A stretch of 39,250 nucleotides of DNA from Nitrososphaeraceae archaeon (GTDB lineage Archaea > Thermoproteota > Nitrososphaeria > Nitrososphaerales > Nitrososphaeraceae), in NCBI GenBank assembly GCA_035250975.1, contig DATFEP010000086.1, positions 1 to 39,250 of the forward strand, read 5' to 3'. Under the pieces are notes generated by a model. The model ran no database searches, was not told the DNA's origin, and saw only the letters and a program-made list of their open reading frames with translations. The position numbers were made by a program, and so were the translations under genes. How positions within the stretch are numbered: the first letter of the stretch is position 1; every line of letters starts with the position of its first letter. Of the stretch, positions 1 through 39,250 are shown piece after piece.

Positions 1-120
1 TACTACCGACAACAAACGCAACTAGTACAGCAGCAAAGACAACAACAGTACTACCGACAACAAACGCAACTAGTACAGCAGCAAAGACAACAACAGTACT
101 ACCGACAACAAACGCAACTA
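1..120 (+). repeat. Perfect 48-bp tandem repeat, 2.5 copies visible, encoding LPTTNATSTAAKTTTV
   Basis: Units at 1-48, 49-96 and a partial unit at 97-120 are identical; in frame with the phosphoesterase. Confidence 0.95.
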
Positions 121-1088
121 CTGAAACAAGTAAAATTGACTATTATGTTTTTGATAAGAAATACGACATAGCAGTGACTGGCGATTGGGGTTGCAATAAC
201 AATACAAGACTAGTAGTAAACTATATTCAAAGTTCCCATCCGAAACTAATAGTTACTCCTGGCGATCTTTCATATGAGGAAACCGGAGAGTGTTTTTACG
301 ATGTAACAAAACCAATTTCATCGAAATTGAAGGTAGCTCTAGGGAATCATGATAATGAAGAAGATGAAACTAAGGAAATAAGGTATGAATATATGAAACA
401 CTTTAATTTGACTCGTCCATTTTATTCCTTCAACCAGGGAAATATACATTTTCTAATGATGGATTCCTCATTAGCACCATCGAAATTGTCTGCCCAGTTC
501 TATTTTGTGCAACAGGACCTAGAGGATGCATCGAAAAATCCTAACATAAAATGGATCTTCGTGGTAATTCATAAACCTCTCTACACATCTCCAGGAAAAC
601 ATCCTTTAGATATTCAGAATACCTTTCTTTATCACCCGTTATTTGATAAATATAATGTTGATATAGTGTTTTCAGGACATAATCATTGGTATGAAAGATC
701 TCTTCCACTGAAATTCAATTACGACAACCCTACTTTGCCCTGGGTAGTGATTCCAAATTCGACTTCCAATAATTATATTCATCAAATTGCATTTGAAGAT
801 AACAACGGAACACAAATTGATAATAAGGTTAACTCCACATATAAGGATCCCAAACATCCTATTTTTGTTACAGTAGGAACTGGAGGTCATCGACTATATA
901 ATATTGATGAACTGAATGTTCCAAACTATATAACAAAAACGTATGATTACGGTTTTGGATTTCTAGGACTAAACGTTACCAAAAACGAGGTAATAGGAGA
1001 ATTTCATGGTAATCATAAAGATCATTCAGAGAAGGAGGTATCAAAAGATAGTTATATAATGAAAGATTCATTCAGAATAGTCAAATAA
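3..1088 (+). CDS. Purple-acid-phosphatase-like metallophosphoesterase, 5'-truncated by the window edge, with Thr-rich repeat linker
   Basis: Frame is open from position 3, so the track's GTG at 174 is internal. All five PAP motifs present: GDWG, GDLSY, GNHD, VVIH, GHNH. Confidence 0.85.
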   Translation, partial: LPTTNATSTAAKTTTVLPTTNATSTAAKTTTVLPTTNATTETSKIDYYVFDKKYDIAVTGDWGCNNNTRLVVNYIQSSHPKLIVTPGDLSYEETGECFYDVTKPISSKLKVALGNHDNEEDETKEIRYEYMKHFNLTRPFYSFNQGNIHFLMMDSSLAPSKLSAQFYFVQQDLEDASKNPNIKWIFVVIHKPLYTSPGKHPLDIQNTFLYHPLFDKYNVDIVFSGHNHWYERSLPLKFNYDNPTLPWVVIPNSTSNNYIHQIAFEDNNGTQIDNKVNSTYKDPKHPIFVTVGTGGHRLYNIDELNVPNYITKTYDYGFGFLGLNVTKNEVIGEFHGNHKDHSEKEVSKDSYIMKDSFRIVK

Positions 1089-1192
1089 TATTTTTCTTTT
1101 TTAAAAAAAGTTGTTTTTGATAATTTCTAACTCTATTTACAAGTTAATGATAGAAAAAATATTAAATAATTAAGAATTCATTATCCTTCCTG

Positions 1193-1762
1193 ATGATAGA
1201 AAAAACAGGAAATGGGTGGAAGTTAGTTTCTCGCACTCAGGTATATTCAAGTGAATATATTGAACTTTATGAAGATGAGTTGAATATTAACGGAAAAAAA
1301 AAAATATACATACAAGGGACTAGAAAAAACTATTCAACAATTGTTCCATTTATTTCAAATAAGGAGATATTGATAATAAAGAGCTATAGACATCTAGTTG
1401 ATTCAGTTCAAATTGAAATTCCTTCGGGTTATATAGAGTCTGGTGAAACACCTATAGAAGCCGCAGTGAGAGAATTTAAAGAGGAAACAGGATATGTGGC
1501 AACAGAACTGAAGTTAATAGGTGAATATACACTGGATTACTCTATGTTTCATCAACGTGGTTATATATTCGTAGCATACGGAATTCAAAAGAAAGATCAA
1601 CAATCACTAGGTGTCATGGAAAAAATAGAGATAAATTTATTATCAATAGACAAAATCAAACAACTTTTGCGAGAAGGAAAAATATTAAATGCTGCATCGA
1701 TTGTTGCGTTGTACAAAGCAATAGAATATCACGAGGAAAGGATCGATAAAACCCTAGTTTGA
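1193..1762 (+). CDS. NUDIX hydrolase (ADP-ribose pyrophosphatase-like)
   Basis: Nudix box GYIESGETPIEAAVREFKEETG. Confidence 0.88.
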   Translation: MIEKTGNGWKLVSRTQVYSSEYIELYEDELNINGKKKIYIQGTRKNYSTIVPFISNKEILIIKSYRHLVDSVQIEIPSGYIESGETPIEAAVREFKEETGYVATELKLIGEYTLDYSMFHQRGYIFVAYGIQKKDQQSLGVMEKIEINLLSIDKIKQLLREGKILNAASIVALYKAIEYHEERIDKTLV

Positions 1763-1782
1763 TTTGTTGTTTTCACAATTCA

Positions 1783-3000
1783 TTATTTATTTGTACCTTC
1801 CTTAATAACTTTTATAATCATCTCTAATCCTAAATTTATCTCTTCTTGGGATATTATCAACGGTGGTAAAATTCTAATAGTTTTATGTCCAGAAGGGAGA
1901 ACTAAAAGCCCTACTTTAAATAATTTCATTATTATTCGATCTCTTTCCCTCGCATTTTTAAAATCGACGCCGATCATTAATCCTAGACCTCTAACTTCTG
2001 TAATTGAATAAAATTTTTCCATAATTTCTTCTAATCTCTTCATCGTAAGTCTCCCCATCTTCTCAGCGTGTTTAGGTAACCTTTCATTGTGGATAATTTC
2101 TATAGTTTTGGCACCAATTGCCATATCTATTCTGCTTCCCCCACCCCAAGTACTTGATAATACTTCCCTACGTTTAGGTTCTAAAATTCGATCAAATAGA
2201 ACAGCTCCTATCTGAATTGATTTAGCGACCGTTATGATGTCCGGTTTAATATCATAGTGTTCATATGCCCACCATCTTCCTGTCCTACCGATACCAGTCT
2301 GAACCTCATCGATAATTAAAGGCACATGATATTTTCTAGTTGTACCATAAAGATTCTTTATGAATTTCCGACTTGCAACATTCATCCCACCTTCGCCTTG
2401 TATTATTTCAATAATTACAAAGGCTATCTTATTTTCTTCACATAGATGTTCTAACCGGTTTATTTCTAAATCATCATCTACAGTACAGAATTTTATTCTT
2501 TTCGCTGGGAATTCGGGGAAGTTTATTTTTTGTACCTCTTTACTGTTTGTAAAGGAAAGTGCACCCAGGGTTCTGCCATGAAAGCTATTCATGCAACATA
2601 CTCCTGGAAGTGGTCCAGTATTTCTATATACTATCTTTAATGCATTTTCAACAGCCTCTGCTCCACTATTAATAAGGAAAGTTTTAAAATTCTTTCCAGA
2701 AATGGAAATTAATCTTTCAGCTATCTCTAGATGTTCCTCACAATAAAAATCCTGACCAGCAATTTTGTGTGCCCCTTCGTTTAAATATTTTTTAAGAATA
2801 TTCATTACTTCTGGATGGGCATATCCTAGTGGACATGAAGCAATGTTGGAGGCAAAATCTAAATATTTTTTTCCGTCAATATCTTCCAGAAAACATCCTT
2901 TTCCACCTTTGATTACCAAGGGATATAAAAAGGTTGAATCATAAGTAAGTTTTCTAATTCTACGAATAATTAATCCTGACCGTTTATGTTGCATTTTCAT
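1783..3000 (-). CDS. Class III PLP-dependent omega-aminotransferase (ornithine/GABA/lysine type)
   Basis: NSGAEAVENALK, FHGRT, EIIQGEGG, DEVQTG, PLP-lysine motif DIITVAK, STWGG. Confidence 0.9.
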   Translation of the reverse strand: MKMQHKRSGLIIRRIRKLTYDSTFLYPLVIKGGKGCFLEDIDGKKYLDFASNIASCPLGYAHPEVMNILKKYLNEGAHKIAGQDFYCEEHLEIAERLISISGKNFKTFLINSGAEAVENALKIVYRNTGPLPGVCCMNSFHGRTLGALSFTNSKEVQKINFPEFPAKRIKFCTVDDDLEINRLEHLCEENKIAFVIIEIIQGEGGMNVASRKFIKNLYGTTRKYHVPLIIDEVQTGIGRTGRWWAYEHYDIKPDIITVAKSIQIGAVLFDRILEPKRREVLSSTWGGGSRIDMAIGAKTIEIIHNERLPKHAEKMGRLTMKRLEEIMEKFYSITEVRGLGLMIGVDFKNARERDRIIMKLFKVGLLVLPSGHKTIRILPPLIISQEEINLGLEMIIKVIKEGTNK

Positions 3001-3083
3001 TCAGATAATTATAATTAAATATTATTACCATGTTAATATTATTTATTAAATTATTTAATAGTGGGTTATTACATACTATTTGT

Positions 3084-4661
3084 ATGAAATTTGTCAATGA
3101 ACAAACATATGAATCCTTTCTTCACAAAGGCCAAGAAAATAAATTTCATAAGAAATTCGATAACGCCATTGAAATGCTAAAAAAAGAAATTGGCGGTAAG
3201 AATGTTTTTCCCATAATTGTTGATAACAAGAAAATATTTACTAAGTCGAAATATAAACACATATCGCCTGTTGACAGAAGGATGATTTTGGGATATATAT
3301 CAAGAGCAACATCAGTGGAAGTCGATAAGGCTATTGATTCCTCATATTTAGCTTTTGAAAAATGGAGGAATGTTGATTATCGAGAAAGAATTGAGATACT
3401 TAAGAAAGCAGTTAAAGACATCAGTCATAGAAAGTTTGAATTGGCTGTGTTATTGACTTTGGAAAATGGAAAGAATAGATATGAGGCTGTTGCTGATGTA
3501 GATGAAGCAATAGATTTCATAAACTATTATTGTTTTGAAATGAAAATGAATAATGGTTTCAAAGCAAAAAATTTAGTTTCAAAAAAAAATGAAAAGAATA
3601 TCAGTGTAATGAAACCATACGGTGTTTGGGGAATAATTTCTCCTTTTAATTTTCCAGCAGCTATTTTTGTTGGTATGACTATTGGTGCAATAATTACGGG
3701 AAATACAGCGGTAGTCAAACCAGCCAGTAATACTCCAATAATTGGGTACAAGATAGTGGAAATTTTATTAAGCGCTGGATTACCCCCAGGAGTTTTAAAT
3801 TTTATAACAGGAGAAGGAAGAGAAATTGGTGATTTTATAGTAGACAATAAAAAGATTTCTGGAATTGTATTTACTGGTTCCAAATATGTTGGAAATCATA
3901 TTCTTCAAGAATCATCAAAGATCGCATCCCGTCCAATAATTGCAGAACTTGGAGGAAAGAATCCAGCTATTGTTACAGAAAGTGCTGATTTAGATAAAGC
4001 TGTAAACGGGATTGCTAAAGCAGCCTTTTCGTATTCAGGACAAAAATGTAGTGCATGCTCACGAGTTTATGTGCATACAAAAGTCAAACAAGTATTTCTC
4101 AACAAGTTAATAAAACATGTTGAAAAGATCCAAGTATCAAATCCTGTTAATAGGAATTCTGATATTGGTCCAGTAATTAATTCTGAAGCATATGTAAATT
4201 TTAAGAGATACATAAAAAATGTGTCAAAAAAAGGAAAAATATTGTACGGTGGCTCAATAATTGAAGAAGGAGATCTAAAATATGGTTATTACGTACAGCC
4301 AACAATTGTAGATGGAATATCTGAAAATAATGTACTTATCAAAAAAGAGTTATTTTTACCAATTTTGTGTATTAACGAATTTAATAATTTTGAACAAGCC
4401 CTAGATCTAGCGAATAGTTCTGAATACGGACTTACCGCAGGGATATATTCAAAAAATAAGAATGAAGTAGATGTATTTTTAAGAAACATCGAATCTGGAG
4501 TTGTATATATTAATAGAGAAAAAAGTGCTACCACTGGTGCCATGGTCGGACAACAATCGTTTGGAGGTTGGAAGAATTCAGGGACTTCGGGGAAGGGAAC
4601 TGGAGGAAAATATTATCTATCTCAATTTATGAGAGAACAAAGTCAGACACTGGCTTATTGA
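3084..4661 (+). CDS. pruA: 1-pyrroline-5-carboxylate (glutamate semialdehyde) dehydrogenase, RocA/PruA type
   Basis: ALDH motifs ISPFNFP, FTGS, ELGGKN, GQKCSACSR; P5CDH-like TGAMVGQQSFGG. Start moved to ATG 3084 because the upstream 18 codons read as promoter DNA. Confidence 0.8.
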   Translation: MKFVNEQTYESFLHKGQENKFHKKFDNAIEMLKKEIGGKNVFPIIVDNKKIFTKSKYKHISPVDRRMILGYISRATSVEVDKAIDSSYLAFEKWRNVDYRERIEILKKAVKDISHRKFELAVLLTLENGKNRYEAVADVDEAIDFINYYCFEMKMNNGFKAKNLVSKKNEKNISVMKPYGVWGIISPFNFPAAIFVGMTIGAIITGNTAVVKPASNTPIIGYKIVEILLSAGLPPGVLNFITGEGREIGDFIVDNKKISGIVFTGSKYVGNHILQESSKIASRPIIAELGGKNPAIVTESADLDKAVNGIAKAAFSYSGQKCSACSRVYVHTKVKQVFLNKLIKHVEKIQVSNPVNRNSDIGPVINSEAYVNFKRYIKNVSKKGKILYGGSIIEEGDLKYGYYVQPTIVDGISENNVLIKKELFLPILCINEFNNFEQALDLANSSEYGLTAGIYSKNKNEVDVFLRNIESGVVYINREKSATTGAMVGQQSFGGWKNSGTSGKGTGGKYYLSQFMREQSQTLAY

Positions 4662-4724
4662 TGTTTTCTCTAGATTTTTAAATTTTTTTTATACTTATTA
4701 GGCTGTTAATAATATTTTAAGATA

Positions 4725-5291
4725 ATGCATGTCAAAAGACCGTTAGCTGTTACCATTATCGCAATACTGATGATAATTAATGGCTCGTTTCTTCTTTTTA
4801 CCGGTTTATCAAGTTTTGTCATAACATCAAATTTTAATTCAAGAACAGATCTGCTGAATTCTACTTTAAGTGAATTTGATACTCAAAGCTCGAGTACCCC
4901 ATTTTCTAGAGAAGATTTTGAAACAGTTATGGAAAATTTTGATTATTTTCTTTATTTTGTAGGAATATTACTTGTAGTATTTTCACTCGTTCATTACTTT
5001 ATAGCATATGGATTACTAAGGGCAAGATCATGGGCTCGTAAAATGACAATTATTATAGCTGTTATGGGAATATTGATCAATGTCCTGATAATTTTATTAG
5101 CCTCTGCAGTTTTAAACATGATAAAAGTAATTAATGATAGCTTAGCTATTTTTGGAGGAAATATCTTTACTATCATAATAAACACTTTAATAATCTATTA
5201 TCTTTACAAAAAAGAGGTTAAAAATTATTTTATTTATTCCAAAAATAAGTTCTCTTCTGATTCTTTCTCCTCGCTAAGTGATCTAAGGTAG
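4725..5291 (+). CDS. Four-TM membrane protein of unknown function
   Basis: KRPLAVTIIAIL start, AYGLLRARSWA motif, four hydrophobic segments. Confidence 0.75.
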   Translation: MHVKRPLAVTIIAILMIINGSFLLFTGLSSFVITSNFNSRTDLLNSTLSEFDTQSSSTPFSREDFETVMENFDYFLYFVGILLVVFSLVHYFIAYGLLRARSWARKMTIIIAVMGILINVLIILLASAVLNMIKVINDSLAIFGGNIFTIIINTLIIYYLYKKEVKNYFIYSKNKFSSDSFSSLSDLR

Positions 5292-5331
5292 GACGAAAAA
5301 AATCATATTTAATTTCTTTAATTTTACTATA

Positions 5332-5874
5332 TTACATTTCAAACACATATTTTTCTTTTAAATTTTTAATCAAATTTGCTATATCATTGTCGATTTGTCT
5401 AGTAATCTCTTTAACACGAGTTTTATCTGGTCCGAATGTTTTTTCCAGGAAATCTACCTCCCACAGATTTTTAGCCTCGACTATTTTTCCCTCTGAATTT
5501 AACATTCTTCTGCTTCTGAACGCTAAATGTGAAAATTCTTTCTCAGAAAATGATCCATGGAAATGAAATACGTTTGCAGGAATACTAACGACATCTCCTT
5601 CGTCTATTATAAAGATCTTCTCAGGTTTCGAAATATTTTCTACGAAATTTTCTTTTAAAGTACATACTATCCCTTTCCCTTTTGTACCAATAAGAATTTG
5701 TTCGGTCTCATGGTAATGAATAGTAGTTATAGCATTATTTAGGAAAAAAACATGGTACATTTCATATTGAGATGAGTTTTCATTATGTAGAATTTCAATC
5801 ATTTTTACATTTCCACGAAAATAATCTTTATTGATGCTTTTTTCTCGTCCTTTGTTGACATTTTCTTTAGACAT
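5332..5874 (-). CDS. Cupin-domain protein
   Basis: Metal motifs HYHETEQ and GDVVSIPANVFHFHG. Confidence 0.85.
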   Translation of the reverse strand: MSKENVNKGREKSINKDYFRGNVKMIEILHNENSSQYEMYHVFFLNNAITTIHYHETEQILIGTKGKGIVCTLKENFVENISKPEKIFIIDEGDVVSIPANVFHFHGSFSEKEFSHLAFRSRRMLNSEGKIVEAKNLWEVDFLEKTFGPDKTRVKEITRQIDNDIANLIKNLKEKYVFEM

Positions 5875-7170
5875 TTTGTTATCAATAAATTATAAGATCG
5901 TAAATAACATATACTTTTCTAATAGTAATACTACTGAATATACACATTTTATAGAAGCCTCAATTGATTGTTAGTGTAAATTTGAAATACCTTTTGTATG
6001 TTAAAAATTTTACCCCCTAAATACAAACTTCTGATGATATACTGATTGAAAAACTTTTCTAAATCCTAAATATTTAAAAATTCATCATCTTCAGTCACCA
6101 ATAAAACATATTGTGTCAAGAGTAATCCGTAAACGAAATTTTGTTAAGTAGTATAGTTTCTAAAGACCATATAATTTTTCAAATATGATTTCTGCATAAA
6201 TTATAGAATAAATGATACAAAATTGATCTTTTTTTCGTAGTTAGGATAACTAACGTTAATTTAATAAATATGTATTTATATACAAATCCAGGTATTCGAT
6301 ATAAAAACTATTACAAGCGTGTCCTGACCAATTAGAGTATTAATCACCTTATCGACGTGAGTAAAGTCTATCAATAAATAAGAATTTTTGTTTGTATTTT
6401 TCAAAGTAAACATGTTGTGGAAAAAATATTACAATTGATAAATTGTTCATATAACATGATACATTATTCTTAACATACGGTTTTAGGAGGAGATTTTAGT
6501 ACTGATATATAAGGTCTTCTGACCAAGCCATCAGTAAGAAATGCATTTAACTTCGAATGTACATTTAATTGAGCTGATTAATTATTTGTGCGTTAGATCT
6601 CGAGTATATGATATGTATCATCTTATTTGGAAGTTTAAAAACGATACTAACGAAAAAAGAACGAGAACATTGTAATTCCTTTCAAAGGGTTAAAAGTTTT
6701 GAAGGATGATAGATTTTCAAAAAAATATACTTATAAACTGTGTACTTGTTGTTTTTCAAGATTTAATAGAAATAATTATAGATCCAGTAAATGAGCTGAC
6801 CTGTTTATCTAAGAATTACAGTAGGCACACAAATTAAACATTATTGTTGATGAAAATTATTGGGTGATAGTATTACTATTACTAAGCCTCCCTAGAGCGA
6901 TTTTGCTATAGTCATAACAGAAAATACCGTCAAAAAACCATCAGTCACAATCTTTAACAATATCGCTTCTGGTTGAGCACAAAGCTAGTAAAAATCTTAA
7001 TAAATGTTAAAATTATTTTTACGCTTTTTGATATGATGATTTCGAAATCTTTTAATAAATCTAGATTAGTAAATTTGCGCATTTTACAAGTAATATTACT
7101 TGAAGTACGTTTATGGACATACAAAAAAACATTGAAATAAAGTTTATTATCCTATTAGAATCTGATTTAT

Positions 7171-8034
7171 ATGTCTTGTTCAACCGTCAAATCTTTTTCT
7201 GATGCTGATATCATTGTCATGGGTGTTCCTGATGAATCAAAATCTAAAGCTCCAAGAAAAGGCGCTCGTAATGGACCTAATGCCTTGCGTAGGGCATTTG
7301 AACACTCAGAAAATTTTAAAAGATCAGGAAAAAAAATTCCTATTCTTCCAATGAAAGGAAGAATAGATAATAAAAAAATCTTTGATATGGGCAATATAAG
7401 AAGAGATCAACTCTATGACATTGTTTCCGATGTCTTGCTACAAAATAAAATTCCAATTGTCATTGGAGGCGATCATTCAATAACTTCTTCTACGATAAAA
7501 GCAATAGGAAAATATACAAACGGAAAAATTAATTTAATATATTTTGATGCTCATCCTGATTTCGTTACTTCGGTAAAAGATTATTATGGATCAGTTGTGA
7601 GTGATTCGATTGATTTTATTAATCTTAGGACAAGTATTTTTATTGGAACAAGGGCATGCGAACCAGAAGAAATGTATAATCTGAAGGCACATAAAGCTGT
7701 TATTATTAATCCACTAGAAATCCAAGAAATAGGAATTAAAAAAACATTAAAAAGAATTGCTGATACATGTATCGATAAGTCTGATGATAATGACGTATAT
7801 ATTTCAATAGATCTTGACTGTCTAGATCCTGCATTTGCTCCAGGAATATCTGTTCCAACTCCATGTGGATTATCTACATTAGACTTAACATATCTTGTTA
7901 AGAAAATTCTTGAAAAGAAAAGCGTTATTGGTTGTGATATCGTCGAATTGTGTCCTTCTTATGATGTTAACGATGTTACTGCGAATTTTTCAGCAAGATT
8001 ATTAAAAGAAATACTTGCCTCTATCAGGAAATAA
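7171..8034 (+). CDS. Ureohydrolase (arginase/agmatinase family)
   Basis: GGDHS, DAHPD, SIDLDCLDP, DIVELCP binuclear-metal motifs. Confidence 0.9.
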   Translation: MSCSTVKSFSDADIIVMGVPDESKSKAPRKGARNGPNALRRAFEHSENFKRSGKKIPILPMKGRIDNKKIFDMGNIRRDQLYDIVSDVLLQNKIPIVIGGDHSITSSTIKAIGKYTNGKINLIYFDAHPDFVTSVKDYYGSVVSDSIDFINLRTSIFIGTRACEPEEMYNLKAHKAVIINPLEIQEIGIKKTLKRIADTCIDKSDDNDVYISIDLDCLDPAFAPGISVPTPCGLSTLDLTYLVKKILEKKSVIGCDIVELCPSYDVNDVTANFSARLLKEILASIRK

Positions 8035-8152
8035 TTTCTTTTTCTAAACTTTTTCAATTTTTATAATATGTTTATAGAAGATTAAACATAAATACAAAAA
8101 TTATTCTTAATTTTAAGAATATCCCTTTTGATTATTGATTACCAGATTCCTT

Positions 8153-9442
8153 TTAATATGCATTGAATTTACTTCCCAATATTTCAGATGCTATCTTTAA
8201 CTCTAACACTTCATTTGCGCCTTCGTAGATTGTAGTGGCTCTGGAATCTAGAAAGTGTCTGGCCACTCGTGAGGTTGTCTTATATCCTTCAGAACCAAAA
8301 ATTTGAACGGATCTATTTGCAACATCGAAAGAGGAGTTTGTTGCGTAATGCTTGGCCATAGCTGCCAATTTGTCACTTTCTCTTCTTAAGTCTGAATAAA
8401 TTTTGTTATTTCTATTTAATTTCATTATCCATTTTTCATCATGTTGTTTTAGAGATTCGATATAATCATTGAGTTTTTGTTTGGCTATGGCTGCACGGTA
8501 GGTAACCCATTTAGTAGTTTCTATTGAAATTGCAATTTTAGTTATATGTCGTTGAATTAACTGTTTGTTTGCTAGATGAGAACCATGTTGATACCGTTTT
8601 TTTGAATATCCTACCACTTGTTTTAGGCAATCAGTCATGACTCCAATCGCTCCTGCAGCAACACTCAATCGACCATCTATCATGGCGCTAAATGCTATGC
8701 TTAACCCTTGCCCTTCTACCCCCAATAGATTATCTTTAGGGATCTTGCACTTATCAAATTCTATTATTGCATTTTTGACAGTCAATAAACCCATTTTATT
8801 TTTGATCTCTGTTTTTTTAATATGTGGAGAATCCATGTCTATAATGAACGCAGAGATGTTTGAGCCACTGTTTCCCTTTTCTGTTGCATAAGTTGTTATA
8901 ATTTTAGCAAATGTACCATTTCCAATCCAATGTTTTTTTCCATGAATCAAATAATGATCTCCTTTATCCTCAAATCTGGTTTTTATTAAAGAGGGATCAC
9001 TTCCTGCCTCTGGCTCTGTTAGCGCAAAAGCCATAACTGCTTTACCATTTGTGGTGTTTGGAAGATATCTTCTTTTTTGTTCGTTATTTGACCACATTTG
9101 TAGGATCAACTGTCCAATAGATGTATGACATGAAAAAAAAGTCCTCATAGAGCTTCCTTCTTGACCTATCCTCTCTAATGCAAGTAAATAAGTTAAAATA
9201 TCATATCCTAATCCACCAAATATCTTTGATACAGGACAACCCAACATGCCTATTTTACTAAATTCTGGAATCAGTTTTTCATTTATTGATCCTCTTAGAT
9301 ATGATTTTTCTTCATTTATTCTTAATGATTTACAAACTTTGTCCACTCTTTCAAGAAATTTTTTTTGATTATTAGAAACTTCAAAGTTCATCTCGGAAAG
9401 ATTTATGAGATCATCATTAACATCATGATATTCTTTTTTCAA
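8153..9442 (-). CDS. Acyl-CoA dehydrogenase
   Basis: FALTEPEAGSD, GKKHWIGNG, RYQHG, VQIFGSEGY, catalytic IYEG. Confidence 0.9.
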   Translation of the reverse strand: MKKEYHDVNDDLINLSEMNFEVSNNQKKFLERVDKVCKSLRINEEKSYLRGSINEKLIPEFSKIGMLGCPVSKIFGGLGYDILTYLLALERIGQEGSSMRTFFSCHTSIGQLILQMWSNNEQKRRYLPNTTNGKAVMAFALTEPEAGSDPSLIKTRFEDKGDHYLIHGKKHWIGNGTFAKIITTYATEKGNSGSNISAFIIDMDSPHIKKTEIKNKMGLLTVKNAIIEFDKCKIPKDNLLGVEGQGLSIAFSAMIDGRLSVAAGAIGVMTDCLKQVVGYSKKRYQHGSHLANKQLIQRHITKIAISIETTKWVTYRAAIAKQKLNDYIESLKQHDEKWIMKLNRNNKIYSDLRRESDKLAAMAKHYATNSSFDVANRSVQIFGSEGYKTTSRVARHFLDSRATTIYEGANEVLELKIASEILGSKFNAY

Positions 9443-9754
9443 CTAAAATTGCTATTTATCTGGGGCATAATAAAAAGAAATCTTTATTTTTTCTTTATAA
9501 TAATCATTATCATTGAGGAGAATTTTCTAGAATTTGAAAATTCTTTTATCGATTATATTGCTGTTTATCATAAATGTGATAAGTTCTAATTATTTTAAAA
9601 TATGTTATTGATTTGAAAGGATATCATAACCGAAAAATTCGTCAATCATACAAAAAATTTCTATGTAATGGTATTAATTTCATTAATTTTATGAAACGAT
9701 TGTGTTGATATAACCAAGGATGAATTTGTATTTGTTTATGTGATTCTATGATAT

Positions 9755-10220
9755 TTTAAATCAAGAAAAACCAGTAAAAAAAATTGAGAAGCAAAAAGAT
9801 AAATGAGAAAATCAGACCTAACATAGAACACAGTATGGGTAATATTATTGCACATAACCATTGAACATACTGACGGAATTTTACATACTTATAGCCTACT
9901 TCTCTGCATATTCCCTTATCGTTAAAATTTCAATCTCTGCGAAAATAAAAGTTGTATTGAGAAGCCTAGGCCTGTTATAGAGAGCAAACCGGAAAAATAT
10001 TAGAACTTCCAAGTGGCGATTAGATTTTAAGTGAAAATAACAATAATATTAAATCATTAGTTTCTTTTAGCCTATGAAATTGAAATTTTGCAATTTATAA
10101 ACCTGGTAATGTTGAATAATAAAGAATATGGTCAAAAATACTGACAATATTTTTCTTATTGTTGACAACAATAATTCTAGAAATATCAAAACACTCAATA
10201 AATTATGACGGATAAATAAT
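9755..10220 (-). pseudogene. Possible decayed membrane-protein gene
   Basis: Successive hydrophobic minus-strand fragments in different frames (LLSVLIFLELLL; FSGLLSITGLGFSIQLLF; WLCAIILPILCSMLGLIFSFIFLLL) broken by stops and frameshifts. AT-rich DNA can mimic this. Confidence 0.25.
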
Positions 10221-10238
10221 TTAATTGAACCTTTGCTA

Positions 10239-10382
10239 TTAATCCTTGAAATATTTTTTCATTATTTTTGACATCTCAAGATGTGTTATTTTTTCAAATT
10301 CCTCTTGATGTTTTGTTTTCAAATGACGTAATGCAAATCGTACATTTTCACCACATAATCGACATTCAGCTTTGCCAAACAT
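10239..10382 (-). CDS. 47-aa C2H2-type zinc-finger microprotein (not in ORF track)
   Basis: Manual translation MFGKAECRLCGENVRFALRHLKTKHQEEFEKITHLEMSKIMKKYFKD*; CxxC plus HxxxxH; A-run + TTAAGTA about 30 nt upstream. Confidence 0.8.
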   Translation of the reverse strand: MFGKAECRLCGENVRFALRHLKTKHQEEFEKITHLEMSKIMKKYFKD

Positions 10383-10528
10383 TCTAGATATAATAATAAC
10401 ATTGAGAATTACTTAACTTTTTTGTTATCCTTCCAGTTATTTTATAAAGTCATTTCAAGTATCAAAAGTGATTTTAGATAAAAAATATTTAATCAAAAAA
10501 TGACTGTTCTAATACTTTGTCTATTTAA

Positions 10529-11869
10529 TCAATTATTTATTGCGTTTTTATTTTTATCTTCGTCAAATTTGTCTTCATATTTTCTTTGTTGTGGCAACAT
10601 TATATAGACACATGCTCCTCCACACATTGTACAGGGCACATTATTACCTTCATGTTGACCTTGTCTTTTGTGAATTCTTTCTGCTTCTTCTGGGTTTATC
10701 GCAAGTTCAATCTGCTTCTGCCAATTAAGTGTCCTTCTTGCTTTTGTTATTTCTTTGTCCCATTTTATGGCCTTGTCCCTTATTTTTACCAGGTCACCAG
10801 CATGAGCAGCAATTCTGTAAGCTACTAATCCCTCTTTGACATCCTCAACTGTGGGCAATGCAAGGTGCTCTGCAGGAGTTAAATAGCATAATAGGTCTAC
10901 ACCCTCTGATGCTGAAATTGCAGCCCCTATCGCACTAGCTATGTGATCGTACCCAGCAGCTATGTCAGTAACCAGAGGTCCCAATACATAATAAGGTACA
11001 TCACCCATGAGAGATTTTGCTAGTCTAACATTGGCTGCCACCTCATCTAACGGAACATGACCAGGTCCTTCAATCATTACCTGAACTTCATATTCATGTG
11101 CGCGTTTTGCGAGACGAGCTACATTTATCATTTCTGCAACCTGAAGCTCATCATGAGAATCCAAAATAGACCCTGGTCTTAATGCGTCACCAAGACTGAA
11201 AGTAACATCATATTTTTTTGCAATTTCACACATATAATCAAAATGTTGGAAATAGGGATTTTCTCTTTCGTATTTTAGCATCCATGCGGCTGTAATTGTC
11301 CCCCCTTTAGAAACAATACCTGCGTGTCTTTTTACTTCTAAAATCCTATTAGCAATCTCTCTAGTTATTCCTGAATGAATAGTGGTATAGTCTACTCCAT
11401 CTTTTACATGTTTTTCGAAAGCATTGAGAAAATCATCTTCAGTTATATTCAGTGGGTTTTTGTATTTTTCTACTCCATATGCATACGCTTGGTAAATTGG
11501 AACGGTTCCAAAAGTTATAGGTGCAGCTTCTAAGAGTTTTTCTCTTATTAAATTCAAGTCTCCTCCATCAGATAAATCCATTATGGTATCTCCGCCATAT
11601 TTTACCGCAACTTTTGCTTTTGCAATCTCTTCGTCTATATTTTGATAGAGAGTAGACGTTCCAATGTTTACATTTACTTTCGTTCGAAGGCCTTTACCTA
11701 TGCCTACCACCTTTATATCTTGCCTCCTCACATTGTTTCTCGGAATAATTATAGAACCACTGGCAACTTTTTGAATAAGAAAATTTAAATCTATATCCTC
11801 GTCCTTTGCAACTTGGATCATCTCTTTAGTTGCAATTCCCCTTCTTGCACTGCTCATCTGAGTACTCAT
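10529..11869 (-). CDS. thiC: Phosphomethylpyrimidine synthase ThiC
   Basis: TKVNVNIGTS, DTIMDLS, GTVPIYQ, SLGDALRPG, EGPGHVP, C-terminal CTMCGGAC Fe-S motif. Confidence 0.97.
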   Translation of the reverse strand: MSTQMSSARRGIATKEMIQVAKDEDIDLNFLIQKVASGSIIIPRNNVRRQDIKVVGIGKGLRTKVNVNIGTSTLYQNIDEEIAKAKVAVKYGGDTIMDLSDGGDLNLIREKLLEAAPITFGTVPIYQAYAYGVEKYKNPLNITEDDFLNAFEKHVKDGVDYTTIHSGITREIANRILEVKRHAGIVSKGGTITAAWMLKYERENPYFQHFDYMCEIAKKYDVTFSLGDALRPGSILDSHDELQVAEMINVARLAKRAHEYEVQVMIEGPGHVPLDEVAANVRLAKSLMGDVPYYVLGPLVTDIAAGYDHIASAIGAAISASEGVDLLCYLTPAEHLALPTVEDVKEGLVAYRIAAHAGDLVKIRDKAIKWDKEITKARRTLNWQKQIELAINPEEAERIHKRQGQHEGNNVPCTMCGGACVYIMLPQQRKYEDKFDEDKNKNAINN

Positions 11870-11898
11870 TTTCTTTCAAATAAATATACTCAATATAG

Positions 11899-11906
11899 AT
11901 ATAAAA
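11899..11906 (-). promoter_or_regulatory. Putative TATA box of thiC
   Basis: TTTTATAT on the minus strand 30-37 nt upstream of the ATG. Confidence 0.45.
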
Positions 11907-12710
11907 GAATGTCTAATATTCGCTTAAGTCAGTTGAGGAGAGGTAAATCAGTAAACAAATGTCATATGCCAACAATACTATCTAATCAATGGTGATACCG
12001 CTAACATGTGTTTGATTGCTCTGGGATTGTCTTTTTTAGTTTTAAAGTTATATTATACAACTATCTGGTATAGCAAGCCTGACAATAGTACCGAAGGACA
12101 ATTCCTGTCATATTCTCTTATAGGTAATGGATCTATGTAAAGAAGAGATTTGATCTGTTCTCTCAGTGCATTAATTTATTTATTTATTTCTCAATGAATA
12201 GATAGACTTTCCATTAGATTCTAAAACTCAACTAATTTGATCGCATCAACAGGAATATTTGTGTACCTTTGTACTGTACACATTAGCAGAAATTCCATAT
12301 CCGTGTTTAATACATTTCTAAATATTGTATAATGAGCAGGAACATTTTATAGATTTTTTGTAAAAATCACAAGTTTGTGTTAAATCTTTAAAAAAACTAC
12401 AGCTGGCCATATTAATTCGTTAAGATATTTTCAAAAATATGTATGTCAAGATGATTATGTTATAGAATTCGATTTTATTGGTCAATTTATCATACGATCT
12501 AGGGGAATTTTAAAATAAATAAAAAAAATTCAGTCTTTTTTTGGTACTCTTTAAAATGATCTAAAAATAGAAGCATCGACATCATAATAAATAAGTTTCA
12601 ATTTTTTTTATGAAAATTGCTCCTATAAACTGATTCTATTTATAATTTTTAGACATATACTTATGAAAAAAATAAAAATTAGCATTGGGTAACTAACATT
12701 ATCAGAAAAT

Positions 12711-13661
12711 ATGTCATTTTCTAACAATTCCTCTTGGAAGGATCCCTATGAACATCCACCTTATTCTCATGATTATGACCCAGTGTTATTGGAAAAATTG
12801 CTATTTAGACTTGCAAAAAAGTGGATAGCAGGATATTCAATAGAGCAAGTATTATCATATGCAAAAAAAGCTAATGATCGTGGTATTTATTGTATTTTAA
12901 ATTATCTTGGAGAGGATCTCAGTGAAGCTGAAAGTGTAAGAAAAACCATTGAAGAATATATTTTATTATTGCATGAAATAAAGATACAGAAATTAATGGC
13001 ATCCATATCTGTTAAGCCAACTCAGATTGGTCTCTCATTAGGTTATGATTTTTGTTTAAAGAATTTTCAACAGATATTGGATATTGCCAGCGGGACAAAA
13101 ACATTTGTGTGGTTAGACATGGAGTCTTACAAATTTGTTGGCTCAACCATTGAACTCTACAGAGAAATAATAGAACAAAATAATAGAGTAGGTATAGTTT
13201 TACAATCCTACCTTAGGAGGAGTTATTCAGATTTACTTGGTCTACTTAATTATAACTCTCATATAAGGATCGTAAAAGGTGCATATAATGAATCAGAAGA
13301 CATTGCCTATCAATCTAGACTTGAAGTAGATGAAAATTATTTGAATTTAGTAAGAATACTATTCTCAAAAGATAGTGAAATAAAATTCGAAAATCGTATT
13401 ATTGCAATAGCAACACACGATTCAAATCTCATAGAAAGGAGCATTGGTCTATTTTATGACTCTGCAATAAAAAAGGAAAATTTACAATTCCAATTCTTGA
13501 AGGGTATCCGAGATAATCTAAAAATGGATTTATTGGGGAGAGGTTTCCGAATTTATGAATATATACCATATGGCAAAAACTGGTTACCATATTCCATACG
13601 TAGACTGAAAGAGAGAAAAAGAAATATTTTCCTTTTGATGCGTTCATTATTGTCTCGATGA
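12711..13661 (+). CDS. Monofunctional proline dehydrogenase
   Basis: WIAG, NYLGE, SVKPTQIG, WLDME, QSYLRRS, RIVKGAY, IATHD, YIPYGKNWLPYSIRRLKE. True start may be the TTG near 12789. Confidence 0.92.
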   Translation: MSFSNNSSWKDPYEHPPYSHDYDPVLLEKLLFRLAKKWIAGYSIEQVLSYAKKANDRGIYCILNYLGEDLSEAESVRKTIEEYILLLHEIKIQKLMASISVKPTQIGLSLGYDFCLKNFQQILDIASGTKTFVWLDMESYKFVGSTIELYREIIEQNNRVGIVLQSYLRRSYSDLLGLLNYNSHIRIVKGAYNESEDIAYQSRLEVDENYLNLVRILFSKDSEIKFENRIIAIATHDSNLIERSIGLFYDSAIKKENLQFQFLKGIRDNLKMDLLGRGFRIYEYIPYGKNWLPYSIRRLKERKRNIFLLMRSLLSR

Positions 13662-14142
13662 AATGCAATTGTTTATTTTTAATTTCGTTCTAATACTCCA
13701 CCTCCACCTCAGACGAAAAACAAGCTATCTGGATTAAGTTTATCGAATAGATTTGAAAATCGTAGTTATAAATAGATAAGGCAATAATTCATCAGATTGT
13801 ATCTCCACATCTTTATTGTGCCTGGTAGCTTCAAAATTTCAATCTTCTTTTATTCAAAGGTAACTGATTCTTAGGTTTAGTTGGATCTTCTTTTACTTTT
13901 AAAATTAGATCTTTTAAAGTTGAAGATTGTTGATTAATTTGGTAATTAATCAATTTCATATACCCATTTTTGCTAATACAAAAAGATAAGATTTTAAATG
14001 GAACTAGAAAGAAGGTATTAAAACAATTCAGTTATTTCGGATACTCTAATCATATTAAGAACTAGATTATTCTTTTTGATTGCATATGTAAATCGATCTC
14101 TAACTAAAAAAGATTCAAAAAAATGAAATTTATGCTAACATT

Positions 14143-14553
14143 TTACTTGTATTTCACTGCGTTAAATTCTCCGTTATTAGCAGAAACAATTACCTTATCG
14201 AATTTCAATTCTTCACTATCAGGGGTAACAAATATTGAACTAAATGGTGCTAAATTTCCAAAAGAATGTTTTTTTGCATTATCTCCAAATTGGACAATGA
14301 CGTTCTTGAGTTCCTGTGGATAATTATTATTGATTTTTATACTAATGGTTTTTACTGTATTCATTGCTTCTCCTCTCTCCAGTATTTCAATCGATAATCC
14401 TGCCCTTGGAATAAAAACGACCAGGACAACGACTGCAACTATTATGAAACCACCTGCTATAACATATTTGGCAATCTTTTTATAATCTCTAGTAGATTTT
14501 TTTTCTTTGCCGTAGTCATCCCATCTATTAGTATCAGTATCCCATCTTCCCAA
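14143..14553 (-). CDS. Single-TM hypothetical protein with small beta-rich extracellular domain
   Basis: Charged N-terminus, TM helix YVIAGGFIIVAVVVLVVFIP, beta-rich C-terminus; TTG start preceded by GGAGGT. Confidence 0.75.
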   Translation of the reverse strand: MGRWDTDTNRWDDYGKEKKSTRDYKKIAKYVIAGGFIIVAVVVLVVFIPRAGLSIEILERGEAMNTVKTISIKINNNYPQELKNVIVQFGDNAKKHSFGNLAPFSSIFVTPDSEELKFDKVIVSANNGEFNAVKYK

Positions 14554-14715
14554 ATGTACTTTTTATTACCTCCTTGTAATAAAAGTCAATCATTTTATCC
14601 TATAATTTCATAATACAGTATGTGATTTCCATAATCTACTCTTGCATATAATGTAATTGTAAATTTCATTAAATTTCACAAATCTTTATTTAACTAGATT
14701 TCAAAAATAATATCG

Positions 14716-15231
14716 ATGTATCATAGTGCAGAATCCGAAAAAACATTAGTACACCAAATAATGCGTGACAATATAATTAAAGTAAACTCATCAACTATTG
14801 CATCAGATATATCTAAACTAATGATAAAAAAAAGGATAAGTTCAGTTGCTGTGACAGGTGAATCTGATAAAATAATTGGCATCATTACCGAGAGGGATCT
14901 AGTCGGCTCTATCTGTGCCAAGGATATTTTAGCAAGCTCACTTACAGCCGAAAAGGTAATGTCCTCACCTCTTTTGACGATAGATAAAGGTTCTACAATA
15001 AAAGAGGCAGTTAAATTCATGGTGGATAAGAGGATCAGACACCTGGCAGTAAGTGATGGTAATGATATTTTGGGAATAGTTACTACTACTGATGTGATTA
15101 ACGATCTTAAAAGCAAAATCAAACAAAACATAAAATTCGATTCCAATATTCTTGATATGATAACAATGACCGATATTCCCCTCGAAGAGGGGGGTTTCTC
15201 TCTTCCTTTGGACGAAGATGAATTTAAATAA
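14716..15231 (+). CDS. CBS-domain pair protein
   Basis: IIGIITERDL and ILGIVTTTDV CBS motifs. Confidence 0.9.
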   Translation: MYHSAESEKTLVHQIMRDNIIKVNSSTIASDISKLMIKKRISSVAVTGESDKIIGIITERDLVGSICAKDILASSLTAEKVMSSPLLTIDKGSTIKEAVKFMVDKRIRHLAVSDGNDILGIVTTTDVINDLKSKIKQNIKFDSNILDMITMTDIPLEEGGFSLPLDEDEFK

Positions 15232-15358
15232 TAACGAAAATACTAATTTATATTCAATATTAAAAGTCCCTATTTCTATTCTTGATTATTCATTTAAATT
15301 ATTTTCAAATTTTTAATTTCCACTATAAAATAAATGACGAAAATAACAAAAATATGGT

Positions 15359-15778
15359 ATGAACGTTGATAATTACTCTGATAGGGAGTTAAGAAAGTTC
15401 TATGTCCTAAAGAATATTGCAGTAGTAGGAATGTCAGCACATAGGGAAAAACCTTCACATTTTGTTCCTGAGTATCTCCTGCAAAAAGGATACAACATAA
15501 TCCCGGTAAATCCAACCACAGATGAGATTCTTCAAAGGAAATGTTATGATCGAGTTTCCGAAATAAAGCAAGAGGTTGACATAGTCAATGTATTTAGAAA
15601 ATCAGAAGATGTTCTGGACGTTATAAAAGATCTCTTAAAAAAAGAGGGAATTAAGCTCATATGGCTACAAAAAGGCATCTTCAATGAAGAAGCAATGGAA
15701 TTAGCGAAAAAGAATAGAATTGATTTCGTTTATAATAGATGCATGATGGAAGAGCATGAGCGTCTGTTTAGTAGCTAA
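15359..15778 (+). CDS. CoA-binding protein (YccU-like)
   Basis: IAVVGMS, IIPVNP, DIVNVFR, IWLQKGI, NRCMM. Confidence 0.9.
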   Translation: MNVDNYSDRELRKFYVLKNIAVVGMSAHREKPSHFVPEYLLQKGYNIIPVNPTTDEILQRKCYDRVSEIKQEVDIVNVFRKSEDVLDVIKDLLKKEGIKLIWLQKGIFNEEAMELAKKNRIDFVYNRCMMEEHERLFSS

Positions 15779-15885
15779 TACAAAAATCGATAAATACATT
15801 CTTTATAAGATTGAGAGTAATAAATCACAGGTTAAACTGCATTCCAAAAAAATATTAACTTTGAACAGATTCTGGTCATGATTAT

Positions 15886-16095
15886 ATGAAAAAACTATAT
15901 TTCTTGATGATAACTTCGTTATTGATAATTTCTCTTGGAATTTTATTTTTCCTCCAAAGTAGATCCTATATTGGACCACCAGAGTCTTTTATGTATAGTA
16001 ATACCGAATGGAGCATAAATGGTCTAATATTGATTATCATTGGTATCTCTATTTTGATAGTTGGCATTATAGTTTTTCTTAAAAAGAGATCTTAA
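15886..16095 (+). CDS. Small two-TM membrane protein
   Basis: Two hydrophobic helices flanking GPPESFMYSNTEW; basic C-terminal tail. Confidence 0.75.
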   Translation: MKKLYFLMITSLLIISLGILFFLQSRSYIGPPESFMYSNTEWSINGLILIIIGISILIVGIIVFLKKRS

Positions 16096-16199
16096 AAAGA
16101 AACACATGAAAATATCAATATTTGATAAGAATATGTTAAGTTTATACTCTATCCATTTTTACAATTCTCATTAAATAAAATTTTTTTATTGGAAGATAA

Positions 16200-16757
16200 A
16201 TGAAATCTATTAGATTTGGTTCTTTTTTGCATAGTAGCAATATTCTTTATTCGGGCTTTACTGTCTCTACCGCAGTATTTTTTTTGATAGGAGTATGTTT
16301 CTCACCCGTATATAGTCAAGAGAATGAGTCAGAATTAACTGGTCCGATGTTCAATCAAGACACTATATCGCAGAGCCCACCTCCTTCTACTCTAGACGAT
16401 AAATTCCCGAAAATGTTTGTTAAGGTAACATCTCATAAAAATGCGGATAAAGTCGATTCTGGTGCAGTTACAATACTTGGATTATCAAGTGACAGTGGTT
16501 CAAGAGATTGTATAGTTGAAATGGACTGGAATAACCAAAAACCATCTTGGATTGTCACTCCTACTGGACCCGGAGGTTCTAGTGATTTTTCCACTTGGAA
16601 CTTTACCTATGACAGGAATACTCACGAAATTGAACCTGGTACAAATGAATTAACTTCAAAATTAACCTGTATTAACCCCGGTCCTTTAACTAAATGGTAT
16701 AGTGTAACATTAGTCGGGTTACCATATCCAATACCTAGACCATTTCCGTTGCCCTGA
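16200..16757 (+). CDS. Secreted hypothetical protein with Ig-like beta domain
   Basis: Signal-like N-terminus; VKVTS..., GPGGSSDFSTWNFTY, GTNELTSKLTC with a Cys pair. Confidence 0.7.
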   Translation: MKSIRFGSFLHSSNILYSGFTVSTAVFFLIGVCFSPVYSQENESELTGPMFNQDTISQSPPPSTLDDKFPKMFVKVTSHKNADKVDSGAVTILGLSSDSGSRDCIVEMDWNNQKPSWIVTPTGPGGSSDFSTWNFTYDRNTHEIEPGTNELTSKLTCINPGPLTKWYSVTLVGLPYPIPRPFPLP

Positions 16758-16923
16758 ATTTAATGAATGATTAAAAAACTATTTCTATTATTTTTTTTGT
16801 ATAAAAACCAAAAATATATACACAATCATGATATAATGTACTAATTATTTTCGAATTATCAAAAACAATTTTTTTATATGAAAAAGATAAATTTATTATT
16901 TCTATGATAAATTTAAACATGAC

Positions 16924-17836
16924 ATGCTAAAATCAAAATCTAAAATTTTCTTTACATTTTTACACTCGCATTTTTCTCCACCGTTGGCAATACAATATTC
17001 AATCCTTTCGGCCATTCCTTTAGTTCTGATGAAACTTCACTTTTTCTATCCTTTGTGGATGAAATTAAAGTCCAAGACAAGTTAATGAAAAAATTTCCAT
17101 CGGAAAGCGATTACGATAAAGCTCAAAAACATCTTAGTAGAATTTCTCAATTATATTCCGATGAAATTAGAGATGAATTGTCTGAAAGAAATGAACGAAT
17201 TGGTAACGAAATGACGGATACAATATCTGTTATAGGCGATCAAATAATTCAGAAAACAGCAAAGACGAAATCACGAACTCGATTGATAATCTGGATGCGA
17301 TTTTGGAGGAATCTGTCAATGTTAGGCTTGAAGCTGCTGCTCTTACCAATTCCACTGTACATGCATTACACTTTGCTCAATTGGTAAATTCTCTAGATAG
17401 TAACTACAAATATTCTTTCATAATTCCTAATTTTTTATATTTAAATGAAACATCTAAAGCCATGCATGATTCTGCAAATTCACGACATAAAAAAGGGCAT
17501 AAAATTAACGAACCCACTGTTTCTAATAATAAAACTATTTCTGACTTTATATCATATGAAACAACGAATGGATTGATTTCTGTTATAAAGGACATTTACA
17601 ATTCTACAGTAAAACAAGATGCTAGTGAAACAAATTCATTAGAATTAGATAAGATGCATGACGCCCTTAATCTACTTGGATTGATGGTTGACTCAAAGCT
17701 TCCATATACTGAAATAGCAAAACTCATTCATGGAATAATTCATCCAAATCTCATAGACGTCTATAAATTAGATCATATCAACATAAACGAATTAAAAACA
17801 ATAGGAGGGTCGAACAACACAGTTTCTAAAGGATAA
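16924..17836 (+). pseudogene. Secreted helical protein split by two single-base frameshifts
   Basis: ATG 16924 frame, then the 17055 frame (GHSFSSDETSLFLSFVDEIKVQ), then the 17303 frame (IDNLDAILEESVNVRLE). Adding one T near 16946-16949 and one A near 17253-17256 gives one 304-aa ORF with a signal peptide. Confidence 0.75.
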
Positions 17837-17918
17837 TCCAATCAGTACTTTATTGGTCCATGTTTTAAAAATCTAGAAAGGTTATTAATTCGTAATATCT
17901 TCTATTTGTAACTTCAAT

Positions 17919-19442
17919 TTGATCCTATCTTCTATAAAAAAGAATAAAGTCCTCTATTCCAGAAGAACAGAAGTCTTTATTTTGATTACCTTGATTTCGG
18001 CTTCTTTTGTATTACGATTCTACGGAGTGGGTGATTCGGGATTTAATAACGACGAAACAATTTATGTAGGACAGGCTGGTTCACTGGCCAACTTTGATGA
18101 ATTTCGAGAGCATTTTTCTATTTTTCGAGCACACCCTTTACTCATGCAGTTTTTCGTGGGATTATCATTACTGACATTTGGATTAAGTGAAACTTCAGCT
18201 AGGTTAGTTGCGTCAATAATGGGAACCGGTGTTGTATTATTTTCTTATTTTATAGCTAAATTAGTATATTCAAAGCCAATTGCTATAGTTTCCTCATTAA
18301 TATTGACCTTTTTACCATACCATATTATAATTTCAAGACAAGTTCTAGTCGATGTTTCGTTATCTTTTTTTTTGATGCTCAATATACTGATGGTGGTACT
18401 ATATTTACGAAATAATAACAATTTATTTTTATATTGTATAGGTGCTTGTTCTGGATTATCTTTTATTTCGAAAGAAGTCGGAATAATTGTAATAATAGCA
18501 ACTCTCTTTGTTTTGGCGCTGGACAAAAAAATTAATGGAAAAAATATTTTCATTATTTTATCTACGTTTTTACTCGTTTCTTCTCCATATTGGATATCTT
18601 ATTTGTTTATTGAAGATGCCCAAACATCGATCAATCAATATATAGCTTGGCAATCTTCACGGCCTCCAAATCATGACAATTTTTACTATCTTGATATATT
18701 AGCAAAGGAAAGCCTTGGATATCCACTTCTTTTCCTAGTTTTTCTTTTTTATATATATTTTATTGTTAATAGAAAGTTATGGAATACCCAAATTGTATCT
18801 ATACCTTTAGTTTGGATTCCAATACTGGTTCTTTTTTATCAATCAATATCTATAAAGAATTATACTTTTTTATATTCTGTTATTCCTTTATTTGTAATTA
18901 TTGGAACATCTTTTGTCTTTGGATCTTGGCTACACAGTTTTAGGATTAAAATATTGGTTATTATTATTCTGGTGCCGTTAATTTTGATTTCTAATGCTTA
19001 TTTTCTGTATAATTTTGTATTTCTGATCCCTCATAATCCAATTTTGGGCTCTGAATCTATTCCCTATATGAAAGATGTATCTCTATGGATGAAAGAAAAC
19101 ACTCCTGAAAATTCTACAGCATTGACACTTTATACCCATATGTCAAATAATATAAAATATTATTCTCACAGGGATTCTTTTTCCCTTCAGTCTAACAACA
19201 ATCCAGCTTATGATAAAATTGATAATGCCGATTTTCTAATTATCTCTAAAAAAATAGACTATCTTGTCTATGAAAAAATACAGTTAGAAAACGCACAGTT
19301 TTTGAAAAATGAAGCTCAAAAAATGGATAAATATATAAAAAAATACAATGCAATTCCAGTTTATATCTCATATGAGTACTATACTGATGAGGACCGAAAA
19401 ACTTTATCAAAGCCTGCGATAATAGTATATTCTATAAATTAA
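17919..19442 (+). CDS. GT-C fold membrane glycosyltransferase (ArnT/PMT family)
   Basis: NDETIY acidic motif after TM1, HPLL, ARLVAS, SKE; many TM helices; soluble C-terminal domain. Confidence 0.88.
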   Translation: MILSSIKKNKVLYSRRTEVFILITLISASFVLRFYGVGDSGFNNDETIYVGQAGSLANFDEFREHFSIFRAHPLLMQFFVGLSLLTFGLSETSARLVASIMGTGVVLFSYFIAKLVYSKPIAIVSSLILTFLPYHIIISRQVLVDVSLSFFLMLNILMVVLYLRNNNNLFLYCIGACSGLSFISKEVGIIVIIATLFVLALDKKINGKNIFIILSTFLLVSSPYWISYLFIEDAQTSINQYIAWQSSRPPNHDNFYYLDILAKESLGYPLLFLVFLFYIYFIVNRKLWNTQIVSIPLVWIPILVLFYQSISIKNYTFLYSVIPLFVIIGTSFVFGSWLHSFRIKILVIIILVPLILISNAYFLYNFVFLIPHNPILGSESIPYMKDVSLWMKENTPENSTALTLYTHMSNNIKYYSHRDSFSLQSNNNPAYDKIDNADFLIISKKIDYLVYEKIQLENAQFLKNEAQKMDKYIKKYNAIPVYISYEYYTDEDRKTLSKPAIIVYSIN

Positions 19443-19544
19443 ATATAATCATGACTAAAAAGTTATTTTTGTGCATCAAATTCTTCATGTTATCTAAGGT
19501 GAACTGAGACGATTTATTTACACATCATTGCCCTGTCATCTATA

Positions 19545-21512
19545 TTGTTGTTAGTATTGTTGTTTTCCAATCTGATTATCTCTCCTGGAAATTTATTAAT
19601 ACTAGAATCATCTTATTCTCTTAAAGAAAATAAAAAAAATAGTACACAAACACCCTTAGAACATATTATTGTGATCTCTCAAGGAGGTAGAAGCTTTGAT
19701 AATTATTTTGGAACATATTCTGGGGCCAATGGATTTCCTAATAACATTTCGATACCCATAAATTCTCTGTCTAATACCATTGATTTTAATAATTTTACAG
19801 TGTATCTTGACTTTAGATTGAATCAATCTCTGTCAAAAAGTGACCAAATTCTCATCAATAAAGGGGGAATTGGGAAGGAAAATCCCGGAAATAACCTTAA
19901 TTTTGGAGTAATTCTCGATAAAGAGGAAAAAATTCAAGCTGGATTTGAAACTAAAACAGGTTCAGATTATTTTTTAACTTCCAAACAAAAATATAACGAT
20001 ACTAGATGGCACAGTATTCTGGTTTCATACGACGGATCTTTATTGAGTCTCTATATTGATAAGGTCTTGATTTCAAAAAAAAATACTAACACTGCTATTC
20101 CCGATGATAATAAAATACCTATCATTAGAATTGGCTCAAATTTTTTAAAATCAAACTCTTTTTTCACAGGAGATATCGATAATCTCAAGATTTGGAATAG
20201 ATCTCTGACAGAGAACGAGGTATATTCTTTATTTTATAATCCTGAAAAAAGTTATCGTTCCCAGGTAGACTTCGATTTCAGCTTTGAGCCGAACAAAATC
20301 AAGTCAGAACCAAAAAATGAATTTATTAGTTTTGATGGCAAGAGCTATCTTGATATTAAAATAATACCGGACGATCATGAGATTCAGCACATAAAACCAT
20401 TTGCTCTTGAGGATAAAAAAACATCTCAACTCAAATTCGATAAATCCGTGTTTGACATTTCATATAATTATGGTTTTATGGATGGGTTTATAGATGCTCA
20501 AAAAACTGCATCCTCTGACAAAAATGAAACGATTGTGATGGGATATTATGATGATAAAATTATTGGCATGTATTGGATTCTTGCATCATACTTTGTACTA
20601 ACCGATAATTTTTTTAGTCCATCACCCTTTAACGACCTTGCTAACAACCTTTATCTCTATTCTGCTGATCCTGATATATATAAAAAAAATGTACCTAAAG
20701 AAGGATTAATAAATATTAATAATACAATATTTGATTTATTAGAGAAAAATGGTTTGTCATGGAAAATTTATGTAGAAAACTACGATCCCAACTTGAACTA
20801 CACCAAAAACGACGAAACTTCAAAACGTCACTTAATGTTAAATCCAATTTTGGGAATTCCACGATTCCTAGAAAATCCTACACTGAATTCCAAGATAGTT
20901 GACTTGAAACAATATTTTAAAGATTTAAAAGATGATCTGCCAACTGTGTCATATATAATTTCCTCAGATAGTCACGAAAGTTCGCCAAAAGATGTAACCA
21001 AAGGAGAGGAATTTGTTACTTCATTGATTATTGAGCTTATGAAAAGTACATATTGGAAACATAGCGTGTTTATATTAACATACAGTAGTTCAGGTGGGTG
21101 GTATGATCATGTTATTCCCCCTAAAGGAAGTGACTATGAATTTGGTTTTAGGATTCCTACCATGATAATTTCACCATATTCAAAAGAGGGTTTTGTAGAC
21201 AGTACATTGTACGATACTGCTTCAATCCTGAAATTCATAGAATATAACTATAATCTTTCTGCTCTAAATTCACGTGACTCTTCTGCAAACAATCTTTTGA
21301 ATGCTTTTGATTTTAACAGGGAACGCACAGATGCAGGGGAGATTATCAGGAAATTAATAGAGGAATATGAATTGAGAACCTTTCAACCTAAGGAAATGGA
21401 TAAAGATGAAAATATCTCATTGATCTTTATATTGTATGCCAGTATATTGATAGTCATTCCTTCTTTATATTTTTCAATAAGATTCTTTCTTAAGTTTAAA
21501 AAAAATAATTAG
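19545..21512 (+). CDS. Phosphoesterase (PLC/AcpA) family protein with inserted LamG-like domain and C-terminal TM anchor
   Basis: EHIIVISQGGRSFDNYFG, DNFF, GGWYDHV, GFRIPTMIISP, YDTASILKFIE; LamG motifs WHSILVSYDG and FTGDIDNLKIWNRSLT. Start uncertain. Confidence 0.85.
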   Translation: MLLVLLFSNLIISPGNLLILESSYSLKENKKNSTQTPLEHIIVISQGGRSFDNYFGTYSGANGFPNNISIPINSLSNTIDFNNFTVYLDFRLNQSLSKSDQILINKGGIGKENPGNNLNFGVILDKEEKIQAGFETKTGSDYFLTSKQKYNDTRWHSILVSYDGSLLSLYIDKVLISKKNTNTAIPDDNKIPIIRIGSNFLKSNSFFTGDIDNLKIWNRSLTENEVYSLFYNPEKSYRSQVDFDFSFEPNKIKSEPKNEFISFDGKSYLDIKIIPDDHEIQHIKPFALEDKKTSQLKFDKSVFDISYNYGFMDGFIDAQKTASSDKNETIVMGYYDDKIIGMYWILASYFVLTDNFFSPSPFNDLANNLYLYSADPDIYKKNVPKEGLININNTIFDLLEKNGLSWKIYVENYDPNLNYTKNDETSKRHLMLNPILGIPRFLENPTLNSKIVDLKQYFKDLKDDLPTVSYIISSDSHESSPKDVTKGEEFVTSLIIELMKSTYWKHSVFILTYSSSGGWYDHVIPPKGSDYEFGFRIPTMIISPYSKEGFVDSTLYDTASILKFIEYNYNLSALNSRDSSANNLLNAFDFNRERTDAGEIIRKLIEEYELRTFQPKEMDKDENISLIFILYASILIVIPSLYFSIRFFLKFKKNN

Positions 21513-22014
21513 TCTTTTATCCAATTGAGACTGGGCTGTAAACCAGCTAACACTCATAAGCATTCTTACAATTTACTAGAAGGATCTAGTCATGTATTTG
21601 ATTGCCCCAGCAATATTGTTTTAGTGACTGTTGTTATAGTAAACAGTAATATAATATCGCCACAACTTTAAAGGTAGCAATAAAGTATATTGTTTATCTG
21701 AATCTCTTATGAAACCAGTTTTTCCTAAGAAATGAGAAAAAACGGTTTAATTATCATTAATGCACATTTTGGTCTCAAATAAATATAAACTGGTAAGTGT
21801 AATTTCATCTAGCAATTGTAAATTCTATTTTTGGGACTATATTCAATAAATATCTTCAACCGATGTAAAAATTGCAGATCTTTAATCCAAAAATATCCAC
21901 TTTGCCTCATTATATGGCTTATGCATAGTTTTCTCATTGGGGAGTTCTATTAGGTTGTGTAATTTTATTTTATAGAAAATTCATAGTTAACATTCGGACT
22001 TTTCCTTATAATAG

Positions 22015-23202
22015 TTGCTTAGAACCACAGTAATATTGAAATATACTAAAACCTACCACATTTGGATATTGATTAGATCGAACATTAAACTATTTATTCT
22101 AATTCCTTTTTTATCTTTAATTCTTATTACATCAAGTGATAACTATTCAAGTGTTCATTCAGTTTCCGACAAAAATAGTAATCTTATCTTTCCTGGAGTA
22201 GGAGATGATCATGACGAAGACCAGGAAGCATCTCAGTCAACTACCGGTGACGATAAATCAAATTCAAACACAGATAGTAAGAAGTCTTATTCTGAAGAAA
22301 GTAAAACAACGGAATTTGCTAAAAAAGTAAAAAAAGATAAAGACAAGTCTGATGATGATAATGAAGATAATCACCATCCCTCCTCATACGCAAGACTTAA
22401 TTTTGTTGCAGCTGGGGATTGGGATTGTAACTCGAAAGCTAAAAAAACTGTCAAAAATATAGAAGAACTAGATCCAGAACTAGCTATTGGTTTGGGAGAT
22501 TACTCATACAGTGGAAGTGTGGGTTGTTGGTTAAAATTGGTCAAACCAATCTCCGATAATTTAAAAATAACAATGGGAAATCATGATGCCGAAAGCTCCA
22601 AAAAATTGAAAGATTTAATGAAATATTTTGGTTTGGAAAAGCAATATTATTCTTTTAATTTTGAAAATATTCATTTTGTTTCTCTGTCAACCGAGGTTCC
22701 ATATGATGATGATTCAAAACAATATGAATTCGCAACCTATGATTTAGAAAAATATTCAAATGATCCAAATATAGATTGGATAATCGTATTCTTTCATAGA
22801 CAATCCTATGGATCAGGTTCATCTCCAGAAAACGAAGAAAAATTTGCTGAAACATATCATCCCTTGTTTGACAAGTTTGGAGTAAATCTCGTATTGCAAG
22901 GTCATCAACATATTTATGAAAGAATGTATCCTCTTTCTTACAACGAAGAAGATGATAACGAACCCTACCTAACAGATGATAGTTCTAACGATTATAAAAA
23001 TATAGAGGGAACTGTTTTTGTGACTGTGGGAACGGCGGGGTCCTTTCCAACAGGTTTGGGATCTACTAATGACTATACCGCAGAACGTTTCATAAAATAC
23101 GGAGTATTAAATGTGGATATTGTGAATAACGGAAGAACGCTCGATGGTACATTTTATGGTAATGATGGAAAAATATACGATGAGTTCTCTATAGACAAAT
23201 AA
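22015..23202 (+). CDS. Secreted or anchored purple-acid-phosphatase-like metallophosphoesterase with D/K/S-rich linker
   Basis: GDWD, GDYSY, GNHD, VFFH, GHQH; N-terminal hydrophobic segment. Start uncertain. Confidence 0.87.
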   Translation: MLRTTVILKYTKTYHIWILIRSNIKLFILIPFLSLILITSSDNYSSVHSVSDKNSNLIFPGVGDDHDEDQEASQSTTGDDKSNSNTDSKKSYSEESKTTEFAKKVKKDKDKSDDDNEDNHHPSSYARLNFVAAGDWDCNSKAKKTVKNIEELDPELAIGLGDYSYSGSVGCWLKLVKPISDNLKITMGNHDAESSKKLKDLMKYFGLEKQYYSFNFENIHFVSLSTEVPYDDDSKQYEFATYDLEKYSNDPNIDWIIVFFHRQSYGSGSSPENEEKFAETYHPLFDKFGVNLVLQGHQHIYERMYPLSYNEEDDNEPYLTDDSSNDYKNIEGTVFVTVGTAGSFPTGLGSTNDYTAERFIKYGVLNVDIVNNGRTLDGTFYGNDGKIYDEFSIDK

Positions 23203-23886
23203 AATTCATGATATATTTTATTTCTAGGTTTTTTCTCTTTTAATTTGATTAAGATGCTATTCTGTTTATTTCGTTTCTCTATAGCTGACCATACAATATG
23301 TTACAAAATATATGGTTTAATTGTTTCTTTTATATAATCAAAGGAAAAACTGCAGAGCAACTCCTCATATTGTAAAAGAAATTTTCTAATTATTGAGTTG
23401 TAAAATTATCATATCATATATCACTAGAATGGGAAAAATCGAAGAATTAAATAAGAAATTCCTTTATTGTTCACATGCTCATGTTAATTTCGCTTTGAAC
23501 AAGCACAATTCTGTTGGAGCGATACAATAAATTTACTTTTTTCAGGCACAATTTGGAATCCTAATATAATTTTAAAAAGGACGACATTTCATGACAGTAC
23601 GATAACACTTGTTCTAACTACACTATTTCAATAGAATCAGATTTACATATTATTTACAAATCGGTTGAAGAATGAAGTTAAAAATCAAATTATTTATTGT
23701 AAAACCAGTTATCAATGCTTACAATTACAACATTCCTTTTGTATTAACGAGACGATTGCTTAATGGCCATAATAAATTCCGTCTTAATCTATAGGTTTAT
23801 TCTTTTAGGTGTTGGTTTACTCTTTTGGATGCTTTAGTTTCAATACTTTAAATCAAACACTAGGAATTAACCAAATTTACATTTTA

Positions 23887-24885
23887 TTAGATTTTATCGA
23901 ATACTTGTATTCGTGAGTTTCCTGTATCTGTTATGAAGATTCTACCATTTGGGTCTACCGCTAGATCTTCTGGTCGATTAAATTGTCCATCTTCTTTTCC
24001 TTTAGTGCCAAATTTTGTAATAAACTGGCCTTTATTATCAAATAGCTTTACATTCGCTGATGTTTTATCTACTACAACCAGTATATTTTCCTTATCGAAA
24101 TAATCTATACCTGGAAAAGTTTTTAAAAATTGCCCAGGACCATTCCCATACGATCCCCATTGAGTGATTAGACTAAAGTTATTATCAAAAACTTGTATTC
24201 GATAATTACCCATATCCGTTATGTACATGGTATTATTAGAATCAAATACCATTCCATGAGGATGTATAAACTGTCCTCCCCCTGAACCCTTGGAACCAAG
24301 AACTTTAATAAAATTACCATCTTTGTCAAACTTAAGTATCTGATTTCCATTCATATCACTCAGGTAAACAAATCCATTTGAATCGATTGATAATTGATGA
24401 GGTGTTCGGTCAGAGCCCCTGCCTCCCGTACTTTCAAACCCCCACTTTAAAATAAATTCACCGGTAGAAGCAAATTTCTGTACTCTGTGATTTTTTAGTT
24501 CTAATGTATAGACATATTTACCAGAAGGATCGACTGCAACATCATGTAATTTAAGAAATTGTCCATCATTGGAACCTGTCTCTCCCCATTTTAGAATAAA
24601 TTTACCATCCGAATTAAATTTTTGAATTCTATTGTTTCCAGTATCAGTGACGTATACATTTCCATTTCTGTCTATGTCAATACTATGAGGATTCATCAAC
24701 TGTCCATCTTGACCTCCCATTCCTCCAAATTTAAAGGAGAATTGATATCTGAGTTTATTATCTTCTCCAAAGACATAATTGAATACCAAGCCAAAATTTA
24801 TAGTGAATAAAACCAAGATAAAGACATAAATTTTAAAGCAATGATTCATACATATTAAATAACTATAGTTCTTTATAAATTTCAT
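23887..24885 (-). CDS. Secreted NHL-repeat six-bladed beta-propeller protein
   Basis: Six repeats of the GQFxxPxxIAVD...YVTDxxNxRIQKF type after a signal/TM segment. Confidence 0.9.
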   Translation of the reverse strand: MKFIKNYSYLICMNHCFKIYVFILVLFTINFGLVFNYVFGEDNKLRYQFSFKFGGMGGQDGQLMNPHSIDIDRNGNVYVTDTGNNRIQKFNSDGKFILKWGETGSNDGQFLKLHDVAVDPSGKYVYTLELKNHRVQKFASTGEFILKWGFESTGGRGSDRTPHQLSIDSNGFVYLSDMNGNQILKFDKDGNFIKVLGSKGSGGGQFIHPHGMVFDSNNTMYITDMGNYRIQVFDNNFSLITQWGSYGNGPGQFLKTFPGIDYFDKENILVVVDKTSANVKLFDNKGQFITKFGTKGKEDGQFNRPEDLAVDPNGRIFITDTGNSRIQVFDKI

Positions 24886-25034
24886 CAGTTACATTAAGGG
24901 GTGCATTTTATTAACCACAATATAAATTGAATAATACAAATACAAGATTAAACTTTCTAATTTTACTATCTCACGAGCATGTATTTTATTCCTTATTTTG
25001 ATCAAATCTTATTCCTATAAATCAAAACTGATTT

Positions 25035-25139
25035 TTATTTCAGTTGGCTATTGCTAAGTCCACATTCCTTACACTTAAATAAAATTACTTTTCCTTTTGC
25101 ACTTTCAACCATTTCGCCTCCACAACAAGGACATTTCAT
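25035..25139 (-). CDS. 34-aa zinc-ribbon microprotein (not in ORF track)
   Basis: MKCPCCGGEMVESAKGKVILFKCKECGLSNSQLK*; two CxxCG knuckles; TTTATAT 22-28 nt upstream. Confidence 0.75.
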   Translation of the reverse strand: MKCPCCGGEMVESAKGKVILFKCKECGLSNSQLK

Positions 25140-25202
25140 ATGCTCTCTACTTGGGCAATGATATAAATATTTTAGAGGGCCTTTATAATATTGCTAAACA
25201 AG

Positions 25203-25745
25203 CTAATTCGGAAGTTCTGAATTTATACTATTAAATGCTCCAATGGCTTGGTTTTCATATTCTGCTGCTTTTGAAAACAAGTCTTCAGATATCTTATTCT
25301 CTGTAATATTTCCAGTTTCAAGATATTTGACAAAATGTTTATTACTATCAATTTCACTATTTATTGATTTCAAATATGATTGAAATATTGGCGAATATTC
25401 TTTAGAAGGTGAGAAATTCTCCATTTTTTTAGAAATATTTTCAAGGGTCAAGGTGTAATCATTGGTGTTTTGAATTAGAGTTTCATTATTATTTTTTCCT
25501 TGTTTCCAGTCCGAATAAGATTGATAAAATTGGTTGAAGTATAACTTCACTTCATTATCCACGGATTGAAAAAATTGTTTTGAATTTTGTATGAAATCAT
25601 TAGATTCCACAGTACCCAACACATTATGATAAAAACCAAAATCCCTACCACTATCCTGAGCCATAAAACTAAGTTCTAATAATAAACTAAAAAGAAGAAC
25701 ATATATTAAATTCTTTTTCATATAACCACGGTTATAAGGCTTCAA
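25203..25745 (-). CDS. Secreted hypothetical protein, probably helical
   Basis: Signal-like MKKNLIYVLLFSLLL; long ORF in AT-rich DNA. Confidence 0.7.
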   Translation of the reverse strand: MKPYNRGYMKKNLIYVLLFSLLLELSFMAQDSGRDFGFYHNVLGTVESNDFIQNSKQFFQSVDNEVKLYFNQFYQSYSDWKQGKNNNETLIQNTNDYTLTLENISKKMENFSPSKEYSPIFQSYLKSINSEIDSNKHFVKYLETGNITENKISEDLFSKAAEYENQAIGAFNSINSELPN

Positions 25746-25827
25746 AGCATATTTATATTTATAATTTTTTTAAAATTTTACATTGAAATCGTTAATGGAG
25801 ATATTTATTTTAAATGCTCGAATAATA

Positions 25828-26715
25828 TCAAAAATTCCTTATAATTAATTCGTTATATCCAGACCTTCTATTGGGTTTACTGTTAATTGATCTTAATACA
25901 TCAACTTCAAAAATCTTAAATTTCTTATATAAATCTCTAACAACATTTGTATTAGAATTGCTCAGAATTATTTTACATCCCCTATGGTCTAGATCCTTGA
26001 ATAGGTTAGCAAGTCTGTTTTGTTCTAGACTGTCGAAGCCTGTATTTGTATATTCCGTGAAGTTAGCTGTCTCGTCTATGGGATGGTAAGGAGGATCTAA
26101 ATATATGAAATCATTTTCTTTAACGTTTTGTAACAAAATATTTTCATAATCTGCTGCTTGAACTATAGTTTTTGTTCTATGAAGTAAATTACTTACATTA
26201 ATTATATTTCTTTCATCACAAATCTTAGGTTTTTTATATTTACCAAAAGGTACATTAAAAATACCCTTTTTATTCACTCTATAAAGTCCATTATAGCATG
26301 TTTTATTTAACGTTATGAACCTTGCTGCCATGTCGATTTTATCTTTGGTACATCTCCCTCTCAGTTCATAATAAAATTTCTTTGGATTCTTGTAGTATTG
26401 ATTTTCATATTTCATTAAAACATGTATCAAACTATTTGGTTTTTCCTTTATTATTTCATAGGCATTTATCAATTCCTTATTTATATCGGATAAATATGAG
26501 ATAAAATTTTGATTATTATACCTGATTAGTTTCAAATAAAAAAAGAGAGCGCCTCCTCCCAGGAATGGCTCAAAATAGTTCGAAAATTTCTCTGGAAGAT
26601 GTTTCTCAATATCTACTAGTAAACGAGACTTACCACCAGCCCATTTTACAAATGGATGAAATTTACCTTTAATTAAATTATCTAATATAACCGAATTATC
26701 ATGAAAATATGACAT
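25828..26715 (-). CDS. dam: Dam-family N6-adenine DNA methyltransferase
   Basis: KWAGGK, EPFLGGGA, NGLYRVN, catalytic DPPY, LSNS. Confidence 0.92.
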   Translation of the reverse strand: MSYFHDNSVILDNLIKGKFHPFVKWAGGKSRLLVDIEKHLPEKFSNYFEPFLGGGALFFYLKLIRYNNQNFISYLSDINKELINAYEIIKEKPNSLIHVLMKYENQYYKNPKKFYYELRGRCTKDKIDMAARFITLNKTCYNGLYRVNKKGIFNVPFGKYKKPKICDERNIINVSNLLHRTKTIVQAADYENILLQNVKENDFIYLDPPYHPIDETANFTEYTNTGFDSLEQNRLANLFKDLDHRGCKIILSNSNTNVVRDLYKKFKIFEVDVLRSINSKPNRRSGYNELIIRNF

Positions 26716-26970
26716 GATACATTAACAGATTTCTCTATTTAGAATATAAAAGTTTAGTCTAATTATAGTCGTGGTATTTTGGTAATAACCTGTATAAAGG
26801 ATTAAAATAATGGAAACATAATATATCTTAATATTATAGTGATTACATTATAGTTGGTTTTATGTTATTTTCAATATAATATTTATGAGTAAAATTTTCG
26901 TTTCAAAAATAAAAAATATAAGAATAAAAAAATAATATATATACATCTTTCGTGAATTAAACAAATATTA

Positions 26971-28179
26971 TTATTTTTTAGCATTAAAAATATACTCGTT
27001 GGTTCTAAAAATACGATTTGAATAATTTGATAATCTTTTCAATGCATTTTCCTTTTCATAATCTTTATTCTCCGATCCTTTTATTACATCACTTAAATAT
27101 TTAATGTATTCATCGTATGTTTTTCTGGAGATAGGATACGGAACTCCATCTTTTCCACCGTGGGCATAGCTAAATTTCACAGGATCCTTCCATGAGGCTT
27201 TATCTCCATAGATGATCTCCGATATTAGTGCTAATGCTCTTATGACTGCAGGCCCAAGGCCCTGAATATTTAATAATTCTTCATAATTGATTGGCTGAAG
27301 ATCGTAGATTTTGTCAAAGACTTTCCAATTCAATCTTCGTGGCATCTCGTATTCTTGACATATTGCTGATTCAAAACTAGTAATACTATTGGATGAATTC
27401 AATTGGTCAATATTTTTTTCAATCCAAGGGTCCAATTTTACCTGATTTAATTTGAGAGGAATTTTTTTTATTGAAGAATGTATTAATCCTGAACCACTTT
27501 TAGCTAAATCCACAGAAGTTTTTCTATTGTGTTCTGAATCTTTTGAAGTCATATTCAATACATTGGATAATCTTTCTGAACTTATAATTCCTTTATGTGG
27601 TTCAATAATGTAACTTTTTAAATCATCAGAGATCCAGTGATATCTTCTTGCCATTCTGTTGTTCTTATTTAAGCCTTGCTGAATAATCGTCCAATTTCCG
27701 TTTTTATCAAAAAATACTACATGATGATAAAGGATATAACCGTCTTGGATTGCCGAGTTGTCTACTTTGGCAGACATTTTACTGGCATAAAGCAATCTAG
27801 ATATTTTCTGACTTGAAAGATTGTAATGTTTTTCTGCCAGTCTGGGTATCTCAATTTTTGTAGCTGTAGATCTCTTTCCTTTTCCTCCTGCTATCGATAC
27901 ACCGTGAAATTTATTACTTAGCGCTTGCTTCAAAACTCCTGTAACTACGGTGGTCAAGCCAGATGAATGCCAATCAAATCCAAGAGCACAACCAAAAGCC
28001 TGAAACCAAAGAGGGTCGGAAATCTTTTTAAAGAATTCATTTGTTCCCTTTTCTTCAATTATTATTTTTGAAATAGAAGAAGACAAAGATATCATACGCT
28101 TAATTAAATACGATGGAGCGTGTCCTCCGTGTAATGGTAAATTTACGGTTCCACGTCTCAATTTTATTAAAAATATCAT
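26971..28179 (-). CDS. DUF763-domain protein
   Basis: LPLHGGHAP, DPLWFQAFG, DWHSSGLTT, AKVDNSAIQDG, HhH-like IQGLGP, AHGGKDGVPYP. Confidence 0.88.
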   Translation of the reverse strand: MIFLIKLRRGTVNLPLHGGHAPSYLIKRMISLSSSISKIIIEEKGTNEFFKKISDPLWFQAFGCALGFDWHSSGLTTVVTGVLKQALSNKFHGVSIAGGKGKRSTATKIEIPRLAEKHYNLSSQKISRLLYASKMSAKVDNSAIQDGYILYHHVVFFDKNGNWTIIQQGLNKNNRMARRYHWISDDLKSYIIEPHKGIISSERLSNVLNMTSKDSEHNRKTSVDLAKSGSGLIHSSIKKIPLKLNQVKLDPWIEKNIDQLNSSNSITSFESAICQEYEMPRRLNWKVFDKIYDLQPINYEELLNIQGLGPAVIRALALISEIIYGDKASWKDPVKFSYAHGGKDGVPYPISRKTYDEYIKYLSDVIKGSENKDYEKENALKRLSNYSNRIFRTNEYIFNAKK

Positions 28180-28271
28180 TATCTCTGGTTGTTAATTCTT
28201 TCTTTTTTCTTAATTTATTATCGTTATTTGCTAGGAATTCAATAATATTACATACAGTTAATTATATTATA

Positions 28272-29264
28272 ATGATAAAAAAAATCTACGTTACACGTAG
28301 AATAGATGAAACTGGAATTAATCTGTTGAGAAAAAAGTATAGTGTTTTTATGAGTTTTAAACATACACCTCCCTCTAAAAAGGAATTACTAAAGAGAGTA
28401 AAGAATGTTGATGCAATCATATGCACTTTATCCGAAAGAATTGATTCTCACGTAATGGATGCCGCGGGTGATAATCTAAGAGTAATAAGTACTTTTAGTA
28501 CAGGATATGAACACATTGATGTCAACGAAGCCACAAAGAGGGGAATATATGTTACTAATACTGGTGATATCTTATCTGAGGCTACAGCAGATTTGACTTT
28601 TGCATTTATTCTTGCTTTAGGACGTAGAGTTGTTGAGGCGAACAAATATGTTTTAAGTAAAAAATGGAACCATGGTTGGATGCCAAATTTGTTTCTTGGA
28701 ACTAATATCTTTAATTCTACATTAGGAATCCTTGGATTAGGAAATATAGGCAGTGCAGTAGCAAGAAGGGCAAGAGGATTTAATATGAATATCTTGTACC
28801 ATAATAGACACAGATTGAATAGAAATAAAGAAAAAAAACTTGGGGTTAATTTTGTAGACAAGGATACATTATTAAGCAATAGTGATTTCCTTTCAATCCA
28901 TGTAAGTCTACAAAAAGAAAATTATCATTTAATCGATATAAATGATTTTAAAAAGATGAATAAAAATATATTTCTAATAAATACATCAAGAGGATCGGTA
29001 ATTAATGAAAAATCTCTTATTGTCGCCATACGCAAAAAGTGGATAGCAGGAGCAGGATTAGATGTTTTTGAATCTGAACCACTAAAAAAATCTAATCCCT
29101 TGTTGCAATTTAATAATGTTGTGATTCTTCCCCATATTGGCAGTGCAACGATACAAACCAGATCCAAAATGTCAGAAGTTGCGGCACTCAATATATATAA
29201 TATCTTTGAGGGTAAATCTCCACTGTTTCTTGTTAACAAAAATAGTATGAATGCATTGATATGA
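28272..29264 (+). CDS. D-2-hydroxyacid dehydrogenase (glyoxylate/hydroxypyruvate reductase type)
   Basis: GLGNIG, INTSRG, AGLDVFESEP, PHIGSAT. Start moved to ATG 28272 because the track start overlaps DUF763. Confidence 0.9.
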   Translation: MIKKIYVTRRIDETGINLLRKKYSVFMSFKHTPPSKKELLKRVKNVDAIICTLSERIDSHVMDAAGDNLRVISTFSTGYEHIDVNEATKRGIYVTNTGDILSEATADLTFAFILALGRRVVEANKYVLSKKWNHGWMPNLFLGTNIFNSTLGILGLGNIGSAVARRARGFNMNILYHNRHRLNRNKEKKLGVNFVDKDTLLSNSDFLSIHVSLQKENYHLIDINDFKKMNKNIFLINTSRGSVINEKSLIVAIRKKWIAGAGLDVFESEPLKKSNPLLQFNNVVILPHIGSATIQTRSKMSEVAALNIYNIFEGKSPLFLVNKNSMNALI

Positions 29265-29286
29265 TAACGATTTATTTCTTGGAATC

Positions 29287-29571
29287 CTAAAATTCTACTT
29301 CTCTTTGAGATATTACTTCTTCATAATCCTCTTTGGTACCTTTTATACAATTTGTTGATACCATTTTACTATTTTGTATGTTTATTTTTCCCTTTGGGAG
29401 TAAATTTGTTTCTTGTAGTAATTCAATTTTCCTTTTCATGAATGCATAATGATCTTCACATGACATTCCAACCAAAAATTCATCGTTGTTCTGAATCGAC
29501 ATTATATATGACGGAGGTATAATACATCTAATTTTTTTTGAAGAGTAAGAGCATTTATTTGTTAATGCCAC
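29287..29571 (-). CDS. Hypothetical protein with Cys/His residues
   Basis: 94-aa ORF, GTG start, TTATAAA box upstream; C-x8-C and CEDH. Confidence 0.7.
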   Translation of the reverse strand: MALTNKCSYSSKKIRCIIPPSYIMSIQNNDEFLVGMSCEDHYAFMKRKIELLQETNLLPKGKINIQNSKMVSTNCIKGTKEDYEEVISQREVEF

Positions 29572-29700
29572 AAATAATTTTATATTTTCGCCTTTATAAT
29601 CTAACTGATATCAATTTTAGAGATTTTTCCTACTACTTGCAGTTGATCTTAACGAAGTTTATAAAAGAGAGTAATAGTAAAGTTCTAGTAAGATTGTAAG

Positions 29701-29871
29701 ATGGGAAGTAGAAAAAGACGCACCATTAAGCCTCAACGGAAGACTAGAAGCGTTGAAGGACGTTGTCCAAAATGTACAACTATTGTAAGATTTAATGTTT
29801 CCGGCCCAGTTGGGGATGAAATCTATGAATGTAGAGGCTGTATGTCTAAATATCATATTGATGAGTTATAA
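29701..29871 (+). CDS. 56-aa basic zinc-ribbon microprotein (not in ORF track)
   Basis: MGSRKRRTIKPQRKTRSVEGRCPKCTTIVRFNVSGPVGDEIYECRGCMSKYHIDEL*; TTTATAAA at 29658-29665. Confidence 0.85.
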   Translation: MGSRKRRTIKPQRKTRSVEGRCPKCTTIVRFNVSGPVGDEIYECRGCMSKYHIDEL

Positions 29872-29984
29872 TTTCATACTTGACAGTGGTAGTGTTTATT
29901 TGAAATACTACGTATTCTTAAAGTGAGACTTTTGTATTCAAGCTCCAATTACATTTTATAATGCATCTCATTCATTATTAGTAG

Positions 29985-30248
29985 ATGGAACGCAGAATAG
30001 AGTATTCTGGTAAAGTGTATCTTTACAGCAGTGGAATGCCCAAAGAATTGATAGAAGTAGCCAAATCCAAATTAGTCGATGATTGCGGCGTAGTTTTGCA
30101 AGATATTGAGCTTATTGAGGTCCCCGAAGGCGTGCCACAAGGTTGCATAATGATTACCATCTGGCCACATTATTTGTCAGTTGCTAAAGTAAAAAGAGTC
30201 AGGGAAGGGTCAATTTATGCACCGCAGTTGTTCAATATTGATATATGA
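29985..30248 (+). CDS. Hypothetical protein
   Basis: 87-aa ORF, GC above flanks, TTTTATAA about 25-30 nt upstream. Confidence 0.75.
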   Translation: MERRIEYSGKVYLYSSGMPKELIEVAKSKLVDDCGVVLQDIELIEVPEGVPQGCIMITIWPHYLSVAKVKRVREGSIYAPQLFNIDI

Positions 30249-30480
30249 TTAATGATTCAGGAATTTATTATTTTATAGATTTCCTCACAATTTGACTTCA
30301 TCATTGAATATGTATTAAGGATTTTTTTGTATCTTGATTTTCGACAGTGTTATATTCTTGATGTTATCTCTTATTATACAAAATATTTATTTTATGAAAA
30401 AATTTAAATGAGTAATAAATTGAGCCACCCACCCAGAGCAGAATACTTAAAATTAGTTGTACTGATTTTATCTAATAGGT

Positions 30481-30630
30481 ATGGTGATATCTTTTTTTTG
30501 CAAAAGAGAGAGACATTCCGACTGTCCATTAGAGATGCCGGTCGAAGAAACATGTGGTCCAAATCATGACTGCTCATTTGATATAAAAATGACTAAATGC
30601 CATTGTACGTGTCATTATCACTCTAAATAG
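30481..30630 (+). CDS. 49-aa Cys/His-rich microprotein (not in ORF track)
   Basis: MVISFFCKRERHSDCPLEMPVEETCGPNHDCSFDIKMTKCHCTCHYHSK*; 7 Cys and 5 His. Confidence 0.75.
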   Translation: MVISFFCKRERHSDCPLEMPVEETCGPNHDCSFDIKMTKCHCTCHYHSK

Positions 30631-30725
30631 CAACTTATCGATTTCACTTAATATATCATGTATTTTTAATTACTGATTCGTTTGAGGATGGTAAAATTAA
30701 TTAAAAAGATAAAATAACATAACCT

Positions 30726-30866
30726 ATGCTTAATGAAACAGTAAATACATGTTCCTTCTGTAATTCTAAAGCGCTTTCCGGTTATAGTCTCTGTTCCAAA
30801 TGTATGAAATTGTATAACATTTCGGTTAGTGAAAATGAGCTAGATGGTTGTGGATGTGATAAATAA
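30726..30866 (+). CDS. 46-aa Cys-rich microprotein (not in ORF track)
   Basis: MLNETVNTCSFCNSKALSGYSLCSKCMKLYNISVSENELDGCGCDK*; CxxC-x10-CxxC plus CGC; TTAATTAA at 30697-30704. Confidence 0.7.
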   Translation: MLNETVNTCSFCNSKALSGYSLCSKCMKLYNISVSENELDGCGCDK

Positions 30867-30918
30867 AAAATTCCATGCTGTTTAATATTTTTTATATTAC
30901 CAGTATTTATTTCCTTAG

Positions 30919-30984
30919 AGGGTCAGAAAATGGTATCTTTTATCATGTAGTTTTTATCATACAGCCACCACGTCATCATTCCCT
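30919..30984 (-). ncRNA. Box C/D 2'-O-methylation guide sRNA
   Basis: Minus strand: AGGG-A-[C: AUGAUGA]-CGUGGUGGCUGU-[D': AUGA]-UAAAAACUAC-[C': AUGAUAA]-AAGAUACCAUUUU-[D: CUGA]-CCCU. Terminal stem AGGG/CCCU, 12- and 13-nt guides. Confidence 0.75.
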
Positions 30985-30989
30985 GCAAT

Positions 30990-31535
30990 TTAACTAAATC
31001 CTATACTATCTAACAAGTCTTGCGCTTTTTTCTTTAATTTGTTATCTATCTTTACCACGACTATTCCTTCTAGTGGTTGTCCATAAAGAACTACCGATTG
31101 GTCTCGAGCCAATGCAAAAACTGGGAGCGCTAGCAAATCCTCTTCTCCATCTACAAACACCATTGCATGTTCATTCCTCTCGACTATTTTTTCTATTATA
31201 TCATAGGCTTCTTTTGAGATAGTTCCCTGTCTGTTAGTACATTTATAAAATTTTATTTTATTTTTATTTGAATAAGCTTTTATTATTTCTGAATTCTTGA
31301 GTTCTGGTCTCCTTATTCTTCTTTCTACGCCATCAATTATTGCTATTTTCGGATAAATGCCATATGATAAGATTCTTTCCGTGGTCGCATCACCAACAGT
31401 AACTATAGTTGTCTGGTTGTCGTCCTTATAGCTGTCAATTATCTTTATTATATTCTCTTTAGTGATGTTTTGCTTTTTTATTAGAGCTCCAAATGGTTTT
31501 TTTAAAATACTTAAATGTTCTTCTTTTACTGGCAT
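30990..31535 (-). CDS. GTP-dependent dephospho-CoA kinase (DUF359)
   Basis: LKKPFG, VGDATT, IIDG, DGEEDLLALP, YGQPLEG. Confidence 0.9.
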   Translation of the reverse strand: MPVKEEHLSILKKPFGALIKKQNITKENIIKIIDSYKDDNQTTIVTVGDATTERILSYGIYPKIAIIDGVERRIRRPELKNSEIIKAYSNKNKIKFYKCTNRQGTISKEAYDIIEKIVERNEHAMVFVDGEEDLLALPVFALARDQSVVLYGQPLEGIVVVKIDNKLKKKAQDLLDSIGFS

Positions 31536-31552
31536 TTTTTACCTTATTTTTG

Positions 31553-32647
31553 TCAATTACTAGCTTCATTCTTAGTTTCTTGTTCAGATTGTTCTCGACT
31601 ATTCATTTCCGAAGCTAACACACTGATTCTACCTGCTACTGATTTGGCTATCTTTAGGAATGCTTGACTTTGTGAAGACTCAGGTTCTGAGATAACAGTT
31701 GGTTTTCCAGTATCACTTCCTTGCATAATCTGTGGATGCAATGGAATTTCCCCTAAATACGGTATGTTGAATTGTTCACTTATTTTTAGCCCTCCCCCTG
31801 AACCGAAAATATGAACGTCAGATTTACAATGAGGGCATTGAAGATAACTCATATTTTCTACCACTCCAATTATTGGAACATTTAATTTGTTGAACATCCC
31901 AATTGCTTTCACTGCAACATTCATTGCTATATCTTGTGGAGTTGTAACCACCAAGATTCCAGTTATTGGAATGGTTTGTGCTATAGTTAATGGAGCATCT
32001 CCAGTACCTGGAGGAAGGTCGATGATGAGGTAATCTAGATCACCCCAATTAACATCAGTCAAGAATTGTTTAATTATTCCAGAAATTATCGGTCCTCGGT
32101 AAATTCCAGCCTGTTGAGATTGTTCGTAGAAAAAACCCATAGAAATTATCTTCACGCCATCTGCGATTGGTGGCTGAATCTTATTTTTTTCTACCATTGG
32201 TGTATCTTTTAATCCAAACATCAATGGAACGCTTGGCCCATAGATATCAGCGTCTAAAAGTCCAACCTTAGCACCTGTTTTAGCAAGAGATAATGCCAAA
32301 TTTACCGAAACTGTTGTTTTCCCAACTCCCCCTTTTCCACTCGCTACTGCTATAATATTCTTAACTCCAGGCAACAATTCGTCCAATGATATTGCCCTAC
32401 CTTCCATAACTCTGGCAGTAACTCTAAGATCTAGATCTGCCACCCCCAAGTTGGCAATAGTGTTTCTTACATCTTGTTCTATTTCACTATTAAATGGACA
32501 TGCAGGAGTAGTAAGTTCCAGAGTAAAAGATACTTTATTATTATTAATATCCAGATCTTTGATCATTCCCATTGAAACTATATCTTTATGTAATTCGGGG
32601 TCAACAACTTTTTTCAATGAGGTGAGAACTTGATCAACTGTAACCAT
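31553..32647 (-). CDS. mrp: Mrp/ApbC/NBP35 iron-sulfur cluster carrier ATPase
   Basis: N-terminal DUF59 (DPEL, TTPACP), SGKGGVGKT, DADIYGPS, DLPPGTGD, ENMSYLQCPHC. Start ATG 32647. Confidence 0.93.
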   Translation of the reverse strand: MVTVDQVLTSLKKVVDPELHKDIVSMGMIKDLDINNNKVSFTLELTTPACPFNSEIEQDVRNTIANLGVADLDLRVTARVMEGRAISLDELLPGVKNIIAVASGKGGVGKTTVSVNLALSLAKTGAKVGLLDADIYGPSVPLMFGLKDTPMVEKNKIQPPIADGVKIISMGFFYEQSQQAGIYRGPIISGIIKQFLTDVNWGDLDYLIIDLPPGTGDAPLTIAQTIPITGILVVTTPQDIAMNVAVKAIGMFNKLNVPIIGVVENMSYLQCPHCKSDVHIFGSGGGLKISEQFNIPYLGEIPLHPQIMQGSDTGKPTVISEPESSQSQAFLKIAKSVAGRISVLASEMNSREQSEQETKNEASN

Positions 32648-32670
32648 GCTGAAAACAAAATATTCGACAA

Positions 32671-32680
32671 TATTTAAATA
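32671..32680 (-). promoter_or_regulatory. Putative TATA box of the mrp-DUF359-sRNA transcript
   Basis: TATTTAAATA 24-33 nt upstream of the mrp ATG. Confidence 0.5.
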
Positions 32681-32811
32681 TTCATTTATACAAGACGAAA
32701 TTGGAACAAGTACATTAATAATAACTACTGTTGCTTGGTAATCTACTCTGAGATACATCTATTTAAACAAAAAGTTCATAAATTGATATAATACATCCTA
32801 ATTGGTCTAGA

Positions 32812-33408
32812 ATGTTTTATATTATTTCAATGACTGACATTGTTAGAATTCCTCCTAATAGATTAACTGACTCGCTCAAAAATACTGCAATAGGTATTTT
32901 AAAAGAAAAATACGAAAGCATGATTAGTCAAGAATTAGGCTATGTAATAATGATAATAGATGCTAAAGTTGATTCAGTGGGTAAACTAGTGACAGGCGAT
33001 GGAGCCACGTATCATAAAGTAACCTTCAAGGCTTTGACTTTCTTTCCAAAGATTCAAGAAATAGTGGAGGGAGAGATAATCGAAATCACCGACTTCGGTG
33101 CATTTGTAAGGATAGGACCTACAGATGCATTATTACATCTATCTCAAATTACCGATGATTATCTCAAAAGTGATATAAAACAGGGTCTTATTATTGCAAA
33201 CCAGTCTTCAAAATCATTAAGGATAGGCTCAAAAATGAGAGCCAGAATTACCGCTGTTAGTTTGGGAAAAGGAACTTCAATGGGAAAAATAGGGATCACA
33301 TGTAGACAGCCTTTCTTGGGCTCTTTTGAATGGATTAATGAAGAGGTAGAGAAAACAAAACAACCAACACAACAAGCCACGAAGGAGAAAAAGGGAGGTT
33401 CAAAGTAA
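32812..33408 (+). CDS. rpoE1: DNA-directed RNA polymerase subunit E' (Rpo7)
   Basis: DIVRIPP, GDGATY, S1 domain FGAFVRIGPTDALLHLSQI, CRQPFLG. Confidence 0.96.
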   Translation: MFYIISMTDIVRIPPNRLTDSLKNTAIGILKEKYESMISQELGYVIMIIDAKVDSVGKLVTGDGATYHKVTFKALTFFPKIQEIVEGEIIEITDFGAFVRIGPTDALLHLSQITDDYLKSDIKQGLIIANQSSKSLRIGSKMRARITAVSLGKGTSMGKIGITCRQPFLGSFEWINEEVEKTKQPTQQATKEKKGGSK

Positions 33409-33412
33409 ATAA

Positions 33413-33601
33413 ATGCCAAAAGAGCTAGCATGTAAGAAATGTAAGGCTATCACTATCGGTAAGGTATGTCCTGTATGCAATTCAACGGAACTTTCACGCG
33501 ACTGGTCTGGTATTATTATAATATTTGATCCTGAAAAATCTCAAATAGCTCATACATTAGAATTAAAAACGGCACACAAATATGCGTTAAAAGTCTCTTG
33601 A
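33413..33601 (+). CDS. spt4: Transcription elongation factor Spt4 (RpoE'')
   Basis: ACKKCK, CPVC, DWSGIIII, YALKV; directly follows rpoE1. Confidence 0.95.
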   Translation: MPKELACKKCKAITIGKVCPVCNSTELSRDWSGIIIIFDPEKSQIAHTLELKTAHKYALKVS

Positions 33602-34467
33602 CCAGAAAACTATATGATTATTTAGAATTAAGGAAAACTCTGGAAAATTTCATACAGGAGGACCTCGGTACTGGAGACGTTACCAGTGAAAATCTAAGAT
33701 TTAAGGATAAAGTAGTTTCTGGAGTAATAATCTATAAGTCTAAAAAGCCTGGAATCCTTTGTGGGATGGAAGAAACCGAACTTCTATTTCAGATGTTCGG
33801 TTGTGATACAAAATGTATGACAAAAGACGGAATGAAACTACCTTCAAAAACACAAGTCATGGAGATCAAAGGCAAGGCAAAAAATATTCTAAAGGTTGAA
33901 AGAACTGCATTAAATCTTCTTATGCGAATGAGCGGAATCGCAACCAATACTAGAAAATTTTTAGATATAACAAGGAATATAGACCCTTCAATATTGATAG
34001 CTGCTACTAGAAAGACTGCACCTGGTTTAAGAATCTTCGATAAAAAGGCTGTCCTCATAGGAGGAGGAACAACTCATCGTTTAAGACTTGATGATATGGT
34101 ACTGATAAAAGATAACCATCTTCAAATTGAGAAGTCTATATCAAAACTGATACCATTTATTAAAAAAAGAGTAGGGTCATCGATTGAAATAGAGTGCGAG
34201 GTAAGGAACCTATCTGGAGCTCTAGAAGCAATAAATTCAGGTGCTAATATAATAATGTTAGACAACTTTTCTCCTTTGAATGTTAAGAAAACAATCTTAA
34301 AAATTGCTCAATTAGGTCTCAGAGGCAAGGTCAAGATAGAAGTGTCGGGGGGGATAACATTAGATAATATTTCAAAGTATGCTATTTCTAGACCTGACAT
34401 CATCTCGGTAGGCCAATTGACGCATTCTTCCCCCGCGTTGGATTTTAGCTTAAAAATTGTGAACTAA
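33598..34467 (+). CDS. nadC: Nicotinate-nucleotide pyrophosphorylase (carboxylating)
   Basis: EDLGTGDVT, ERTALN, TRKTAPG, HRLRLDD, IKDNH, MLDN, EVSGGI. Confidence 0.96.
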   Translation: MTRKLYDYLELRKTLENFIQEDLGTGDVTSENLRFKDKVVSGVIIYKSKKPGILCGMEETELLFQMFGCDTKCMTKDGMKLPSKTQVMEIKGKAKNILKVERTALNLLMRMSGIATNTRKFLDITRNIDPSILIAATRKTAPGLRIFDKKAVLIGGGTTHRLRLDDMVLIKDNHLQIEKSISKLIPFIKKRVGSSIEIECEVRNLSGALEAINSGANIIMLDNFSPLNVKKTILKIAQLGLRGKVKIEVSGGITLDNISKYAISRPDIISVGQLTHSSPALDFSLKIVN

Positions 34468-34503
34468 AAAATAAACTTTATAAATAAAACCGTACAGATA
34501 GGA

Positions 34504-34683
34504 TTATCTTCTTCTCATTCGCTCTGGTTTCTTTTGTCCAGGTGGAATTCTTTTCTCAAACCTTTTTATGAAATTGTCCTTGTTTCTTACCTTTGAAATA
34601 GGACTCGATCTCTTCTTTGCTTCAACCTTTGGTGTTTGCCCTTTGACTTTTCCTGCTTTCGTAAGCGATCCGTGAGTTGGCAT
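34504..34683 (-). CDS. rps30e: 30S ribosomal protein S30e
   Basis: [20 protein letters not shown]; start ATG 34683 with TTTATTAA about 25-33 nt upstream. Confidence 0.95.
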
Positions 34684-34830
34684 TTCTATCTTAATATTCA
34701 TTATCTCTTAATAAATGTATTACGAGTAAAGTGGCAATCTTTGTATGTTGTTAGCATTCTTGAGGCAAGGTTATCCTAGATAGTACTACTTTAAATGATC
34801 ATTTTCATATACCTTCTCATACTAAAGTAA

Positions 34831-35781
34831 ATGAATTTATCAAAAAAACAGTATATTGAAGAAATACTTTCGTTGAAGAAAGAAAGGAATGCAGTAGTAC
34901 TTGCACACAACTACCAACTTCCAGAAGTGCAGGATATATCTGATTTTATAGGAGATTCATTAGCGCTTTCAAGGCAAGCAGAAAAAACAAAGGCTAAGAC
35001 AATTATTTTTTGTGGTGTTCATTTTATGGCAGAAACTGCATCAATTATATGTCCAGACAAGACTGTTCTTATTCCGGATCTTTCTGCAGGATGTTCTTTA
35101 GCATCATCAATTAATTCAGAAGAGTTGGAAAATTGGAAAAAAGAACATCCCAGCGCTGTAGTTGTAAGTTACGTCAATACGTCAGCAGACGTTAAGGCTC
35201 TTTCAGATTACTGTTGCACATCATCAAATGCAGTCAAAGTTGTGAATAGTATTCCTGAGGATAAGGAGATTCTGTTTCTTCCTGACATGTTCTTGGGAGC
35301 TTATGTAGAAAAAATAACTCAAAGAAAAAATATGTTTATCTGGGCAGGAGAGTGTCATGTTCATGCGGGGATAAAATCTGATGATATCAATTCGGTATTA
35401 AAAAAATATAGACACGCAGACTTTTTGGTACATCCTGAATGTAGTTGCACATCATCTACGATGTATCATATGGCAATGGGAGATCTTCAGAAAACTGGTT
35501 ACATTTTATCTACAGAAGGAATGATGAAACATGCTAGGAGTTCTACAAATAATGAATTTGTCGTAGCCACAGAAACCGGAATACTTTACAGAATGCAAAA
35601 AGAAAATCAAGACAAAAATTTCATACCATTAAAAAATGATGCTGTATGTAAATACATGAAAATGATAACGATAGAGAAGGTATACAATTCACTATTAAAT
35701 AATGTATATAAAGTTCAGGTTCCAAGAAAAATTGCAGACAACGCCAGACTCGCAATTGAGAGAATGCTGTCAATTGGATAA
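34831..35781 (+). CDS. nadA: Quinolinate synthase A
   Basis: LAHNYQ, GDSL, CGVHFMAE, AGCSLA, YVNTS, CHVH, HPEC, CKYMK. Confidence 0.97.
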   Translation: MNLSKKQYIEEILSLKKERNAVVLAHNYQLPEVQDISDFIGDSLALSRQAEKTKAKTIIFCGVHFMAETASIICPDKTVLIPDLSAGCSLASSINSEELENWKKEHPSAVVVSYVNTSADVKALSDYCCTSSNAVKVVNSIPEDKEILFLPDMFLGAYVEKITQRKNMFIWAGECHVHAGIKSDDINSVLKKYRHADFLVHPECSCTSSTMYHMAMGDLQKTGYILSTEGMMKHARSSTNNEFVVATETGILYRMQKENQDKNFIPLKNDAVCKYMKMITIEKVYNSLLNNVYKVQVPRKIADNARLAIERMLSIG

Positions 35782-35993
35782 TAGCAATAAAATATAATAT
35801 AGAGTTGTGGATTGGTAACACATATTTCTATTGATAATTACCAAAAAAACACATTTTATTATAAATATACTGCTATGAGACACTAATACATTAAATCAAT
35901 TGCATAATTCGAAAATCATGATCTACGACATTAAAATATTAGAATTTTCAGAAATCTATTAATTTACTTAACAAATACATTAGAAATACATAA

Positions 35994-36830
35994 ATGAAAA
36001 AAATTTCGATAATTGGTTGCGGTGCAATTGGGAGTGAATTGGCCCTTTCAATTGATTCAGAGATGCTTGACAAGGTAAAAATATCTTCTCTATTTGATTT
36101 AAATTTAGAATATGCCGAAAATTTACGTTCTATCCTAAAAAATAATTCTCCAGAACTCTATGGTAATTTTTCAGATTATGTCAATTCCAAATCTTTTAAA
36201 GAGGTGGATCTAGTGATAGAATCGGCATCACAAGAAGCTGTTAAAGCATACATTAGAAAAATTTTATCTGAACGAAAAGATATTTTGGTTATGAGTGTGG
36301 GATCTTTTGCTGATTCTATTTTTTATGCTGATATACTCAAATATGTTACCAAATATGACAACAATATTTATGTTCCCTCCGGAGCTATAGCAGGAATTGA
36401 TGCTATAAAAAGCACAAGGAATTTTATTAGTTCTGTAACTCTGACGACAACCAAAAACCCAGAATCACTTAGGGGGGCTCCATTTTTTCAAACATCGGAA
36501 ATAGACTTGGATTCATTAAAAAAAAGGACTAATATTTTTGAAGGTTCTGCAGTTGAAGCTGTTAAGTATTTTCCCGCTAATGTCAACGTAGCAGCACTAT
36601 TGGGGCTAGTAGGTTTAGGCGTTGAAAAAACCAAAGTTAACATCGTAGTAGATCCCTCTATTCGAATTAATAAACACGAAATAAAAGTAACAGGCAAATT
36701 CGGAGAATTGATAATCATGGTAAAGAATATTCCTAGTTCTAAAAATCCACGAACTAGTTATTTAGCGATATTGTCAGCTCTTGAATGTATAAGATCTATT
36801 GTTTCAAGTGGTGTAAAATATGGAACATAA
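35994..36830 (+). CDS. nadX: L-aspartate dehydrogenase
   Basis: IIGCGAIG, ESASQ, MSVG, PSGAIAGID, FPANVNVAA, HEI, NPRTSYLA. Confidence 0.95.
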   Translation: MKKISIIGCGAIGSELALSIDSEMLDKVKISSLFDLNLEYAENLRSILKNNSPELYGNFSDYVNSKSFKEVDLVIESASQEAVKAYIRKILSERKDILVMSVGSFADSIFYADILKYVTKYDNNIYVPSGAIAGIDAIKSTRNFISSVTLTTTKNPESLRGAPFFQTSEIDLDSLKKRTNIFEGSAVEAVKYFPANVNVAALLGLVGLGVEKTKVNIVVDPSIRINKHEIKVTGKFGELIIMVKNIPSSKNPRTSYLAILSALECIRSIVSSGVKYGT

Positions 36831-36918
36831 AATGGGTATTATTATTGCGATTGCCCCTTTTTTAGTATCGAGTTATCTGATTTATATTAACGTAGTATAA
36901 ATAAATAGGCAAACCACC

Positions 36919-37296
36919 TTGTTGAATAATTTAATAGCTATAATTGTCATATGTTTTATAGTTGTAGGTAGTCTATGGGGAATTGGAAATCTACTATATC
37001 CAGATGATAGTTCCATCCGGTCAACTGATGGGATCTTGCTTATAGCTGAAAACAATTTATTTAACAATACCAATCCAACCATAGACGTTCATTTAGGACA
37101 TCCTCAAAAACTGACTATTGTTAACAAAGATTTTGTAAAACATGACTTTATTGTAGATGAATTGGGGATCAATACATCATTTCTATCATCGGGTCAGGAT
37201 TTCGTAACTGCAATTGCTTCCAAGAATAATGGAACTTTTGAATATTATTGCTCTTTACATCCGTCTACAATGAACGGAAAAATAATAATCTCTTGA
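36919..37296 (+). CDS. Membrane-anchored cupredoxin (type-1 blue copper) protein
   Basis: N-terminal TM; ligand set H in KHDF plus C/H/M in YYCSLHPSTM. Confidence 0.88.
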   Translation: MLNNLIAIIVICFIVVGSLWGIGNLLYPDDSSIRSTDGILLIAENNLFNNTNPTIDVHLGHPQKLTIVNKDFVKHDFIVDELGINTSFLSSGQDFVTAIASKNNGTFEYYCSLHPSTMNGKIIIS

Positions 37297-37382
37297 TTTT
37301 GCAATTTTGTCTGAAAAAAATTACTTTGACTAAAGGGAGAAAGAATAAATTCTAACAATAAATAATCTATTGTTATATTCAT

Positions 37383-37670
37383 ATGTTCAATACAAATTCG
37401 GGTAGTAGTAATAAGAAGAAAATAGAAAAGATAAACTTGGGAATAAAACAAACAGTTTTGGAAAGAGCCAAACATCGCTGTCAATCTTGTTCGAAAAAAT
37501 TTAAGAATCAAGATACACCATTTTTTTATCACATTAATGGTTCTTTAAAAGATAATCGTCCTGCAAATCTTAAAGCATTATGTAAAGAATGCTTTGAACG
37601 AACAGGAGAAAATAAAATCAAAGATAATATGATAGGAAAAATCCGATCCCTTTTTAGAAGGATAGTCTAA
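37383..37670 (+). CDS. HNH-fold zinc-binding protein with degenerate active site
   Basis: VLERAKHRCQSC...YHING...NRPANLKALCKECF. Confidence 0.75.
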   Translation: MFNTNSGSSNKKKIEKINLGIKQTVLERAKHRCQSCSKKFKNQDTPFFYHINGSLKDNRPANLKALCKECFERTGENKIKDNMIGKIRSLFRRIV

Positions 37671-37729
37671 CTATATTCATATCGCACTTTAATTTGTCTA
37701 TTATGTGTTTTTTCTAAATTCTAGTGCTA

Positions 37730-37876
37730 TTATTTAGAGTCTAAAAAAAGATCTTTATGTTCTTCCGAACAAAAATGTTCGATTTTAAAGACTCCTCTAT
37801 TTGAGTCTCCTTCGATATGGGGCCACCCCAGATCAAAAAATAATTTTCCACAATAGCCGCATGTTTTACTGTCCAT
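37730..37876 (-). CDS. 48-aa TRASH/YHS-like metal-binding microprotein (not in ORF track)
   Basis: MDSKTCGYCGKLFFDLGWPHIEGDSNRGVFKIEHFCSEEHKDLFLDSK*; CxxCG...FCSEEH; TTTTAT 25-30 nt upstream. Confidence 0.78.
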   Translation of the reverse strand: MDSKTCGYCGKLFFDLGWPHIEGDSNRGVFKIEHFCSEEHKDLFLDSK

Positions 37877-37955
37877 CAACAAAATAAATTGTTTAAAGTA
37901 ATAAAAGTTATTTTTTTTAATAACTATTATATTATATATTTTTAATATTTTTACT

Positions 37956-38132
37956 ATGAAGATATTTTTACAATTAATCTGTGATCAATGTGACAAAATA
38001 ATATTAGAAAAGGAGGGTCAGTCTCACCTCTATACCGAAAGATTTCCTATTACAGAAGAAGAAATGTCTATTTTAAATAAAGAACATAGGGGACATGAAT
38101 GTCATATTGAAGCAGTAGAAAAACAAATCTAA
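37956..38132 (+). CDS. 58-aa CxxC/HxxHxCH microprotein (not in ORF track)
   Basis: MKIFLQLICDQCDKIILEKEGQSHLYTERFPITEEEMSILNKEHRGHECHIEAVEKQI*; TTATAT upstream; T-run after the stop. Confidence 0.82.
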   Translation: MKIFLQLICDQCDKIILEKEGQSHLYTERFPITEEEMSILNKEHRGHECHIEAVEKQI

Positions 38133-38192
38133 CTTTCTTTTTCAATATAGTGATCAAATCAGAAATTAAAAATTTTTTTGTCTTATATAATT

Positions 38193-38224
38193 AATGCCTA
38201 CGACTTGAATGCCTACGACTTGAA
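38193..38224. repeat. Perfect 15-bp tandem duplication AATGCCTACGACTTG
   Basis: Copies at 38193-38207 and 38208-38222, plus AA. Confidence 0.9.
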
Positions 38225-38349
38225 GTTTTTCTGACAAGATGATTAAATTTCTATTTTGCATCTGAGTCGAAATTGTTAATGGCTATATTTTTTATATGAA
38301 GAATTTTACTGAAGAAAGCTTTAAATTCTGTGTATCCAAGCTTTTACTC

Positions 38350-39111
38350 ATGTCGAAAAAATTAGCATATACAAGTATGCTGAGCGGATTTATTCTAGGA
38401 CTTTTAGTTATAAGTCTACAAGTAGCGGGATTTTCTTTTACAACTGTTCTTGCACAAGAGAGTGAAATTGAATCGATTAGTGCAATTGAAAGTACAACTA
38501 ATGCAACCGAAGGCGCCGCTGTTCCTGCCACACCAGAGCCAAAAGCATCATCTGTAGAGACGGGTGGTTCATTTGCTCAACAAGGAACGGTAACTTCTAC
38601 ACAAGACCCACTTCCTGGTCATGAAGCACATCAATTAGCTATTCTCTTACCACCAAGAGCCGATGGATCTATTTACGAGGGAACTGTTACATATACTGCA
38701 AGTAAACCAGTTGAGGTAGTCGTATTACAAAATTTTGCAAATAATACTGCAGTTGATTCATTCTATGGAGGTCTTGCAACAGCACCGTTAGGAGAAGGAA
38801 CAGTAGCTATTAGTTTAATATCACCGCAATATAGTGGTCCAATAAATGCTGCATCGTTGCCATTTGCAGGCAATGCCCTAGCCTTGCATACTATAAATGG
38901 CGATCCTTTTGCTGCAACCTATACCGTAACAGGTGATGTACTCCAAGCAGAAACATTTGATTCTATTGTTCCCGCACCAATAGCTGCTGCTCAAGCTGAC
39001 GCAGGTCAGACTGCCGAAGAAAAAGATGGAGACGAAGATAAAAAAGATAAAAAAGATAAAAAAGATAAAAAAGATAAAAAAGATAACAACGACGACTCTG
39101 CTAGCGGTTAA
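38350..39111 (+). CDS. Secreted hypothetical protein with DKK-repeat tail
   Basis: Signal peptide ending VLAQ; DPLPGHEAHQLAILLPP; YTASKPVEVVVL. Start ATG 38350 preferred over 38296. Confidence 0.8.
   Translation: MSKKLAYTSMLSGFILGLLVISLQVAGFSFTTVLAQESEIESISAIESTTNATEGAAVPATPEPKASSVETGGSFAQQGTVTSTQDPLPGHEAHQLAILLPPRADGSIYEGTVTYTASKPVEVVVLQNFANNTAVDSFYGGLATAPLGEGTVAISLISPQYSGPINAASLPFAGNALALHTINGDPFAATYTVTGDVLQAETFDSIVPAPIAAAQADAGQTAEEKDGDEDKKDKKDKKDKKDKKDNNDDSASG
39037..39086 (+). repeat. 9-bp coding tandem repeat GATAAAAAA x5 (DKK)
   Basis: Five perfect copies at 39037-39081 plus GATAA. Confidence 0.92.
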
Positions 39112-39250
39112 TACTAGCAATATCTCTTTTTTATTGATATCTAATAATCATAGTAATCATTCAAAAAATAAGATGCTATAATATTTTTTTATATTATTAG
39201 AGTATTAGGAATAAATAAATATTAAATTTGTTTAAAAAAATAAAAAATCT

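Follow-up and report, generated by a model that had tools for sequence, protein, structure and literature searches.

The closest described counterparts of the locus reported here are the proline dehydrogenase (ProDH) and P5C dehydrogenase (P5CDH) of Thermus thermophilus and Bacillus (PutB-PutC, RocA), the RocF/RocD/RocA proteins of Bacillus subtilis, and the class-III aminotransferases PH1423 of Pyrococcus horikoshii and TK2101 of Thermococcus kodakarensis. In cyanobacteria, AgrE, which is not an arginase-family protein, and PutA lead from arginine through ornithine, proline and P5C to glutamate. PH1423 has been described as an ornithine delta-aminotransferase, and archaeal ornithine aminotransferases as using broad omega-amino-acid donors with 2-oxoglutarate as the acceptor (PMC9986279). 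For ammonia-oxidising archaea (AOA), proDH (arCOG06322) and rocA (arCOG01252) have been tabulated (PMC8397731, PMC12254950, PMC11463064). Amino-acid use for the ammonia pool of AOA is already published: the report attributes proDH, rocA and a class-III aminotransferase resembling 'oat' to AOA and states that amino acids may refill this pool (PMC8397731).

The window, a 39,250-nucleotide stretch from a Nitrososphaeraceae archaeon, holds within 12 kb all the genes that the earlier note had named. ORFs and domains identified an aminotransferase, a P5CDH, a cupin, a ureohydrolase, an acyl-CoA dehydrogenase (ACAD) and a ProDH. The host is an AOA, as had been supposed, with archaeal AmoA on contig C61 (394 bits). 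When the genome (2.49 Mb, 94.6% complete) was searched by tblastn, ACAD and ProDH returned their own locus only, and the paralogs of the aminotransferase, the ALDH and the ureohydrolase, all on other contigs, were distant, with identities of no more than 31%. By our own arithmetic, done without a tool, the chance of four such genes falling within 12 kb is about (12/2489)^3, or about 1e-7.

The gene set is not an operon. The strands alternate and the gene for ThiC (phosphomethylpyrimidine synthase; 10529-11869, minus strand; PF01964, 599.5 bits; NF009895, 599.2 against a cut-off of 410) is interposed; the set is not one co-transcribed cluster, and at least six transcription units are required. 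Inspection by eye showed no operator common to the upstream regions, and no Rfam family, the TPP riboswitch included, was found in 5800-12750. The full 12-kb order is restricted to one Nitrososphaeraceae clade, in which unrelated neighbours are kept too. Because this collinearity extends to NUDIX, ThiC, CBS and CoA-binding proteins, it carries little functional information, and the 12-kb arrangement is a clade-specific consolidation. The synteny that the earlier note had proposed as a check recurs widely only in its parts: ProDH-P5CDH, ureohydrolase-P5CDH and aminotransferase-ACAD are far wider than the full order.

The ProDH (12711-13661, plus strand; Pro_dh PF01619, 114 bits) is a monofunctional protein of 316 aa of the Thermus type. 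Its best solved relatives are Thermus/Deinococcus ProDHs (2ekg/2g37, 167 bits; then 5m42 and 4h6q), with which the blocks K...DME...GAY...THD...YxPYG...RRxxER align. The P5CDH-type ALDH (3084-4661, plus strand; Aldedh PF00171, 463 bits; 525 aa) is of the RocA/PutC type and carries ELGGKN and GQKCSA, which we take to be its catalytic motifs. Its eight top solved relatives are all P5CDH or PutA (377-313 bits; next class 269 bits), those from Bacillus and Thermus being the best. The pair has the folds and catalytic blocks of the Thermus and Bacillus enzymes but scores below the NCBIfam equivalog cut-offs: 203.9 against 500 for ProDh_Thermus, and, for the ALDH, 490.8 against 648 for P5CDH PRK03137, its best model, and 460.4 against 659.65 for TIGR01237.

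The ALDH ORF spans 3030-4661. ATG 3084 (ATGAAATTTGT...) is conserved among clade relatives while ATG 3030 is not, a box upstream of ATG 3084 (...AATTATTTAATA...) is likewise conserved among them, and in the relatives homology to the 525-aa form sets in at its residues 1-3. With this start, the divergent spacer to the aminotransferase gene (3001-3083) is exactly the 83 bp given by the earlier note; it bears AT-rich promoter-like boxes back-to-back.

In most AOA that have them, proDH and rocA are neighbours, whereas in the window five genes and a distance of 8 kb separate them. ProDH was found in 29 of 48 sampled AOA, these being the AmoA-positive genomes of a 121-genome sample of the order (tables collated by the author), and 28 of the 48 have both genes. 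In 21 of these 28 genomes the two are adjacent (convergent, within about 550 bp). From their sequences and this pairing, ProDH and the ALDH are predicted to be a bona fide proline-to-glutamate pair.

The arginase-family ureohydrolase (7171-8034, plus strand; PF00491, 194 bits) keeps all six metal ligands (H102, D126, H128, D130, D214 and D216). An invariant YYGSV stands at the site of the agmatinase xHxTPF; the His-containing loop carried by arginases and agmatinases is absent. It scored 158.6 with the agmatinase model TIGR01230 (cut-off 174.3), 149.7 with a second agmatinase model, and 109.5 with the arginase (rocF) model TIGR01229 (cut-off 227.6). Its closest solved relative is an agmatinase, 3pzl, at merely 116 bits. 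It is nearer in sequence to agmatinases than to arginases and belongs to a distinct AOA subfamily; it is a candidate arginase or other guanidino-acid hydrolase. A paralog on contig C1 passes the agmatinase cut-off (182.8), and 2-3 speB copies are reported for most AOA (PMC10753782).

In 31 genomes of a second AOA family, from 10 genera, the ureohydrolase gene directly precedes P5CDH in the same orientation, at a distance of 0-460 bp, and ProDH is convergent on P5CDH. Among 151 sampled genomes of that family, ureohydrolase, P5CDH and ProDH were found in 77, 80 and 80, with almost equal tallies by genus: patchy genera had the same counts for all three (3/9 in g28, 5/9 in g72), nine genera lacked all three, and g39 had the ureohydrolase only, in 1 of 9 genomes. 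The three genes are also contiguous in a genome of the window's own family (G051). This adjacency and matching presence and absence support a functional tie of the ureohydrolase to the ProDH/P5CDH pair, and its tight linkage to the published pair appears to be new.

The class-III aminotransferase (1783-3000, minus strand; Aminotran_3 PF00202, 315 bits; 405 aa) stayed under every NCBIfam cut-off: 349 bits against 552 for PRK05769, its best model, and 215.5 against 378.4 for the ornithine aminotransferase (OAT) model TIGR01885. Among solved structures it is closest to 2eo5 (236 bits) and 7vno (227 bits), the latter of which we take to be P. horikoshii PH1423, and it aligns with both at the PLP-lysine 'AKS', DEVQTG and the C-terminal IRxxPPL. 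It shares the class-III fold with PH1423 and TK2101. The alignments to solved relatives are interrupted after query residues 159/165 and pick up again at 185/175, as would fit a window protein some 20-25 residues shorter there. The role of the Thermococcus ornithine aminotransferase is proline biosynthesis, not catabolism, and amino-acid racemases are among the close relatives of the same group, so that activity is not readable from similarity. We regard the protein as a candidate ornithine/omega-amino-acid:2-oxoglutarate aminotransferase.

The protein differs from the LysJ/ArgD copy that the LysW cluster holds on contig C23 (31% identity). Orthologs (at least 53% identity) were found in 21 of the 48 sampled AOA and, among 14 genomes sampled from the second family, in just 1. 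In 9 of the 80 best named loci, all of the order-keeping clade, the aminotransferase and P5CDH genes stand side by side in divergent orientation; in a distant genome (G119) they are 3.7 kb apart, and in a same-genus genome (G041) the aminotransferase gene is on a different contig and broken by a stop codon.

The same three superfamilies as in B. subtilis RocF/RocD/RocA occur in one neighbourhood of the window, and the same logic is possible, arginine being converted via ornithine and GSA to glutamate while urea is set free. In contrast to B. subtilis, the ureohydrolase and aminotransferase fail the arginase and OAT models, no SigL/RocR-type control is evident, and most AOA with ureohydrolase and P5CDH have no aminotransferase. 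The cyanobacterial route would explain a trio of ureohydrolase, ProDH and P5CDH without an ornithine aminotransferase, but ornithine cyclodeaminase was not found in this genome and occurs in 2 of 151 genomes of the second family. With the aminotransferase in 1 of 14 there, the link from ornithine to P5C is missing in most carriers.

The remaining genes are neighbours without demonstrated pathway roles. The ACAD (8153-9442, minus strand; three ACAD Pfam domains) is short-chain/butyryl-CoA-dehydrogenase-like, its best solved relatives being 5lnx, 4l1f and 5ol2 (193-200 bits); its C-terminal domain bears an insertion, and it reached no NCBIfam equivalog cut-off. Its recurrent partner is the aminotransferase and not ProDH/P5CDH: the ACAD and aminotransferase genes are convergent neighbours in five lineages, which represent four AOA families (G094, G030, G119, G073 and, 1.7 kb apart, G003). 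The cupin-fold protein (5332-5874, minus strand; Cupin_1 PF00190, 30.4 bits) matches the NCBIfam mandelonitrile-lyase model weakly (57.7, below 140) and adjoins the ureohydrolase in just 14 of the 80 best named loci, all of one clade; we found no evidence placing it in the pathway. Neither gene had a tie to ProDH or P5CDH outside the order-keeping clade. ThiC is a housekeeping bystander. The gene for the DUF2127 small membrane protein (4725-5291, plus strand; PF09900, 26.8 bits) follows P5CDH at a distance of 64 bp in the same orientation and is possibly co-transcribed with it; the two adjoin only in the whole-order clade (13 of the 80 best named loci). Three gaps of 0.84-1.3 kb each in the gene set have no ORFs; the earlier note was silent on them, on DUF2127 and on ThiC.

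Our preferred reading, to which we give a probability of about 0.55, is that loose, separately transcribed enzymes converge on P5C/GSA and make glutamate. ProDH would oxidise proline to P5C and pass electrons to the quinone pool, and the P5CDH-type ALDH would convert GSA to glutamate, as homology and conserved pairing suggest. The ureohydrolase would act in the P5CDH pathway, most simply as an arginase giving ornithine and urea, as its second-family neighbourhood suggests. The aminotransferase, by family resemblance and divergent pairing with P5CDH, may turn ornithine or another omega-amino acid into GSA/P5C. Downstream, glutamate would go to GDH, and urea to the urea transporter and urease. 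On a check that the earlier note had proposed, the genome encodes elsewhere a urease operon with a urea transporter (UT), ETF alpha/beta with a FixC-like flavoprotein and three APC permease matches, as well as two GDH. The genome has its biosynthetic LysJ/ArgD, its HemL and the agmatinase that passes the cut-off as separate genes outside the window, and the window copies are therefore extra. The P5C-centred route to glutamate is well supported; an arginase and ornithine aminotransferase route, and urea as an energy supply, are putative. Since 16 of the 31 operon-bearing second-family genomes gave no urease match, providing urea for energy, as first proposed, is not what the module does in general.

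A less probable but serious alternative is that the pathway consists of ProDH and P5CDH alone and leads from proline to glutamate, the ureohydrolase being a second agmatinase-type polyamine enzyme (e.g., on agmatine/aminopropylagmatine), the aminotransferase and ACAD a separate omega-amino-acid/amino-acyl-CoA unit, and the rest an inherited clade neighbourhood. The agmatinase-leaning scores and several speB copies of AOA fit this, as do the six genomes of g2, in the window's family, with a ureohydrolase and no ProDH or P5CDH ortholog. Unrelated genes (ECH, GHMP kinase, CHRD, CDC48) surround the ureohydrolase in 64 of the 80 best named loci; one of these loci, L062, also has ProDH and P5CDH adjoining it. 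The recurrent aminotransferase-ACAD pairing points the same way; the aminotransferase gene of G119 comes after a run of CoA-biosynthesis genes (pantoate kinase, PPS, PanB, CoaBC), and Kerou et al. mention candidates for kat (3-aminobutyryl-CoA aminotransferase) in AOA. A polyamine-only role is, however, hard to square with the 31-genome, 10-genus ureohydrolase-P5CDH operon and the matched gain and loss, and the genome already has a separate agmatinase above the curated cut-off.

We consider it unlikely that the set is (also) biosynthetic, with P5C as a hub giving proline from ornithine without ProB/ProA/ProC or ornithine cyclodeaminase. Ornithine would be turned into P5C by the aminotransferase, on the pattern of T. 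kodakarensis, P5CDH would clear the excess, and P5C would be reduced by some other reductase or by ProDH reversed on reduced quinol. At the family cut-offs, the genome (94.6% complete) indeed gave no match to ProC, ProA, ProB or ornithine cyclodeaminase, and P5CR_dimer occurred in 0 of the 48 AmoA-positive genomes of the order sample against 32 of its 73 AmoA-negative ones. But ProDH, P5CDH and the aminotransferase are missing in 19, 17 and 27 of the 48 AOA, which are also ProC-less, so that they are no general proline solution, and the aminotransferase has decayed in G041. The P5CDH reaction, moreover, proceeds towards glutamate, and ProDH reversal is energetically unfavourable. On the other side, TK2101, an ornithine omega-aminotransferase, is reported as needed for growth without proline (PMC9986279), and Kerou et al. 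place ProDH with 'canonical amino acid biosynthesis pathways'.

Agmatine degradation through putrescine and 4-aminobutanal to GABA (and succinate), the alternative offered in the earlier note, is very improbable: an agmatinase-like ureohydrolase, the name '4-aminobutyrate aminotransferase' in JGI records of aminotransferase orthologs and 218.7 bits with GABA-AT TIGR00700 would suit an agmatinase and an aminotransferase acting on putrescine/GABA, but the ALDH, which would have to act on aminobutanal/succinate semialdehyde, is clearly in the P5CDH group (100 bits over other classes of solved structures) and bound to ProDH across AOA, three further SSADH-like ALDHs exist at other places in the genome, and the aminotransferase is absent from most carriers of the ureohydrolase-P5CDH operon.

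Convergence of the enzymes on P5C/GSA is thus the reading we retain, and the earlier interpretation as a whole is partly supported: of its route from arginine and proline to glutamate, the proline pair and the tie of the ureohydrolase to it stood, and the arginase and OAT identities, both below cut-offs, are putative. An AOA of soil keeps its genes for converting proline, and probably arginine/ornithine, to glutamate close together.

The window is contig C29 (39,250 bp) of a genome of 2.49 Mb in 91 contigs, with 30.6% G+C, 94.6% completeness and 2.6% contamination. Archaeal AmoA is encoded on another contig, C61 (394 bits), and the nearest public records are MAGs labelled Nitrososphaeraceae or Nitrososphaerales. 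We counted AmoA-positive genomes as ammonia-oxidising archaea (AOA). All the genes named in an earlier note, which had proposed an arginine/proline-to-glutamate cluster, were found in place: a class-III aminotransferase (1783-3000, - strand), a P5C dehydrogenase-type aldehyde dehydrogenase (P5CDH; 3084-4661, +), a cupin (5332-5874, -), an arginase-family ureohydrolase (7171-8034, +), an acyl-CoA dehydrogenase (ACAD; 8153-9442, -) and a proline dehydrogenase (ProDH; 12711-13661, +). Genes for a NUDIX protein (1193-1762, +), a DUF2127 membrane protein (4725-5291, +) and ThiC (10529-11869, -) lie among or beside them. The P5CDH reading frame is open from 3030, but the ATG at 3084 is conserved and homology to the relatives starts there, so the 83-bp divergent spacer to the aminotransferase was also confirmed.

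This gene set is not one transcriptional unit, because the strands alternate and ThiC is interposed. Upstream regions of five of the genes, compared by eye in up to 14 members of the clade that keeps this gene order, each had a conserved AT-rich box of their own; no shared operator was seen, and nothing was common to them beyond a TATA-like sequence. A Roc-type operon, with arginase, ornithine aminotransferase and P5CDH co-transcribed or under one regulator, is therefore not what the window contains. A search for sequencing runs returned six metatranscriptomes, in which just 0.06-0.09 of the words sampled were present.

Three gaps of 0.84-1.3 kb had no ORF of at least 60 amino acids, no Rfam family and no tRNA. 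The two nearest relatives are collinear with the window across these gaps, and nucleotide identity there (88-92%) is similar to that of the coding parts. Across the whole window no Rfam family reached its gathering score and no tRNA gene was detected; at E≤1, the region 5800-12750 gave nothing meaningful, only a chance miRNA match (E 0.44). Nor did the Rfam search find a TPP riboswitch in front of ThiC. Between ACAD and ThiC, the window (9443-10528) and its two nearest relatives have an ORF-free 1.1 kb, and two genomes of the same genus have a class-II aldolase gene (locus L014, 12885-13520, in G041; locus L015, 3813-4421, in G078). By tblastn, no pseudogene remnant of this aldolase was detectable in the window.

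Other parts of the contig carry further features. The contig starts inside a metallophosphoesterase (3-150 and 174-1088), in whose N-terminal part a Thr/Ala-rich repeat of 16 residues (LPTTNATSTAAKTTTV) occurs three times. By tblastn the protein matched 13 contigs in 19 rows; leaving aside the self-match, identities were 25-39%. A second site in the window, at about 22.4-23.2 kb, was among the matches. Three NAD-biosynthesis genes, for quinolinate phosphoribosyltransferase, quinolinate synthase NadA and aspartate dehydrogenase, stand in a row on the + strand (33598-36830); upstream of them are genes for a D12 adenine methyltransferase (25828-26715) and a DUF763 protein (26971-28179).

For conservation of gene order, we compared the 80 best named loci around relatives of the ureohydrolase. 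The order of the window (NUDIX, aminotransferase, P5CDH, DUF2127, cupin, ureohydrolase, ACAD, ThiC, ProDH, a hypothetical gene, CBS and CoA-binding protein) was kept, as far as the DNA reaches, in 16 of the 80, and these were the loci with a ureohydrolase at least 60% identical; eight of them hold every gene from aminotransferase through ProDH. These loci and the genomes sampled below are not independent, as the same public genomes may sit in both collections. The ureohydrolase of the other 64 loci is surrounded by genes for ECH, GHMP kinase, CHRD, CDC48 and histidine kinase; in L062, one of the 64, ProDH and P5CDH are also its immediate neighbours. In G041, from the window's genus, a stop codon interrupts the aminotransferase, which is on a different contig. 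The grouping of the window genes is more than chance. The collinearity takes in unrelated genes too, and ACAD, cupin, DUF2127 and ThiC are neighbours; ACAD, cupin and DUF2127 showed no link to ProDH or P5CDH outside the collinear clade. As to synteny, proposed earlier as a check on the cluster, the full order is limited to one clade, and a sub-unit of ureohydrolase, P5CDH and ProDH recurs beyond it.

The two proline-catabolic genes could be assigned from their relatives. ProDH has a Pro_dh domain (PF01619) at residues 50-304 (114.4 bits; cut-off, 27) and did not reach the NCBIfam equivalog NF045947 (203.9 bits vs 500). Its closest solved relatives, the Thermus and Deinococcus enzymes (167 and 132 bits), align with it over the full length. 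In the full-length alignment to 2ekg (167 bits) the K, DME, GAY, THD, YxPYG and RRxxER blocks, which we take to hold catalytic residues, are conserved. The protein is predicted to be a divergent member of the Thermus-type monofunctional ProDH. For P5CDH, the two best NCBIfam models, PRK03137 (490.8 bits vs 648) and TIGR01237 (460.4 vs 659.65), both describe L-glutamate gamma-semialdehyde dehydrogenase, and neither cut-off was reached. Its eight best solved relatives are all P5CDH or PutA, at 377-313 bits (3qan, 377; 3rjl, 364; 1uzb, 319; PutA, 313-315), and the next class scored 269 bits.

The order sample had 121 genomes: 48 AmoA-positive from four families (f1, f4, f9 and f13) and 73 AmoA-negative from 16 families. 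Tallies for P5CDH and ProC in it include one unpublished genome, G108, and the AOA gene counts were collated by hand from search tables over the 48 genomes. ProDH (match at E≤1e-3) was found in 29 of the 48, a P5CDH ortholog (at least 47% identity) in 31, and both together in 28. In 21 of those 28 the two genes stand next to each other in convergent orientation, at most about 550 bp apart, and the pairing is also seen in nearly all carriers of f13, a second AOA family; in the window, 8 kb separate them. The predicted proline-to-glutamate part of the proposed pathway is secure by homology. The other genes were less widespread: an aminotransferase ortholog (at least 53% identity) in 21/48 (f9, 10/11; f13, 1/14), a ureohydrolase ortholog (at least 43% identity) in 23/48 (f1, 13/14; f9, 0/11; f13, 6/14) and ACAD (at least 57% identity) in 10/48. 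The six f13 genomes with the ureohydrolase were exactly the six with ProDH and P5CDH. The six genomes of g2, a genus in the family of the window, carried the ureohydrolase, and ProDH and P5CDH orthologs were absent from them.

A larger f13 sample of 151 genomes (three of them unpublished, G183, G198 and G199, none among the 31 operon carriers described here) showed the same association. Of these genomes, 77 had the ureohydrolase ortholog, while P5CDH and ProDH were each present in 80; the tallies by genus almost coincide. Each of the three genes was found in 7/7 genomes of g60, 10/10 of g65, 9/9 of g18, 3/9 of g28 and 5/9 of g72, so that both g28 and g72 include genomes with and without the module; all three were at 0 in g59, g61, g62, g43, g52, g68, g69, g70, g71 and g73. 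In the 31 operon carriers, which span 10 genera, P5CDH is preceded on its own strand by the ureohydrolase at a distance of 0-460 bp, the matched coordinates mostly abutting or less than 40 bp apart, and ProDH converges on the P5CDH end. The three genes are contiguous in G105 and G067 of f13 and in G051 of the window's own family. This arrangement and the matching tallies are the strongest evidence that the ureohydrolase works jointly with P5CDH and ProDH. Comparative genomics convincingly couples it to the proline pair, as a predicted partner enzyme. No mention of such a unit was found in those parts of the published literature that were searched.

The identity of the ureohydrolase itself is less clear-cut. 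It scored below the cut-offs of both arginase (RocF, TIGR01229; 109.5 bits vs 227.6) and agmatinase (SpeB, TIGR01230; 158.6 vs 174.3), and its top solved relative reached only 116 bits, with no closer characterised homolog. The metal ligands H102, D126, H128, D130, D214 and D216 (in GGDHS, DAHxD and DxDxxDP) are invariant across eight orthologs; such binuclear-metal ligands define the superfamily, not arginase itself. A paralog on contig C1, beside PolB, passes the agmatinase cut-off (182.8 bits), and where it has CHTTPF the window-type enzyme has an invariant YYGSV. Two more arginase-family genes of this genome (locus L007 from C36, 5850-6755; locus L008 from C32, 4530-5420) match only the arginase model, and weakly (about 117-120 bits vs the 227.6 cut-off); GGDCS replaces GGDHS in them, which changes one metal-ligand His to Cys. 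A guanidine hydrolase is unlikely: 7esr matched less well than agmatinase (95 vs 116 bits). Palatinszky et al. (PMC11410670) report no guanidine-degradation genes in AOA. PMC10753782 counts two to three speB copies in most AOA and PMC8573960 states that Nitrosocosmicus agrestis lacks arginase.

One reading of these results, to which we give roughly a one-in-seven chance, is that the YYGSV ureohydrolase is an unrecognised archaeal arginase or a related guanidino-amino acid hydrolase, and that its unit with P5CDH and ProDH strips arginine to glutamate via proline. The middle step, from ornithine to proline, would be carried out by the enzyme that AOA must use for proline synthesis. ProA, ProB, ProC and ornithine cyclodeaminase are lacking in AOA, and such a module would point to the missing proline-making enzyme. 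The route through ornithine aminotransferase proposed in the earlier note fared less evenly: the ureohydrolase is tied to P5CDH, but the ornithine step lacks a known enzyme in most f13 carriers. The aminotransferase ortholog was present in only one of the 14 f13 genomes of the order sample, and ornithine cyclodeaminase exceeded its cut-off in 2 of 151 f13 genomes. Thus, if the ureohydrolase makes ornithine, most carriers are without a known onward enzyme to P5C or proline.

A further result concerns proline synthesis. In the window's genome ProC, ProA, ProB and ornithine cyclodeaminase gave no match over the cut-offs. The P5CR_dimer domain was found in 0/48 AmoA-positive and 32/73 AmoA-negative genomes of the order sample, so that none of the sampled AOA has a recognisable P5C reductase. 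In 11 AmoA-negative genomes (G066, G075, G057, G083, G011 and G047 of f12; G042, G019, G032 and G052 of f19; G106 of f15), the gene directly in front of the same P5CDH-type ALDH, and pointing the same way, is ProC. ProDH was mostly not found in these families (f12, 0/10; f19, 1/6), so P5CDH pairs with ProC in non-oxidisers and with ProDH in oxidisers. Proline synthesis in the oxidisers is not explained by any family searched, and this keeps alive a biosynthetic reading of the aminotransferase/ProDH set, at low probability.

The arginine-to-glutamate reading was linked in the earlier note to an energy supply, with urea and ammonia feeding ammonia oxidation. Genes expected elsewhere in the genome for this purpose were indeed there: ureABC, ureDFG and UT genes, and both ETF subunits (alpha and beta) together with a FixC-like flavoprotein. 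A search of the genome for an ETF-QO Fe-S domain gave no match. Three APC-permease matches, one of them with an internal stop, and two GDH genes are also present. Electron flow via ACAD and ETF, and urea and ammonia for ammonia monooxygenase, are possible in this genome. As a general rationale the proposal is not supported. Among the 151 f13 genomes, 83 had urease alpha; among the 31 operon carriers just 15 had it, and several of the other 16 are 98-99% complete. In general, then, the module is not bound together by urea for ammonia oxidation.

The aminotransferase scored below every curated cut-off, including those for ornithine aminotransferase (TIGR01885, 215.5 bits vs 378.4; NF003145, 189.2 vs 656). 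Its top relatives are the archaeal 2eo5 and 7vno (236 and 227 bits), the latter presumably being the ornithine delta-aminotransferase of its group. The PLP-binding Lys and the 2-oxoglutarate-binding Arg are matched in the 7vno alignment, yet the same group includes racemases. According to a table in PMC9986279, the members of the group are an ornithine delta-aminotransferase that accepts a broad range of omega-amino acids and, besides it, amino-acid racemases. A candidate ornithine aminotransferase is plausible from these matches. A biosynthetic LysJ/ArgD copy lies in a LysW-type cluster on C23, and HemL, a HemL-like gene and three SSADH-like ALDHs are also found elsewhere. With these paralogs and the agmatinase encoded outside the window, the window copies are additional genes. 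One of the SSADH-like genes (locus L010 from C15) is split into overlapping ORFs of 304 and 170 amino acids (4787-5701 and 5668-6180 of the locus), the result of a frameshift, of gene decay or of an error in the assembly.

ACAD has N-terminal, middle and C-terminal domains over the Pfam cut-offs (63.3, 70.4 and 107.2 bits). Solved short-chain/butyryl relatives scored 193-200 bits and no NCBIfam equivalog cut-off was reached; it looks like a short-chain/butyryl-CoA dehydrogenase. A prolyl-carrier-protein dehydrogenase was rejected because 4irn (145 bits) fell under the short-chain ACADs (~199 bits). ACAD lies next to the aminotransferase, in convergent orientation, in G094, G030, G119, G003 (1.7 kb apart) and G073. 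In G119, a distant AOA genome (locus L022 from its contig C11, 9728-14707), the aminotransferase ortholog closes a run of CoA-biosynthesis genes on its own strand (pantoate kinase-like GHMP kinase, phosphopantothenate synthetase, PanB and CoaBC), with ACAD convergent. This run, seen in a single genome, hints that the aminotransferase may have a role in beta-alanine or acyl-CoA metabolism.

Part of this picture has been described. The tables of Kerou et al. 2021 (PMC8397731) list proDH, rocA, an 'oat' class-III aminotransferase, kat and kal across AOA, and a passage there considers amino acids as recycling substrates, as compatible solutes or for refilling the intracellular ammonia pool; proDH and rocA also appear as trait genes in PMC12254950 and PMC11463064. 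As proDH and rocA are already in published AOA tables, the core of the finding is known. The additions are the ureohydrolase link and the clade-specific consolidation.

AOA are regarded as strict chemolithoautotrophs, and there is debate over their use of organic nitrogen. Our comparison adds a specific, testable partner for the proline pair: an uncharacterised arginase-family enzyme, currently counted as one more speB copy, which many cultivable-type lineages carry in one operon with P5CDH. If it is not an arginase, its substrate would be an unknown guanidino compound tied to P5C metabolism. If it is, these archaea would have a defined arginine/proline salvage route, with an internal source of urea where urease is present. 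Were the route from arginine to glutamate via proline correct, organic-nitrogen use would be shown for nominal chemolithoautotrophs, and in urease-positive carriers, the window's genome included, all four nitrogens of arginine could reach ammonia monooxygenase.

Follow-up and report, generated by a model that had tools for sequence, protein, structure and literature searches.

A probable box C/D guide RNA gene behind DUF359 in ammonia-oxidising archaea and its predicted target in 16S helix 18

Helix 18 of 16S rRNA is already known as a hotspot of archaeal box C/D guide RNAs: the part of Dennis 2015 (PMC4644070) used here gives 23 predictions for this helix, directed to 13 positions in 5 of 7 species. 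The same part of that paper links the 530 loop to decoding fidelity and to the response to streptomycin. M. maripaludis, the sole mesophile studied there, is represented by 7 sRNAs and has no helix-18 prediction in the sections drawn on (Dennis 2015, PMC4644070). The criteria of guide prediction set out in these sections accept no more than one mismatch and up to two G-U pairs. Concerning gene context, the portion of Breuer 2021 consulted reports that most archaeal C/D genes have no promoter of their own, that an ORF is found 25 nt or less from many of them, and that a C/D RNA needs nothing beyond its box motifs to mature.

No description of guide RNAs for methylation in ammonia-oxidising archaea was found in a literature search that lay outside subscription journals and genome-browser annotations. 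These organisms are among the most abundant archaea. The gene described here is found in the window, by which we mean the whole stretch of 39,250 nucleotides that was analysed, directly behind a DUF359 gene. It very probably codes a functional archaeal box C/D sRNA, judging from its anatomy and its conservation, and it would found a family conserved in ammonia-oxidising archaea; the family would be new, while its kind is already known.

Anatomy and genomic context of the sRNA gene

The sRNA gene occupies positions 30919..30984 of the minus strand (66 nt), as delimited by its sequence, by the ends of BLAST similarity and by the covariance model R1. Read on the minus strand from 30984 to 30919, its layout is AGGG-AA-UGAUGA-CGUGGUGGCUGU-AUGA-UAAAAACUAC-AUGAUAA-AAGAUACCAUUUU-CUGA-CCCU. 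The terminal stem is made by a 5' half, AGGG (30981..30984), and its partner, the 3' half CCCU (30919..30922), and the sequence matches the geometry of a K-turn with this stem, an AAU bulge and GA opposite AG. The C box AUGAUGA (30973..30979) is canonical and is followed by the 12-nt D' guide CGUGGUGGCUGU (30961..30972), whose fifth nucleotide upstream of D' is the G at 30965. The D' box, found 12 nt past the C box, has the variant form AUGA (30957..30960). A D'-C' loop of 10 nt, UAAAAACUAC (30947..30956), leads to a degenerate C' box, AUGAUAA (30940..30946), and to the 13-nt D guide AAGAUACCAUUUU (30927..30939), whose fifth nucleotide upstream of D is the A at 30931. The canonical D box CUGA (30923..30926) closes the series, all of these features being on the minus strand. 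Variant internal boxes, both D' and C', are common in archaeal C/D RNAs, and in two orthologues (L033 and L034) the D' columns hold the canonical CUGA. At the level of sequence the gene thus displays terminal boxes, a K-turn stem, internal boxes with spacers of about 12 nt and guide complementarity, the features looked for in an archaeal box C/D guide. A pairing between the two guides (GUGGUG with UACCAU) is predicted within the RNA, and was rejected as a conserved element since it is lost outside the genus.

The sequence-only reading of this stretch had placed the RNA at the same coordinates, which stand, the strand now being corrected to minus. Its description of a K-turn with stem, AAU bulge and tandem GA pairs fits the sequence, and its claim of four complete boxes is right in that all are present with C and D canonical, and has to be amended in that D' and C' are variants and not consensus boxes. 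It had also placed the RNA and DUF359 on one strand, with 5 nt between the stop of the gene and the start of the RNA, which agrees with an ORF ending at 30990 and an sRNA starting at 30984.

The DUF359 gene (30990..31535, minus strand) codes a protein resembling GTP-dependent dephospho-CoA kinase (Pfam PF04019, E 1.8e-36); its score of 88.6 bits against NCBIfam NF041125 lies under the 300-bit cut-off of that model. It is preceded by the gene of a Mrp/NUBPL-type ATPase (31553..32758). The arrangement of sRNA and DUF359 gene fits the context of C/D genes as reviewed in the portion of Breuer 2021 drawn on here. The DUF359 gene is the probable co-transcription partner of the sRNA, which would then be trimmed from the common transcript to about 66 nt. 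Contigs from soil metatranscriptomes of two studies span the sRNA together with the 3' part of DUF359 (X3, 30865-31158; X6, 30741-31133), as does a third one (X1, 30686-31177) from a library whose RNA status is a guess, while run X5 gave no contig on the sRNA. None of the three differs from the window inside 30919-30984; differences are found to one side of the sRNA at 30887, 30898, 30902, 30915 and 30918, and to its other side from 31008 onwards. Such contigs, which show neither ends, strand nor size and come from libraries that may contain DNA, would agree with co-transcription as well as with an sRNA under constraint.

Assembly of the particle would begin with binding of L7Ae to the K-turn of C/D and to the K-loop of C'/D', and would be completed by Nop5 and fibrillarin. 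L7Ae is encoded in the organism's own genome. Fibrillarin and Nop5 were not found in its assembly (94.6% complete); each scores above cut-off in 59/60 relatives, where their genes are adjacent, and a single gap in the assembly seems to account for the lack of both here. The 23S rRNA gene was likewise not found in the own genome, which is read as an assembly gap.

Conservation in ammonia-oxidising archaea

A BLAST search with a 101-nt query gives matches at E<1e-5 in 23 of 24 genomes of the same genus, and the similarity is bounded by query positions 17/18 and 81-83, where the sRNA has its ends. A regular expression finds a complete C/D RNA of 59-75 nt in all 34 loci selected by BLAST. The alignment that was built holds 49 of 63 orthologues, the 14 others having been dropped as identical or near-identical to rows that were kept, a choice made by eye. 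The boxes are conserved throughout these relatives, where the sequence-only reading would have been contradicted by their loss: 25 columns are invariant (n=49), comprising UGAUGA of the C box, the core GGUGGCU of the D' guide, UGA of the D' and of the C' box, CUGA of the D box (49/49) and G and C of the stem. The D'-C' loop varies in length and sequence. Total lengths of the orthologues range over 57-75 nt, not in steps of three, and the variation is found in this loop and in the D guide.

The pairs of the structure are kept as well. Counted over the terminal stem together with two box-box pairs, 94.7% of the cells of the alignment can pair, compared with 90.2 +/- 0.8 in shuffles (0/500 reach the observed value). 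The GGG/CCC pairs of the stem hold in 47-49 of 49 orthologues, and six kinds of pair occur at its outer position (GU 11, AU 8, GC 7, UA 2, CG 1, UG 1; unpaired 9). Position 6 of C' and position 1 of D' form U-A in 44/49 orthologues, the copy of the window being the single A/A case.

The covariance model R1, built from the alignment of 49 orthologues, scores the window's sRNA at 67.9 bits, this copy being itself included in the model. It finds one strong match per genome in 35 of 36 genomes of the same family, and it also matches genomes of three other families (f4, 2/2; f9, 2/2; f13, 1/1) with one weak match in a fourth (f16). Nothing was found by R1 at E<=0.01 in 18 genomes from 15 other families of the order, nor was an orthologue found by R1 in genomes G241 and G018. 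Orthologues are present in 55 of 56 sampled genomes of the Nitrosopumilaceae type. In an evenly drawn sample of the phylum (401 genomes; 59 of the same order and 341 from outside it), the pattern of C box, guide and D' box occurs once per genome in 55/59 genomes of the order and in 1/341 outside; the same pattern read backwards has no occurrence in this sample. Three of the four misses within the order carry the sRNA with a variant C box, AUGAGGA, a form found in a three-genome genus.

The order Mrp-DUF359-sRNA is kept in 59 of 60 orthologous loci (29/30 in a first set and 30/30 in a second), so that conservation behind DUF359, a point raised by the sequence-only reading, is borne out. Over the same range the identity of the DUF359 protein falls to 33-57% while the boxes and the guide of the sRNA stay fixed.

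Predicted targets and the weighing of alternative readings

The organism's own partial 16S gene (G000:C25) contains GGUGUCAGCCGCCGCGGUAAUACC, a target sequence that the sequence-only reading had named as conserved in archaeal 16S and that is now located in this organism. The D' guide pairs there with CAGCCGCCGCG over 11 bp, of which 9 are Watson-Crick and 2 are G-U. Guide G 30965, the N+5 nucleotide, stands opposite the C in CAG[C]CG at C25 position 301 and forms a G-C pair. We take position 301 to be E. coli C522, assuming that GUGYCAGCMGCCGCGGUAA starts at 515, and the paired stretch to be E. coli 519-529 in the '530' decoding loop of helix 18. The 12-nt D' guide would accordingly recognise 16S 519-529 in this loop, and fibrillarin would methylate the 2'-O of C522, the partner of the guide base that stands fifth upstream of D'.

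The D' core GGUGGCU, positions 3-9 from D', is invariant in 49/49 orthologues and position 2 is G in 46/49. Position 10 is U in 27 and C in 22, with no other base, and both pair with G527. All 49 orthologues can form 9-12 contiguous pairs with 16S that include position 5, always as a G-C Watson-Crick pair. The 16S target is identical in 19/19 16S genes of relatives, and covariation between guide and target is uninformative because this target does not vary. Of 2000 shuffled D' guides, 146 have an rRNA site that scores as high or higher, so complementarity alone is weak evidence: the 11-nt pairing with two G-U and N+5 on C522 proposed by the sequence-only reading is confirmed as such, and carries little statistical weight by itself. 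The duplex is within the prediction criteria found in the consulted part of Dennis 2015 (PMC4644070). Taken with the conservation of the guide, this makes C522 of 16S the likely true target of the D' guide.

Two unrelated, well-formed C/D RNAs, in genomes G282 and G405 of the same phylum, place their D guide on C522 in the same register. The G282 RNA (L145; another family of the same phylum) reads GUGAUGA-12 nt-CUGA-UAU-GUGCUGA-AGUGGCGGCUGU-CUGA, and its genome contains the 16S target of the guide AGUGGCGGCUGU. This guide is one base off the commonest D' guide of the genus, AGUGGUGGCUGU, and has the same predicted Cm522; it differs in having the D and not the D' position and C, not U, opposite G524, and the other guide and the flanks of the G282 RNA are unrelated to those of the window's sRNA. 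The guide of the G405 RNA is GGUGGCGGCUAA-CUGA; the 16S target pattern was not found in the G405 assembly. Position 7 of the D' guide is U in 49/49 orthologues, which gives a permanent G-U with 16S G524. A guide for 16S only would be expected to tolerate C at this position, as those of G282 and G405 do.

The D guide evolves faster. It differs between lineages, as is usual for archaeal C/D RNAs, and its variants in the genus share a core, UACCA, at positions 5-9 from D. Its best site is the 3' strand of 16S helix 17, AAAAUGGUGU, with 10 bp including one G-U; C25 position 337, a U that lies 36 nt upstream of C522, is the N+5 partner. The same site is best on the mean of 14 variants of the genus (14.39, a value reached by 23/500 column-permuted guide sets), and outscores the 7-nt match to the 5' strand of helix 18 (11.61) that the sequence-only reading had put forward as a candidate. 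Equal or better rRNA sites are found by 141 of 2000 shuffled D guides. Position 4 of the D guide varies among U, A, G and C in the genus with the helix-17 target unchanged, and a U-to-C change in this target has no matching change in the guide. Sites at 16S positions 1176 (genus mean 11.5, despite 12 pairs in the neighbouring genus G025) and 1371 (12.46) were rejected for scoring below 14.39. Nothing convincing was found for the D guide in two genomes of the Nitrosopumilaceae type. Among 22 tRNAs found by Aragorn in the own assembly, a set that is incomplete, contiguous pairing with the guides does not exceed 8. In the genus the D guide would most likely pair with the 3' strand of helix 17, a target that we put forward tentatively. 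Since this site lies 36 nt from C522, the sRNA may also aid local folding of pre-16S rRNA.

A competing reading accepts a real C/D sRNA and directs its D' guide to helix 43 of 23S rRNA, a part of the GTPase-associated centre, with 16S either replaced or kept as a second target; we consider it unlikely. The site would be GCAGCCA(U/C)CC with the methyl group predicted on the C of GCAG[C], presumably close to E. coli C1075. It is present in 5/5 23S genes where the region was found (AUC in three, ACC in two), the helix-43 region not being found in the stretch examined of genome G048. Nine contiguous pairs that include position 5 can form in 44/49 orthologous guides, yet the duplex is shorter than that with 16S (8-9 bp against 9-12), the AUC form of the site places G-U pairs at positions 1 and 8, and chance is expected to yield sites as strong as this one: shuffled guides average a best score of 16.2, against about 15 here by hand count. 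A perfect 9-bp 23S site of G044 was discarded as a chance match, as it turned out to be lineage-specific and absent from other genomes. The U that is always found at position 7 is Watson-Crick with a 23S A, whereas the independent guides of G282 and G405 have a C there that fits 16S and not the 23S site. Positions 11 and 12, which are purines in 47/49 and 37/49, would pair with the next two U of 23S, but position 10 is mismatched to 23S in 49/49 and is nevertheless limited to U or C as 16S G527 requires. At positions 7 and 8, no bases other than U and G (U7 and G8) can pair with 16S and 23S alike. On this basis a dual-subunit guide can be conceived in which U7 and G8 would be kept in 49/49 to pair with 16S helix 18 (G524, C525) and with 23S helix 43 (A, U/C). 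The case is improbable; if it were true, one RNA would methylate or chaperone two sites, the small subunit's decoding loop and the large subunit's factor-binding centre. One guide with two targets has been described in archaea, according to the part of Dennis 2015 (PMC4644070) used here, although helix 43 is not among the hotspots that this part names.

Two further readings question the methylation or the RNA itself. The C/D particle might carry out no productive methylation and serve chiefly as a chaperone for the folding of rRNA, or else provide the DUF359 mRNA with a 3' element that binds L7Ae. A duplex with G-U pairs, one of them permanent at position 7 and another present in this genus, together with degenerate C'/D' (D' AUGA, C' AUGAUAA) would make the particle catalytically poor; against this, the pair that position 5 forms with the target is Watson-Crick G-C in every case, and the accepted criteria of prediction allow two G-U pairs (Dennis 2015, PMC4644070, in the part consulted). 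Both guides have their candidate targets in a single 16S domain, 36 nt from each other, and a chaperone role has been proposed for two nearby 16S targets in the portions drawn on of Dennis 2015 (PMC4644070) and Breuer 2021; chaperoning and methylation are, however, not mutually exclusive. The linkage to DUF359 is as strict as an mRNA element would have it (59/60 loci), but a K-turn in an mRNA needs no invariant 7-nt core in register with the D' box across the order, and we find this explanation quite improbable as a whole. It is hardly credible that the boxes are a chance pattern in an A+T-rich intergenic spacer or belong to a plus-strand ORF of 40 aa (30875..30997) that overlaps the sRNA. A strict scan with the whole box pattern over the 2.49-Mb genome has 1 match, the window's sRNA, and the reversed-sequence control also has 1, so that the box pattern alone is not beyond chance. 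Free folding energy of the sRNA is unremarkable (z -1.19; 24/200 shuffles fold equally well), and Rfam 15 at gathering scores has no match in the window, archaeal sRNA families included. What sets the sRNA above chance is its conservation in relatives: one orthologue per genome is found in four to five families, with boxes and guide invariant while the flanks diverge, and with a terminal stem that covaries. Indels are confined to the loop and lengths do not change in steps of three, for which reason the 40-aa ORF is ruled out as coding. The reading that we prefer is that of a genuine C/D sRNA linked to DUF359 whose D' guide directs methylation of C522, which is likely in view of the guide's conservation and register.

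Comparison with known C/D RNAs

The sRNA belongs to no Rfam family. When Rfam is searched by E-value, 7 of 8 weak matches are C/D snoRNA families that cover the RNA in full length, on its strand and at its place; they include SNORD123, SNORD73, SNORD34, SNORD20, U83 and the archaeal sR11. The best of them, SNORD123, reaches 21.4 bits (E 0.12) below a threshold of 45, and the weak scores as a whole are 13.9-21.4 bits against gathering scores of 38-55, the C/D families aligning end to end at E 0.12-7.9. The overall C/D architecture of the eukaryotic snoRNAs is the same as that of the sRNA, whereas their guides and that of sR11 are unrelated to its own and the scores are far under gathering.

The family can be annotated at a fixed address, behind DUF359, and makes a testable prediction, Cm522 in the 530 loop. 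Its mechanism would be the textbook one; it is of value for annotation and as a clean case in which to test how guides are conserved, and not for a new principle.

The closest described systems are Tte sR114, Iho sR21, Pca sR28 as well as Sac sR115, to which the window's sRNA has no detectable sequence family relation. As they appear in the part of Dennis 2015 (PMC4644070) used here, these RNAs are about 60 nt long and have C, D', C' and D boxes as the sRNA does; their D' guide is directed to helix 18 and the second guide to a nearby 16S site, which is also the organisation predicted here, and the guide is conserved across species in both cases. The N+5 rule with L7Ae, Nop5 and fibrillarin applies to the four sRNAs and is predicted for the present one. 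The same source found no helix-18 prediction in the sole mesophile it studied, as far as the part consulted goes, whereas the present sRNA would be an example of such a guide kept in mesophiles. The four described sRNAs are from thermophiles and have A535 and G515 as predicted positions (Dennis 2015, PMC4644070, same part), while that of the window comes from a mesophilic lineage and is predicted to direct methylation to C522.

Genes adjoining the sRNA

The DUF359 gene (30990-31535, minus strand), whose stop codon lies 5 nt ahead of the 66-nt box C/D sRNA (30919-30984, minus strand), codes for a protein whose closest NCBIfam model is the GTP-dependent dephospho-CoA kinase (NF041125). This function is likely but not assured, because the score of 88.6 bits is far under the 300-bit equivalog cut-off of the model. 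Further upstream is the ORF of a Mrp/NUBPL-type ATPase (31553-32758, minus strand) with a FeS_assembly_P match from residue 42. Its start as listed is placed about 37 codons ahead of the first family-matching residues, and the real start is probably an internal methionine (MVTVDQ...). On the opposite strand, a 46-aa ORF (30726-30866, plus strand) is convergent toward the 3' end of the sRNA. Its product carries a CxxC...CxxC arrangement plus a carboxyl-terminal GCGC motif and is possibly a small zinc-ribbon protein; its Pfam search gave no match.

C/D-like candidates and guide RNA machinery in the same genome

A relaxed C/D scan of this genome yielded four real matches versus none in the reversed control. 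They include three candidates outside the window, all on the plus strand. A second compact C/D-like RNA is found at positions 83660-83718 of contig C81, with the layout ...cggg AUGAUGA AAACUUUG CUGA UCG AUGAUGA AAGCACUAGGGUAU CUGA ccgg, in which the C and C' boxes are both perfect. The same contig features a longer candidate of 85 nt (75999-76083); the 12 nt preceding its CUGA contain a stretch of 10 nt that is perfectly complementary to 23S rRNA from a relative (G016), near position 880. The fourth match (contig C40, 5195-5253; AUGAUGA ... CUGA with a 3-bp stem) may be due to chance, since no rRNA match was found for it.

Neither fibrillarin (PF01269) nor Nop5 (PF01798) was found in this assembly. 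Each of them scores above the cut-off in 59 of 60 relatives, where their coding genes are adjacent, and what is missing here is probably a single unassembled stretch. The assembly also has no 23S rRNA gene, and its 16S rRNA gene is truncated by a contig end.

Orthologues and predicted C522-directed guides in other genomes

Orthologues of the sRNA from three genomes of one Nitrosopumilaceae-type genus (loci L137, L138 and L139) have the C box AUGAGGA instead of AUGAUGA, a change in which G replaces the U that faces a U of the D box. Their guide, D' box and D box are otherwise intact.

In two genomes from distant families within the phylum, a C/D sRNA has its D guide aligned with 16S C522 (E. 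coli numbering), the predicted target of the D' guide of the window's sRNA, and the register matches that of this D' guide. One is encoded on contig C1 of G282 (locus L145, 1500-1560, minus strand) and the other on contig C21 of G405 (locus L125). The D guide from G282 differs by a single base from the commonest D' guide of the window's genus.
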